From Eukaryota sp. GEM-RC1 (lineage: Eukaryota): DNA of 64,000 nt. The notes below the pieces were generated by a model. That model searched no databases. It saw only the letters and a program-made list of their open reading frames with translations, and was not told the origin of the DNA. Positions 1 to 64,000 of this stretch are shown piece by piece. The position numbers and the translations under genes are program-made. The stretch's first letter is position 1. Each line of letters opens with the position of its first letter. Where the stretch lies: contig JAUFOQ010000002.1 of NCBI GenBank assembly GCA_040285855.1, positions 806,001 through 870,000 of the forward strand. Direction: 5' to 3'.

Positions 1-49
1 TTTCAACCAACAATAGACATATTGTCGGTAACTCACAGAACAATAAATA

Positions 50-152
50 TAGGGTTGTAATTTGAGTCGAGTCGAGTCAGGCTGACTCACGAAATACAAG
101 AGAGACTCAACTCGAAACTCGTGAGTTTGACTCGACTCAAATTACAAGCCTA
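50..152. mobile_element. 103-bp hAT-type MITE
   Basis: 24-bp TIRs at 50-73 (TAGGGTTGTAATTTGAGTCGAGTC) and 129-152, matching 23/24. Perfect 8-bp TSD AATAAATA at 42-49 and 153-160. GAGTC/GACTC subterminal repeats. Confidence 0.9.
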
Positions 153-329
153 AATAAATACATGTTTATTACAATAAATACAATTTAAACACTTGTATAT
201 TTTTTCTCACCACTGATTCTGACACTGGTGAATTGTGACCATGAATATCACACTTGAAAAATACACCAAACACTATTTAATGTACAAGTATTTTTGTATT
301 TTTCCAATAAAAACGCCTGTATTTTTACA

Positions 330-965
330 AGTATGGTGATTATTATTACATCAATGCCTACATCTCTACCAAAGGGTTCCTACATTCAGTGGTCAATGGG
401 TTTCCCTTTTCCCTAAATGTTATTCTGTTCCCTCACAAAAGTCATTCAACATTCCTAGCTAATGAACACAGTGGAGTTTATAGATATATCATTGTCAACT
501 CATCAAAACCATGTGTTAATGACAAACAAAACTGATGTTGAGCTGACTCTTTCGAAGGTTTCACACAAACTGCAGGAGTAACACAAGTTGTTGAAAATGG
601 ACTTTCCACTTCCCCTACAGGCACAATATCCTCGAGATAAATCAGCGTAGCCTACTTCCATAGTAATTGACTTGTCCCTGAAGAGACCTAAGGTGAAACA
701 ATTGACTGCATACCTTTCTCAATGTATCTAATAGTTGCTAGATCTCCATCAAAGACCATGCGTGCAGTTTCCTTCGGGAAAATGGTCCGTGGAGGTTGAT
801 CGATCCAGTAACCTTTGATAAACTGAGGATGAGACTCATACCCTGTTCCACTACTTTGGAATTGAGGCGAAGTTCAGCTCTCCTGTTGTCATTGTGGATA
901 GTGACGGTGTAGCGAGCACAGAAACTCAACCCGATAAAAAGTAGAAGAATTGACAGTTGTCGCAT
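330..965 (-). pseudogene. Decayed secreted/surface-protein-like gene
   Basis: The ORF starts with a signal-peptide-like MRQLSILLLFIGLSFCA and stops after 75 aa. Protein-like sequence continues downstream with stops. No family recognised, and the lower boundary is approximate. Confidence 0.3.
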
Positions 966-1147
966 TCAATTAGGAATTTTTCAAGAATAAAGAAAAAACT
1001 TTAAATTAATATATATAAGTAGCGTTCTTGTGAGATCAATTTTGATTTTGCAACAACACCGTTCTTGTGGTAGCGATGCTGAACTTTTAGCTTTCTACTT
1101 CTAGTAATCTGAAGAATTTTTGAAGATTATATTCCACAAATTAGAAG

Positions 1148-2508
1148 CATAGCTGAAAAATACAAATTAGTCGATTTTTGTATTTTGACTCAGGGAACGC
1201 TAATTAATATTTGTATTGCAATATTTAAATAAATATTGGGAAAACTATAAATACAGTGTATTGGCTATTTCAGAAATGCAATATTTAAATAAATATGATT
1301 AAAGTCATATTCTTAGAGATGAGCACAAAACACACACATTTGACCTGAAATGCCGTTGTTCATCGACGTTAGGTTGTTCCTTATTTATCATTTGTTTCGA
1401 TATCACATTGATGTCAGAAAAACCAATAATACGTAAGGTAAAATAACATGTATCTGGACTATATTTCCATAAATCTTTCCATAAAACTATGACAGCGACA
1501 TGACTGTGTAGCAAAGGTGAACTATTTATTTATATCCAATCACAATATCATATTTGTTTAAATATTCCCTGTTTTGACTGTATTTTTGTAAAATACAAGC
1601 GTGTCTCAACAATGTACTTTCTTGGATTTTTGTATTTTTATATCTCCGTATTTTTGACTGAAATTGATTGCCTATCGTTGTTTGTCGCTCTGAAGATGAT
1701 AGTCAAACATACGAAAGTGCTTCGTAATAGTAAATCCAACAGTTGTGGGTACTTTGTCCAAACTTTGGTTTTCAAGTGATACCTTCAGTACAAAGGGAAA
1801 GGGAAAGATATTTATAAATGAATTATAATGACTATGTAACCATACTAATACCTTTGGCTAACACAAGTGTTTCGTATATCTTTTTCAATAGATTTTGTCA
1901 AACTCATACTGTCTTTCTTGGTACTGGAAGTCAAGCAGACATCAATATAGGCATTTTGGATTAGTAGATTACACTTGTGCTTCAGTTGTTGTGATTATCG
2001 TTGAGATTATCAATAAATTACCACATGTCATTATAAAACACCATTCACCTGAAATATGCACCTCATCTACTTGTTCTCCGACCAGGACTAACAAGTTAGA
2101 CCAGGTATTCTTGGTTACTGCACTGGTCACAATCAATAGTCTCAGTGGAAAATTCTTTTCACTGGAATTGATTTATGTTTTACTTCATTTGGGACCGTTT
2201 GGAGGCTAATACCGTCAAATGCAAAATAGTTCAAGTGAGACTACTAGTGTACAATGTACAAGATGGATTTGTAGTGTTCCAAGAAGAGGAAGATTCACTT
2301 CCTAAAGTAGTACATGTATCAGCACTATTAATAATACCATAATTCATCTGTTTGCTTATCCACATAAATTCAACTTCATGTGTTGGAGTTTATCTGTGTA
2401 TTAGTAAATCTTTTTTTATTACTTGTATTTTTGTATTTTCATGTGTATTTTTGTATTTTAATATTATTGTATTTTTAGAACAGGTGTTGCTTGTATTTGA
2501 CAGCTATG
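1148..2508. mobile_element. Non-autonomous hAT-type element, CATAGCTG family, copy 1
   Basis: Termini CATAGCTGAAAAATACA...TGTATTTGACAGCTATG (15/17 inverted match). Perfect 8-bp TSD ATTAGAAG at 1140-1147 and 2509-2516. TGTATTTT subterminal repeats shared with the copy at 4689. Confidence 0.88.
1191..1571. mobile_element. hAT-type MITE nested in the CATAGCTG element
   Basis: Termini CAGGGAA...TTCCCTG. Perfect 8-bp TSD TTTTGACT at 1183-1190 and 1572-1579. Internal GCAATATTTAAATAAATAT direct repeats. Confidence 0.8.
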
Positions 2509-3378
2509 ATTAGAAGTAGCCACCTCTCAAAGAATTATTATTTGTCACGGGTACAAAAGGATAAATACTGTTGCAGAGCAGTATGGAGAAATACAAAAAC
2601 GACAACAATTGATCACGTTTGTGGAACTAATGGGGGTTGGCTGAGAACTTTTTTTGACAAGTTGTTTTTATGGAACAAAAACACTACTAGTAAGATAAAC
2701 ACAAATATAAGAACTCAATATCATTAAAGCAACAATCATTGCCATTAAAACTCACATCAGCTTTTTCTTCATAAAACATACTGAAAGCAAACAGAGCTAT
2801 TTTGTCTATCTGATAACTTGTTCAATAATCAATTAGCCACACAATTAGAATCAAACAGAATTGCCAAATTGAAAGACCTAATCTAAGACTGTCACAGAGA
2901 CCCAAAATCAGTTAGAACCCGAGAAACCATTCTCCTAGACAAAACAAATGTCACCACCACGAATTTTAATTGAGTGTAGCGATGAAAACAAATTCATATC
3001 TATTATACGATTTTTTTCGTTGCTGTTAACACAATGCAAACGTTCTGTAATACACATTCTAACAATACTTAACCCAAACTCGAAACTACAAATAAAAGTC
3101 ACAGACTGTATTTCACAATCTATAAACATCTACATGTGAAATATATAATAGAATAATCGAAAACAAATAACTAAAACGACCTTTTGTCTCTCTTGCTATT
3201 TAACACTACCCCAAAAACTAAAACCATTTGCTAAAAAAATATTCACTGAGGGCATATCTGTCCAAACAATAACTAAAGTTAATGAGAAATAAAGAATCTG
3301 AATAAACAATGTCCAAGTCACCAAAGGTTTGAGCCCAATCACTGCAACTCTTTGAATCTAACTACGAGACAGAGAGGT

Positions 3379-4011
3379 CTACGAAGAGACAGTGGTTCCC
3401 TTTTTCTGAGTCAACAGCTTTCTCTCAGCCTCTGTTCCATGTCTTAACCCTGAACCATCTTGCTTCAACGCATAAGAAATAGAAATAGGTCGGCCTGCAA
3501 TTGTTTGTCCATGTAACTCCTGAAGAGCCCTATCGGAATTATCAAAGGAATCAAACGAAACAAATGCAAAACCTCTTGAAGTACCAGTATCTGGATCTCT
3601 CATTACTCTAGGAGGAATGGGCATGTACCCAAAGTGACTGAAGAGATTATAGAGATGAACTTCGTCTACTGAAGGAGCTAAATTAGACACATGAAGATTA
3701 GCGCCAATTTCGACTTCGGCTTCTTCTCTGTGTGCTTTGTTTACACGAATGGGTTTGTTGAATAGACGTATCATGTTCATTATTCTGATAGCATAGTCAG
3801 CGTCTTCCTCACTTCGAAATTCTACGAATCCAAAGCCTTGGTGAGAGTTGGTGAGAGGGTCTTTTGGCATATGGACATTGACAACAGGGCCAGCTTGGAG
3901 AAACAGCTCGTAAAGAAGTGGTTCATCAGTTTGAGGATCAAGATTACCAACATAAATGGTGGCTTCCTGATTTCGAGTATCATAGTTTGCAGTGTATTTG
4001 TTTGTGCTCAT
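3379..4011 (-). CDS. SF3B4: Splicing factor 3B subunit 4 (SAP49/Hsh49)
   Basis: Two RRMs with diagnostic [55 protein letters not shown] and [10 protein letters not shown]. Confidence 0.95.
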
Positions 4012-4688
4012 GAGAAAATCTTCAAGAGAAAATGATCTTTTACAAAATCGAAGGACCTCATTGACATCCTCTGTTTACAAAATCGGGTCACTCTTCATTA
4101 CTCTTACAAAACAGGGTCATCAAACATCTTTCAAGTTTTCTGTATCTACTGGACATCACTGTTCTCAAACTTCATTCACTGTTCTCTTCAGCTACATGCC
4201 TTATTGGCTTAAAAATATAAAACTAGTATACTCTACATGAGAATCCGGTCAAGTGGTGATGGTTCTCCAACATAGTTGTCGAAATCCCATTCCTCCATCA
4301 GTCTTTCCTCGACTTTGGACGGTTCGTTATCATCATCTTCAACAACATCCAAATTTGGAATATGACTTTCCAATTACTTCTCTAACTTGAAAGTCATACT
4401 TGGAATGCCAAAGTTTTTCAGCAGCTGTTAATGGATTAGAAGAAGAATCTAACAGTACCCTTAGTAAATTTACTATTACTCTTTACATACATCAAGAGAA
4501 CAATACAGTCTATTACGGTATCTTTATAGGCAAATTTTGGTTCTTCCACTAAGGAGTTTCTAGACTTGTTTGATCAAATTTGTTTCCGATTGATCAAATT
4601 TTGAATACAAACTTTGACTGAGTTTAGCAACATTTTTAAATATATAATAGTGATAAAACCGGGTTCAGACTTTAGTGAAGTTCGAACA

Positions 4689-5366
4689 CATAGCTGAAAA
4701 ATACACTTTTGTGTATTTTTGTATTTTTAGTGTATTTTTGTATTTTTGTAAAATACAACTGTGTCTCAAAAGTGTATTTTTTGTATTTTTGTCTTTTTTG
4801 AACGAATTTCGCTAGATTTCAACATTTCTCTGATTGTACTATCTAAACCGTTGAAAGCCATGGTTAGTATGTGTAGATCAATCAACTAACGGCATTCAGT
4901 TGGTAAATTACTTCTCTCAACAATTATGATACAACCCTCTCCTAGTAAAACCCCTCCTGTCAACTATTCTTTACGTCACGTCAAGGGTGGGAATCCTCTT
5001 TGGAGTATGGTTGCTGTCAGCAACCCCAAAGGGACCTCCCAATATATAGCAGTGATCTAATGATGAATTGTTTCTCCCCTGAAGCTGGAAAGCCACGGCG
5101 TAAAAATAGATCACGTATTATGAAGATGAGAGAAGACGAAAATCTGTTAGAAAGTGAAGAATCAGTTTTCTAACTCAAGAGTATTGTAGTCACAAACCTA
5201 CTTAGCTTATTCCAATAATTTGAGCAACAAACAACAAATAGTTATTGTTTTTAATAAATCAATTTTTATTACTTGTATTTTTGTATTTTCGTGTGTAATT
5301 TTGTATTTTTGTATTTTTGTATTTTTGTATTTTTCAAACACGTGTTGGTTGTATTTGACAGCTATG
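4689..5366. mobile_element. Non-autonomous hAT-type element, CATAGCTG family, copy 2
   Basis: Same termini as 1148-2508. Perfect 8-bp TSD TTCGAACA at 4681-4688 and 5367-5374. Confidence 0.9.
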
Positions 5367-6979
5367 TTCGAACACTGCCCATTAGAAGAGTATATTTGAT
5401 TTTTCACTCTTTATGTCAATGTAAGGAAGTTTTTCAAACCTCTACAAACTTTGTAGCTTTAAGCTCCAATCTGTTGCTGAAAGTATCCATCTTTCACAAT
5501 GGTGCTGGGACTTTTCTGAAGATTGATGGTGATTTGCATTAAAGGATGAAGACAAGGTTTCAAGGTTTGAGAAACTTTGTTTTTGGAACTGAGGCAGGGC
5601 ACACGGAAAAATATTAGAGATAGGTTTCAGTGTTAAGAAGGAACGATTTTAATTTAGACACAGTTTTCTATTCAACGAGAATGGTCAAACCAAAGCGATG
5701 TTTTCCAACAGTTACCGAACAACAGCAAAGAAATTTTCACATATTTGGAAAGTTTCAGGGTTGGAAGAATACAATCAATACCGCGGGATTAGCGGTTTTG
5801 TGTTAAGAAGAGTAGAACGTTTTAAACCAGTTTAGTCTGGCTCTATTGCGACAGGGTAATGAACTTTGTCAAGCCCAGAAAGGAGAAACGCCTTGTACTA
5901 TTTACACTTACAAATGCAGAATACCATCAATATTTACAAAGGAGCTAAGACCACTACATCATCTCATATTCTTGCTCAATTCAAAGAGACAATTTGAAAT
6001 CGAATCAAACATAGTTTAGAAAGTGTACGCTTCTCTACTGCAATGAGTTCTGTATCTAGTCTCTGTACATGATAAAGACCATACTGACGTTGCAAATATG
6101 ACGGACTGCAACATGTTGCAGTTCTCACCTTCATAGGTTGTCCAGTGAGAGAGCAAAAAAATATATAAATAATTTTTTATTTTCTGTTTTCATAAAATAA
6201 ATAATGAAGAAACCCAACTTGAAAAATAAATAAAATATCATTATTTATTGTAAATATTTAAATACAAATATTTTTCCGTAGGCCCTGAACTGAGGTTTGA
6301 AAAAGTTTGTTTTAGAGTTGTTTTAGGGTGTTTTAGGGGGGGAGTAATTTCTCCAAAATTATTTTCAAGACTTACTTATTTTCATTACATTTGGGAGGGA
6401 GGGTGGGTTTTCTTCCTCTCGTGTACACCTCTTTGAACATTCCCAATGTAGGATGAGTTCCAGCTCTCCTCTCTCTACACCGCTCCAATTGCACCGCTCC
6501 AATGTATTGTGGGTTCTTCTGTATCTCCAATTCCGTTCCGTTCAGACTTCACTAAAGATTTGATTGCAAAGGGATTGGGGATGACGTAGTTGTAGTTGTA
6601 GTTTTCTATGTATTTTGAACGGGGCCAATGTCTTTTGATTGTTGAGCCTAGTCATGTGGGGTTTTCCTTCTTTATTCGTTTTCACTGTGTGATTTTGAAT
6701 TTAGAATGAAAGTCTCATGAGAAGAGTCATGACCATGTTTCTAATAAAAAAAGATTAATAGTTCAATAATTTTATGTTCAGTACCTGGCTGGTACTATTT
6801 GACTTTTAAACTTCCCTTCTAATTCAAAAAGAGTATAGTTCGAAAACCAGTTTAAAAGCGATCTGTTGCATTGATTTACGGCTGTGATTTTCTTGTCGAC
6901 TGTAGGTAGAATTAATACCAATAGATATCCGACAGTGTAAATCCAATTTAATGCCGGGTTTCTCTCTTAATTCGCAAAC

Positions 6980-7477
6980 ATGCCAAGACACTCAACTGAA
7001 TCCGGACATATAAGTAAAACTTCCACCAAGTTCAAGCCTAGAACTCATATTCTGTTTTCTCAGGAAAATGAAAGGTCAAAAACAAGCAGGGAATTTGCAA
7101 CTGATCTAGCAGCAACCCTTGGTGTAACAGCGGAACACGCAAATGAATTCGACACTGGAAAATTACACGATATTTCCAATTTGATCCTCATTATTGATGG
7201 ACATGAAAGAGAACCTCATGGTGATTCAAACCATTTTTTCAAGTTTCTTGCTGATGAGAGACCAGATCTTTCTCATGTCCATTTTTCCGTTTTTTCTACA
7301 GGAAATAGAAACAGAATCGGAAGTAATGTTCTGGCTCAACGATTCAGTGAAAAACTAGAAAGATGTAAGGGAAAAAGAACAGTTTGTGTATTTGGTGATT
7401 CGTCAAAGGAAGACCTATTGAACCAATTCATAACATTTAAAAACAATGTGCTTCAAGACTTGGGAGAAGATGTGTAG
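6980..7477 (+). CDS. Stand-alone flavodoxin-like protein (divergent)
   Basis: The pattern HILFSQ...SREFATDLA, LILII..G..EP..DS..FFKFL, PDLSHVHFSVFSTGNR and AQRFSEKLERCKGKR follows the flavodoxin_1/diflavin-reductase FMN domain. The FMN phosphate loop is degenerate. Confidence 0.65.
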   Translation: MPRHSTESGHISKTSTKFKPRTHILFSQENERSKTSREFATDLAATLGVTAEHANEFDTGKLHDISNLILIIDGHEREPHGDSNHFFKFLADERPDLSHVHFSVFSTGNRNRIGSNVLAQRFSEKLERCKGKRTVCVFGDSSKEDLLNQFITFKNNVLQDLGEDV

Positions 7478-7559
7478 ACAAGTAATGTTGTCATTCTTCT
7501 GGTTTGATGTTGAATAAAACTTCTCAAAAAACGTTTAATTGATTTCAAGAACTGTTTTT

Positions 7560-7815
7560 AACAACAAGAGTATCAATGTAATGAAACAATAAAACTAGAA
7601 TTCGATATCATTGAAACAACACCCGTCGCTATCAATTCGTTTAACAGCTTTGTCTCCATTAAAGGAAGTCACATCTAGTAAAACATTGGAGATGATTAGG
7701 GGAATTGTTTTCAGAACAGTCAAAACGATACAATTCAACCATAACATGCGATCAAACGTTTGTTCATCCTACATTTTTACAATTTTGCCGAAATCGTTTA
7801 AAAAAGAACTAGACG
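7560..7815 (-). mobile_element. 3' fragment of RLE-type non-LTR retrotransposon
   Basis: Shares GATATCATT(G/A)AAACAACACCCGTCG(C/G)TATCAA and flanking sequence with copies near 18940 and 31890. Encodes the ORF C-terminus DKAV..xDSDGCCFNDIxF. Confidence 0.75.
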
Positions 7816-7994
7816 AATGTTGTTTATCTATTTTATCTATTTTATACACAATCTGTTCTTAAGACTTGTTATTGACTGACAACGATTTTCCCAAAATACA
7901 AAACATAGAGCTACTATCCAATTGAGAAAATCTCTAGTCTAAGTCTATTAAATGACGGTTTTTGCTTGTATTTGACTTAACTTTTGTATAACTG

Positions 7995-8990
7995 ATGTCA
8001 CACACCTTCCACCTTTCAGATTCCATTAAGACTTCACACAGAGAATCCAAATGTCTCTGTGTTACTCCTTCATCACTCTTTGTTGGTGGGGATTTCAGTG
8101 ATCCCACTATCTATGAATATGCATTCGATCTTGATTCAGACCACTATGAAATCCAAAGTACGCTCATCGGTCACACTGGTTTTGTTACCAGATTAATCTT
8201 TCTAGAACCATCAGCTTCATGGCCTTCTGGTCGATTAATCTCTTCTTCAGGTGACAACAGCATCATAGTCTGGGATCTCAGTACTTCTAATCCCTGTGGA
8301 GTTTTACATGGACACACCAATGTAGTATCTTCTATATCTATTTCCTCTGGATCTCTCTTCTCTGGTTCATGGGACGGAACTATTAGAAAATGGGATATTG
8401 AAACACTTCTCTGTACAGCTGTATTAAAAGGACATTCTAGCCCAATACAGGACGTTCTTGCCATCTCCCCTGATGAAGTACTCTCATGTAGCAGTGACAA
8501 AACAGTGAAACTGTGGTGTCATAGTACAGTTATAGAGACCATTTCAGGACATCCTGAAATTGTTCGCCGAATCCAACCTACCTCTGAACCTGATGTCTTT
8601 GTGACAGTTTCACATGACGGAGGTGTGCGCTTTTGGAACCTTCGTACTCAAGTCTGTCTAGAATCACTCTTTATTCACAACCATTTTGTCTATGCTGTTT
8701 CAGTTGGTTCTTTTGACATTGGTGTTGTCAAGGAGGTTGTTGTTTCAGGAGGGGAAGACCAAATGGTCAAGATTACCGTAGATAAGAAACTAGTGCAAGA
8801 GATCAAGTATCCTCAAGTGGTTTGGGATATTTCTTTTATGCCTAATGGAGATTTTGCTGTTGCGTCAGCTGATGGTTGTGTAAGAATATTCACATTGGAT
8901 AGTACTAGAAAGGCAACTCAAACTGTACAACTTGAATTTGATCGATTGGTTGAGGAAAGTCATATTCAACGAGCTCTTCATTCGTCATAA
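7995..8990 (+). CDS. PLAA: PLAA/Ufd3/Doa1-like WD40 protein (propeller only)
   Basis: WD repeats GHTGFV, GHTNVVSS and SGSWDGT. The C-terminal VWDISFMPNGDFAVASADGCVRIFT...R matches the last blade of PLAA/Doa1. No PFU or PUL domain. Confidence 0.7.
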   Translation: MSHTFHLSDSIKTSHRESKCLCVTPSSLFVGGDFSDPTIYEYAFDLDSDHYEIQSTLIGHTGFVTRLIFLEPSASWPSGRLISSSGDNSIIVWDLSTSNPCGVLHGHTNVVSSISISSGSLFSGSWDGTIRKWDIETLLCTAVLKGHSSPIQDVLAISPDEVLSCSSDKTVKLWCHSTVIETISGHPEIVRRIQPTSEPDVFVTVSHDGGVRFWNLRTQVCLESLFIHNHFVYAVSVGSFDIGVVKEVVVSGGEDQMVKITVDKKLVQEIKYPQVVWDISFMPNGDFAVASADGCVRIFTLDSTRKATQTVQLEFDRLVEESHIQRALHSS

Positions 8991-9799
8991 ACTCTTGTAA
9001 ATGTTGCATTTTGCACTGTACTACATTGTATTAGTTTCATTAGCGATTCGCAATGTAATCGCTAATTAGTGTGACATTAAATAGTGTAAATCCGGCATAG
9101 ATTCGAGGCTACTATTAAGATGACATTCGACCGTGTTTCGGGAAAAGATGTTGGATCAAAATCAATACAAATATTGACCAACTGTTGTAGCATTTGGTTT
9201 CGTTTAAGTACGCATCGCTAGACCTCAAAACCCTGCTGTTGTTATCTCCAACGAAGATAATTGGGATTCTGATGGTATTACGGACTAGATAAGCTGTAGA
9301 CTAGACCTGTAGTTAGACGTGCAATTAAACATCACTCAAATGTCCATAATTTTTGATAAAACACAACGGAAAATAGTCTGGGTGTTTTTATGGGACTAAT
9401 ATACCCAATGATCAATAGGTTTGCGCAATGAATAGTACTAAACAATGTTAAAGTAATCTTATAATTACAGTAGTTGCATTAGATAATTAGTCTCAATGAG
9501 ACTAACTAGACAAACCAGTGTAACGTCCATCACCTTGTATTTACATTGTGATCTGTCTCAGAACAAGATGGTAGGTTTCTACTTAAATCGATTGTTGATT
9601 AGTTGACTGATTGTAAAGACCAAGATCATTGGTTCATAATCATTCTTCTGTTTAATCGATACTAACACACAACAAAATAGTAGAGATAAATGTAGAGATG
9701 CTTATCAACCAATTGTCAAGAAATAATACAATCAATTTAAATTAAATGTATTAAAAAAGAACACCGATTGAAAAACCAGCAGAATAAACATTACAAAAG

Positions 9800-10582
9800 T
9801 CAAACAGCAACAGATTCAGCAGAGATCGTCTGAGACAACACATCCTCATGCAAGCTATACTCCTCCTCTTCCGTATCCTCGTCACTTGATTCTGAATCAG
9901 TGGACCTGTCTTCAAGTCGTAATCGAGACATAACGAAATCATCAGAGAACAGAAGAGAGCAAACAGAGGATCGTTGAATAGGTAGGATTTGCTTGAGCTT
10001 ATCACAAATGGCAGTGATGGAGCCGAAGGAATTCCAATCGAGGCATAGAACACGTGATCCTGAGTGTCTCATATACTCAACAAAGTTGTTGTAGTTACGA
10101 TCCAAGGCTTCGAGATAATCGAGGGGGATACCAGCTTCACAACTCCTCGCTCTAGAGAGAATCCGTTGTTGACAAACGATGGGATCTGTTTGCAAGAAGA
10201 TTGTGGATTCGGGTATGGGTAGCAAATTCAACATTTGAGATCGAAGGGTTGAGTAGTAATCATAACCTTCCTCTGAAATGTTTCCTTGCTCAACATTGGT
10301 GACGGCAAATACTGAATCGGAGAAGATGGAACGATCGAGAACAACAGTCTGACCAGTTGAAACGGCGTGTCGTAAAGCTCCAACGTATAGAATGAAACGC
10401 TGACGGAGGAGATATAATTGCATTTTGAGCCCATACTTCTTGGGGTTTTGGTAAAACTTAGCAAGGTAGGGATTAGTGACAGTTGGCTCATAGAACACTC
10501 TGGCATTGAGAAAGGCGCCAAGAGTCTGTGCAAGAGTGCTTTTTCCTGCCGAAATGTTACCCTCTAAGATGACAACCGACAT
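9800..10582 (-). CDS. Deoxynucleoside kinase (dNK family)
   Basis: ATG at 10582 (MSVVILEGNISAGKSTL, P-loop). Motifs YEP, YLAKFY, LDRSIFSDSVF, lid RILSRARSCEAGIPLDYLEAL. Confidence 0.9.
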   Translation of the reverse strand: MSVVILEGNISAGKSTLAQTLGAFLNARVFYEPTVTNPYLAKFYQNPKKYGLKMQLYLLRQRFILYVGALRHAVSTGQTVVLDRSIFSDSVFAVTNVEQGNISEEGYDYYSTLRSQMLNLLPIPESTIFLQTDPIVCQQRILSRARSCEAGIPLDYLEALDRNYNNFVEYMRHSGSRVLCLDWNSFGSITAICDKLKQILPIQRSSVCSLLFSDDFVMSRLRLEDRSTDSESSDEDTEEEEYSLHEDVLSQTISAESVAV

Positions 10583-10762
10583 ATTGAATAATGGAGAGGC
10601 ATTATGAAAAGGAAGAGTTTGTAGATCAATAAAATTGTTGTGCGACAATAAAATTGTCTGTTCCAACCTCCACCTAGACGTTCCTTCAACAACTTCTCAC
10701 TTTTCCTACTCTAACTGCTGAAGTACGCTGATGGCTCCTACTTACTCCTTGAATTTTCACAT

Positions 10763-11434
10763 TCACATTTTATTGTTACTGGCAACAGACAAATCAAATC
10801 CTAGAAATTGAGGACTTCCATTGAAGGAAAATCCTGTACTGATATACTTGTTTTGAACTCCCAAACGGATTCCACTTTGTGTTTTCCGAAAGTTATCTCG
10901 TCTCCTTATCGTCCCCACAGATACCTTTACATCTTTGTGTCTAAATCTCAGTTCATAGCTAGACGTAGTACTTCTAGTACTGTTGTCAAAGAAGTTCTGA
11001 TTTGTTATGCTGTTTGTTTCTAGTTCTATGTTCTTCATTTTTAGATCTGTTTTTACAGAAATAAAACATCCTGCACGAGAATTGGCGCCTGCTTCTAGTG
11101 TTAGATGATTGGTAACAGCAGTTAAACATCCGTAAAAGACTGATTGTTTGCCTTTTGGATTAATTGTCCCAATGTCTAAGCCCCATCTTCGATTACGAGA
11201 CCTGGGAGTTGACAAATCTAACATATAATGTGTTGGTGTGGAGGACCAAATATCAAACAATGACATCATTTTGCATTCCATGATATTAAGCAAAGGAAAC
11301 GCATAACGAAGGAATATCTGTGTTGGTCTGTGGTGATTAAAATGAATTCCAGAAGACAAGTTTCGTGTACGTGAAACTATTGATATCAAAGAGGGATAGT
11401 TATCAAACTCAACACAACAGTTGATAGGAGACAT
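10763..11434 (-). CDS. Hypothetical beta-strand-rich protein
   Basis: 223-aa ORF with many alternating hydrophobic/polar segments and C-terminal FLGFDLSV. No confident family. Confidence 0.5.
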   Translation of the reverse strand: MSPINCCVEFDNYPSLISIVSRTRNLSSGIHFNHHRPTQIFLRYAFPLLNIMECKMMSLFDIWSSTPTHYMLDLSTPRSRNRRWGLDIGTINPKGKQSVFYGCLTAVTNHLTLEAGANSRAGCFISVKTDLKMKNIELETNSITNQNFFDNSTRSTTSSYELRFRHKDVKVSVGTIRRRDNFRKTQSGIRLGVQNKYISTGFSFNGSPQFLGFDLSVASNNKM

Positions 11435-12022
11435 CCACAGCCACTGAAGTTGGTGGGTATCGAGATATCAGCAAGCCATCTTCCCAGCTATCAGCATTCG
11501 TTTGATGTTTGAATGTTACACTACACTACTAGAACATATCCAAATGCACATTACAAGTTGTAATTTACATCTATCGATGTGTACTGGTATTAGTACTAGT
11601 AATACATGTAGATTTTTTTACCATTATTGCAATCTATTGGTGAGCTTACTTGGTACATCAGCGATAGTATTACTTGACAACACTGCAACACATAGGCCAT
11701 TAATAATGACTCATTATGTATTTAGCCATTATTAGTAAGATAATTTCTTCAATTTGAAGAGGAGGAGTGTATACAGAAACAACAACACAACAAGCATGTG
11801 TACTTGAATACTAAATAACATGAATTCCTCAAGATTAATTTCAGATGCTATCAATACCAGATTACTTCACGATTCCAAGGTGTACATTACTAGAAAGAAC
11901 CGAATTTAAAAACAAACACACGCTGTCATATTGTAATACACAAATCTGATTTCTGGATAAAATAAAATTGACACACATATTTGCAGTGGCAGACCTAGCT
12001 CTGCAATACATACAGGGACAAA

Positions 12023-12094
12023 GCCCCAATGGTCTAGTCGTAAGATTCCTGCATCGGGAGTAGGAGATCCCGGGTTCAAATCCCGGTTGGGGCC
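12023..12094 (+). tRNA. tRNA-Pro (CGG)
   Basis: Acceptor GCCCCAA/TTGGGGC, D-arm GTCT-AGTCGTA-AGAT, anticodon arm CCTGC-ATCGGGA-GTAGG, T-arm CCGGG-TTCAAAT-CCCGG. Followed by TTTT (Pol III terminator-like). Confidence 0.88.
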
Positions 12095-12487
12095 ATTTTG
12101 AAAAGCCATGTTTTTACAGCTCAATGCTATCAAAGTTGAACTTATTATTCCAGAATGTTATATATTATACATCTTGAATAGGAAAGAAAATTAATTGAGG
12201 CGCGCAACCAAACTTTGCAGAGAGTTCATCATTTTTGTTCCCTCTACAAATGTTCATGCAATTTTGCGACGTATGCGAGAAGTACTCCCTTCAAGTGCGT
12301 TGACTTGTCTGACATGTACTGATCTTAGAAAAAGTGCCCTCATTGCGATTCTTTCACACGCTCTGCTCATCCTGCTAGATTCTCCCCTGATGATAAGTTC
12401 TCCAAACAGCGCCTTATGAACAAGATGAGGCATGGTCTCCTCCCCTAATTAAAAAAGGATTCTTACATATGTTTTATAGTTTTGTTT

Positions 12488-12898
12488 TCACAGTGGTTTC
12501 GTTTCATCTTCTAGTGCTCCTTGAGAAATGTTCTGTGCTATTGCACAAGTCTTATCTAATAACTCACCCAAACTTCTCAACATTGGTACTGAACATAAAA
12601 CTTCATAATCTAACTGTAAATCAACAGTATTTCCGTATAAACGAGTGTTACAATCCGCCATGGACGAAATGGTGCTAGTAATTGATGCCACTACTGATCT
12701 AGTGTTTTCAACTGAATCACACAATATTGAGGTACCTTGATGAGCCGCTAGATGAAGAGATGCAGACACTCTGTCGGAGAACCGGGTCAATGACTGTTCG
12801 AGTTCAGCTTTACTGCGCTGAAAGTTCCGTTCGTACTGTGACAGTTCCTTTTGCGAATGATTCAGGGGTGTTTCTACATACAACTGTGTCCTGAGCAT
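12488..12898 (-). CDS. Small helical protein, possibly BLOC1S1/GCN5L1-like
   Basis: 136-aa ATG-started all-helical ORF, divergent from RabGGT-alpha. Size and heptad pattern resemble BLOS1, but this is weak. Confidence 0.5.
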   Translation of the reverse strand: MLRTQLYVETPLNHSQKELSQYERNFQRSKAELEQSLTRFSDRVSASLHLAAHQGTSILCDSVENTRSVVASITSTISSMADCNTRLYGNTVDLQLDYEVLCSVPMLRSLGELLDKTCAIAQNISQGALEDETKPL

Positions 12899-12964
12899 TT
12901 GCTCTTTTTATCGAGATTGAAGTTCTTTGTTTTTTTCCTGTTTAATTTCTTCTTGTTATTATAC

Positions 12965-14206
12965 ATGCATGGAGTCAAGAAACGCCAGTTAGGTATCCAA
13001 GAAATTGATGAACAACGTCAACAGCTTTCTGTCTTCAAGGAGAATCTTGATCGTTTTCTATCTAATCGTTCCAACTTCACGAAGGAGATCTACACTCTAA
13101 CATCATCTGTACTTCTTTTCAATCCTGAAATCTACACTGCATGGAACTTTCGCCGTCAATACATCCAAAACTCTGACAACAATCCATCCCTTTTTACCAC
13201 TGACCTCTCTCTTACACTCCAATGTCTCACCAAAAACCCTAAGCTCTATCCAGTCTGGAATCACCGTCGTTGGATCATTTCCTCTATGCCCGAGCCTCCT
13301 CTTGAGAAAGAACTTGCCCTCTGCCATAAGTTACATTCTCTTGATGGACGTAACTTCCACTGCTGGAACTATCGTCGTTTTATTTCTGATTGTTGTAAGA
13401 AAAGAGGACTTTTGATTGGAACTGATGAGACGGAGTTTAACTACACTCAAGTTTTAGCAGAGAAAAACTTTTCAAATTACTCCACGTGGCATCATCGTTT
13501 GAATCTCTTAAAAAAGTTATCAGCAACAAAGTCTTGCTCTGTTCCGTCTTTTCTCGATGAATTTCTGTTTGTTCGAGATGCTTTGTATTGTGATCCTAAT
13601 GACGAGTCCGTTTGGTTGTATGTTCGGTCACTTTTGGAAAATCAAAGTACTGATATGATTCCACAAGGGTTTGATTCAGTCTCTGTGTTGAAATCTACTG
13701 ATGATTTCATTGTTAAAGCAGTGGATCATCGATCGATTTTGATTGAGGGTCGTGGTGACGTGGTTATTGATCCGATGCAGGTTTCGGTTGATTGCAGTAA
13801 GTACGATGAATATGAGGAGTTTCCGTCTTTTATAACTTTCTGCAAGCAAAACCTTGTTCTATTGACTGCTATCACGCCATTTCTGACCGATACACGTTCA
13901 GTTGAGCTCACCATTGGTGATTGTAGTTATTCTTGTACATTTCCTTCCAGTTTTGAGTATGATGCTGATCAAAACCTTGTTTTTATTGTTCTATCAATTA
14001 CTGCGGATCTTTTGAGTTTAGAGCCTGACTCGAAATGGACTTTACTAAGTAAAGCGATTATAATTGAAAATTTAATTTCCCATAGTGAAGCTCTTCAGTC
14101 ATGGACATGTCCCACACTGCATGACGTTTACCAAAAACTTAACATAATAGATCCTGACAGACACGGTTTCTATCAGTATAAATTAGACCAACTATCACGG
14201 TCGTAG
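12965..14206 (+). CDS. RABGGTA: Rab geranylgeranyltransferase alpha subunit
   Basis: True start MHGVKK at ATG 12965. PPTA repeats NPEIYTAWNFRR, NPKLYPVWNHRRW, DGRNFHCWNYRR, NFSNYSTWHHR, DPNDESVWLY. C-terminal DPDRHGFY. Confidence 0.93.
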   Translation: MHGVKKRQLGIQEIDEQRQQLSVFKENLDRFLSNRSNFTKEIYTLTSSVLLFNPEIYTAWNFRRQYIQNSDNNPSLFTTDLSLTLQCLTKNPKLYPVWNHRRWIISSMPEPPLEKELALCHKLHSLDGRNFHCWNYRRFISDCCKKRGLLIGTDETEFNYTQVLAEKNFSNYSTWHHRLNLLKKLSATKSCSVPSFLDEFLFVRDALYCDPNDESVWLYVRSLLENQSTDMIPQGFDSVSVLKSTDDFIVKAVDHRSILIEGRGDVVIDPMQVSVDCSKYDEYEEFPSFITFCKQNLVLLTAITPFLTDTRSVELTIGDCSYSCTFPSSFEYDADQNLVFIVLSITADLLSLEPDSKWTLLSKAIIIENLISHSEALQSWTCPTLHDVYQKLNIIDPDRHGFYQYKLDQLSRS

Positions 14207-14580
14207 CTGTGACAGTCAAACTCTAGATAGATTGCCTTTTCTGTGACGTTATCAATCAATTTTGATCACGTGGATTTGACCTTCCAGTCTAGTGTAAGTA
14301 ACAATAAACAAACTCTTGTTTTTCCAGGAATAGTCATTTATCATCATTTAGAAATCCATATATAAAGTCCATGTGTTTGTTTGAATTTGATGCGTGTGGA
14401 AACAGTCGCAATAATCTGGATTAACTGATTTAGAAATTACAGTAAATTGAATAATTTAATTTAATGCCTTTAAGAAAGCAACAAAAAGAGGTCAAAACTA
14501 TGATACAAAAAAGGGAAAGTAATTAATAAATAACAAACAAAACATCTAAAGCATGAGACTTAAATCAGCTCTGATTCAGC

Positions 14581-17500
14581 TTAGAGAAGACAAGGACTCA
14601 GCATTATGGAGAGCTTGTTGAGCTTCACTTTTAACTTTTCCAAAAACCTAGATCTATGAACCTCCTGATGAATTGTAAACGAATCCTCTGTTGTTCTGTC
14701 AGTACTGGTACTAGAAACTTGACTTCCCAGGAAATGACGTGGCGGACCAACATTACGTCTCAAATTACGATCTAAAGTGCTAGAATCACTAGGCAGAGTC
14801 ACTCTTTGAGGTCTAAACGAGGTATGGCTCTCAGAAGAAGTTGTAAGATCAATCTGTTGAAAAGGGGAAGTTGATGGGAAGGTATCAGGAAGTTGAACGT
14901 TTCTTAAAGGAGAAGAACTTACGGATGCTGATGACGTGTATTCCGGAGAAGTCAACGACGGTGACGTGTCAACTGAAGGTGATGACGTGGCAGTAGGACT
15001 CACAGCTGCTCGCTGCAATAAAGACTGATGTTCATGTGCTGTTTCTTCAATCATTTTGCTCAATCGCTCACGTTCAGCTTCCAATTTGGGTAACATCTCC
15101 CTATAAACACGTCTTCTTTCATCTTCAGGAAGGTCTAATAGCTTACGTTCACGTTCCACACGTAGAATATTCAAAGCCTCTGAGTGTCGCTTGTACATTT
15201 CGCCAAGTTCAGCATCAGTTCTCGATCTTAAATCACGACGGAAACGCTCAAATTGATCACGTTCTTGCTGACGTACATCACTTGCTTCTTTCAGTAACTC
15301 TCGCTCAAAATCAAGTCTATTTTTGAGCTCAGCCTGAGCTCTTTCCAAATCAACGAGTTTCATCTGATCCTTTCTCCTTCCAGCATCAAACTCCAACAGC
15401 ACATCCTTTAGTCTATCTTCCTCCTTATCTTCTGCTTCTGTGGCTATCTTGAGCTCTTCTCTAATAGCTAACTCCCATTGTGATGACCTGAGCTCAGACT
15501 CAGCATCACGAAGACGTTCTGCTTGCTTCTCCAACTCCAACGCTCTTCGCTTCTTGTCATTTTCCAATAGTTCACGTCGTTCCTTGGCCAAATCAGTATG
15601 GAACTGGGTTCGTTGCTCAAGAATGTTACGTAAGTTATGCTCTTCTTGTTTCCTTTTCAGTTCTTCTCTATCTTTGGCTTGTTCCCATGACTGTTCTGTC
15701 AAGATATACTCCTCTGTCTCAACTTGACGTACTCGACTCTCTGCATCGAGTTTCCTCTCCATCGCTCTACGTTCAAGTTCAGCTTCCATTAGTGATTGCT
15801 CTATTTGGAGCTGGTCTTGAGCTTTCAGAGCTTCATCGCGTGATACTTGCCTTCGCTGACGTGCAGCGTTCAATCTAATCGCTCTCGCCTTATCTTCTGC
15901 TTCTAATTTGGCAACAACATCCTGCCGTGTTTCCTCACGTGTTTTTGCAGCTTGGTCAATCATGAACGACATTTGTTTTCCATGTGATTCTTCAACAATC
16001 TTCGCTTCTCGCTCTATTTCTCTCTGTAAAGAATTCAACTCCGCCCTTCTTAGTTCTTCTTCTTCAGCTCTAGACTCAACTGCATAGTTGTTGGACCTTC
16101 TCAAATCCTGAGCTCTTTGGTCAAGGTGAGTCAAGGCATCCTCACGTGATGATTGCAGAGCTTTAAGAAGAGCAAGAGATCGTTGTTCTTTGAGTTCAAG
16201 GTGTTTGAATCGTAACTGGCGCTCAGCTGATTGTCTTTTAGCATCACAAGATAATTTAAATTTGTGTTCCATTGAGACAATTTTTGATTTTTTCTTTTTC
16301 TAATTGTTTAAGATAATCTAATTGGGACAAATGATTCACAGTATCAGCTTGCAACTTCTGTAACTTCTTCATGATATCCCTGGTAGACGCTCTGGACAGC
16401 TCTTCCTTCAAATATTCCTCCTCTTCTTCTTTGATCAGGTCAAGCTCCCTCACGGCCTTCTCGGGGTCAAAGGGGGGGAGGCAGGGAGGCTGTGGGGTAT
16501 GTGGAAGAAGTGGCGGGAAGGTAAGTAAATGAGGAGAGGACAAAGGAAGGGAAGAAGATTGATGATGTTATGAAATTTAAAATTTCTGCAGTTGTTTTGA
16601 AGAGATCTTGAGTTGAAATTGGTAAGGGAGAATTGAGAAACTTTAAAATTTGCTCTTTTGTAGATAAATTCATGACGGCAGTCGCTATCATTTTGTGACA
16701 GGCAACCGGAAGTGTCAAAAAGAAGGCTTGATTGTGTGTTATGACGTGATCAAGAATTTGAAAGGCTTCATCGTGAGAAAACCAATTAGTGAAAATTGAA
16801 ACGATTCCCTTCCAAAATAATTGTGGCGGTGAAATTTCAAATTGCTTATAAAATTCAAATAAGTTTGGACACACGTTTGATAACAAACTGAACTGAGATC
16901 CTAAAATATGAATTGGTAAATGTGGCCGATAGTCTAGGAGTCCTCGGAAGAAATTTAAAATAAAAAACAAAGAAAATTCAAATAATTCAATATCTGATCG
17001 AAACACGTGAGAAAAGAACGTCACCAAATTTGAAATTTCCAGCACTGCGGACATTGATGCCAAGTCCGGAATGACAAATTCTAAATATTTCACAATTTTA
17101 TCAGCTTTTTTCATTCCAACCAGATAATTAAATTTTTTACAGACATTTTCAAACGCACTCTGATTGAGAGGTAAACAACACACGTACTTATAAACAGAAG
17201 CCCGATGACTCGTAGGAAATCCCTTTTTACGTGCAAGATAACCTACTAAATCTGAGTAGTAGTCTTGATCATTCTCCAAAGAGAAAGAAGCAGAACTACT
17301 TGAGGAAGCTGAGGGTTGCTGACGTGATTGGGAACGTGATTGATGACTTGAAGATGCCAAGACTGGAGAAAACCGACGACTTGGCTCGCTGATTGATGAC
17401 GATAGAGGTTGTTGACTCAATGAGGAAAGAGTTTCTAAATCAGTTAAAGGAGGGTGATGTGATTGAGATCGTGATTGTGAAACTGATTGGGAAACTGGTT

Positions 17501-18674
17501 GATCACTGGAAACTTGCTCTGAATAACGACGTGTTGATTGCGAGAAATCAACAGACTCAGGTTCAATTCTAGAAAATGGCGGAAGTAAGGGCTCATTTTG
17601 ATTGCTGTCTTGGAAACGTGTGATTTCCACCTCGATACTCCTTGATGACAAGCCCAACCTTCCCAATCCACGTCTACGATTCTCTTCAATCATTTTGAAG
17701 CAATCAATAACATCTACAGTCGACAATCCATCATCAATCAAACTGGTTCGGGCAACTGCCACTTTACAACCATACCCACTACTTGATTGAACAGCTCCTG
17801 ACCTAAATGCTAACAACTCCAGCTTAGTAGCTGTTACTAGAGTAGCCAAACGAAGACCATCAAGAGTAGAGATGGCGAGTAGACAAGGTGAGAGGAGAGA
17901 GATATTTGAAATATTGGTAGGGAAGTCGTAGATTTGACAGATTGAAAACTGAGATGACGACGATGAATAATTGATGATATACAATAAATTTTTAGAAAAA
18001 ATGTAGAAATTTTTAAATTTACATTCTTCAAATGAAAGAACCACGCCCTTATCTTCACCCAACATTACTACAATGCTGGCAACAACAGTGTTTCTTTCAA
18101 AGTCAAACACTAAAACACTTCCAGATACTGTCAAAAGAAAAATAAGATTATCTGGACCAAAACAAAATGAAGTGAAAGGAGATCGGAAGGAAGAAGATAA
18201 ATGGAAGTTGAGAGACGTTGAGACACTGCAAGAAGGATATTTGAAGAGAAAGAATGTGTCAGGAGTCAATACTCCAAAGAAAGGCTTGCGAGGAGAGAAA
18301 AGAGCAGTAAGTGGAGATGAGAAGGAGTGGCAGTAGAGAAGTTCTTCATGTTCTGCAGCACATGGATCAATTAAGATGACATCGGAGGTGGAACGAGCGA
18401 GAACAAGATGTCTATTTCTTGGTAAGAGTCTGCTTAGACTTAGAGAGAGAATAGGAGATGATGTTGGAGGTATTGATCGATAGAAATTGTTTCTGCCGAG
18501 ATCGAATAGATATATGTGGTTGGTAGAAAGAAGAACAGCAAAGGCGTCTCCAGAAGGAGAAAACGACACATTAACAAAACGAGACGGAGACTGTATAGAC
18601 AGAACAATATCTCCAGAAGGCTTCTGCTTTGACCACAGACATCCAGTCTGTTGATCAGTTAGTAGAAGTGCCAT
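14581..18674 (-). CDS. TBC1D31: TBC1D31/WDR67-like protein (WD40 + TBC-like + coiled coil), split by frameshifts
   Basis: Start MALLLTDQQTGCLWSKQKPS (ATG 18674) resembles the TBC1D31 N-terminus. TBC-like GFPTSHRASVYKYVCCLPLNQSAF, LFW...F...FSHDEAFQILDHVIT. Joined across +1 shifts at the G7 run 16472-16478 and the T6 run 16288-16293 to a long coiled coil. Confidence 0.75.
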
Positions 18675-18914
18675 AAGATCATCAAAAATTCGGATGTCTA
18701 TTATTGGAAAATTGGGTCTTCCTATTAATACACAGGTTGATCTAACTAGGCTCACTGAGACTAATTTTAACATGATTCACAGTCATCAATTTTAAAATCA
18801 GTTTCACTGAAAGCAATTTTCTGATGAGACAAGTTATTAACAAACCTTCTTTAACCATCGTTTATTTCTGTTTATCTCACATCTTTTTTAACACTCTTTT
18901 ATTTTATTATAAAT

Positions 18915-20200
18915 GTAATAGATCAAACAACTAAAATTTGATATCATTAAAACAACACCCGTCGGTATCAAGTCTTACAGCTTTGTCTTCGTAAAAGGAA
19001 CTCACAGCTACAATGTAGTAAAGCTTTGCAGATGATTATCGGATTTGTTTTAAACAATAATTCCTATTCAACATGTTTTACATGTTTTAGAGCCATCAAT
19101 GGTTTTTGTACTTATCCTGTTTGGCTTGTTCAGAAATGTCTAAAGGGGGAGGTTCAGACGAAGCGTTCTTTAAGGATGTCTTTTTACAAACATCAACCGA
19201 CACTACATCAACAACAAACAATTTTTCTGAAGAAGAAGAAACAACAACATCTGCTCTCCATTTACCAAAAAATTGGTTCTGTTTTTCGTCATTACAATTG
19301 CTATTTGGTGCTAAAGCAGGGATGTTAAAAAATATATTTTTTATTTATTTATTGCAATAAATATTATTTATATCTTTATTGTCAACAGTTGGATCACCAA
19401 TATATTTATTGTCTCAATCGGTAATATGCAATAATATTGCAATTTATTTCAATATTGTGACAATATATTTTCATGCTAAATTGTCGTGTTTTCATTTGCA
19501 AATATCGAACTTTCTTCAAACAACTCGTTCAACGATGTCTCAATTTTGAAAAAATATGATACAAACAGTTGACCATACTGTTATGAATCAAAATGACTAA
19601 TGATTTTAGTTGTTCGAAAGATTGTTCAGTCGTACAACGCTTACTACTGGCACTCTTCGATCACGTTTGCACCCTTCAAGCCTTGAGAATCAGTTACTTT
19701 TACTGTACAACTCGCAACTTTGACATGAAAATACTACTCGAAGAATTTTTCTCCACAGTCCTTGTCAAGATTTGTTGCACCAAGATTGGGATGTAATGGA
19801 CAAATAATAGACTGTAATACTACAGTGAAAATTTTTCATAAAACCCTGTTGATTCTACATTATACTAGTACTAGAGATATTGGCAATAAATATATATATT
19901 TATTGTCAAATTTGACAATATCAATATATTTATTGTAAACCCACACAATATTATATTTATTTAAATATATTTTTTAACATCACTGTTCTAAAGATCTTAG
20001 AAGTACAAATGATTCAATTTTGTAAGACTTACACATAGCATGTATGTGATCTCTTAAAGCTTCATGCATACACGTTCGATAAGTTATGTAGCGATTACAA
20101 CTTAACAGATGAGAAAACGTTAATTGTTTTCCACAGCTACATTGAAGATCACTTGGCAAATTATATGGCCATAAATAACAACGAATAAAAAAATCTCCCA
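18915..20200 (-). mobile_element. Decayed RLE-type non-LTR retrotransposon 3' region, interrupted by a hAT MITE
   Basis: 19986-20200 encodes the zinc knuckle CSCGKQLTFSHLLSC...HEALRD. 18915-19170 closely matches 31884-32245. Confidence 0.75.
19317..19985. mobile_element. hAT-type non-autonomous element
   Basis: 23-bp TIRs CAGGGATGTTAAAAAATATATTT vs CAGTGATGTTAAAAAATATATTT (22/23). TSD TGCTAAAG (19309-19316) vs TTCTAAAG (19986-19993), 7/8. ATATATTTATTG subterminal repeats. Confidence 0.85.
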
Positions 20201-20537
20201 TCGATGGTTTTCCGTTTTTTTAGAACAGATAATTTTAGATAATTGTACATTGAGCCCTGCGCTTCGGGAAAAATTCAAGGGCAATTATAGAAGCTGCCTG
20301 AGTGAGACTTAATTGATTAGTGACTAATACGACAAACAAATGCAGTACTGTAGTATAAATATAAAGTCTTCTTTTAACACAAACACATATTAACATCTTT
20401 TTGACAAGTTGTTGTTTGAAGAATTCACAGTGACCTTCTACAGTACGATTTCAATACCTGGCAAATGTGGTTTTGTTGTCTGAAAAATAATGCATAGTTA
20501 ACTGAAATGGAGGAAAAGTTTTTATTTGGTTAATAAC

Positions 20538-23500
20538 TTAGTCTGAAACCTGACCCAAAGAAAACTCGACAATGCAGCGTCCCAAAATCAAGTATTGAAC
20601 TGATGGACTTACGAGACACTGTTTGGCATTTAAATAAATACGAATATCAGTAAGAAATCCTAAAGAAAACCCAGAATTTACCAAAACAAACCAATGTAAA
20701 TAAATTCTCCAACGATAAAAACGACAGATGCTCGATTTCCCCTCATTTCCTACCTCTTTTGCACTTCCTTGATGTCCCCGTCTTGTTTTCTGTCCGTGAA
20801 CTGAGTCAAAGTCTAGACAGACTCCCTTTTCTCTCGCGTAACCAATCAATTTTGACCACGTGGATCGACTCTCACCCAAGGCTCCGGTATTAGCAACAAT
20901 AAACAAGAAATGTTTTGCTCTGGTTATTGCAACATTTAGCCTTTTATCATCCTTTAAAAACCCAATGTTAGATGAATTAGAACGAACAGGAGAACAAAAA
21001 ACAAAATCGGCTTCAGATCCTTGAGCGGAATCAGCAGTTGTAACAGTAATATTTAAAAATGGTTTGGAACTAATAGCAGAAAGTTTACGCGTGATCAAAG
21101 ATTTCTGGCCCTTATAAAAGCAAATAATAAGCAAAGTAAACGACCGATCATCAATACCAAAATCATTAAGATTGGCTTCAAGTACAGTGATAAAACATGA
21201 TAATAATTTAATAAGTTCGTTACATTCCACGTCATTAGCATAGGAATGATTTCTTCCCAGGAATTCTGAACCATTATGGCTATAGACCGCGAAATGTCGA
21301 AAGGATGATCGCATGGCAGCAAAAACTCTTTTCAAATCACTGGAAATTTGATAGTTTGTCAATAAAGCGTTGTTATAGAACTCCTTTGATGGAAACTGGA
21401 CAATGTCCTGGTGCATTCTGTACTGTTCAATTAAACAAGAAAATCTATTCGATTCTTGATGTAAAGGAAGAATTCTTTCAAATAAAGATTGTTCTAACGC
21501 TCGGGCTTTGCTAAGTACAGTTGCGGCTAACTGTTGATGGTCTCCGCAGAGTACAACTACAGAGGATCTCTTAAGTAGTCTTAGGGGGAGAATGTTTGTG
21601 GTTTCAGTACATTGGGTTGCTTCGTCAATAATTAAAAAATCAAAATATTCGGAAATTTCTGAAAAACTGAGGGAAGCAGTAGATCCAAGTGTACTGAAAA
21701 TGATAGGATGACGTTGTATGAGTGCTGTTCTGCTGACTTCCAGAGACTTTTCCTTCAGTGAGTCCAATGTATATGGTTCTAAGTCATCATTCAAAGTCTG
21801 TGACGTTACTCTTGCTATTAAAGGTTTCAAATGAGTAAAGTCCAAACATCGAGTCATGATCTCATTGCAAGCTTGATTACTTGGAGCACAAATTAAAATT
21901 TTCTTGTTTCTTTGAATTAGAATATCGATTAGAGTCACTAGACAAGTAGTTTTACCTGTACCTGGTGGTCCTTGGAGAAGATAAAAACCACTAGAAGTTG
22001 CTAAAATGTTCAATAAGCTTTGCTTTTGAGATTGGTTTAGTCGTAGGCCAGTACGTGGAATTGGTCGAAGTTCACTGCTAGGAGATGGGATTTGTAAGGG
22101 AGAAGCACGGCCTCGAATTAAGGAATTTTTGAAAATTTCAGAGATATTTCGAATTTTAGATACACTGTCCCATTCACGAGCATACGTGGCAACTGAATCA
22201 AGGAGTACAACTCCAAAGGTACTTCCAGATACTAAAAAGGAAGACAATTTTGAAATATTTCTAAAAACAATGGAGATTTTACGTTTTTCCTGGATTTTTA
22301 CAATCCCTAAAAACACCGCATCACCCGAATAAGCCTCTCCTTCAGTTGAAAATCGTTCTAGCTCCTCAACATCTCCAAACAAAACTAAATCACTGGTTTT
22401 CAATGTGAATTTAGCTGAATCTGAGTCAAACTCAAGCAAAGAACTCTGAAGACTTCTTCTATCAGGATCAGTGACAGTCAATGTAAAATAACTTGGTTTA
22501 GATATTCGGTCTTGAAGAGTGACCAACTTCCGCCGTTCGAATCCCTGTGACTCCAAAATTGCAGCAATTGAATAAAACATTTCCACTTCAATCAACGGAG
22601 CAAAGAAATCGGTATAGGCATCATCTGAATCGAATCTTGGTGGTGCTGGGCGACTGGGAAACTCTCTCAATGACGTGACTGATGACGTGTTGAAGAAAGC
22701 AGTAGGAGGAAGTTTTAAAATATGATCGAATATATCTAATTCTGAATAATCTTTAGGTTTTTCCTTTTTGGAGTCTGTCCTAATGGCCCTTGTATTTGTT
22801 TCATTGGAAGAACTGATTTAGTTGGAAGTATAACATTAGGTTTGCGTAAAAGAGACTTTTCTATTCTGGAAGTTAAAGATGGAGTTACTGTTGTTGAAAT
22901 CGAATCAAAAACAGTGGGAAATTCAAATTTTAACTTGATTTTGCACTGGGGAGTGAACTTCTCAATGTTCTCGGTTAGAAGTGAGAACACTGGAGAGAGG
23001 AATGAAGGATCGGTGGTCCTGAAGTTAGTGTCAAAATGTTTTAAGGATTCGGTGAAATAATTGAATAATTTGTCTATAGTGAAAGATCCTTGCATTGAAC
23101 ACAGTGCTAGATTTTTAAAATATTGAACAATACAACTTTTAAGAGACGGATAAAAGTCCAACAACGGAATAATTACAGTATTTGACAATCGACAAAAGAG
23201 ATCAGCAATGACTTCTAACGACTTCTTTCCCGAAGAGGACAACTGACTTAAAGGCAGCACTTCTAGAAACAGAAGATATCTCGAAATAAACGTTGAAGAA
23301 GCATAAAAGAAGGTAATATTAGCTTGTTCAGATTCTTCTGAGTCAAAGTTTAGAGGCTCGAATTCTGCAACAAAGGGTTCCTGTTCAATAAATCCAATTA
23401 AATAGGAGGAAAAGATACCGAAATTCCTGAGAACTTCTACTGGTTTCAACTTGGGGAAAGAAATAAGTAGCTTGTCAATGATTTTGATTGCCACGTCAGC

Positions 23501-24696
23501 AACGAACTCATTATTGACAGATGAAACCCTGGCTATCAGTCCCAGAAGACAATTCTGGACATCGATATTCAATGGAACTGCAATCTTTTGTTTAACTTTT
23601 GCTATGAATTTGTTGTATAACGTGGGCCACACTTTGTTCTTATCCTGATAACAAATAAGAAAACCTAAGACCATGAACTGCTCACCGACCCTCATGACGT
23701 CATCACTGACAACTGGATTAGTCGAAAGTGACTCTGTAACTAATGATTGCAGCTCTGAAGAATATTTTGTAATAAACGTGTCGATAGAATATCCTATTAA
23801 ATTAAAAAATTCAATAGAATCTCTTGAAGGTGAAAGAATCCGCACAAACAAGGTACTTCTAATAACAGAATACTGTAGAGTTTCTCCCCTTGTGTTACTT
23901 AGGTACATTGCAACGTATTTCTCTTGTAGAAACAAAGGAATTGGCTTTTCAATGGACAATTTTGAAAAATATAAGTGACAATAGTTTTCAATTAGAGAAT
24001 CAAATATTTGCGAAAACTGCAAACATTTTGAAGTAAACTTTTCTTGAAGTTTCTCAGCTAAGTATTGCAGTTCCCCATCGACATCAAAATTAAAAATTAA
24101 AAATCCTTTCAATAATTTTGATAGAATTAAAAGAAGTCGATGAGTTGTGTCAGAATTTTGAGAAAGATATATATGAAAACACTTATCATCTAGTAATTGT
24201 TTCCAAAGGAGTTTAAATTTTGAAAAATCTCGATAAATCAACTGAAAATGTAGCGAAATTAAAACATATTCAAACCCTTTTTTTCAAGTCCATCTACCAG
24301 CAAATGGTCAATGTAAGCCGAGAACAATGGACATCGTTCAAAACATTGAATAAGTGGTGATAGTGACAGACAAAAGTAATGAGACAGATAGTGGAAGTTA
24401 ACTGGAGGTTCAGAAACTAGAAGTTGTTTGAGCGCGAGTGGATAGAGATGGTAAATATTGTCTGAAATGGCTAATGGTGGTAACTTATCAACAAGGTCAA
24501 AGAGCAAAGAAAACGACAGAGAAAATGTCGAGAGTGAATGTGTCGAAGCTGGAAGATTATAGATGCATGATTCAAGGAGGATTTGAACAATCGATGAAAT
24601 GGAAGAACTTGAAGTCAAGTCTTGTTCTATGGACAACAGTGAGTTTTGATTGTCTAGGTTATCTTCTACATTGCTAAGAAATGAAGATGTAGACAT
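20538..24696 (-). CDS. SEN1: Sen1/senataxin-like Upf1-family SF1 helicase with long helical N-terminus, split by frameshifts
   Basis: Motifs LNQSQ, LQGPPGTGKT, ICAPSNQA, IIDEATQ, GDHQQL, QYRMH, DSAQGSE and RLNVAITRAK. Three ORFs join by -1 shifts at T7 24278-24284 and T5 22765-22769. The true end is probably about 20743 (…GSAKRGRK*) after a further slip. Confidence 0.8.
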
Positions 24697-24767
24697 TTAT
24701 TGGGAGAAACTCTTTCAAAAATTGTCATCAAGAAGTCCCTTCACTTAAGGGCTTAAATCTTTGCTCC

Positions 24768-25190
24768 ATGTTGTCGTCCCCACTTCTGTCCATCATTAGC
24801 TACTCTGGCATCTTTGTAGCTCTGTATTTCTTTGTGTGGTCCGTAATGTTTAGTCCCTTCGCTTCTAAACCATTCCTCTCTATAGGTCTGGTCTTTGTTA
24901 CCTCTATTCTTGGTCTTCTTAAAGGTTCTTTCGGGAGTTTTGTTCCTGCTTTTGTTATGATCAAAATTTTCGAACATCTCGATCTTCCCGTTACCAATAC
25001 GGTTATCTGGACTTTTTCGGCGGCTCTGGCTGCTTTTGGCATATTCCTGTCGTTAAAAGTTCCGAGATGATGCACTGACCTGCTCTTTTCCGGAGTATTT
25101 TTGTGTTTTGTGTTTTTTGGAGTCATAATATGTATGGGTGGCTTTTTCTTGTATTTTAATTTTTGGATGTGCGATTCTTGCTTGACTTGA
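24768..25190 (+). CDS. Small multi-pass membrane protein (3' part apparently frameshifted)
   Basis: 100-aa hydrophobic ORF from ATG 24768. Hydrophobic coding-like sequence continues past the TGA at 25068 through T-runs. Confidence 0.5.
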
Positions 25191-25194
25191 ATAA

Positions 25195-26958
<1,764 letters not shown>

Positions 26959-27705
26959 TTATATTTTCTTTAATTTATTTTGCACTTTGCAGCAGAGCAT
27001 TTAATCAACACCGCTTGGTGTTTCGGTTTTTATAGTTTTCTAGTCATTTGTTTCTAAACTTTGGTTTTACATGTTCTCAATATTTCCCTTTAAAAACTAT
27101 TGAGTAGTATATGACTGTGAATCTTCTTTCAGGGGACAGCCACTAGCACGATGATACCAGATTGAATCTACTGGCAATTACTGGAACCCATCCACTGGAA
27201 TAGAAAATTCTTGACACCTCTAAAAGAGCAGATTTTCTGACTATTTTTGCATTAGTGAATCCTATTCAGGTGAATAAACATCATGATATGAAATCTGAGT
27301 CTCATCAATTTCAGTCAAGTTGGTGACAAAATTTGTTCTATGTAGTTATGACGTCACTGCAGACCATCTCCAAGAATTGAAGTTGTGAAGAACTCAAAGA
27401 CAATATTATCACCCCCACCAATGAAAGCAGATTTGGTCCACCATTTAGACGAAGTGGACCCAATACCACCATGATGAGGATCTGAGAAGATGTGATTGTT
27501 CAATGCAACAGGATCTACTGATAACAAAAATGCAAGAAAGTCTGTACGAATTTTGTAAAAGCTTCTACAGCAGTTATAGGTAAGTACAGGGTGTAGCGAG
27601 CGAAGCAGATGTGTAACCTTTCCCGAATAACATATTTTTAACACGAAAAATTTGAGATGTTTTTCCAATTGCAATTCCTTTATTTGATCCAATTCTTTTC
27701 GTATT

Positions 27706-28421
27706 TTTTATGGATATAATGAAATAAACATACAAGTAGTTGTAAAATACACGGACAAAAAAATAATACAAAACAGAATACAAATACATTACAGAATACT
27801 GTATTAAGTGTATTTTTTTCTTGTAATTGCAAGTATTAAACTAATTGTATTGAGTACAACGACTGCTAACGTGATTGATCTTCAGGGTTATCATGGTTCA
27901 CCTCTTCGGTTCGCATTCTTAGACTTCTTTGTATTTATCAACCCATTGATCAGCAAGATCCGCTGTCGAGTGTTTCTCTCATTTACTTCAGTCATTTGTA
28001 TCAATTAAAGGGATTTGAGGGCTGATAAATAAATACAAACACAAATACAAATGCATTTTTCCAGAAAAAAATACAATACATTGTACAAAAATACAAACAA
28101 ATACTGTATGTTATATTTTGCAACTATGGAAATAAATAGTCTAAACTCAATATCATCAAAGCAAGATTCCTTAGAATCGAACCTTGTTGAAGGTTTGTCT
28201 TTAATACACATTGACGGATAATAAAGCTCTCAAAATCATTGTAGGAACTGCTTTTAGAACTGTAAAGACAATTCTGTTCTGCCAAAAGAGCGGTCAAATA
28301 TTTTGTTAGTTCTACGAGTAACAACCTCTGCAAAATCATCTAAGAACTTCATGGCTAATTTACCCAAAAGCCATACATAGAAATCGCAAATGGGACAAGT
28401 GAACATTCAACATGGACAAAA
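27706..28421 (-). mobile_element. 5'-truncated RLE non-LTR copy inserted into an older copy
   Basis: Encodes the C-terminus DKPSTRFDSKESCFDDIEF. Flanked by a 12-bp TSD TCTTTTCGTATT (27694-27705) / TCTTTTCGCATT (28422-28433). Removing it restores ...DSMRKELDQIKEL... Confidence 0.75.
27729..28128. mobile_element. hAT-type non-autonomous element (CATAGTTG-type ends)
   Basis: Ends CATACAAGTAGTTGTAAAATAC...ATATTTTGCAACTATG. Perfect 8-bp TSD GAAATAAA at 27721-27728 and 28129-28136. AAATAC subterminal repeats. Confidence 0.75.
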
Positions 28422-29179
28422 TCTTTTCGCATTGAATCCAAATATACATTCAGTTCTTTAACAAAGTTGTAAAGAGAACCAAGATACCTACCCAGAAATC
28501 TAAAACCTGAAGATAATTAGTTCACAAAGGGAACATCTAAAGAATTAACAATTAAAGTTCCATGCGTCTTGGCAATCAAACACCATTTTTACAGATTTAA
28601 TTGAAGTCCAATTGCATCATACAGAAAAGCAGCCGGATTCGCAATCATACGATGAGTTGCCATATGAACAATAAAAGAAATATCATACAATTTCTAAGTC
28701 TGCATGTTCTTCTTTGAGTTTTTTCAGGATGGAATGAATAGCCAAACAAAAAAAGAAGGGGCCAAGAGGATCTCCTTGTTTAACACCACAAACAGAATTA
28801 AGAACAAATGAATTAAAAACGAAGTCAGAAGAGCGACCATAAAAACAATGAAAAAATGAACCTAAATCAGGAAAACTGTTTTCCAACTCAGAACAAATGG
28901 CATTTCGTTTAACAGAATAAGAAGCATTCTTAAAATTCTAATTGAAAATGCAATTATTTTCAACTTTTTGACGAAAACATCAGAAGAAAGGGCAGAAGCT
29001 CCATCAATGGTTGTAATACATTTTGATAAAATGAAAAAACTCCTTAGTTTTGTTAGAAATTCTTCCAAAGACAATAGAAGCAAACAGACGATAAATAGCT
29101 TCACCTAAAGTAATAGGTCGGATTTTCTTGTTAGGCTTAATCAGGTCTTAAACGAGAAAAGTTATGATTGCATCGTATC

Positions 29180-29335
29180 GATTTTATTGTTTTAAAAACA
29201 ATTCCGATAATCATGTCCAAAGCTTTACTAGGGTGAATTCCTTTTACGAAGACAAAGCCGTTGCAAGATTTGATAGCGACCAGTGATGTTTAAATGATAT
29301 CAAATTATAGTTTAGTCTATTTCAATAATAAACAG
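29180..29335 (+). mobile_element. 3' tip of RLE non-LTR element
   Basis: TCCTTTTACGAAGACAAAGCCGTTGCAAGATTTGATAGCGAC...AATGATATCAAATTATAG matches the family C-terminus. Confidence 0.7.
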
Positions 29336-29929
29336 TAAAGTGTACGAAATACAAAATAGATACTAATGTGGATAGTGAACATCACAACAAGAGAAAATTT
29401 CGCAAAAAACCAGACTGCTGGGTTAACATGACAGAGTTAAGAGAGTTGCTGTGAGCAGTCAATGAGAATTGAACCGTGTACTTAGGCATTAAACCTTTGG
29501 ACCAGCACAACTTACATTACCGGTACCGGTAACATGATGGATCGAATCCATTCAATCAATCAGATGTATGATGAATGACACTAATTCTCAAAACAAATGG
29601 TACTGCACAGAAAAAAGCATTGCTAGACTAAGAAACTCTCTTACTTCCCTATTCCGTTCGGACAAATGAAGGAGCTTTAGTACACAAACGGACGTTTTTT
29701 CAAATGAATTGTAGTGGAAAGTACATTGTACCTGTTAACAAACAGCTTTTAGCGTGAGTCAATGACACATTTGTAATCACAAACAACCAAATTATGCCAT
29801 AATGTGGAGAATTTGAATTCTTGCTTTTTTGTGTAGTATGAATCAATTACGTCAAAAGAATGTAAACTTCTTTTTGTTATTTTAGTAAAATACAATTATA
29901 AATCTCTAAGTACTGTACAATGTATCTAA

Positions 29930-30890
29930 ACTATGGAACGCAAATGTTCCGTACCGCGGCGATTTTGGGCGTACCGTACCGTACATACGTACGTCCGGTA
30001 CAAGTACCGGTACTGTACTCCTGACCAACTAAAATATATTATTACTATTTTGAACATGATGATCCAATGTGAGATTTTAAGTTAAATTTTTAACAGTTAC
30101 CAACGTCATAAATTCCACCGTTAAACAATGCTCAGGATATCAAAATCGTGATTGTCACATATATTCACATTTACGGTACGTCATTTGGTGACCACAACTT
30201 CCCCAAAATGACGTTTCTACGAACGATGTTCATTAATCGCTCGCAAACAACAATAGTAGTAACGTCTTCGAATCGCAATGTATTTATTGAGTGGCTACAA
30301 TGGAATATAACAATGATAAACGGCCCAAAAACCCACAGATTGAAGATGCGGTAGCAATTTACTAGTACCCTGTTTGACTAGTGATTGAACCACCACTCAA
30401 AAAATAGTACTTGTAAATACAATTCGATCATTCATAAACAGGCTTTTTATAAAATCAAAGTACATCGGTACGGATAAAATAAATCGGTACGTACCAAAGA
30501 TTTGCGCACATTGATCTAAACAAAACTGATACATTACTAATAGTAATTCGGAGAAATTCTTCTATCAGTTGAATAACAATGAGAGAATGAAGCTTTAGTG
30601 TTGAACGACAACGGTCCGGAATTATCAACACGTATGTGTCCGCAACAGAATTCACCGTCCGGGAAAATGTTTTCATGTGTTTACTTATCAAGTTTGAAGA
30701 AATTTGAAGAAATATTACGATCTGATTTACACTTGAAAAACATTGTTAGTGACGTACTAGTATGTACATACTCATAGTACTTAAGCAAAGGTTCTATATC
30801 AACTCTTGAACCACAATACTCAGTGTGATCAAATATTTTGGGGAAAAAGAAACCGAAGAAACTACATGTATGAGATAGTGTCTGGTTCAA
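29930..30890 (-). mobile_element. Remnant of a hAT-like DNA transposon
   Basis: Dense GTAC/CCGTAC repeats at 29948-30023 ending in ...TACTCCTG (a CAGG-type terminus). Minus-strand TVNSVA..IIPDRCRSTL resembles the hAT C-terminal dimerisation motif. Confidence 0.4.
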
Positions 30891-30959
30891 ATCTGAATTA
30901 TTGTTGAATAATGGAAGATGTATAATAGTTTACGGCGTGTACATTGCTGCCCAATAACA

Positions 30960-31865
30960 GAGTATCGATTTGCAAGGAGAAACGACCGAATTGTTGAACT
31001 TCTTGTTGACTAACAATTTAACAGGTCTGCTTCATGTCTGATTACTCAAATCCCTCAAGTTTACGGTCTTCTTCTTGATGATAACTCTTGGTCATTAAAC
31101 ATGCGTTTACGGTCATATATTTGGCCTGATAACCTTCCACACAATTTGAAATGCCAATGTGGGCAATCTGTAACACCTGCACATTTATCGAATTGTAACC
31201 GTTTTATTTCTTTTTAGAAGTAAGGTTCATGATTCAGTAAGGGATCAATTATATTGTATGTGTAAATCTTATGGTATAGTTTCCTTTTTAGAACCAGTTC
31301 TGGCTGGTTTGTTAGATGATACAGATGTTGACAAATCGTTTGGAAATAGCCGTGGTGATGTCAAATTTCCTGGTCTCGATGGATCATTCATTATTGCTGA
31401 TGTTATGTCTATCGATGTTGGTAATGGTTCCGACAAGAAACTTGCTAAATCTAATGCTAAAAATCCTCTGTTGGTTGGTGACGAAATTGAAATGGAAAAA
31501 TATTGTACTAAATTGAAATTATGGAATCGGTTTCACACTCGAATTACTTGTTGTACCCTGTTGTATGTTCACTGTACGGTTCTTTAGGTGAATCGACCAC
31601 ATCATTGCTTGAAATCTTTGTGACGATTGCAAAAGAAAAAACATCAAAGACTTTTCATCTGAGATTTTGGAAAACTCGAGTCGTGTTTGCTATCTTTAAA
31701 GGTATGGAGACTTCCATATCTAGCGCTTTGTTATCTCTTGGCAGACATTATGAGGATAAGGTTGGTGAGAATTTCCAGATAGGCAATCTGGACTTTGAGG
31801 ATATTGATTATTAGATGTATGTACACTGTAGTTTTTTTTAATTTGTAAACTTATATTTATTACAA
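30960..31865 (+). mobile_element. Decayed RLE-type non-LTR retrotransposon 3' region
   Basis: MRLRSYIWP..CQCGQ...HLSNC, HDSVRDQL, FLEP, RGDV, IIADV, EKY, YGSLG, FWKTRVVF: zinc knuckle plus PD-(D/E)xK-type endonuclease. Confidence 0.85.
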
Positions 31866-31869
31866 ATGT

Positions 31870-32248
31870 AGTAGATCAAACAACTACAATTTGATATCAT
31901 TAAAACAACACCCGTCGCTATCAAATCTTACAACAGCTTTGTCCTCATAAAAGGAACTCACTGCTAATAAAGCTTTGGAGAAGATTAGGGGAATTGTTGT
32001 AAAAACAGTAAGAACGATCCGATTCAGCCATAACATATGATCAAAACGTAGGTACATCCTATTTTTAACGATTTTTCCGAAATCCTTTAAAAAATTCATT
32101 GCACTTTTTCCTAAACGTCCGTAAATTGGAAACAGCAAAGGGGCATAATTCGTATTCAACATGTTTTACATGTTTTAAAGCTAGCAATGGTTTCTTGTAC
32201 TTATCTTGTTTGGCCTGTTCAGAAATGTCTAAAGGAGAAGTTTCAGAG
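31870..32248 (-). mobile_element. 3' fragment of RLE non-LTR element, tail-to-tail with the previous copy
   Basis: YAPLLFPIYGRLGKSAMNFLKDF...WLNRIV...DKAVVRFDSDGCCFNDIKL*. Confidence 0.8.
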
Positions 32249-32349
32249 TACTACTAGTAGCATACTGTAGTGTTGTTGTCAAAATAATGGAAATATAAAG
32301 TTTTGTCCTTGATAACTGTTATACGCGCACTTAACTGAATCCTCTTCTG

Positions 32350-33375
32350 ATGAACAACACCACTCCCTTTAATTATTCCAATGCTCAAATACTTGCTCCT
32401 ATGGTGCGTGTCACAAATCTTCCATTTCGTCTTCTAGCTTATGAATATGGAGCTGACTTTTGCTACTGTGAAGAACTTATTGACTATGGCCTCTTAAAGT
32501 GCTCTAGAATTGACATTGGAGACTTGGTTCAACTGGCTGAACCCAGTGGAAAAGTGATATTTTCTACCCGCCCATCTGTAGAGAAAGACCGAATGATTTT
32601 CCAAGTGGGATCAAACGATGGCTCCAGAGCAGCTAAAGCTCTTCTTCCTATAGCCGATGTCCTCTCGGAAGTTGGGTTGAATCTAGGATGCCCAGCTCCT
32701 CCTAATATCAAGGGAAACATGGGTGCTGCACTAGGAGAAAAGCCAGAACAAGCAGCAGATGTCATTCGGACACTTAATAGAGGTTTGAATCTACCAGTAT
32801 CTGCAAAGATCAGAATTCAACCAACACGTCAGCAAACACAGGTCCTTGTTGACAACCTAATCAAAGCTGGTATTTGTGCACTGTCAGTTCATGGACGTAC
32901 ACGTGATATGAAGGGATCACAGCCGGCGCTTTGGGACGAGATTCAGTTTGCTCTTGACATTGCTAAACGAGCTGGAATTCCGGCTATTGCTAATGGGTCT
33001 GTGACTTCACAGGATGATGTGACCAGGATAAAAGAGGCAACTGATTGCGATGGGGTCATGATTGGCAGAGCAGCTCAATTGAATCCTTCTATTTTTAGAA
33101 GGTCTGGAGTGATTGATGATCAATTAGAGGTCACTAAAAAGTATCTTCAGTACGTGAAAGAATCTCGAATGGGATCCAAACCACAGTATATGAAGTATTG
33201 TGTGCAACACTTTTTAGGTCAAGATCGGCAAATAATGGAGAAAATCAATCCATTGAAAACGTTAAGTGAAGTTTGTGCGATTGTTGGAGTGTCGTATGAT
33301 TTGATTGATTGTCAAAATCCAAGGCGGAAGAATGAGGTAGGTGTTGTTGATTGTAAAAGAGATCGTAATGATTAG
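32350..33375 (+). CDS. DUS2: tRNA-dihydrouridine(20) synthase
   Basis: ILAPMVRVTNLPFRLLAYEYGAD..EELID, FQVGS, LNLGCP, MGAAL, AKIRI, VHGRTR, IANG, VMIGRAA..NPSIFR. Confidence 0.9.
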   Translation: MNNTTPFNYSNAQILAPMVRVTNLPFRLLAYEYGADFCYCEELIDYGLLKCSRIDIGDLVQLAEPSGKVIFSTRPSVEKDRMIFQVGSNDGSRAAKALLPIADVLSEVGLNLGCPAPPNIKGNMGAALGEKPEQAADVIRTLNRGLNLPVSAKIRIQPTRQQTQVLVDNLIKAGICALSVHGRTRDMKGSQPALWDEIQFALDIAKRAGIPAIANGSVTSQDDVTRIKEATDCDGVMIGRAAQLNPSIFRRSGVIDDQLEVTKKYLQYVKESRMGSKPQYMKYCVQHFLGQDRQIMEKINPLKTLSEVCAIVGVSYDLIDCQNPRRKNEVGVVDCKRDRND

Positions 33376-33565
33376 GTTATGACTCTTGTGATTTGTTTTA
33401 TTCTTTTTTTTCTTTAGTTTGGACGTTGTATTTATTGTTGGTTTTCCATTGGATTGTTATTTTTTAGATTTTACTGGCATGAAAGACCTTGATCAACTGT
33501 TAAGATGGATAAAACGAGAACAACTAATTTAATAAAAAAACTATGACAAAAAAACTAATAACTAA

Positions 33566-36500
33566 CTAACTAATGGAAATTGATTGCACAACTCCTCTAC
33601 CAACATTTTTCAAATATTCAACAACATACAATATATTGAATACTCCAGCAGCTTTACCTTTGATTTCAAGCCCTTCTACAGGAACTAAAAGCTCATGATT
33701 GTTGATTTGAAGCGACTTGGGCTGAAACACAGAATTATCAACTAAGATGTGTAAGTCACAAGAATGATGAGGAGAAGAATAATTGTTAATGTAAAAACTT
33801 AAATATTTGGAGAAAACCGAATCTTTTTGATAGTATCAATCAAAACTCGATAAGGATGAAAATTCGGTAGATAAACTTCTTGGAATGGTTTTGAATCCTT
33901 AATATTTTTGAAATCAGAAGACAATTCTAATTCACCAGCCAAACTTTCCAATGATTTTAATTTGACCAAAATATTAAAATTTCTGGAGGGTTGATTCAAA
34001 GCTAACGAACGTAATAAAACATTTGAAGTACATGAATCGACGACCTTTAAACATTTCTTCGCATAACTTGCCAAAAACTGAAAATCAGCTGTCGTAAACG
34101 ACTCCTTCTTAATCCAGAAAGTTCCATGAGGATCATATGGAGAATAAATTCGAATAGGTGAATTAGAAATAGGTTCATAATTAATCAACGGAAACTGAAG
34201 AACGTCATCATCTTGAGAAGTCAATGGATAACAGACGAGGGAAACTGTAGACGAAGATGACCAAGAAGCCATCATTGCAAGGAACTTAACGAAGAATTGG
34301 GACTGTGTAGTTGGTACTGAATTGAAAGACAATCCCAAGAGCTTTTGATTGGATGAAAACGTGATCAAATCGTGATTAACTGCCAATTCAGCCAATTCAT
34401 TGGAGAACACAGCGCAAACCAGTAATTCCATGGCCTCTGTACTAATGCAATCACCAAAAGAAAGATTATTCAATAAACATTTGGCTATAACTACACAATC
34501 AAAAAAGATTGGATATTTTAACGTGTAGCTTTGCATAAACTTAGCATGTGAAACCTTAGGTACAAGATCTTCTTGATGAAGACCACAATGAGAGACAATC
34601 AAAGAAAAGAAGAGATCGTTTTGGTAAAAGTAACCGGATCCTTGGTCATTAATACAGAACTTATTTGAATCTAATGATAATTTTTCAAATAATTCAATGA
34701 GCATTGCCTGGCGGAATTTGATTAGACCTTCAGTTGTTCTGGGCCAAGTCGATACAGATTCAAAATTCACGAATATTTCAATTGGTTTTGAAAAATGCTT
34801 GAAATCATCATCAAAGTTTGGTTCAGCCGAAGTATATCTAGAATCAACACAACAAACTTCAATCAAACTGAGTGGCAAATCCAATTGGTAAAGTGACGCA
34901 ATCAACTCATCAGTGATGGATCTCAATTCCGCAGATTTATGAGCCAATTCAGCTATTTTGAACGTTTTGGTAAATGGTGCTGAGCAAACTTCGATATCTG
35001 CCACGGGTAAACCTAAATGCTTCTTAATTAGAAACTTGCAAACATCTGTGAGAACGTTATGTAAATGAGATTCGAAAACTACCGTATAGTGAACTTGACC
35101 GCTGCTGAACTTTCGAAGACGAGCACTGTCACCAAAGATATTTAAAAATTGTTCAATTTGATCAGATAATTGATCATCTTTTGGGGACCTCGAATAACGT
35201 TCTCAAAAACGTGATCTGATTTTGTCAGAAAATTTAAAATAACTGAAGAATTTGATTCAATAAATTCTCCTCTACTCAAAACAATTCCAGTTGGGAACAC
35301 TGTCTCAATCATTTTAATGAGGGTGCTAATAATTGATAGAACATTGAAATCTGTTGAGACTGAAGTATCAAAATTATTTAGAAATTCTTCGTATTTTTTA
35401 AAATCTGTAAGATTAAATCTAATGGAATGGGAAAAACGCTGCACTAATGAGAAATTGTTCAAAAACAGTGATGAAAAGATCAAAATCGAGTTATCACTTG
35501 CCTTATCCAATGATTGGAAGACTTCCATTGACTTGATTGCACAGTACCGCAAATCTGATATCAATCCAACAGTAAAAGTATGTCCTAAATTAAACCAAAG
35601 TTCATTCTTTGGAGTTTCATTAAATAAACAGGACAACTTTGTAACAAACACGTCTGCAAAAGAATCTAAATCAAGTTTTGCAACATGTTCGCTTTCATTG
35701 AGCTGATTCAAAAAACACGTGTTCAAGCAATTACCAATACTTCCTGACAAGAAATTTAAAAATATTCTGAAAATTTGGAATGATGATTGAGTTTTGTTGA
35801 TTAGAGTAGTACCATTCAACAACGACCTCGCTATTTCAGTTGCAAACACAACATCAAAACCAACAAGAGTTGAACCAAAAACTCCTGTTTCCTTAACCAA
35901 ACTATCAACAAAACTAGAGCATCTTGAAGTTCGTCAAACAACAGAGAATCTTCAATCAAAGGAATGTGAAGAGAAGCAACTATAGAGTTGTAGAGAATAG
36001 GACAAGGCGATGAAAGTAAGTGAGTATGAAGAGAGAAAAGAGAGGGAGGGAGGGCAGGTTTCAGAATGACGGAATAGTTAAGGGAACCTTCAGATAGAGA
36101 GAGCAGTAGATCGTAGACACCTGGAGTAGCTCCTGGAATGGGGGTAAAGGAAGTGTTGTAGGAGGAGAGGTGGTTCTGAAGGTGAGTAAGGAAGAGGTGT
36201 CTTCGGACAAGCCACGTGGCCTTGGAGAAAGGACGAGAAGTGGTGAATGATGAGGGTAGATCTATTTGAATGAAGAAGATGGGTTGCGGTTTAGATGAAA
36301 CGGTTTTGCAAATGGAAACATTTGATGGAGAGAGTTTGGGAAAGGTTATAGAGGAGGGAATTGGGAGATCAAACTCTGAGATAAAGGAGGAAAGGCGATC
36401 ACCAGCAAGGTTTGCATCGATTTGTTCTGCAGATAAAGAAGAAGGCTGTAGCTGGGTAACGGTTTTAGCTAACTTCTTAAGAGTTTTGTGAATGCTGGTT

Positions 36501-36634
36501 AATTTAGTAGAAGAGATTTTGACAGAGTTAAGAAGTTCTAGTGTCTGAAGACCCATTAGATTGGTCTTGAACAAAGTTTCAGTCTTGCGGACATCAGCCA
36601 TGTCCTCAGCGGACAGGATGCCTTTAGATTTCAT
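33566..36634 (-). CDS. NOL6: Nucleolar protein NOL6/Utp22 (Nrap), split by three frameshifts
   Basis: ETLFKTNLMGLQTLELL, YNS, DALVLLIVWLRKQ, reconstructed RGPPKDD...FLNIFGDSARLRKFSSG, FESVSTWP, C-terminal YLKNVGRGVVQSI*. Shifts of -1 at 35877-35881, 35179-35186 and 33824-33828. Confidence 0.82.
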
Positions 36635-36739
36635 GTGATGATGGAGAAGGCAATTGAAAAAGAATATCGGATTGAAAACAGAACCATTCTATTGTCTTTC
36701 CCTTTGTTGAACATGAATTTTGCCCTTTGCTGTATCAAT

Positions 36740-37280
36740 TGACGGCCGTTTAGACTGGCCAAGGATTAATCAAATCACCACGACTTCTATCAATTTTTGG
36801 CTGACCAGAAAGATAATCAAGTAAAGGTTCATTTTTTCCGTAAAAACCATTAGCATTAAACATAGCCAAACAGGTATCGTGGATACTATTGTGAATAATT
36901 GATCTAAAATGAATAAATTGATGACAGTTAACTAAATGATGAAAATTTGAAGCTATTGAACGACCACAAAGACATGGAGAATATTTCAAAAGACCTGAAG
37001 GCCATAAACTTAACCTACGTCGCATGTTTATAAGTCATTCATGATCCTTAAGATTTAAACAAAATTTTCTTGGCAAACGAGAAACAACCAACCGAAGAAG
37101 CAGAGCTTGAAGAAATATCATTCAAGCACAAAAAGCCGGATTCTTAATCTTAGCCAAGCTAATACAATTCGCATAATCCAAGCTTTCATGATAAGAGACA
37201 ATTGTTTTCTGATGACGGAAGTGAGAAAACAGGTCTTTGTTGAGTTTCTGAAATCGACACTGGAAATAAAGCAGACCACA
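36740..37280 (-). mobile_element. RLE non-LTR retrotransposon fragment
   Basis: MRRRLSLWP...CLCG...HHLVNCHQFIHFRSIIHNSIHD...EP...SRGDL. Confidence 0.8.
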
Positions 37281-37559
37281 GAGTGACAAATAGAGTGTAT
37301 CTATTTACTCAAACACAAAAGTCTAACAACTTACAAATCGAAGAAGTTCACGTATTTCCATTTTCATTCTAAAATCATACAGCGGTTAGACTACAGAATA
37401 TTGGCTGGGTTTTGATAAACACTTTCTATATAATAATGGGGTAGTGTTTAGTGTAATAAATAGGGTTTATTGCTGTTGAGTCAGTCTCTGATTGAAGGGG
37501 TAAAATCCTACATTTACATTATCCTACATGATCATTAAAGTCGAGCTACACCTCGACTT

Positions 37560-39050
37560 TAAACATGTGCTTGGAATTATTGACGACTTCACAAAGTTTA
37601 CTGTACTAACACCGTGGAAGACATTATCCTCCGAGTATATAACAATTATTTTGATCAGTGGTATAGATCCAATGTTTATTTCTTGACAAAAAATATTTCA
37701 TTTCTTTTCTTGACATCGACTGATACATCTGGATAAGAGAAAAGTACAGTGAGGTTTTTTACTGATACTACAATACAAAACTTCAGTCAGACTCAACAAG
37801 ATGAACTGATCCATGTTGAAAGCGAAATCACTAGATGCCTCACTGTATTCAGCTGATCATAGAAAATGACCAAAACTATGTTAGTACAGAAAGGGCTTTA
37901 GACTGTCAGATATCACTGTTCTTTACCTAGATTTTTATGTACATCACAATCCATTAATCTGATTCTATTTCGTATCAGCAATTTAGAGTCTATTAAACCC
38001 ATAATTTCTGAATCCATGAAGATTGTTCATTTTGTCATGAACCAAGAATTGGTCGTTGATTGAGCAAGGGGGAGTTGCATCTTGTGAAACTCGACTCATT
38101 TCCAACTACCAATCTTCTTGGATTGGAGCAATTGCTTGCAGTTAAAAAGGAAGTAAAACAATCAATCATTTATGACTTGTTTGATTCCTGGGTTTCTATC
38201 AAAAGTCTTAAGTTGACAAGAACTTCTTCTGCCGTTACAAACATAATACTCATGGAAGGAGAGAACTCTTACTTGTATCAAAAACAGCACTTTTGGGTCT
38301 TTTTAAACCAATTGACATCGTTCTCAGATTAGTTGATTCTGATCAACCAGTTATTTCGAAAGTTTACTCAGACAAGAATCTTGTCACAAGATGAATAGTG
38401 TTTTAGAAATTTTGAACATCTGGTCGACAGTCACATTCTTTGGTAGTCACTCTCAATCAATTATTCTTGGCATGTATGCGAAGTTCGCACCGCCGACATC
38501 GATTTTTCCTCACACACATTCAAGAGAAATTGCCATCTCTTACTTCAATAAGATGAATCCACAACTGGATGGTATTCCTGTGCGTGTACCTTATATTCAT
38601 TCCAGAAACATCAAACAAATGTAAAAGACTACTTTCTCAAGTGCTGGACTGTGGCAAGACAAGGGCAATAGGAGAAGAAACATATCCTTTTGGACTCACG
38701 GCAGGTTCATTGGAGATTGACGAATCTTCTTGAACCAGTCCTTCTCCAGAACTTTGATGACGTGATGACGTGATGAGGGACAATGTCCCTTCGAATAAGG
38801 TAAGTAATTTGAGTGATTGAAAGTTCTCCGTTTCGAGGTTCTAGAGCTTTTTGGAATAGATATTCAACTTGATGTTTGGTTGATTACAGCAGTTGATATC
38901 AATTTTTTCAGCTGCAAGTTGGTACTTTTTATTGAAATATTTTATACTGAGCCCTTACCAGTGAAAGGAACTAAAGTGTCCCTTCTATCACGATTTTCTA
39001 ACCACCATGTTGAAAACTTGTTGAAGGAAGAATCAGTTGCGGTATCACTT
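37560..39050 (+). pseudogene. Heavily decayed coding-like region
   Basis: A series of short same-strand ORFs (38060, 38391, 38817) with protein-like composition and many stops. No family recognised. Confidence 0.25.
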
Positions 39051-39403
39051 TGACAAAGTGTCATGACACATCATCAAACGTCATGACACTTGATACACTG
39101 ACCTAAAGTTTGGATCAAGACAAGGAATACATAACTAAAACATGGTTAAACACAAGAAGGAAATGAAGCAACATTAGAAGTGTCAGTAGTTACAGTGACA
39201 ATTGCCAGCTCCCTATGTGTTGAGAAGTATTGGAACTTAGTATTGAACATTAGTTCAAGAAATTGCTCCTTGAACAGCTTAAAGACAACTGAAACAGAGA
39301 AGACAGCACCGCTGACTGAAGATTGAGAATGTCTGCTGTCAATGACGATAAATTCATTTTTGAAGAGCAAAAACAACCCGTCTTCATCTCATCCACTTTT
39401 ACT

Positions 39404-40347
39404 ATGAGCGATTCAGTGAACTTAGTGATCCGAACTCCCGATCCTCGATCTCGATTGGATCTAAATCAAGTCCCTCGTACTCTGACCATCTTAGAACTCA
39501 AAAATCTCATTAGTGAACAATTCCCAACCCCAGCACCAGTAGAACATCAGAAACTCATATTTATGGGAAGAGTTCTCGACAATAATGATAAAACTCTCTT
39601 AGAAATATTACCTGGTCGAGCACCACTAGTTCAACTGAGCTTAGTAGTTTCCGATCCTTCTCAACAGTCCACCTCTACTCCTGCTTCACCAGTTGTGGTT
39701 TCTTCTCCAGTTATTCAACGTCGACCTCCACCCCAACCACGTAATTACTCCTCTTCTATGGGAACAACTGTACAGGAAGTGCCACGTGATGTCTGGACAT
39801 ACCTAGAAAACGTCCGTGACTCTCTATCAGCAAAACATCGAGATCGACAACGGAAACGTCCTCTTTTTCCAGGGAACCAGTTCCTAATCAAGAGTACGAT
39901 CTCCCTGAAAACTATGTTCGTCTACTAACACATCTCCCCCCGGCTACCCCTGCTGCTACTCAACCTCTGATTGGTATACCTAGGAATATTAACCGTCAAC
40001 TTCTTCGGTATTTCATTGGAGGGTTGGTGCTAGCGCTGTTCGTGGGGAATCAAGCTGGGTTTAACTCTGTTCTGTGGTTAATCCTCTTGGTTTCTCTTTT
40101 CACATGTTTGTTCTTTGTCACTAAATTTGCAATTACACGACTTCAATTGGAAAACAATGGGAGGTTTATTGACAGATTTGTACATGGTTTCATGCTCTTT
40201 ATTTACTCGTTGTTTCCTGCTGTTAGGCCTGATGCCCTCGTGCCACATCGTCCTCAACAACACCAGCCCGACGACCAACCTCAGGAACAGCCACAAGAAG
40301 ACCCAGCTGCAGAGGAAGTGGAACAACAACAAGAAGAACAAGAGTAA
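39404..40347 (+). CDS. Herp/Usa1-like ubiquitin-like-domain membrane protein (ERAD), one frameshift
   Basis: ATG 39404. UBL VNLVIRTPD...TILELKNLISEQFP..P.VEHQKLIFMGRVL. A -1 shift at T5 39864-39868 joins it to C-terminal TM helices ending FIYSLFP. Confidence 0.7.
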
Positions 40348-40494
40348 TTACTTTGAGTTTCATTTGCTCTCTGTTTTGTTTTTAAATAAGATTCAAGGTT
40401 GTACAGTTCAGAAATTCTTAAATCGGTTATATTGGTACCAATGAAACATTCTATAAGAATGATAATAAATTTGAAAGGGTTTGGGGTTTGCAAA

Positions 40495-41725
40495 CTAAAA
40501 GACTAGACTATAGACTACAAAGAGGACGTAACAACTAACAAAAATGGCTCCGACAGTTCTCGACAATTTAAACTTCGCCAATACAATGGTAATAAAAGCA
40601 ATCATAGTAATCGTGACCAACATAATCCCATCAAACACAATCTCTTCCACGTGAATCACCAAGGTTTGATTAGGATAAATGAACGTATAAATAAACCACG
40701 GAATTCCTGTAGCAATCAAAATATCAAAAAGATTGCCCCCCATCACGTTACTAAATAGAGCGTTACCCATGCCTCTTTTAGCCACTGCAATCGAAGTTAG
40801 AGCTTCCGGAAGACAAGTAAAAGGAGCTAAGAGCAGTAGACCTGTCAACTCGTCATTAAAGTTCAGTTCTTCACCAATGAGTTCTACTGCTTCTACAACG
40901 AAGAACTCCAGGACACCAATGACAATGATGGCGTTGATGAAGGTAAAAGCAAATAGTTTACGCGTTTTTTCAGTTGAGCACGGGATAATTAGAATCGTGA
41001 GTACCATGTTGATTGGCAAACAGAATAGCCACCAAAGTTTGTGGAAGAATCCTTGTGGGACAGTGAAAAGACCTTTATGACCAGGACTCTCCTCAGAGTC
41101 GTCAGAAGTCATAGGAATCACATGTTCACGGAGAGGCCGCATGACTGATTGAGATTTGCGATGCAGGAACTTTTCCATCCACGGAAAGTATTTCTTTGAT
41201 CCTAACACAGCAGTGACAAAAAGACCATAGATAACTAGAAATACAACGGAATCCACTCTAGTAATGGTACTGTCGTATAAAAGTCCATATAAGAAAACAA
41301 GATGAGACCAAAAAGAAGATCACTTCACGAATAACAACACGGAAGTCAAGTAGAAGGGGAGATTTGATGAAGAGGCAAGCAAGTCCAAGAGTTAAAAGAG
41401 TATTGAACACAGTGGCTCCTATTATGTTACTCAGGCCAACGTCATTGTGATCGATGAATAGAGATATGAGTGAGGCAAACAGTTCTGGGACTGAGGCTCC
41501 AATGGCAAGAAAGATAGCACCAGCGATGTCATCATTGACGTTGTAACGAGCGATCAAGACTGTAATGGACTCCATGAAATAGTGTTCGCAGACAAGAGCA
41601 ATTGCTATCACTCCGTATATGACAAAAGCCAGCAACACTAGAAATCTTATTGTTGGATTGATGGGAAGTGGTGGTAACGGTATATTAAAGCTACCTAGGA
41701 GCGACGTAACAGCATGCCTCAGCAT
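40495..41725 (-). CDS. K+-dependent Na+/Ca2+ exchanger (NCKX/SLC24-like), one frameshift
   Basis: Alpha-1 repeat DIAGAIFLAIGASVPELF..SNIIGATVFN and alpha-2 repeat GLLLLAPFTCLPE..GMGNALFSNVMGGNLFDIL. Shift at A4 41279-41282 restores LYDSTITRVDS. Confidence 0.85.
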
Positions 41726-42522
41726 TTAGATGTTGGAACTTAGGGAAAAAGGCACATTTTTGCATGATACCAAAAATGTTCTGGAAACATTTCTAAATGA
41801 GTATGCCTATTACTTTGTTTCTGTTCTGTTCAGTTCAAGACAAAAGTGAACAACTAGTTCTCTGATTACCATGAACTGTGTTGAGCACATCATATGATCT
41901 TTTGTTCTATTATGTTTTCCTTTCCTTTCTGTAGCGACTCAAATTGGGATAACACAAAATTGTCCACAAGATTTATTGTAGTATATATTGTTTATTGTGG
42001 CCTCGAACAATAAGTATATTGTTACAAAAACACCATATCTAGTGTAGTCCATCTATTCAACTTGAACACCTTTTCAGTAGAGCAAACAACGATCTTTGAT
42101 CGACTGAACCGAATTCAATGTCTCAATATGAAGATTTACCTTTACTACTACCTGAAACCAATAGACATTGACGTGAGGATTTGAAATATTCAACCGTATG
42201 TAAAGAGACATGTTTGACATTCAAATGTGCAGCAAGTGTTGGTTACATGTGTTATGATGTGGCAATGTTGAAGTATAGAGAATCTATTTATAAATCATAT
42301 TGTCCTTTCCCCTTGTACTGTAGGTCTACCTATTCAGGTATACAGTATACGTTTACAAAGAAATATTAACAAGGCATCTACATGTCTAACAATTTTGAAA
42401 AACCGGTAAACAGAAAAATCCAAGCAAAACCAGAATCAGTATCTGGTATGGAATGGGATTTGCAATTAGAGCAATGGATCACCAAATGATCGAAAAAGAA
42501 TAAAACATTTATCATTTAGTTG

Positions 42523-43542
42523 ATGACCAATCCTACTTATATTTGGGCAGATGGAGTCTTTGACGCCTTTCACGTCGGACATGCCAACGCTTTTCGTCAG
42601 GCCCGTAAATTGGGAGACCTTCTCTTAGCTGGTGTCCATTCTGACGAAGCTGTTACTCTTCAAAAGGGCGCTGCTCCTGTTTTGACTGAACAAGAACGTG
42701 TCCAAATTGTTGGTGCTTGTAAATGGGTAGATGGTGTGGTCGGTGATGCACCTTGGACTACAGATTTGACTGTTTGTGAGAAGCACGCTGGTCCCAACTT
42801 CTTCGTTGCTCATGGAAATGATGACTCTCTTTCCCATGATGGTTCTGACCCATACGAGTACGTTAAAAAGGCTGGTAAAATGAAGTTCTTTGAGAGAACT
42901 AAGGGTGTTTCCACTACAGACCTCGTTAGTCGCCTACTTGATCATGAATCCAACGAAAAACTGCCAGAGGAGGAACGTTCACCTTACACTGGTGGTAATT
43001 CCTTTACTCTGACTGCTTCTCTTCTTTCTGCTTTCTATGACCAATGTAGTCCTAGAAAACCAACTGATTCTGTTGCCTACATTCACGGAGCTTTTGATAT
43101 CCTCCACCCTGGTCATATAGAAGTCATTGCATATGCCAAGGAGCATTATGATCATGTAATTGTTGGTGTGTGGTCTGATGAAGATGTCAGTGCTGCTAGA
43201 CAGGCTCCATATCCTATTCTTTCGATGCAAGAACGTGCACTGATGGTCCTATCTCTTCGAGGAGTTGATGACGTGATCTTAGGGTCACCTTCAGTTGTAA
43301 CTGACAAGTTTTTGGCTTCATTGAATATTGATAAGGTACTAAGTGGACCTGTTGCTTACGTTGGATTTAATCCTAATGAAGGAGTTTCGGAGGGATCTTT
43401 GGAGGTATTTAATTCATCGTGTCCGGAATTCTCTTTTCAGACACTTAGTGATCGAGTTTTGTCTAGAAGAGATGTGTATGAAAAAAGAAATAAGTTAAAG
43501 CAAGCGAGAGAAATTGAATCTCTAAAAAATAAATGTAATTAA
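42523..43542 (+). CDS. PCYT2: Ethanolamine-phosphate cytidylyltransferase
   Basis: Two cytidylyltransferase domains: WADGVFDAFHVGHANAFRQA, RTKGVSTTDLVSRLL, and GAFDILHPGH...YPILSMQERALMVL. Confidence 0.92.
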   Translation: MTNPTYIWADGVFDAFHVGHANAFRQARKLGDLLLAGVHSDEAVTLQKGAAPVLTEQERVQIVGACKWVDGVVGDAPWTTDLTVCEKHAGPNFFVAHGNDDSLSHDGSDPYEYVKKAGKMKFFERTKGVSTTDLVSRLLDHESNEKLPEEERSPYTGGNSFTLTASLLSAFYDQCSPRKPTDSVAYIHGAFDILHPGHIEVIAYAKEHYDHVIVGVWSDEDVSAARQAPYPILSMQERALMVLSLRGVDDVILGSPSVVTDKFLASLNIDKVLSGPVAYVGFNPNEGVSEGSLEVFNSSCPEFSFQTLSDRVLSRRDVYEKRNKLKQAREIESLKNKCN

Positions 43543-44849
43543 TAGAACATTGTGTTGCAATGTACTACATGTAAAGAGTTTTACGCTATAGACAGGGTTG
43601 ACTGTACTCATTGACACTTGGACTATGATTGATAGTTTTGTTTCTATCACACTTCTAACGTTAGTTTGAATTTGAACCACATTTATACTAACAATAACAT
43701 TAATTGATTCTAAAAGGAGCACACCAAGAACTCAACATAACCCTCAAAGGTGATAGGTAATTTGCTGGGAGCATTCTGTTTCAGCTTATAAAATTGAATT
43801 AAAATATCTGTGCATTGAACGAAGCAACGTAAACGTTAACCTACTCAACCAAAAATTACAAGATGAATGAAAAAAGGAAACCAGGTTGCATCACTGTTGT
43901 TATGTTAATTATTGGTGTTCAGTTTCTAGTCAGCTGAATGGCACCATGTGGAGTTGAACTCCGTTTATCAACGATAGATATTTTAAATTTTTGCTGCAAG
44001 CAACCTCTGTACTACCAACAGTACGAACTATAACACAGTTTGATAGACATTGAGATTCAGAAGATGAGTACGAATGTACAAAACTGATATTATTGTGCCT
44101 ACAATACTAAAGACATATCAAATACAAGTAATACAGAACTATGTTTATTCACAAATATAGTGTCCAACAATAAACAACAAGGACATTATCAGAGAGAGGT
44201 CGTTACCACACCCTTTGGGTGATTTGGCATTCAGTGCAGAGTTTGTGCTTTTCAGGACATCGGGGACAAGCGTTATCTGTCCACTCATCTTGGGGGGAAG
44301 ATTCACTACAAGAACAGCAAACGTAGAAGATCATTAAACCAGAAGTATGTCAAGAACGAAACCCGATTTGGACATAAATGACTAGCTCAAAATTGGAGAT
44401 CAAATTTCCTATTTTGGTTGACCTACACAGACTCCATCTTAGAGATCAAGCTGAAGCACATACAGATATAGTGCTACCAACAATGATTTTGAGGCTCGCC
44501 AATTTCGATGGGAGTGGAGTTTACTTTACAGAAAGCTTGAATTCTTATCATCTGAAAATACATCGTCATCAAACGGGTCCTAATACAAGCATGTTCTTCA
44601 CTATGCTTGTATTGAGTTCTCATAAAACGAGTCTATTGAATAATAAATGATTTTTCAAACAAGGTAATATTAATTGATCACTAAAACAAGCCTCACTCAT
44701 CAATTTCTTGATCAATCAAGGTTTAAATTAATCTTATCCTTATTTTAAGAAGTACAGGCTGCCGTTTAATTAAGAAGCTGGCTCAGTGACTATAGAATGC
44801 AATTACAATTGTTGTGGCAATTGTAAGTCCTTTTCGTTCTAACAATTCC

Positions 44850-45520
44850 TGGAGAATCAGTAGTGCTTGTCCGACCTGAATTCTTGTGAATGCTGGAATT
44901 CTAATTGCTAAAACATTTTGTACAATTACAAAATCGTCGCATTGCAACTCTTAAACATGTAATTAATTGCCCCAAATTTATTCAATTTCGTTCTGTTCTT
45001 CTTAATGCTGTCAGAGATGTTACATTTGAAATGTTTAAAGCTCATGGCAGTAAGTTGAGTTCTGATTTAATTAGGAATTCTCGTCGAGGTGACTTACATG
45101 GTTCTTTTATTGATTCTAGTCAAATTATCCTTGATGTTACAACAGTAGATCCATGTGCTCAAGTTTATGTTAATGGCTTAAATTCAAAAGGTTTCAATCA
45201 CCTAGAAACAGCTGAAAAACGTAAAATTGATTTGTATTCAAAATTTATATTTGTTCCACTGTTTCTGCTTTTTGAAATACTGTATTGGTGAAACGACTTC
45301 TCAGTTTTTAACTGATTTTGGATCCATGGAATAAAAGATTTCACTTATCAATTTGGCATAACCGATATATTTTTTTTGTTCCATGCCGAATTTTTTAAAT
45401 CAATTATCACAAAGTTGTATAAGAACTGTGGTTCTGTTGATCAGGAATTTTCTGTGTCTAGTGTTTCATAGCTTCTATCACGACATGTATTTTTGTGCCC
45501 TTAATCGATATACTTTTCTT
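44850..45520 (+). mobile_element. RLE non-LTR retrotransposon 3' fragment
   Basis: HVINCPKFIQFRSVLLNAVRD...RRGDL...IILDVTTVDPC...AEKRKIDLY...FVPL. Confidence 0.8.
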
Positions 45521-45984
45521 TATTTTGTACAGTCTGTCGTAGAAATGTCTGAAACAGTCGCTAAGACTAATAACCGTTCATCGTACTAAACACATCTACT
45601 ATTTGCAATACAGTGATTATTATTAGAGAAGCAAATCAAGTATGACATTTTCTGTGCCTTTATTAGGACCTTCCTTGCATTGGATCCTTGCTTGTAATCA
45701 GACGATAATTAAGAATTATAGTTATTATTAATCATGTCGTTAAGGGAAATACATGAACTGGTTCATGATAACACAGATGTTCTCAGACCATTTGGAACCG
45801 ATGAATTACAATTACTGTAATTCTTAGTCTTCAATTTATTAAAAAAAGTGAGGTGCATTCATTTTATACTAGTAATTCAAAAGACACAAATAAAGCTGAT
45901 GCCTATCGGCAAACCAGGAAATCATAAACAAGGCAAATAAACAAACGAATAAATCTAAAACACACATAATAACATAGACTTTGA

Positions 45985-46799
45985 TTACGAAGGCTTAAAC
46001 AAAAAGTCAGCAAACGGTGGTCGCAATGAGGGATCGTGAATGTAAGGACAAACATCTCCACGACGACAACCCTTTTTACCACTAAAGAAATGACACGGCC
46101 GAACCTTATTGGATCTCGCCTTTTGGAACAAACCATTAGTGAAATCCGGACCTCTTACATCATAGGGTAACTGGGACTCCGGATATAGACTTCGAGGAAA
46201 CGGATTGTCTGATGAATATACTATTTTATTAGGAATTGGCTTAGGTTGGAGCGGCGGTGGGGCAACATGGACAAAAGGAGGATTCTGAGGCACGGGATTT
46301 GGTATGGGCAATGCGAAACCTCCTCCCAGCGACGACAACAAGGCAGACAGAGTATCTGTGAGATCTTTGGGAGAAGAAGGGGTGTTAGTCCATTGTGTGG
46401 AGTGTATTTCACAGGATTGGGGACACTAGAAATATGCTTTTGAACTATAGAGAACAAACTATGTTCAGGAGGGGTACCAAGATGACCAGCAGGATACAAA
46501 CTTACTAAAGGCTCCCATACAATTTCTGCGGGAACAATTCCCTGAGGGTTTGCTCCATCTGACAATGCAGTCTCTGGGATAACAACCCATTCATTTGGAT
46601 CAGGATGATAATCATGAATCTCCACTAACTCAGATTCTGGTGCGAAACGTACACGTTGACCTTTTGTGTTGACATTTCCAGAAATCCTAGGTTGTACTAT
46701 ATCTGTTGGAGTTGGACTTTCGCATCGACTTGTCTTTATCGGGGGGAAACTACAGAGTCTGTTTTCACCTTCATAAATGTCCTTGGATACAATTGACAT
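45985..46799 (-). CDS. PNUTS/Ppn1-like PP1-targeting protein with C-terminal CCCH zinc finger, one frameshift
   Basis: RVxF motif in RVRFAPESELVEI. CCCH finger PCHFFSGKKGCRRGDVCPYIH. A -1 shift at G4 46379-46382 joins the two ORFs. Confidence 0.6.
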
Positions 46800-47268
46800 C
46801 AGCAAATAGCTTATAAATGTCAAATAACAGTGACGCGTTGAGATAAACTCAGGGGAGAAAATTGGTTTGACAAGATTTCTGATCTTAATTGCCTAGGCTG
46901 CGACTACAAAAACATTCTTTGGTGCTAATTCTCTGTTGTTTTCTGCGAGTGTATCAACTGAGGATAAACCTGGTGATTTAATTCATCTACTTCTAAAGGA
47001 TATAGCTATCGAATTAACACCAAGAGCTCCTAATGTATTAGCTAGACTAATCAAACAGTACTACTACAGTAGTAGTCGTGTACTAAAAAATCGAAGAATG
47101 AACGATTGGAGAATCAAGATCTTTTTAACACGCTTTTACATAATTGGAAACCTTCTGGAAATTTGAGTTATTGATGTGGTGTTTTTGAGTGCTACATGGT
47201 GACCTGACGATATGAGATCATATTTTGTTTAAAAAATAGTCACCAGTAGAAATTGTTTCTCCAAAGAT

Positions 47269-47390
47269 CTACATAAAACAGTGTAATTAGTGTGGCCACA
47301 CTAATTCTATACAAGTGTTTCAGCATCGGACCACACCAATTGTTAATCTTACTTATTTAAAATCCACACAAATTACACTGTTTATTGTAG
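47269..47390. mobile_element. Small MITE with about 27-bp inverted ends (TA-flanked)
   Basis: CTACATAAAACAGTGTAATTAGTGTGG vs the reverse complement of the right end CTACAATAAACAGTGTAATTTGTGTGG (24/27). Confidence 0.65.
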
Positions 47391-47848
47391 TAGTGTATTT
47401 GTTATTTTTGTTTGACACTAATATACGATTTCGTTAGAATAATCAGAATTGCTAATAGAGTCTGGTCTTGTTGATTGATTAGGAGGCATTTAAATGGAAA
47501 GCTTAATTTATCTAATAGATACTTCTTAGTTTGATAAGAACAAGTGACCAACAAATCGCTGTATGTTCAATGACACTTCAACTTAGTGGATGACTGCCTT
47601 CTAATAGTTTGCTTTTTATCCAAAAAGTCAATATCGTTACAACAACTTAAAGTGCACACATTGTATTGACAATGCAATAAAACCAACTAAAAGTTAAAGT
47701 GCGATGGGTTCTAGTAGTACAGAACTAGGAATGAGCTAAAAAATACCACCAGTTTGCTTAAACAATAAAGAGAAAAGTAACAAAAACATTAGAATGAAAT
47801 ACAATAAACAAAACTTCAATAAGCATGTGATTAGAAAAGAAATTATCA

Positions 47849-48784
47849 TCAAATGCCCACCTTCCATAACCGCAACAATCCAATATCGTCACCACTTGCT
47901 ACAATCAACTCACTAGGATGCCAACTGACAGTATTAACATCACTGCCATGAGCATTCTCCAAGTGACAAAGAACACAAGGAGATGTTGCGTCACTTACAT
48001 CAATCAAAGAAAGTGAATGGTCTCCTGAAGCAACTGCCAACATACTATGTTTGGCATTATAATCCAACTCATAAGTAGTATGACGTGAGGGCAACTTGAA
48101 CTCCGAAATCTTCTTCCAATCAGATCCTTCCCTGCCCCAAGTGATTAAAACGTTATCACCACCAGAAGAGAAAAGGAACTCCCCACATGGAGAAAAACAC
48201 AACGCCCAAATAGTGTCTGAATGCCCAGTTAACACCTTGTCCTCAACAAACAACCCATCATCATCTCTCCACAATCTCACAGTGTTATCGTAGGATCCGG
48301 AGGCTAGAAGTTGACCAGATAAATGCCACGCTACACACTTCACATCTTGCTCATGTCCATGCAATACAGAAACAACTTCAAAGTCATCACACATCGAATC
48401 ATATTCCCAGACCCACACCAGTCTATCCCTTGAACAAGAGGCCAACTGTCCACGGGAGGAGAACTTGGCACACTTGACTTCACACTCATGGCCTTCGATA
48501 CGTTCCATTTTGAAAATAGAATCGTCTAAATAAAAGAAGGCCATTGACTTATCAAATGATGCTGAAACAAAGGCACATGAATCGTTGCGCCATGCTACCC
48601 GGCGTACAGCTCTAGAGTGTTCATGAATAGTCTTTTGTAAGGAAAGAGTGTGGTTGGCGAAGGAATAAATATTCACTGAACAATCAGCAGATGAAGAAAG
48701 GAGAGAGTTTCCATCGGGAGAAAAAGCAACAGACCAGATCCTGTCAGAATGGGACTCTAATTGAGAGAGAAGAGTGAGGGACAT
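47849..48784 (-). CDS. CIAO1: Cytosolic iron-sulfur assembly protein CIA1 (WD40)
   Basis: HSRAVRRVAW, SASFD, EGHECEVKC, SCSRDRLVWVWE, GHEQDVKCVAWH, SGSYDNTVRLW, AHGSDVNTVSWHP. Confidence 0.93.
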   Translation of the reverse strand: MSLTLLSQLESHSDRIWSVAFSPDGNSLLSSSADCSVNIYSFANHTLSLQKTIHEHSRAVRRVAWRNDSCAFVSASFDKSMAFFYLDDSIFKMERIEGHECEVKCAKFSSRGQLASCSRDRLVWVWEYDSMCDDFEVVSVLHGHEQDVKCVAWHLSGQLLASGSYDNTVRLWRDDDGLFVEDKVLTGHSDTIWALCFSPCGEFLFSSGGDNVLITWGREGSDWKKISEFKLPSRHTTYELDYNAKHSMLAVASGDHSLSLIDVSDATSPCVLCHLENAHGSDVNTVSWHPSELIVASGDDIGLLRLWKVGI

Positions 48785-48804
48785 TTGAAGACAACTTTTC
48801 TATC

Positions 48805-50867
48805 ATGGGCCGTGGACGTGCAGGCTCAATTGCACCTACAGCTGAGCCATCAAAGGCTATTCTAGTAGCATCTTCTTTCTCCAGCTATTATCCTCTTGCT
48901 GATGAACATCATGAAGGTCTTCTTCCAATGATCAATACTAAAGCCATTGACTACTCTCTTGAAGCACTAGAAAACTCTGGTGTAGATGAAATCATTGTGG
49001 TCTGTGCTGGACCCTGTGGTACTTCTCTTGGTGCCTATCTCAACTCTTCTCCTTGGACTTCTCCTACAATGCATCCAAAGGTCAAACCAATCATCAGAAC
49101 GCAAGGTCTCGTTTCCATTGTCGATGCCATTAAACAAGTTGACGAATCAAAACCTATCAGCGGTGATGTTATCTTAATGGATGGTTGCGTTGTCACCAAT
49201 GCCCGACTAGCTGATATCCTTGAATGTCACAAAGCCAAAGTTCAAGCCAATTCCTCTGTTGCTGCCACTGTTTGCTTCTTCTCGTCTTCTGACGTCTCCA
49301 CTAGAGGTGTTACCAATCAATTCCTCCCAGTCATTGACTCCGATTGCAACCTTGTTTCCCTTGTCCACCCGTCTGGTCTCCCTGGTCAACCAAAGAACCT
49401 TCGTATTCAGAGGAGGTTGTTCCTTGAGAATAGGAACTTCACTATTGCCAATGATTTGTCTTATTCGGGGATTGCAGTGATTTCGCCCCAATTCTTAACT
49501 TCTGCTTTTGAATTCATTGATGCTAGGGACTTTTGTACGTTAATATCTTCAATTCTTGCTTCTGATCTCTTATCAATCAAGATCTCTACAATCACGTCCA
49601 AATTCAATGACTATCTTTCCTTCCGCGTAGACTCCCTCCCTAACTTTCTCTCACTTCAACTCTTCATGGCTAAACGTTGGCTCTATCCCTTAGCTCCTGA
49701 AGTTCCCATTGGCCACTCTTCCAGTGGTGTGAGGTTCTCTAGGCTTGGTATCTACAAGGGTTATTACGTGAACTATGATAGGAGCAGCGTTGTTGGAAAG
49801 TATTCTGTTTTGGAGGATCATTGCTCAATTGGAGCTAATTGTGAGGTGATTGATAGTGTGATTAAGAGTAGGGTCAAAATAGGTCATAATTGTCACGTGA
49901 AAGGATCGTTTATAGGAGAGGCAAGTATTCTAGAAGATAACGTATCTATTGGAAAAAGTCTAGTAGCTTCAAAAGCTTACCTTTGTTCAGGTGTTGTGCT
50001 GAAGAAGTTCTGTATTGTTGGAAATGGAGTCTGTTTACCAAAAGGATTCGAGTTGGATGACGGTCAGATTGCATCACGAGAGAAGTTGAGCTATTTCGAT
50101 GATTTAGACACATTGAATGTTACCCATCCTAGTACTGGTAAGATTGTGAGAGTGTTTATTTACCAATCGAATATTTCAAAAATTGTTCAGAGCTCTACTA
50201 CAGTCCATGATTGTGCTCTCATCACGTCATCATACCCTTTCACCCACGAACCAATCGATCAAGACGTTTCCTCTCTTCGCTCTCCTTTTTCAAGGAAGTT
50301 TCTGAGTATCTGTCAGCGGCTTACAAGGATCATTTTTCTATTGACAATGTTGGTGTTGAGATACATAGTTTAAGGTGTGCCCATGCCAAAACACCTCCAG
50401 AATGTGCGTGTGCTATTGTTATTTGCTTTGTTGAGATTGCTATTCGTTCCATACTTCCTGATTATCAACAGTTCTCAGATATCGAACCGACTGAAAGTCA
50501 AATAACTGTCATTATTGAAGAGCTTTCGATTCTTTTAGACCTTTATAGTTCTGTTGTTCTACAGTTTCTTGGTATTGGGGGTCGGGAACGGCAAGCAAAC
50601 GAAGTCCTCGTGATTGAAACTATTGTTGATCTGGGAGGGGAGATTGAGATGCTTCTGTGTTTCTTTCAACAAATTCTTCATGCTTTGTATACAGCAGATA
50701 TTCTATCGGAGGATTCTATTCTGCAGTGGTATCGTGGAGCATTGGAAGAAGACGATGAAGAGATTGACTCTATTTATGCTCGAAAGTGCCAGGTCTTTGT
50801 AGAGTGGTTAGAGAATGCAGAGGAAGAGAGTGAAACTGAAAGTAGTGATGACGATAGTAGTAGTTGA
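48805..50867 (+). CDS. EIF2B5: Translation initiation factor eIF2B epsilon, one frameshift
   Basis: KAILVASSF...LLPMIN..IDYSLEAL, RWLYPLAPE, hexapeptide left-handed beta-helix, W2 domain LYTADILSEDSILQWY...FVEWLENAEEES. A -1 shift at T5 50286-50290. Confidence 0.9.
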
Positions 50868-51457
50868 TTTGTGACTTGTTTTAATTTATATCCTAAACTT
50901 CTTTTGGTTTTGCTTTCTGTGTAGATAGTAATACAACTTTTGATCAATGTAACAAATTTGATTTTCAGTATGCGCAACAAGGTGTAGTTCCACAATCATT
51001 AACACCGATCAAGTGAAACACAAGAGTTATTTCAACAGCACATCTCTCAGTCATTTCAAGTCCTTGATCTACAACATTTTACTGTTAAGAGACAATATCC
51101 AGTACACTCAGTAGCAGCTATTAATTTATTGTAAACTAGAAACTGTGTTTGCTGACAGTACAAAGTGATCCTACAATTTGAATTAATCCTATAATTAGAA
51201 TGCATACGCTAGCTCAGATTGTATGTTCTCAAACGAATAAATTACGGAATACTATCCTACAGTACATTCATGTCCAATTGATCCGAATGCTGAATGTAAA
51301 AAATACACTTGTCATTCTGCCATTTCAATGTTCGTCACAACCCACAATGGAGGTACTGTCACAATTTTCTATTCGGATGACTAGGAACAGTTTTGTTACG
51401 AACAGTCATTTTTGACAGAAAAGATAGAAAAGATGATTCTTTCTTAATTTAGAACAA

Positions 51458-52915
51458 ATGGCTGGAGGTGCAAGCGTTGGCGCTAGAATTACGCCTTTGG
51501 CAGCCTTGAGCTTCACATTCAATATGGCTGTGGGCATTGGTTCAATGAGTTTGCCCAAAGTGTTCCAAACAGTCGGTTTTCTCCTTGGTACGATCTTCAT
51601 CCTTGTTCTTGCTGTGTTTGCTTACATTAGCAGCACATTCGTCATTGAAAGTCTATCAATAGTAAATGCTCTTTTGGACAAAGATCGTTCTGTCAAGTCC
51701 ATCAATGCGGATCACAATCTTAGTCTACACACCCCACTTATTAATATTGAGGAACAGAAGCCAACTTCATTAAGCCCTTTTCATCTCCACCGCAGAACAG
51801 AATATGTCAAAGTCGCGGCTGCCCTTTTCCCACGACCTCTATTGATGTTCTTCAACGTTGTTTTTCTTTCCTATTTCTTGGGTGATCTCAGTATGAAGTC
51901 TTTCTCATTCTCATTGTAGTAATATATGCCACGGGAGTCCCAATCGCTGTCAAACAAATCTTTGGCGAAACTATTTTTGTGTTTGGCAATGAAATCACGG
52001 GCATGGCATTACATCGTTACATCATTGTTATCTTTGGCATAATAATCACACCCTTGTCCCTCGCTGATTACCAGAAGACCCGTGTTTTGCAGTCCATCAC
52101 TTTGGTCCTACGTATCGTTGCTTTCTATACTATGATTATCATTGGTCTAGTCTATGTCCTCAACGGCAGAGGTACTCCTGTGAAGCAGTTACCAGTATTC
52201 AATCTAAAAAACCTACCTGTATTGTTTGGAGGTACTTGCTATTCTATGATGTGTCACCACTCCCTGGCTTCAACTATAACTCCCTTAAATGATCATAAAC
52301 ACGCGTTCCCTGTGCTGAGAAGATCTTTTTATGCTGATGGCCACTTCCTACATTGCTCTTTGTTCAACCGCTGTGTTTGCATTCAGTTCCCCTGATCTAC
52401 CAGAGCACTGTGCAAATTCTCCCAGTGGAACCTGTCAAATTCAGGATTTGTATCTCCAAAACTTCGCCTCACATGACTATCGCATTATTGCGTGGTCTTT
52501 GATGTTGTTCCCGCTGGCCATCTTCGTCACTCTCTATCCAATGATTGTAATGACTCTGAAACAAAATCTGGAACAGTTTCTGCCTTTCAAACCGGATTCT
52601 ACCTTAAAACGCCCCTTCTGCACTTCTTTCTCGATTATAGTTCCGTTGTCCATTGGTCTGGTTTTTTCTGATCTGAAGGCTGTAATTGGATTAGTTGGAA
52701 CGTTCTGCGGATCGTGGATTATGTTTGGGTTCCCCTGTTTGTTCGCTTTCTATGCCAGAAGGGTAGCAAGAAGAGAATTTCCTAATACCGTTGATTTGAA
52801 CTGTTTTGCTAGTAATTTTTCGTCCAATCGTTGGATTTATTTAGTGTTCGGTTTCTTTTCTATTATTTTTGGAGTTCCAGTTTATCGTTTAGTAGCTTCA
52901 TTTTTAGGATTTTAG
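51458..52915 (+). CDS. TMEM104: TMEM104-like amino-acid transporter (one intron, one frameshift)
   Basis: FNMAVGIGSMSLPKVF..GFLLG, FVIESLS..NA, spliced YFLGDLIIYA..VP, QKTRVLQ, LFGG..YSMMCHHSL, LYLQNF, YPMIVMTLKQNL. A +1 shift at T5 52326-52330. Confidence 0.82.
51891..51919 (+). other. 29-nt GT-AG spliceosomal intron
   Basis: GTATGAAGTCTTTCTCATTCTCATTGTAG. Removal gives GGT GAT CTC A|TA ATA TAT GCC (GDLIIYA), puts both ORFs in frame and restores the conserved motif. Confidence 0.85.
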
Positions 52916-53294
52916 TTTCATGAAATATATATAGATTTGTATCTTTTTCTCTTAAAGTCCTCTGAACACTGAATATTATGTTCTTTTCAGTGATGTATAA
53001 AAAATAGCGTACAATACAATATTTGCTGTACACAACCTTAAATTATGAAACGACTCAGTTTAGGTAAACGAAAACAACTGACAAACTATTTACGGCAAAA
53101 TCACGTAATCATTTACGGTTGCTATTTCTATACATCACTGGGTATTGTCCCTGAAAATCTGGACTCAATTCTAGATAGAAGCTGGGAACTATGACACAAA
53201 GAATATCAGACTGGATGATCAAATGAAAGATATACGCATAAGTGATATCTACAAACTTGACTCTCACTTTCAAATCTTTCTCAACTACTAATAA

Positions 53295-53525
53295 ATGAAA
53301 CAGTTTGAAGTGATAGAACAATTGACTGAGCTTGACCCCGAAAGGAAAGAGCGACACTACTTCTTGAGAAACAAAGAAACACAAGACTGTCACGAGATCT
53401 TTCATGATGCAGAAACTGGTGAGTACTGCTTTGAGCTGGAATCGCGAAGTATGCATTCACTAAACGAACTAAGAGGCAAACTCGAAGACAAAACAAGTCA
53501 TCATAGATTTAAAGAGTTTGAATAA
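53295..53525 (+). CDS. Hypothetical 76-aa protein
   Basis: ATG-started hydrophilic ORF with globular-looking composition, convergent on the phosphatase gene. No family recognised. Confidence 0.4.
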   Translation: MKQFEVIEQLTELDPERKERHYFLRNKETQDCHEIFHDAETGEYCFELESRSMHSLNELRGKLEDKTSHHRFKEFE

Positions 53526-53554
53526 AGACAACAAGATACTGTATAAACAAAAAA

Positions 53555-55364
53555 TTAACAAATACAACATTTTCCTAAAGCAAAATACTGAGGTCTTTTG
53601 AACGTTTCAATTGCTCTATTAAATGTAATGGGTTCCAATTCATTCGGATTGAGATCCCCATCAGATCCAATCCTAGCTACAAGCACTGCTCCCATATTGT
53701 TCTGTTCCTGGTAATTAGGACAAGAAAAAACAGTATACAGACGGTCTTGATGATGTGATAACCATCCTTGAGCAACCATTTCATGACTTCTAATAAACAC
53801 CTTCAACTTGTTAGTCTCAAGGAATGATCTGGTGACGTCACCACCAAACTCATATCCAAATCCTCTATAAGAAGGATGAACTCCCGCAGCAGCAGAAGGA
53901 TCGCTCCATAATAGACTTTCAATTAAGGAATCTCTTGGGAATAGCTCTAAAACTCGGTTCTCCTGATTAATATCATTGATTGAGAGGGTAGATCCATTCT
54001 TGGGAAGTCCACCATGAACAACGAAAGCACTTCTATTAACAACAGTAGCAATGGGCAAATAAGCAAAAGCAGTGTGAAAGGAATTGTACAAGAAACGATG
54101 AGAACTCTCATATTTGTCCTTTAGCTCCTTACTAAAACCGTAGTCAGCTGTGCACCACCTTGTTTCATGGTTACCTCTATTCAAGTAAACTCGACCTGGG
54201 CATTTTAAAAACATGAGTAGAATCAACATTACAGCTTCAACTGAATAACGACCTCTATCAACCCAATCACCGTTAAAAACGTATGCCACATCATCAGCAG
54301 GATATCCATTGATTTGTAGGATTTGTAACAAATCATAGAATTGGCCATGGATATCACCAACAAGGACAACCTTACAGTCCTTAGGTAGTTCAGCTTCTAC
54401 TACATTCGGAAGAGCAGAGAGAGACTTTCTAGCATGATCCAGTACTCTCATAATGCATTTCTGAGTCAGTTCTCCTCCATTGGATAGAGTTTCAGCTAAA
54501 GCAGGGAGATCTTCAGGACCCAAGCCAACGAGTTGTTCTTCATTGTAGTCAATGAACTCTCGTTGTTCAGTGAGGGGTTTGAGGAAGACTCGGAGGTGAG
54601 AGCCATTGGGGATATTGGCAATGTTGGTTCCGCTGTGTATTTCATGTTCGACACCTCTTCCTTCGATATGTGTTACTTTACAGACGTGGTGACCGAAGTG
54701 TTGGTAGATGCAATGAACAAGAGATTCAAGAGATGATAGAGAGGTTTCTTTGGGCTCAACTAAGCGGGAGGGGATAAGAGAAGCCTTGTCAGAAAGAGAG
54801 ATTTTGGAGTTAATGACCCAAGAACGTTCGTGTTTTTGACCAAGAGTGAGCGGAATTTCGTCGGCAGTAGCTCGGAAAGGGTGGAGGACAAAATGGCGTC
54901 TTTTCGAAGCTGCGTGGAGTAGGGAGACGCATTGTTCTTCGGATATTTGGAGTGATTTGGAGGACAATGCATGGTTGAAGGACTGAAGAGTTTCTGGAGT
55001 TAGGGTCGCGAAGGACTCGAGTGAGTCGAAGCCCTCTGCCTTGAACAAATCGATGATCGGCTTGCTAGCAAGCGATGGATTCTTGTAGAACAAGAAGGAT
55101 TCTATGGAGAAATCTTGCGAAAAATCATAAAGACGGCATTCAACGTCTGTAAGGGGAGAATCCTTGTTCAGTAGAACACCCTCAACTGTTCGTATCAATG
55201 GACATGGCAAAGGATGCGACTCTCCAAAAAAGTAGCGGAATATTTCTGGCTGTAAATGACCTAATGTTGGTTTTCTCGAAAGCTACACTACATTGAAAGG
55301 TCTCCTTCCAATCGTTGTAGCAGACGGTTAGTGTAGAGATTTCTGCTGAAGCAGGAATGGTCAT
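53555..55364 (-). CDS. PPP-family Ser/Thr phosphatase (PP5/PPEF-like catalytic domain) with atypical N-terminus, one frameshift
   Basis: GDIHGQFYDL, FNGDWVDRG, LNRGNHE, VVHGGL, LLWSDP, IRSHE, TVFSCPNY. Probable start MTIPASAE at ATG 55364, joined by a +1 shift at T4 55271-55274. Confidence 0.85.
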
Positions 55365-55791
55365 TTTCAATGGGGGAAAAACTGAAATTTCAATGCAACA
55401 CCTGCCAAATTGGGAATCCCCGGTAGATACCATAGCCTAAGTTTCAAGAAGATCTATGGCAGATAGCACGAACAGTAAAATATCTGATTACGAAGAGTAG
55501 CGCAGTACTAATCTGGTCGAATCGTGTTCTAGTTCAATTGTCGTTGGTCTATCCTCATGTTCATACTTCCGCTTCCCAAAAATGCTCTAAATTGGAACTA
55601 TTCACAACAACAGATCATGTACTGTGCACAATGTCCAGTTTTTTCCTTTGAGAAACTCAGTGGTATTCTGCATTTGTACTGGTAAATGAAACCGTTTCTG
55701 TTTAATGTCCATAACAGTCGAATCTCTACAGATTTTATTCAATTCTCCAGTCAATAAATATAAAATTCTACTTACAAATTTAAACAACACC

Positions 55792-58107
55792 TTAAAAATC
55801 AAAATCTTCGTCATCATCATCCTCAAACAAAGCAGCTCTAAGATTCTCCTTCTGAATCTCTTCCGGATCAAATGACACCGGTGGTAATCCTGCCAATGGA
55901 GGTGGAGGAACCTCATCTTCTGACCAATGCTCAGAATCTGAATCATCATGACTACCATACATATCATCCATTTGATCAGGAACGGAAGCTTCTTGATTGA
56001 GCAGTGGGGCTTGAGAAGGGATCACTGATTCTTCTTGATGTAACTCACTATCACTATCAGAAAAGCCATCAGCATGTTCTTCTTCATGATACTCTTCATC
56101 CTCAACGACGTCTATTAGGTCAGTGGGGTTGGCAACAAATGGAACAGTCATGTCATTGTCAACAGCCACAGGTAACACTTCAGGTTCATCATGTAAAAGT
56201 GGAGATGAAGGTGCGGGGATTTCAACAATCTGGAAATCTTCTCCTTCATCATCATCGTGTTCTTCAACTTGTTCTACTTCTTCTGAGTAAGAAACAGATG
56301 TTGGTGGTTGTTCGTAAGTGGTTTGACTCGAAGCAAGAGGCGTTGGTTTAGAAGCAGGTGGGGGAGGAACAACAATAGGATCTTCCTCTTCACTTTCATC
56401 ACTACTGATGACGTGATCGCCATCAAGGGTAATCTGACCGTACTTTTGAGCTGATCTTAACACAGAAGAGGCAATTGTCACGACCTCATCTAGAGTAAAG
56501 AAATCGTCCTCGCAATCAGCAATTGATTTCTTAAATTTAGATATCAGTTTATCATGGAAATGCTTTGCCGTCTTGTTCACAACCAAAAAGCTCTTATCCT
56601 TGAACTTATTCATCTCCGACTGTAAAGAATGAATAGCCATGGAAGCTTTCTCAGTAGACATGTTCTGAGTCATTTCTAGAGAAGAAACACGTGATGATAA
56701 CTCTCTGATTGTCTGATCAGACTCTGTCTTGATTGAGTGGAGCTCACTTTCGAGAGTCTTTGTTCGACTCTCAAAATAGCTACGACGTTCCTCTGATTCA
56801 TCCAACAACTTCTTGATTGCTGAATGATTATCACGTGATTGGGCCAAATTCTCACGAGACTCTTCAAGACTTCTTCTTAATTCCGACACCTCCTGCTCAT
56901 TCTTATCCCTTTGAGTCTTGACACTCAGAAGTGATTCTCGTAATTCCCCCACAGTAGTTCTACTCTGAGAAAAGGATTCCTGAAGAATCTCTAGTTCCTG
57001 AGACAGTCTACGGGTGGCGTCATCATGTAGAATCTGACTTCGCCTATTCTCCTCTTGAGCTAATAATAAATCTCGATTAAACTCTTCTTTTTGTTGAGAT
57101 ACATCGGCCATTCTTCTCTCCGCAGACTCCAACCGTTCCCTGAGGAAAGCGGCATCTGCTTTCTTCTCCTTAACCTCGTTCTTCATTCGCTCAATCTCAC
57201 TTCCCCACTTATGAAGTTTAGAAGCAAGAACAAGAGGAGATGAGGACTCGTCAGCATCTCCATGAGAGAGTACAAGGTCAGTCATTGGAGTGAGAACAGA
57301 CTTGAGCTCAGATACTTGTGAAGATAGTGACTTAAGAGCAGAGATAACTTCAGGGGAGTTAGAAGCTGAAGGCACAGGAGCTTGTTGAGAAGGTGGCATG
57401 AAAGGAGAAGGGTTAGGCTGGAAATCAGCATAGTTATCAGGGTAAGGCATTCTCTGAGGGAATGGAGGCATAGGCATTTGTTGAGGGAAGCCTGGTTGAA
57501 AGTTAGACATTGGATGAGGAGGGAGGACTTGTCTAGAACGAAGAGAGTGCGGATCGGAGGAAGGTTGATACTGGGGAGGGTAGTTGTACTGAGGATCAAA
57601 AGGATGAGCTTCTTTGTACATGGAACGGTCATATCCATAGCTAACATCAGAAAGAGTTGCACTTGTAGGACGGTTTTGGTTATGTGTCATTGCTGAAACA
57701 TTATGCATTTGTTGAGGCTGTTGAGACATTGATGGAACAGTATGCATTTGCTGTTGGTATTGAGGAGTATGTTGAGATTTAGAGGGGGTTGAGGGGTTGC
57801 TTCCAGTAGCCTCATAACTGACTTCTGTAGGTTCTTTAGTAGCTTCAACGATGCTATCTCGTTTCTTCAGCTTCTTTTTCCTCTTCGATTTAGGTTTACT
57901 GCTTTTTGGGAGACCTTGGTAGAATTCAGGAGGAACATCCCATGTAGTTTCGTTTGTAGTACTGTTGAAGTAGTATGGTGTTCCTTTAGGATCTAGAATT
58001 TCCTGCCAATCACAGGGAGTACTCCAAGCACTTTCCATGGTGGATGTATTGTAAAAGTAGGTACGGCCATCGTCAGTTGCGACTTCCTTCCAAATGATTG
58101 AAGTCAT
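55792..58107 (-). CDS. Tandem-WW, Pro/Gln-rich, coiled-coil protein with acidic tail (FKBP15-like C-terminal half)
   Basis: ATG 58107. WW domains WKEVATDDGRTYFYNTSTMESAWSTP and WQEILDPKGTPYYFNSTTNETTWDVP. Long coiled coil. Ends LFEDDDDEDFDF. Confidence 0.8.
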   Translation of the reverse strand: MTSIIWKEVATDDGRTYFYNTSTMESAWSTPCDWQEILDPKGTPYYFNSTTNETTWDVPPEFYQGLPKSSKPKSKRKKKLKKRDSIVEATKEPTEVSYEATGSNPSTPSKSQHTPQYQQQMHTVPSMSQQPQQMHNVSAMTHNQNRPTSATLSDVSYGYDRSMYKEAHPFDPQYNYPPQYQPSSDPHSLRSRQVLPPHPMSNFQPGFPQQMPMPPFPQRMPYPDNYADFQPNPSPFMPPSQQAPVPSASNSPEVISALKSLSSQVSELKSVLTPMTDLVLSHGDADESSSPLVLASKLHKWGSEIERMKNEVKEKKADAAFLRERLESAERRMADVSQQKEEFNRDLLLAQEENRRSQILHDDATRRLSQELEILQESFSQSRTTVGELRESLLSVKTQRDKNEQEVSELRRSLEESRENLAQSRDNHSAIKKLLDESEERRSYFESRTKTLESELHSIKTESDQTIRELSSRVSSLEMTQNMSTEKASMAIHSLQSEMNKFKDKSFLVVNKTAKHFHDKLISKFKKSIADCEDDFFTLDEVVTIASSVLRSAQKYGQITLDGDHVISSDESEEEDPIVVPPPPASKPTPLASSQTTYEQPPTSVSYSEEVEQVEEHDDDEGEDFQIVEIPAPSSPLLHDEPEVLPVAVDNDMTVPFVANPTDLIDVVEDEEYHEEEHADGFSDSDSELHQEESVIPSQAPLLNQEASVPDQMDDMYGSHDDSDSEHWSEDEVPPPPLAGLPPVSFDPEEIQKENLRAALFEDDDDEDFDF

Positions 58108-58979
58108 TGTAGAGAGAAATTGGTTGAATCCTGAAATGAGATTTTGTGGCTTCCATTTTGCCACTTGTCGAACTTGGCTGTTCAGATAATAAGTTGCTTC
58201 AGTAGGCTTTTTTGATGAGGTTTTTGTTTTTGCTTTCACCTATATTGTCAATGTATCTCCACCTGTATTTACGGCAATTCCGCATGCCGAACTAATGAAT
58301 ATCTTCTGAAGATGACTGTCAGCAATAAATGTGTTTACATTACATACAAATGAAACAAATATTTAAATTATTGTGAAGCTTAAGTACGTGTACTCACCGA
58401 TATATATGAAACAGTTTACTTCCCCCACTCATCATTGGCCTGTTCAAATTTCACTTTCATGTAGTGTCTTGCCTACTTGACAATTTTTCCATCAAAGTAG
58501 ATGTATATTTTTGAGTAGACACAATTTTGACAGTGACTTCCTTTTTGAGGACATAGCAGTGATAGGATACGACAGCGATGGGTCTTGATTTAATCATAGC
58601 AAAGTATCATAGCTATACTTGTACTAAAATATACTCGTGAAAAAGTCTGGCTATAAAAAGAAATTTAAACGGTGACTACGTCTCCTCAACAAATTACCAA
58701 TTAACAAAAACAGTATCTTACTTAACTGAGATCTTTCCATAGGCAACAACTATAGGTAGGTACCAGTACAATAATTCGTAAGTAAATGTAAATGATTATA
58801 ATTGTTCACAAGAGCTGACCTTAGCTTCCATGTACAGACTTTAAGGTCAGTCAGCTGTTCAAACAACACCTTTCTTTCAAAAAGTGATACGAGGAAGCTA
58901 TAAATAGAGCAATCTGTTGATGGAAAAATATACACAGTATCATAGAGATCCATTTCAATTCTGACCTTAGACAAATCGG

Positions 58980-60470
58980 CAAAACAAATCTCTGTTCATT
59001 GAAGTAAATTGGCAAGAAAATTTTCTTGCAATTTTCCGATTTACTATGGCAATACCGAGGAGATCTGGAAATGTACCTTTAATGTTGAAACTCAAATTAT
59101 TTCTGAGTCTCAATTGTTTTTTTACTCAACAGATGCCCCGTTTTGAATATGTGTGCTAATGAAAGAGAAGTGTATGTAAGCACAGAATCTGGAATCATTG
59201 TGAAACATCTACTTTGGAATCAAGAACTGAAGTTAGGGTCAGACGATATCAGTCTTTCAGCATTTTCGTTGGACAAAGATTTCTACGCAAATGCTAATTG
59301 TTCTACATAGAACACACATTTCTCGATATTACATGGCCAGAATTCATGGTTTCAATGATATAAAGCTCAAGAGTCCAGTTCAGCCTGTAGGTTGGAAAAG
59401 CTCTCAATTTTCTCCTGAATTCGTTGCTCTAAAAAAAAGATCCCAATTATCTCCATCGACGTTTTGTTGTTGATAGACGTTCTATTTATGTACTCGTCAA
59501 TGACGAATTGATTGATGTTTTAGCTTTATCTGATTTGATCAGATATTGTCAAAAGTGTAGTAACGTTATTGATGATAATGATTCATTTTCTGATGCATGT
59601 GGTCTATTTGAATTGTCCTATGTGTATATTTTTGTTACAAAAGACAACTGGATTGGGATATTCAAGTGTCAAGGCACCGCAGTATCAGTATATCTCAGCT
59701 CAATCATTCGTGACAAGTCTCATGGGCAAATATTACGAATATTTCCTTCTTGTACTATCGATGGTACTGTATATATTGTGTGTGAGAAAGGCATTAAGAC
59801 TCTAACTGTTATATGTTAAATCTGTAGCTGCGTTTGATGAAATACAAATGTTTGTTATATAAGTATTATCTATAGCTTAGCATATGATGTATTTTATCTA
59901 GGTACATTCACTATACTACACTTTTGCTTCTAGTAAGCACGTTATGATATACGTTTTCTGCAACTACTTTTCGACTACAATCCCCAAGATTTCCCACATC
60001 TTCATGGAATTAACTCCTAATCAATTTAAAACATACGAAATGACAACAAAGTGTTAACTCGACCAAAAACACATGTTCCTTCAGATGTTTGATTGTCCGA
60101 TACATCAACAAGTTATTGACGATGGCAGATCGTGTATATATAGCTGAAGCTCAGCCATTCTGTTCATAAAACGTCTTAAGCAGAAACGACATATCATACA
60201 ACTCACCACTTAGAGACTCCAAGAAGATTCCGACATCGATTGATTCCCTTTCGGCTACGTAGAGGAGACTTGAAGAAAGGGACTTGATGGATTCATGCAC
60301 CAAGTAGGAAGAAGTGTAAACAATGTGGAAGTCGACCTATCTGGTTGGTTAAAATGCTGTGAGTCATGATCGGTAGAATGTCAAAGAAGAGTGTGTCAAA
60401 TCTTCCAGTTGACTTTTGTTGATTTTCTTTAGATTTCACCGATAAACACTTTGTCGACTACAGTTCATTC
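58980..60470. pseudogene. Decayed coding-like sequence upstream of the Fanzor locus
   Basis: Broken protein-like frames on + (59040-59820) and - (59900-60470) with multiple stops. No transposase motif recognised. Confidence 0.25.
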
Positions 60471-60473
60471 TGA

Positions 60474-61739
60474 ATGAACATTATCTTTGTTACAAGCTAC
60501 AAGTCTATGTGTTTGAGAACATTCCAATGTATGGTGGACATCTGTCGTCTAACTGTCTTTGTTGAGTGTTTTAACACCACCTTAGCGCCGCTCTGTGATT
60601 ATTGCTGTCATCAGTACTGTTTTGCTCCCTTAGTAATAAAACCGGTTGTTTCCTCGCATAATCCGTTCCCAAAAGACCTCACCGCCGACGGTGACACTGA
60701 GTCCAATCCAGGACCGATTTCTGAATCAGCCCTACAGACTTTGTTGCCTGATGAGTGGATCGATGATGAAGTTATTGATGAGTATTGTAAGTATCTCTTT
60801 AACTTACATAATTATCCTGTTGAATGCTTTATTTCTCCGACCCTAATGTTGCACAATACTGTGGATACAACCACTCAACAATTTGATGATGTTCTACTCA
60901 CGAATTTTATCATACAACAATTGACAAAAATTTGTCATTGCCGATATTTTATTGCTCCTGTTATTAATAATACAGGTACCAAAGGTTATCACTGGGGGTT
61001 GTTGATTATCGACCGTCATATCTCAAAGTGGTTGTTCATTGATCCAAATTACGACACTAATGATTTTTATCTAGATGAAGAAAACGTAGAATGTCCATCT
61101 GGTAGCTTCAATGTGTTCTTGTCAACAGTGCATTCAGCACTTTGTGTGCTTGAGTATATGCCTATCATTGTACCCGTTACCCAGAAACAAACACCTAATG
61201 ACTGTGGAGTCTATGTTCTTGAGTATATCAGAATATTTGTACATGCTTTGAACTTTCGCAATATAGATAACGTTTCAGCTGTAAAAGATGAATTACAGAA
61301 TGCTAACAAGTACATTGATGCTGGTTCAGTTCGACAGACCATTATTAATTATTTTGTACCACCAACGGTAACGACTGCTGATCATCCTGAGTCACGTAAG
61401 TCCAAACCAAGAGAGCCATCTGGTGCTAGTCCTGCAAAACGAAAATCAAAAATCAGTCCAGCCAGTCCATTACCACCTACTGTATTAAAACCCGTTCCTG
61501 TCACACCTATTCGTGTCTCCAAAAAAATCAGGACCAGAGATCCACTCAGTCAATCAGGTCTTACTCCTCAAACACGAAAACATAGAATTGCTCCTGTTTC
61601 TGAAAGTCAACAGACGATACCATCTCAGTCCCCTCCGTCAATACCTGCGTCAATACCTGAAGTGCAGCCAGAACAAGAACCCAATCAACCACAAAAGTTC
61701 TGTGTAATTGAGGATAAAAAGTGTGATCTCAGATCCTGA
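60474..61739 (+). CDS. 2A-like peptide plus Ulp1/SENP (C48-like) cysteine protease plus Pro/Ser/Lys-rich linker
   Basis: LQTLLPDEWIDDEVIDEY (WLNDxxI motif). GYHWGLLIID (His codon 60990), FIDP (Asp 61041), QKQTPNDCGVYVL (Cys 61203). Confidence 0.88.
   Translation: MNIIFVTSYKSMCLRTFQCMVDICRLTVFVECFNTTLAPLCDYCCHQYCFAPLVIKPVVSSHNPFPKDLTADGDTESNPGPISESALQTLLPDEWIDDEVIDEYCKYLFNLHNYPVECFISPTLMLHNTVDTTTQQFDDVLLTNFIIQQLTKICHCRYFIAPVINNTGTKGYHWGLLIIDRHISKWLFIDPNYDTNDFYLDEENVECPSGSFNVFLSTVHSALCVLEYMPIIVPVTQKQTPNDCGVYVLEYIRIFVHALNFRNIDNVSAVKDELQNANKYIDAGSVRQTIINYFVPPTVTTADHPESRKSKPREPSGASPAKRKSKISPASPLPPTVLKPVPVTPIRVSKKIRTRDPLSQSGLTPQTRKHRIAPVSESQQTIPSQSPPSIPASIPEVQPEQEPNQPQKFCVIEDKKCDLRS
60666..60716 (+). 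other. 2A/StopGo-like ribosomal skipping sequence
   Basis: FPKDLTADGDTESNPG|P matches D(V/I)ExNPGP except V/I->T, and has the upstream DLTxDG context seen in viral 2As. Confidence 0.75.
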
Positions 61740-62217
61740 ACGCTTGAATCTTAAAGTCGTTCGAGTTAAACAGGAGCCAGAAGTAGACGAAGAGATTGAA
61801 TCAACTTCAGAAGGTATTCCACAAATTCAGGATACTACTTTTGAAATTCAGCGTGATCCAGATTTAGATCCAATTGTGTCAATCTCTCTTCAGTTTACCC
61901 ATGATAAAATTACAATTGAAACTCACCTTTTCACCCATAATGTTTCAGAAATTTCACTTCCTAATTGTGTAGTTCACGCGTTTACAACTGAAAAATCAAT
62001 GTTAACAAATTTCATTACATTTTTAAATCTTAACAAGCCCAGTTTGTTAATAAGTTATGATTGGCATTTAGATACTTTTCCGTTTTTAGTATCACGATGT
62101 AAAAAATTAGAAGTTGACATTGATTATACAATTGATGATTACATTTCTTCTCTTCCATCTTGGTTCCATAGATGGTGCAAACCAACGGAAATTGGTCCTT
62201 TTATTCCCTTGACTTGA
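61708..62217 (+). CDS. Degenerate family-B DNA polymerase 3'-5' exonuclease-like domain (middle of polyprotein)
   Basis: TFEIQ..DPDLDPIVSISL, VHAFTTEKSMLTNFITFLNLNKPSLLISYDWHLDTFPFLVSRCKKL parallels the PolB exo pattern sFDIE..DPI..I, F..E..LL..F......PD...GYN...FD.PYL..R...L. Confidence 0.65.
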   Translation: MRIKSVISDPERLNLKVVRVKQEPEVDEEIESTSEGIPQIQDTTFEIQRDPDLDPIVSISLQFTHDKITIETHLFTHNVSEISLPNCVVHAFTTEKSMLTNFITFLNLNKPSLLISYDWHLDTFPFLVSRCKKLEVDIDYTIDDYISSLPSWFHRWCKPTEIGPFIPLT

Positions 62218-64000
62218 ATTCAGTATTGAAGAAGTTGTATGTCTTTAGAGGTGGTCGGTTTTTGGAAATCGTGACAACAATTATGATGGACATGAATAAT
62301 CATTTGAGAACATTTGAAAGTTTTGACAAGGAAAATGTATTCCTTAAGAGAATATTTCATTCTTTAGACAATCCTCTAGTGTCAGTTGAAGAAATGAAAG
62401 TGAAAACTGAAGAACGTCAGAACAAGGAGCCATCTGTAAAACTAAAACCCAAGGCTGAAATCGAGATTCGACTGTTAGCAGAATTAACAAAACTTAATGA
62501 ACTTTGGGAATCTACAACTTCAAGAGCCACCTTGTTATTGAACTCAATCAATAAGCTGTATTTGATACAATACCTTCTCTTTGATCTTCTCGATGAAAAG
62601 AAACAAAAATTAAGAGAACGACCACCAATGAAGGCGGTGAAGAAACGATTAGATAATGTTGTATCAAAGACTAAAGCGAATTGGATGGAATCTTGTGCTA
62701 AGAGAGCTCATCAAGTCAGAGTTCGTGGTACACATATGTTGAAACATTTTTTCATAACTAAGTTTCACAACTCTTTAATTTTCGACAAGGTCAAAGAGAT
62801 ACTACCTCCCACTGATTACATTTTCACTGTTAAAGAAGAAATTGAAACAGACACTGAAGTTTCAGACACTGAACAAACAGAAATTTTAAGTGAAGAGTTT
62901 GTGCCTCAACAATTAGAAGAAACTGAATTGCCTGTATCTTCAGACCCTCATTTTGTTTTCGATCGTACCATTGAATCGGAAATTTTAGATGAAGACAGTG
63001 GAATTTTAGAAGAAGACGGTGATGAAAATGAAACTGGTGAACCTGAACTTGACCTTTTTACTAAAATTCAAATTACCAAATTTGAATTACCAGACTGGGG
63101 AGCCTACTTTAAGAAGGGTCCAATGGGACAACTGTTGGCCATGATGTGGATTCCAAATCACCAATTTTTCAACAGTATTGATCATATTAAAACTGTGGAA
63201 AACTCTTTAAACAACATCATTTCTAATGTAAAAACAACAACTACAAAGAAGGAGTTCGCCCAACACTTCCTATCAAACTACATCCCTCTGTTAGAAACTG
63301 CTGGTGAAATGGTTGGTAAAGATAGGATCGTGTTTCCAAGTGGACTATATTTGGCTAATCCTCTCGGTTACGTTGCAACCGAAATTATTACAAATTATAA
63401 GAACAACATGAGCCAACACTTCCATGAATATGTTTTTCAAGTTTTTAATTTGGTTACTCAAAAGAAAGAGAGAATGGAAGCTATTACCGACAAAACTGAA
63501 AGACAAGAACTCTGTCAAAGGATTAATGAAGTTAGAGAATTGATTATTAATGGTCAAATTTCCAAAATTAATTTTGAAGATAAGCAAGTTTTTACCAATC
63601 CGGAATCTCACTTGAGTATATTATTCTTCAATTATTTGTTCAATTATTTTGAGGGAAAGATGGAGAAAACGATCTACTATGCTGAAAAGAGTGATCCGTT
63701 ATACTTTTTAAGTCATGCACTGTATTTGAACCGTCTCATTGAAGACTATTGTCCTGGTGTAAGAGCAAACAATCCTTTCCCATTGTCTAAATCTTTAATT
63801 CCAAATCATATCAGGTTCGATACGCAATGGTTCCACGAATTATTTCGTAGGGATATTACCCAACCTGTTAAATATAATGAAGTACGGAAGAATATTTGGG
63901 ATTCAGTATTAAAACCTCAGGCTATTCCAGAGTCATTATCCTATGACTTTAAATACACTTCAATTTCGTCAGACGGTTTAAGTTGTAGTTTGTTGATGAT
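62172..64000 (+). CDS. Fanzor1-like RNA-guided endonuclease, WED/REC portion (3'-incomplete)
   Basis: My translation gives a stop-free frame of 609 codons to the window end. N-terminal MKAVKKRLDNVV...RAHQVRVRGTHMLKHFFI (62628), LANPLGYVATEIITNYKNNMSQHFHEYV (~63350-63435), IYYAEKSDPLYFL, FPLSKSLIPNHIRFDT (63777-63824), IWDSVL, ISSDGLSCSLL (63963-63995), in Fanzor1 motif order. Confidence 0.85.
   Translation, partial: MVQTNGNWSFYSLDLNSVLKKLYVFRGGRFLEIVTTIMMDMNNHLRTFESFDKENVFLKRIFHSLDNPLVSVEEMKVKTEERQNKEPSVKLKPKAEIEIRLLAELTKLNELWESTTSRATLLLNSINKLYLIQYLLFDLLDEKKQKLRERPPMKAVKKRLDNVVSKTKANWMESCAKRAHQVRVRGTHMLKHFFITKFHNSLIFDKVKEILPPTDYIFTVKEEIETDTEVSDTEQTEILSEEFVPQQLEETELPVSSDPHFVFDRTIESEILDEDSGILEEDGDENETGEPELDLFTKIQITKFELPDWGAYFKKGPMGQLLAMMWIPNHQFFNSIDHIKTVENSLNNIISNVKTTTTKKEFAQHFLSNYIPLLETAGEMVGKDRIVFPSGLYLANPLGYVATEIITNYKNNMSQHFHEYVFQVFNLVTQKKERMEAITDKTERQELCQRINEVRELIINGQISKINFEDKQVFTNPESHLSILFFNYLFNYFEGKMEKTIYYAEKSDPLYFLSHALYLNRLIEDYCPGVRANNPFPLSKSLIPNHIRFDTQWFHELFRRDITQPVKYNEVRKNIWDSVLKPQAIPESLSYDFKYTSISSDGLSCSLLM

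Follow-up and report, generated by a model that had tools for sequence, protein, structure and literature searches.

The window (the whole stretch of 64,000 nt of Eukaryota sp. GEM-RC1 that was analyzed) ends in a locus with a real 2A, Ulp1 protease, PolB exonuclease and Fanzor1 architecture. Three overlapping open reading frames lie on the + strand: ORF1 (60474-61739, 421 aa), ORF2 (61708-62217, 169 aa) and ORF3 (62172 to beyond 64000, 609 aa and still open at the window end). Once joined they amount to about 1173 codons, in agreement with the three ORFs and more than 1170 codons described in an earlier note on this DNA. The single fused coding unit and the domain order proposed there were also borne out: the joints are in frame in sister copies, and one of these, P0152, spans both positions at which the frame of the window breaks.

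Reading frames and frame breaks

We located the two breaks by comparison with P0152, which is about 90% identical and reads in one frame through both positions. Break 1 (61712-61713, +) is a GG with one base more than in P0152, and break 2 (62199-62202, +) is a T4 run with one base fewer. The earlier note had called a +1 and a -1 slip and placed them at an A5 run (61716-61720) and an A3 run (62179-62181), which was incorrect; the A5 run has the correct length relative to P0152. Beyond these two breaks, the 3.5-kb coding stretch presents no further ones and zero in-frame stops, and ORF3 passes from the exonuclease to the Fanzor part in a single frame.

Based on an intron scan with a short list of donor motifs, five of the seven frame breaks examined in host genes overlap runs of 4-5 like bases without a frame-restoring intron, and essential-type host genes of the window (eIF2B epsilon and Nrap) are broken likewise. 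Because these genes break in a similar manner, both breaks of the locus are likely assembly indels. Intron candidates were rejected: at break 1, those of 29 and 53 nt give the wrong frame and one of 70 nt would remove residues present in P0152, and at break 2 the candidate is positioned beyond the stop. Programmed frameshifting was dropped since P0152 reads through in one frame.

Domains of the predicted protein

The chain begins with a leader (60474-60659, +), in frame with the 2A-like motif, that resembles sister copies from 60630 onward only. It is followed by a 2A-like 19-mer (60660-60716, +) ending in DGDTESNPG/P, with a predicted skip between 60713 and 60714. This motif is the single occurrence of NPGP in the six frames of the window, where composition alone predicts 3e-4 occurrences of D.E.NPGP. 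The 2A-like motif announced previously is therefore present, but it departs from the consensus: DTESNPGP has a Thr at the V/I position, such that the window contains 0 strict D(V/I)ExNPGP matches and its copy does not conform to the class A core GD(V/I)ExNPGP. The sisters P0153 and P0154 carry the canonical DIESNPGP, with Ile for the Thr of the window, and the canonical core was found in 7/8 proteins spanning this region in the related metamonad Eukaryota sp. TZLM3-RCL (hereafter RCL), the exception being P0119 (NLGP). In the accessible part of a mutational 2A scan, Ile is the sole tolerated replacement for Val (bioRxiv 10.64898/2026.09.24.754024). The Thr falls outside that tolerated set, which counts against a working 2A in the window copy.

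Six RCL copies are 92-96% identical after the 2A, yet their leaders are of four unrelated types: 13 of the 15 leader pairs are 12-23% identical, and two pairs 83-87%. Tandem-repeat leaders were observed in P0139, P0143, P0153 and P0154. The leaders are machine-predicted and may represent flanking DNA read in frame. Located near the N-terminus, the 2A would shed just this short variable leader.

An Ulp1/SENP-family (C48) cysteine protease domain follows (60717-61355, +), identified by profile (ORF1 against Pfam Peptidase_C48: 30.1 bits for a cut-off of 20.7, 5e-7) and by its catalytic residues. The intact H-D-C protease claimed earlier was verified, with the catalytic His (H173, 60990-92), Asp (D190, 61041-43), oxyanion Gln (Q239, 61188-90) and catalytic Cys (C244, 61203-05) all present in ORF1 (+), and the catalytic residues are kept in 3/3 copies extending to the Cys. 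The top Atlas matches for a sister protease domain were also C48 (score 0.96). PDB matches of the protease were weak (best E 0.004) and do not tell its substrate. The adjoining Pro/Ser/Lys-rich linker (61356-61697, +) contains a basic cluster, PAKRKSK (61431-61451, +), that resembles a nuclear signal. Gly-Gly is the cleavage signal of Ulp1-family enzymes. It is absent from the linker and from the rest of ORF1; the only one nearby lies within the exonuclease domain, at a place where P0152 has RRGR. It is plausible that the putative protease would remove SUMO or NEDD8 at target chromatin, an idea previously put forward for Ginger1 transposases (PMC2836005).

The third domain is a PolB (Pol delta-type) 3'-5' exonuclease domain (about 61698-62620, +) divided by both breaks. 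ORF2 matches Pfam DNA_pol_B_exo1 (31.7 bits, cut-off 23, 1e-7), and the best polymerase match of the domain is Pol delta. In agreement with the degenerate exonuclease-like domain described earlier, the profile match comes with a loss of catalytic residues in the window and P0152: by alignment, ExoI D,E became E,K, ExoII D became T and ExoIII D became K, so that three of the four acidic DEDDy residues are lost and one is changed from D to E. An Asp sits one position ahead of the ExoII site. These acidic residues of ExoI-III are intact in 7/7 RCL proteins spanning the domain. The domain limits had to be revised, as the exonuclease covers both breaks and Fanzor begins at about 62628, before the motifs quoted in the earlier note. 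The predicted fold of P0152 has a mean pLDDT of 32, and the exonuclease part of the model of P0144, an RCL relative, lies below 50.

The window ends within the N-terminal half of a Fanzor1 (62628-64000, +), ahead of RuvC-I. We identified, all on the + strand, the first WED strand (62628-62654), an acidic insertion (62826-63059), REC helices (from 63363), the motif FPL..IP.HIR.DT (63771-63824) and an SDG variant of the TDG motif (63963-63998). ORF3 residues 303-609 yielded four PDB matches at E<=10, of which the first three are the Fanzor1 structures SpuFz1 (3.8e-7), GtFz1 and PpFz1, in support of the proposed Fanzor1 identity. The accessible text of one study gives the TDG motif in WED as a Fanzor1 mark (PMC10711439); SDG is found in the window and P0002, and TDG in the other sisters and RCL relatives. 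The RuvC-I Asp of DP(G/N) was seen in P0002, a 94% identical sister that extends to RuvC-I (VDPNQ) and lacks one stretch of the WED region, as well as in P0120 and P0137. The RuvC-II Glu, TS, C4 zinc finger and RD (motif of PMC3627910) were found in 6/6 full-length RCL relatives, with a DPN-type RuvC-I and a shifted RuvC-II glutamate; in the window copy, RuvC-II and RuvC-III would lie past the end of the window. In the P0144 model the Fanzor part is mostly above pLDDT 85; all seven of its Foldseek matches at E<=0.001 are Fanzor1, with a TM of 0.76-0.78 to SpuFz1 by target length.

Relatives and range of the family

Six unbroken RCL proteins of 1394-1494 aa combine a canonical 2A, the exonuclease and a complete Fanzor1. 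They possess all four exonuclease acidic residues and the RuvC triad, and they are devoid of the protease. RCL copies of the family include KAL0225525.1, KAL0224747.1, KAL0227451.1, KAL0216844.1, KAL0217707.1 and KAL0211645.1. Across two TZLM3-RCL clusters, 6 of the 10 members hold within a single ORF the GDVEANPGP motif, the exonuclease D-E/D/D and the RuvC D/E/D. Among the sisters of the window copy, P0154 consists of 2A, protease and linker (85.5% to the window) and P0152 of protease, linker, exonuclease and first Fanzor strand (89, 94 and 89% across both breaks). No record with all four parts was found; the four-part chain was tiled from overlapping sister copies, which cover all joints without a gap. 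The 34 Fanzor-part records listed for GEM-RC1 are fragmentary throughout, none above 554 aa, and seven of them stop at the same place. Such a pattern is as compatible with real decay as with systematic error.

The 2A, exonuclease and protease extras were found in 0/68 other long Fanzor relatives, and in the tree a single branch (SH-aLRT 100) separates 12 metamonad rows from 75 other Fanzors. A search for long (1067-3045 aa) ORF3 homologues returned none among 565 candidates; this blank represents a sensitivity miss, because P0016 (1473 aa) surfaced in another search. A whole-length search with P0016 across 5804 candidates matched P0016 itself and P0139 only, the Atlas search with P0144 gave leads at 0.76 only, and the NCBIfam scan gave no meaningful match. 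Related DNA loci were not confirmed in viral and metagenome contigs. Around the locus, the six frames of 58500-60500 matched neither a transposase nor any other Pfam family, and no convincing terminal repeat was detected within 58300-64000. Reverse transcriptase and endonuclease domains were absent from the family proteins scanned and from the 2 kb upstream.

Proposed role and comparison with known systems

We consider it somewhat probable that the locus encodes a single chain (leader, 2A, protease, linker, exonuclease and Fanzor) of a multi-copy family of Skoliomonas-type metamonads, with a predicted RNA-guided cut whose end would be trimmed by the copies with an intact exonuclease, the element being copied back. 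This reading builds on what was directly observed: the domain identities, the in-frame sister joints, the intact exonuclease and RuvC of the six relatives and the degenerate exonuclease of the window subfamily. The added domains likely aid re-copying of the element into cut sites. The 2A would make the ribosome drop any leader translated upstream, perhaps with a damped level, and every copy would therefore yield the same Pro-starting protein. Fanzor cleavage would fall 16-21 nt away from the junction of an empty site, as in the positions given for SpuFz1 in the accessible text of PMC10432273. The 3'-5' exonuclease would remove the 16-17 nt 3' tail unmatched to the occupied copy; this would erase the short homology able to reseal the empty site and favor gene conversion from the occupied copy. 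Pol delta proofreading resects an invading 3' end by up to 40 nt (PMC10868807). Tail trimming does not apply to the window subfamily, because its exonuclease is degenerate; there the domain may persist as an inactive spacer or serve to bind DNA, and the protease tethered in the chain would take SUMO or NEDD8 off the nuclease or off break-site proteins, leaving the chain uncut. A bolder version, which we put forward as a rather doubtful proposal, is that of a natural RNA-guided cut-and-trim enzyme, whose exonuclease would bias repair without a transposase of its own and whose 2A would operate behind any upstream sequence, one lineage having swapped to a SUMO/NEDD8 protease that steers repair.

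Alternatively, the family architecture could be genuine while the window copy and much of its subfamily have decayed. In that case the breaks would be true mutations, and both the exonuclease and the 2A would be relics. The 2A Thr and the degenerate exonuclease are indeed substitutions rather than indels, the listed GEM-RC1 records are fragmentary (34/34), P0002 misses a WED stretch, and break 1 is at GG rather than at a long run. However, eIF2B epsilon and Nrap present the same kind of breaks, the protease residues are complete wherever the Cys is reached (3/3), and only two breaks and no in-frame stop were found over 3.5 kb, making this scenario unlikely. Less likely still, the exonuclease could trim guide RNAs at their 3' end, or erode the cut ends to prevent religation, in which case the target would be destroyed and not converted. 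Placed beside a nuclease that loads a guide, a 3'-5' exonuclease could have DNA or RNA as its substrate, and engineered exonuclease-Cas fusions give larger deletions. On the other hand, the nearest matches of the domain are the proofreading domains of DNA polymerases, which act on DNA, and guides mature in other Fanzors without such a domain (0/68).

It is quite improbable that a non-LTR retrotransposon donated the front end and that the element spreads via RNA with LINE enzymes supplied in trans, in which case the 2A and protease would serve retro-mobility and not the nuclease. Non-LTR elements are known to bear 2A motifs, as well as Ulp1-like or deubiquitinase domains at the N-terminus (PMC4640811; accessible text of bioRxiv 10.64898/2026.06.17.732966) and the leaders are variable, with tandem repeats in the four copies named above, but the reverse transcriptase and endonuclease domains are missing from the proteins and upstream DNA scanned, and Ulp1 is equally common in DNA transposons (PMC2836005). 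Self-cleavage, one of two roles that the earlier note gave the protease, would amount to a virus-style polyprotein split into protease, exonuclease and nuclease. Although a 2A motif and an intact cysteine protease do precede disordered linkers, ORF1 offers no Gly-Gly as a recognition site at the domain borders, the nearby one is inside the exonuclease and replaced by RRGR in P0152, the 2A would free the leader only, and the six unbroken relatives have no protease; we regard self-cleavage as very improbable. Finally, separate genes or nested fragments adjoining by chance would account for three ORFs and for four parts never seen in one record, but P0152 bridges both breaks residue for residue and in six relatives a single ORF encodes 2A, exonuclease and Fanzor, so that this reading is largely refuted and hardly credible.

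The role of Fanzors in their hosts is stated as unknown in the accessible text of PMC10432273. In this family the nuclease is joined with an exonuclease of end-processing type and with a SUMO-type protease, which directs attention to the repair step. The contrasts between intact and dead exonucleases, and between presence and absence of the protease, open the homing hypothesis to direct testing. The six RCL proteins without breaks can be expressed unaltered and may be nature's equivalents of engineered exonuclease-nuclease fusions. A 2A conserved on a TnpB-family gene would widen StopGo recoding past the viruses, retrotransposons and few host genes listed in 2A surveys.

Each part of the chain has known counterparts. 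The ExoI-III layout is shared with the proofreading domain of DNA polymerase delta (PDB 3IAY), but the family has no polymerase domain and its exonuclease is joined straight to the first Fanzor WED strand. DEDDh nucleases are carried by P and piggyBac elements according to the accessible part of PMC3627910. As in our family, a C48 protease is fused to the main enzyme of Ginger1 and Mutator transposases (PMC2836005) and of the NeSL and Utopia-1_TSP retrotransposons (PMC4640811), and Ulp1-bearing transposons likewise have the protease in some subfamilies and not in others; the partner is a DDE transposase or reverse transcriptase in those elements and a Fanzor nuclease here. The available text of bioRxiv 10.64898/2026.06.17.732966 describes 2A in the non-LTR retrotransposons L1Tc, Ingi, CR1, L2 and Crack, some with Josephin or OTU. 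These similarly place a 2A near the N-terminus before a nuclease and pair it with ubiquitin-family proteases, whereas the family lacks a reverse transcriptase and its downstream enzyme is a TnpB-family nuclease.

The Fanzor1 proteins SpuFz1 (PDB 8GKH), GtFz1 (9CER) and PpFz1 (9CF0) present REC/WED homology to the window and share their fold, as predicted, with P0144; Fanzor1 elements are also multi-copy, with no transposase in the ORF. The extra domain of PpFz1 is, in the accessible text, an insertion in RuvC. The accessible parts of PMC10432273, PMC11423790, PMC3627910 and PMC10711439 name no such fusion, and the statement of the earlier note that it knew of no description of the combination held across the literature searched, where we found none; a Fanzor1 variant with these fusions is new. 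The unbroken relatives, at 1394-1494 aa, are about twice as long as these Fanzor1 nucleases (none of the 100 other matches in the search that brought up P0016 exceeds 913 aa), and relative to known Fanzor1 the family adds an N-terminal 2A and a PolB exonuclease, along with an Ulp1 protease in the window subfamily.

The four-part gene and its unbroken relatives

The window is a stretch of eukaryotic DNA whose G+C content is about 37% and whose genes are compact. The gene studied here was described in an earlier note as three overlapping ORFs on the + strand, and we confirmed this observation (ORF1, 60474–61739; ORF2, 61708–62217; ORF3, from 62172 to the end of the window). The protease, PolB exonuclease-like and Fanzor1 parts claimed there were also recovered. 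Pfam matched Peptidase_C48 at residues 153–273 of ORF1 (E = 5.3e-7) and DNA_pol_B_exo1 in ORF2 (E = 1.3e-7), both over the curated cut-off. ORF3 gave no Pfam match; its last 307 residues yielded four PDB sequence matches at E ≤ 10, the top three being Fanzor1 of Spizellomyces, Guillardia and Parasitella. In the window's subfamily, the C48 protease has an intact triad and is placed between the 2A motif and the linker.

No single record carried all four parts. Among sister proteins, P0154 spans 2A, protease and linker, and P0152 extends from the protease through linker and exonuclease to the first Fanzor strand. ORF3 passes from exonuclease to Fanzor in a single frame, and P0002 (94%, phmmer) carries on to RuvC-I. 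The joints thus tile across P0154, P0152, ORF3 and P0002, and we are highly confident that the architecture is real. Single ORFs of 1394–1494 aa were found in six of the ten members of two TZLM3-RCL (RCL) clusters. They carry GDVEANPGP and a Ser/Pro linker. Their exonuclease shows D-x-E, N-x3-FD and Y-x3-D, and they have the RuvC residues D963, E1240 and D1338 (numbering of P0144, one of the unbroken relatives) and a C4 zinc finger. Of the remaining four members, all recorded in truncated form, one has NLGP; the protease was present in none of the ten. A structure model of P0144 residues 200–1364 reached a mean pLDDT of 70.5, with the exonuclease part below 50, and all seven Foldseek matches at E ≤ 0.001 were Fanzor1. 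The best specimens of the variant are these unbroken RCL relatives, rather than the window copy.

The 2 kb upstream of the gene yielded no transposase. Broken coding-like stretches lie 5' of the gene at 59100–60420 (an ORF at 59433–59819 and stop-ridden frames, with no Pfam matches); they may be host gene remains or the 5' end of the element. Elsewhere in the window, a dispersed non-coding repeat family (7567–7809, 18903–19158, 29161–29313 inverted, and 31856–32247; pieces 80–94% identical among copies) could be a non-autonomous element; none of the matches listed joined it to the Fanzor region. Short repeats of the TGTATTTT type cluster in an ORF-poor region at 288–5366, which also contains an 86-nt repeat. 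A 137-aa ORF at 31174–31587, without Pfam match, resembles the endonuclease found at the C-terminus of protist retroposons.

Frame breaks in the window copy

The sister protein P0152 (599 aa) holds protease and exonuclease within one ORF. Its alignment with the window passes through frames 1, 2 and 1 at identities of 89, 94 and 89%, and no residue is lost. This alignment locates the frame changes at GG 61712–61713 and T4 62199–62202, so that the slips at A-runs proposed earlier were misplaced. Introns were rejected as the cause, neither frame being restored by one.

We consider assembly error the likelier cause of both breaks. Of seven frame junctions in host genes (an eighth region, left out of the count, is no junction), two were explicable by an intron when donor motifs were scanned and five were not; these five, including those of eIF2B epsilon and Nrap, overlap runs of 4–5 like bases. 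ORFs overlap at frame changes in the genes for eIF2B epsilon (50211–50373), an amino-acid transporter (52319–52395), a Na/Ca exchanger (41258–41319), a ubiquitin-like-domain protein (39820–39928) and Nrap (35142–35202), and these changes are likely residual assembly indels. The genomes of the named relatives were assembled from early nanopore reads and later corrected (PMC11316075). Decay, by which the breaks would be true mutations, is compatible with every GEM-RC1 record examined being a fragment and with seven of these fragments ending at one position; we regard it as distinctly less likely than assembly error.

Host introns are very short: one of 29 nt (GTATGA...TTGTAG, 51891–51919) brings the amino-acid transporter back in frame. 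The seven GEM-RC1 fragments (P0006, P0007, P0130, P0131, P0145, P0149 and P0150) exit the Fanzor frame at one Lys-Lys position in REC, past which P0003 stays in frame. This could reflect a systematic error at an A-run, amplification of a dead subfamily, or slippage of the ribosome at a slippery site.

Host group, phylogeny and rarity

Our homologue search of 1.84 billion representative proteins returned 115 matches, the closest labelled by NCBI as Eukaryota sp. GEM-RC1, TZLM3-RCL and TZLM1-RC. We infer that these labels correspond to the metamonads that PMC11316075 names Skoliomonas GEMRC, RCL and litria, and the host therefore likely belongs to this group. The clusters list 34 Fanzor-part and three named protease-bearing records for GEM-RC1, 12 records of any kind for RCL and three for TZLM1-RC. 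In a quick, unrooted tree of 87 rows spanning REC to RuvC-I (SH-aLRT only; P0130 left out as too short), a branch with SH-aLRT 100 separates the 12 metamonad rows from the 75 others. On the side of the tree that holds the window copy, GEM-RC1 is represented by three or more subfamilies, and a further one (P0137) clusters with RCL copies. Diversification of the family therefore preceded or spanned the separation of the species.

The longest of 100 matches not labelled as metamonad, with source labels looked up for part of them, was 913 aa. The exonuclease profile, the protease profile and NPGP were absent from all 162 proteins outside the metamonad set, and Pfam C48 and PolB exonuclease from all 68 proteins of at least 550 aa, counts that describe near relatives of one query and not all Fanzors. 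Among the papers listed, which lie outside subscription journals and Repbase, we found none on a Fanzor fused to 2A, exonuclease or Ulp1; nor did we find any on TnpB–DEDD exonuclease fusions in transposons or on Fanzor in metamonads. Neither 'exonuclease' nor a natural protease fusion turned up in term searches of the main texts of PMC10530073 (including two supplements), PMC10711439, PMC3627910, PMC10432273 and PMC11423790, and TnpB and 'transpos' are absent from PMC12338488. The Fanzor1 fusion is apparently undescribed; supplementary peptide tables of two bioRxiv 2A surveys may list the proteins with Fanzor unremarked.

2A motif, exonuclease and proposed mechanism

NPGP at 60705–60716 is unique in the window's six frames, where D.E.NPGP is expected 3e-4 times. 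The sisters P0153 and P0154 carry DIESNPGP, and the window copy has Thr instead of Ile. When two viral 2As were put through saturation mutagenesis in mammalian cells, Val13 proved replaceable by Ile only (bioRxiv 10.64898/2026.09.24.754024), so the skip of the window copy is probably weak or lost. The motif is kept in two species with differing flanking residues, which argues for selection on it. Six RCL copies share 92–96% identity across the 300 residues past 2A; in the stretch lying 40–100 residues ahead of it, identity is 12–23% in 13 of 15 pairs and 83–87% in the other two. The window leader resembles its sisters only from 60630. From these comparisons, 2A separates a variable front from a conserved body. 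The leaders were predicted by gene models and may represent flanking DNA; those predicted for P0139, P0143, P0153 and P0154 are tandem repeats, different per type. A survey of eukaryotic 2A-like peptides often saw reduced protein levels in retrotransposons (bioRxiv 10.64898/2026.06.17.732966), and such lowering would fit a toxic nuclease.

The best polymerase match of the exonuclease is yeast Pol delta. In the window and P0152, ExoI D/E is replaced by E/K, ExoII D by T and ExoIII D by K, so the domain is predicted to be dead in this subfamily.

SpuFz1 cleaves after bases 16–17 and 20–21 from the TAM (PMC10432273). A similar cut at an empty site would leave a 16–17 nt 3' tail matching the far flank and unlike the start of the occupied copy. 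If the tail were kept, repair could reseal the empty site; if it were removed, copying of the element would be favored. In yeast, the Pol delta proofreading domain can remove as many as 40 nt from an invading 3' end, with no effect in single-strand annealing (PMC10868807), and a tethered domain of this type would suit the trimming step. That step is the least secure part of the mechanism, which as a whole we hold to be slightly more probable than its rivals.

The earlier reading, a virus-style processed Fanzor1 effector whose protease self-cleaves or removes SUMO/NEDD8, is partly supported: the fusion is new to the literature searched, but self-cleavage by its own protease is unlikely, because Gly-Gly is absent from ORF1. 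In the window's subfamily, exonuclease activity appears to be lost and the intact-triad protease is present. C48-type domains also occur on Ginger1 and Mutator transposases, for which they have been proposed to act in repair regulated by SUMO or ubiquitin (PMC2836005). NeSL and Utopia retrotransposons carry them too (PMC4640811).
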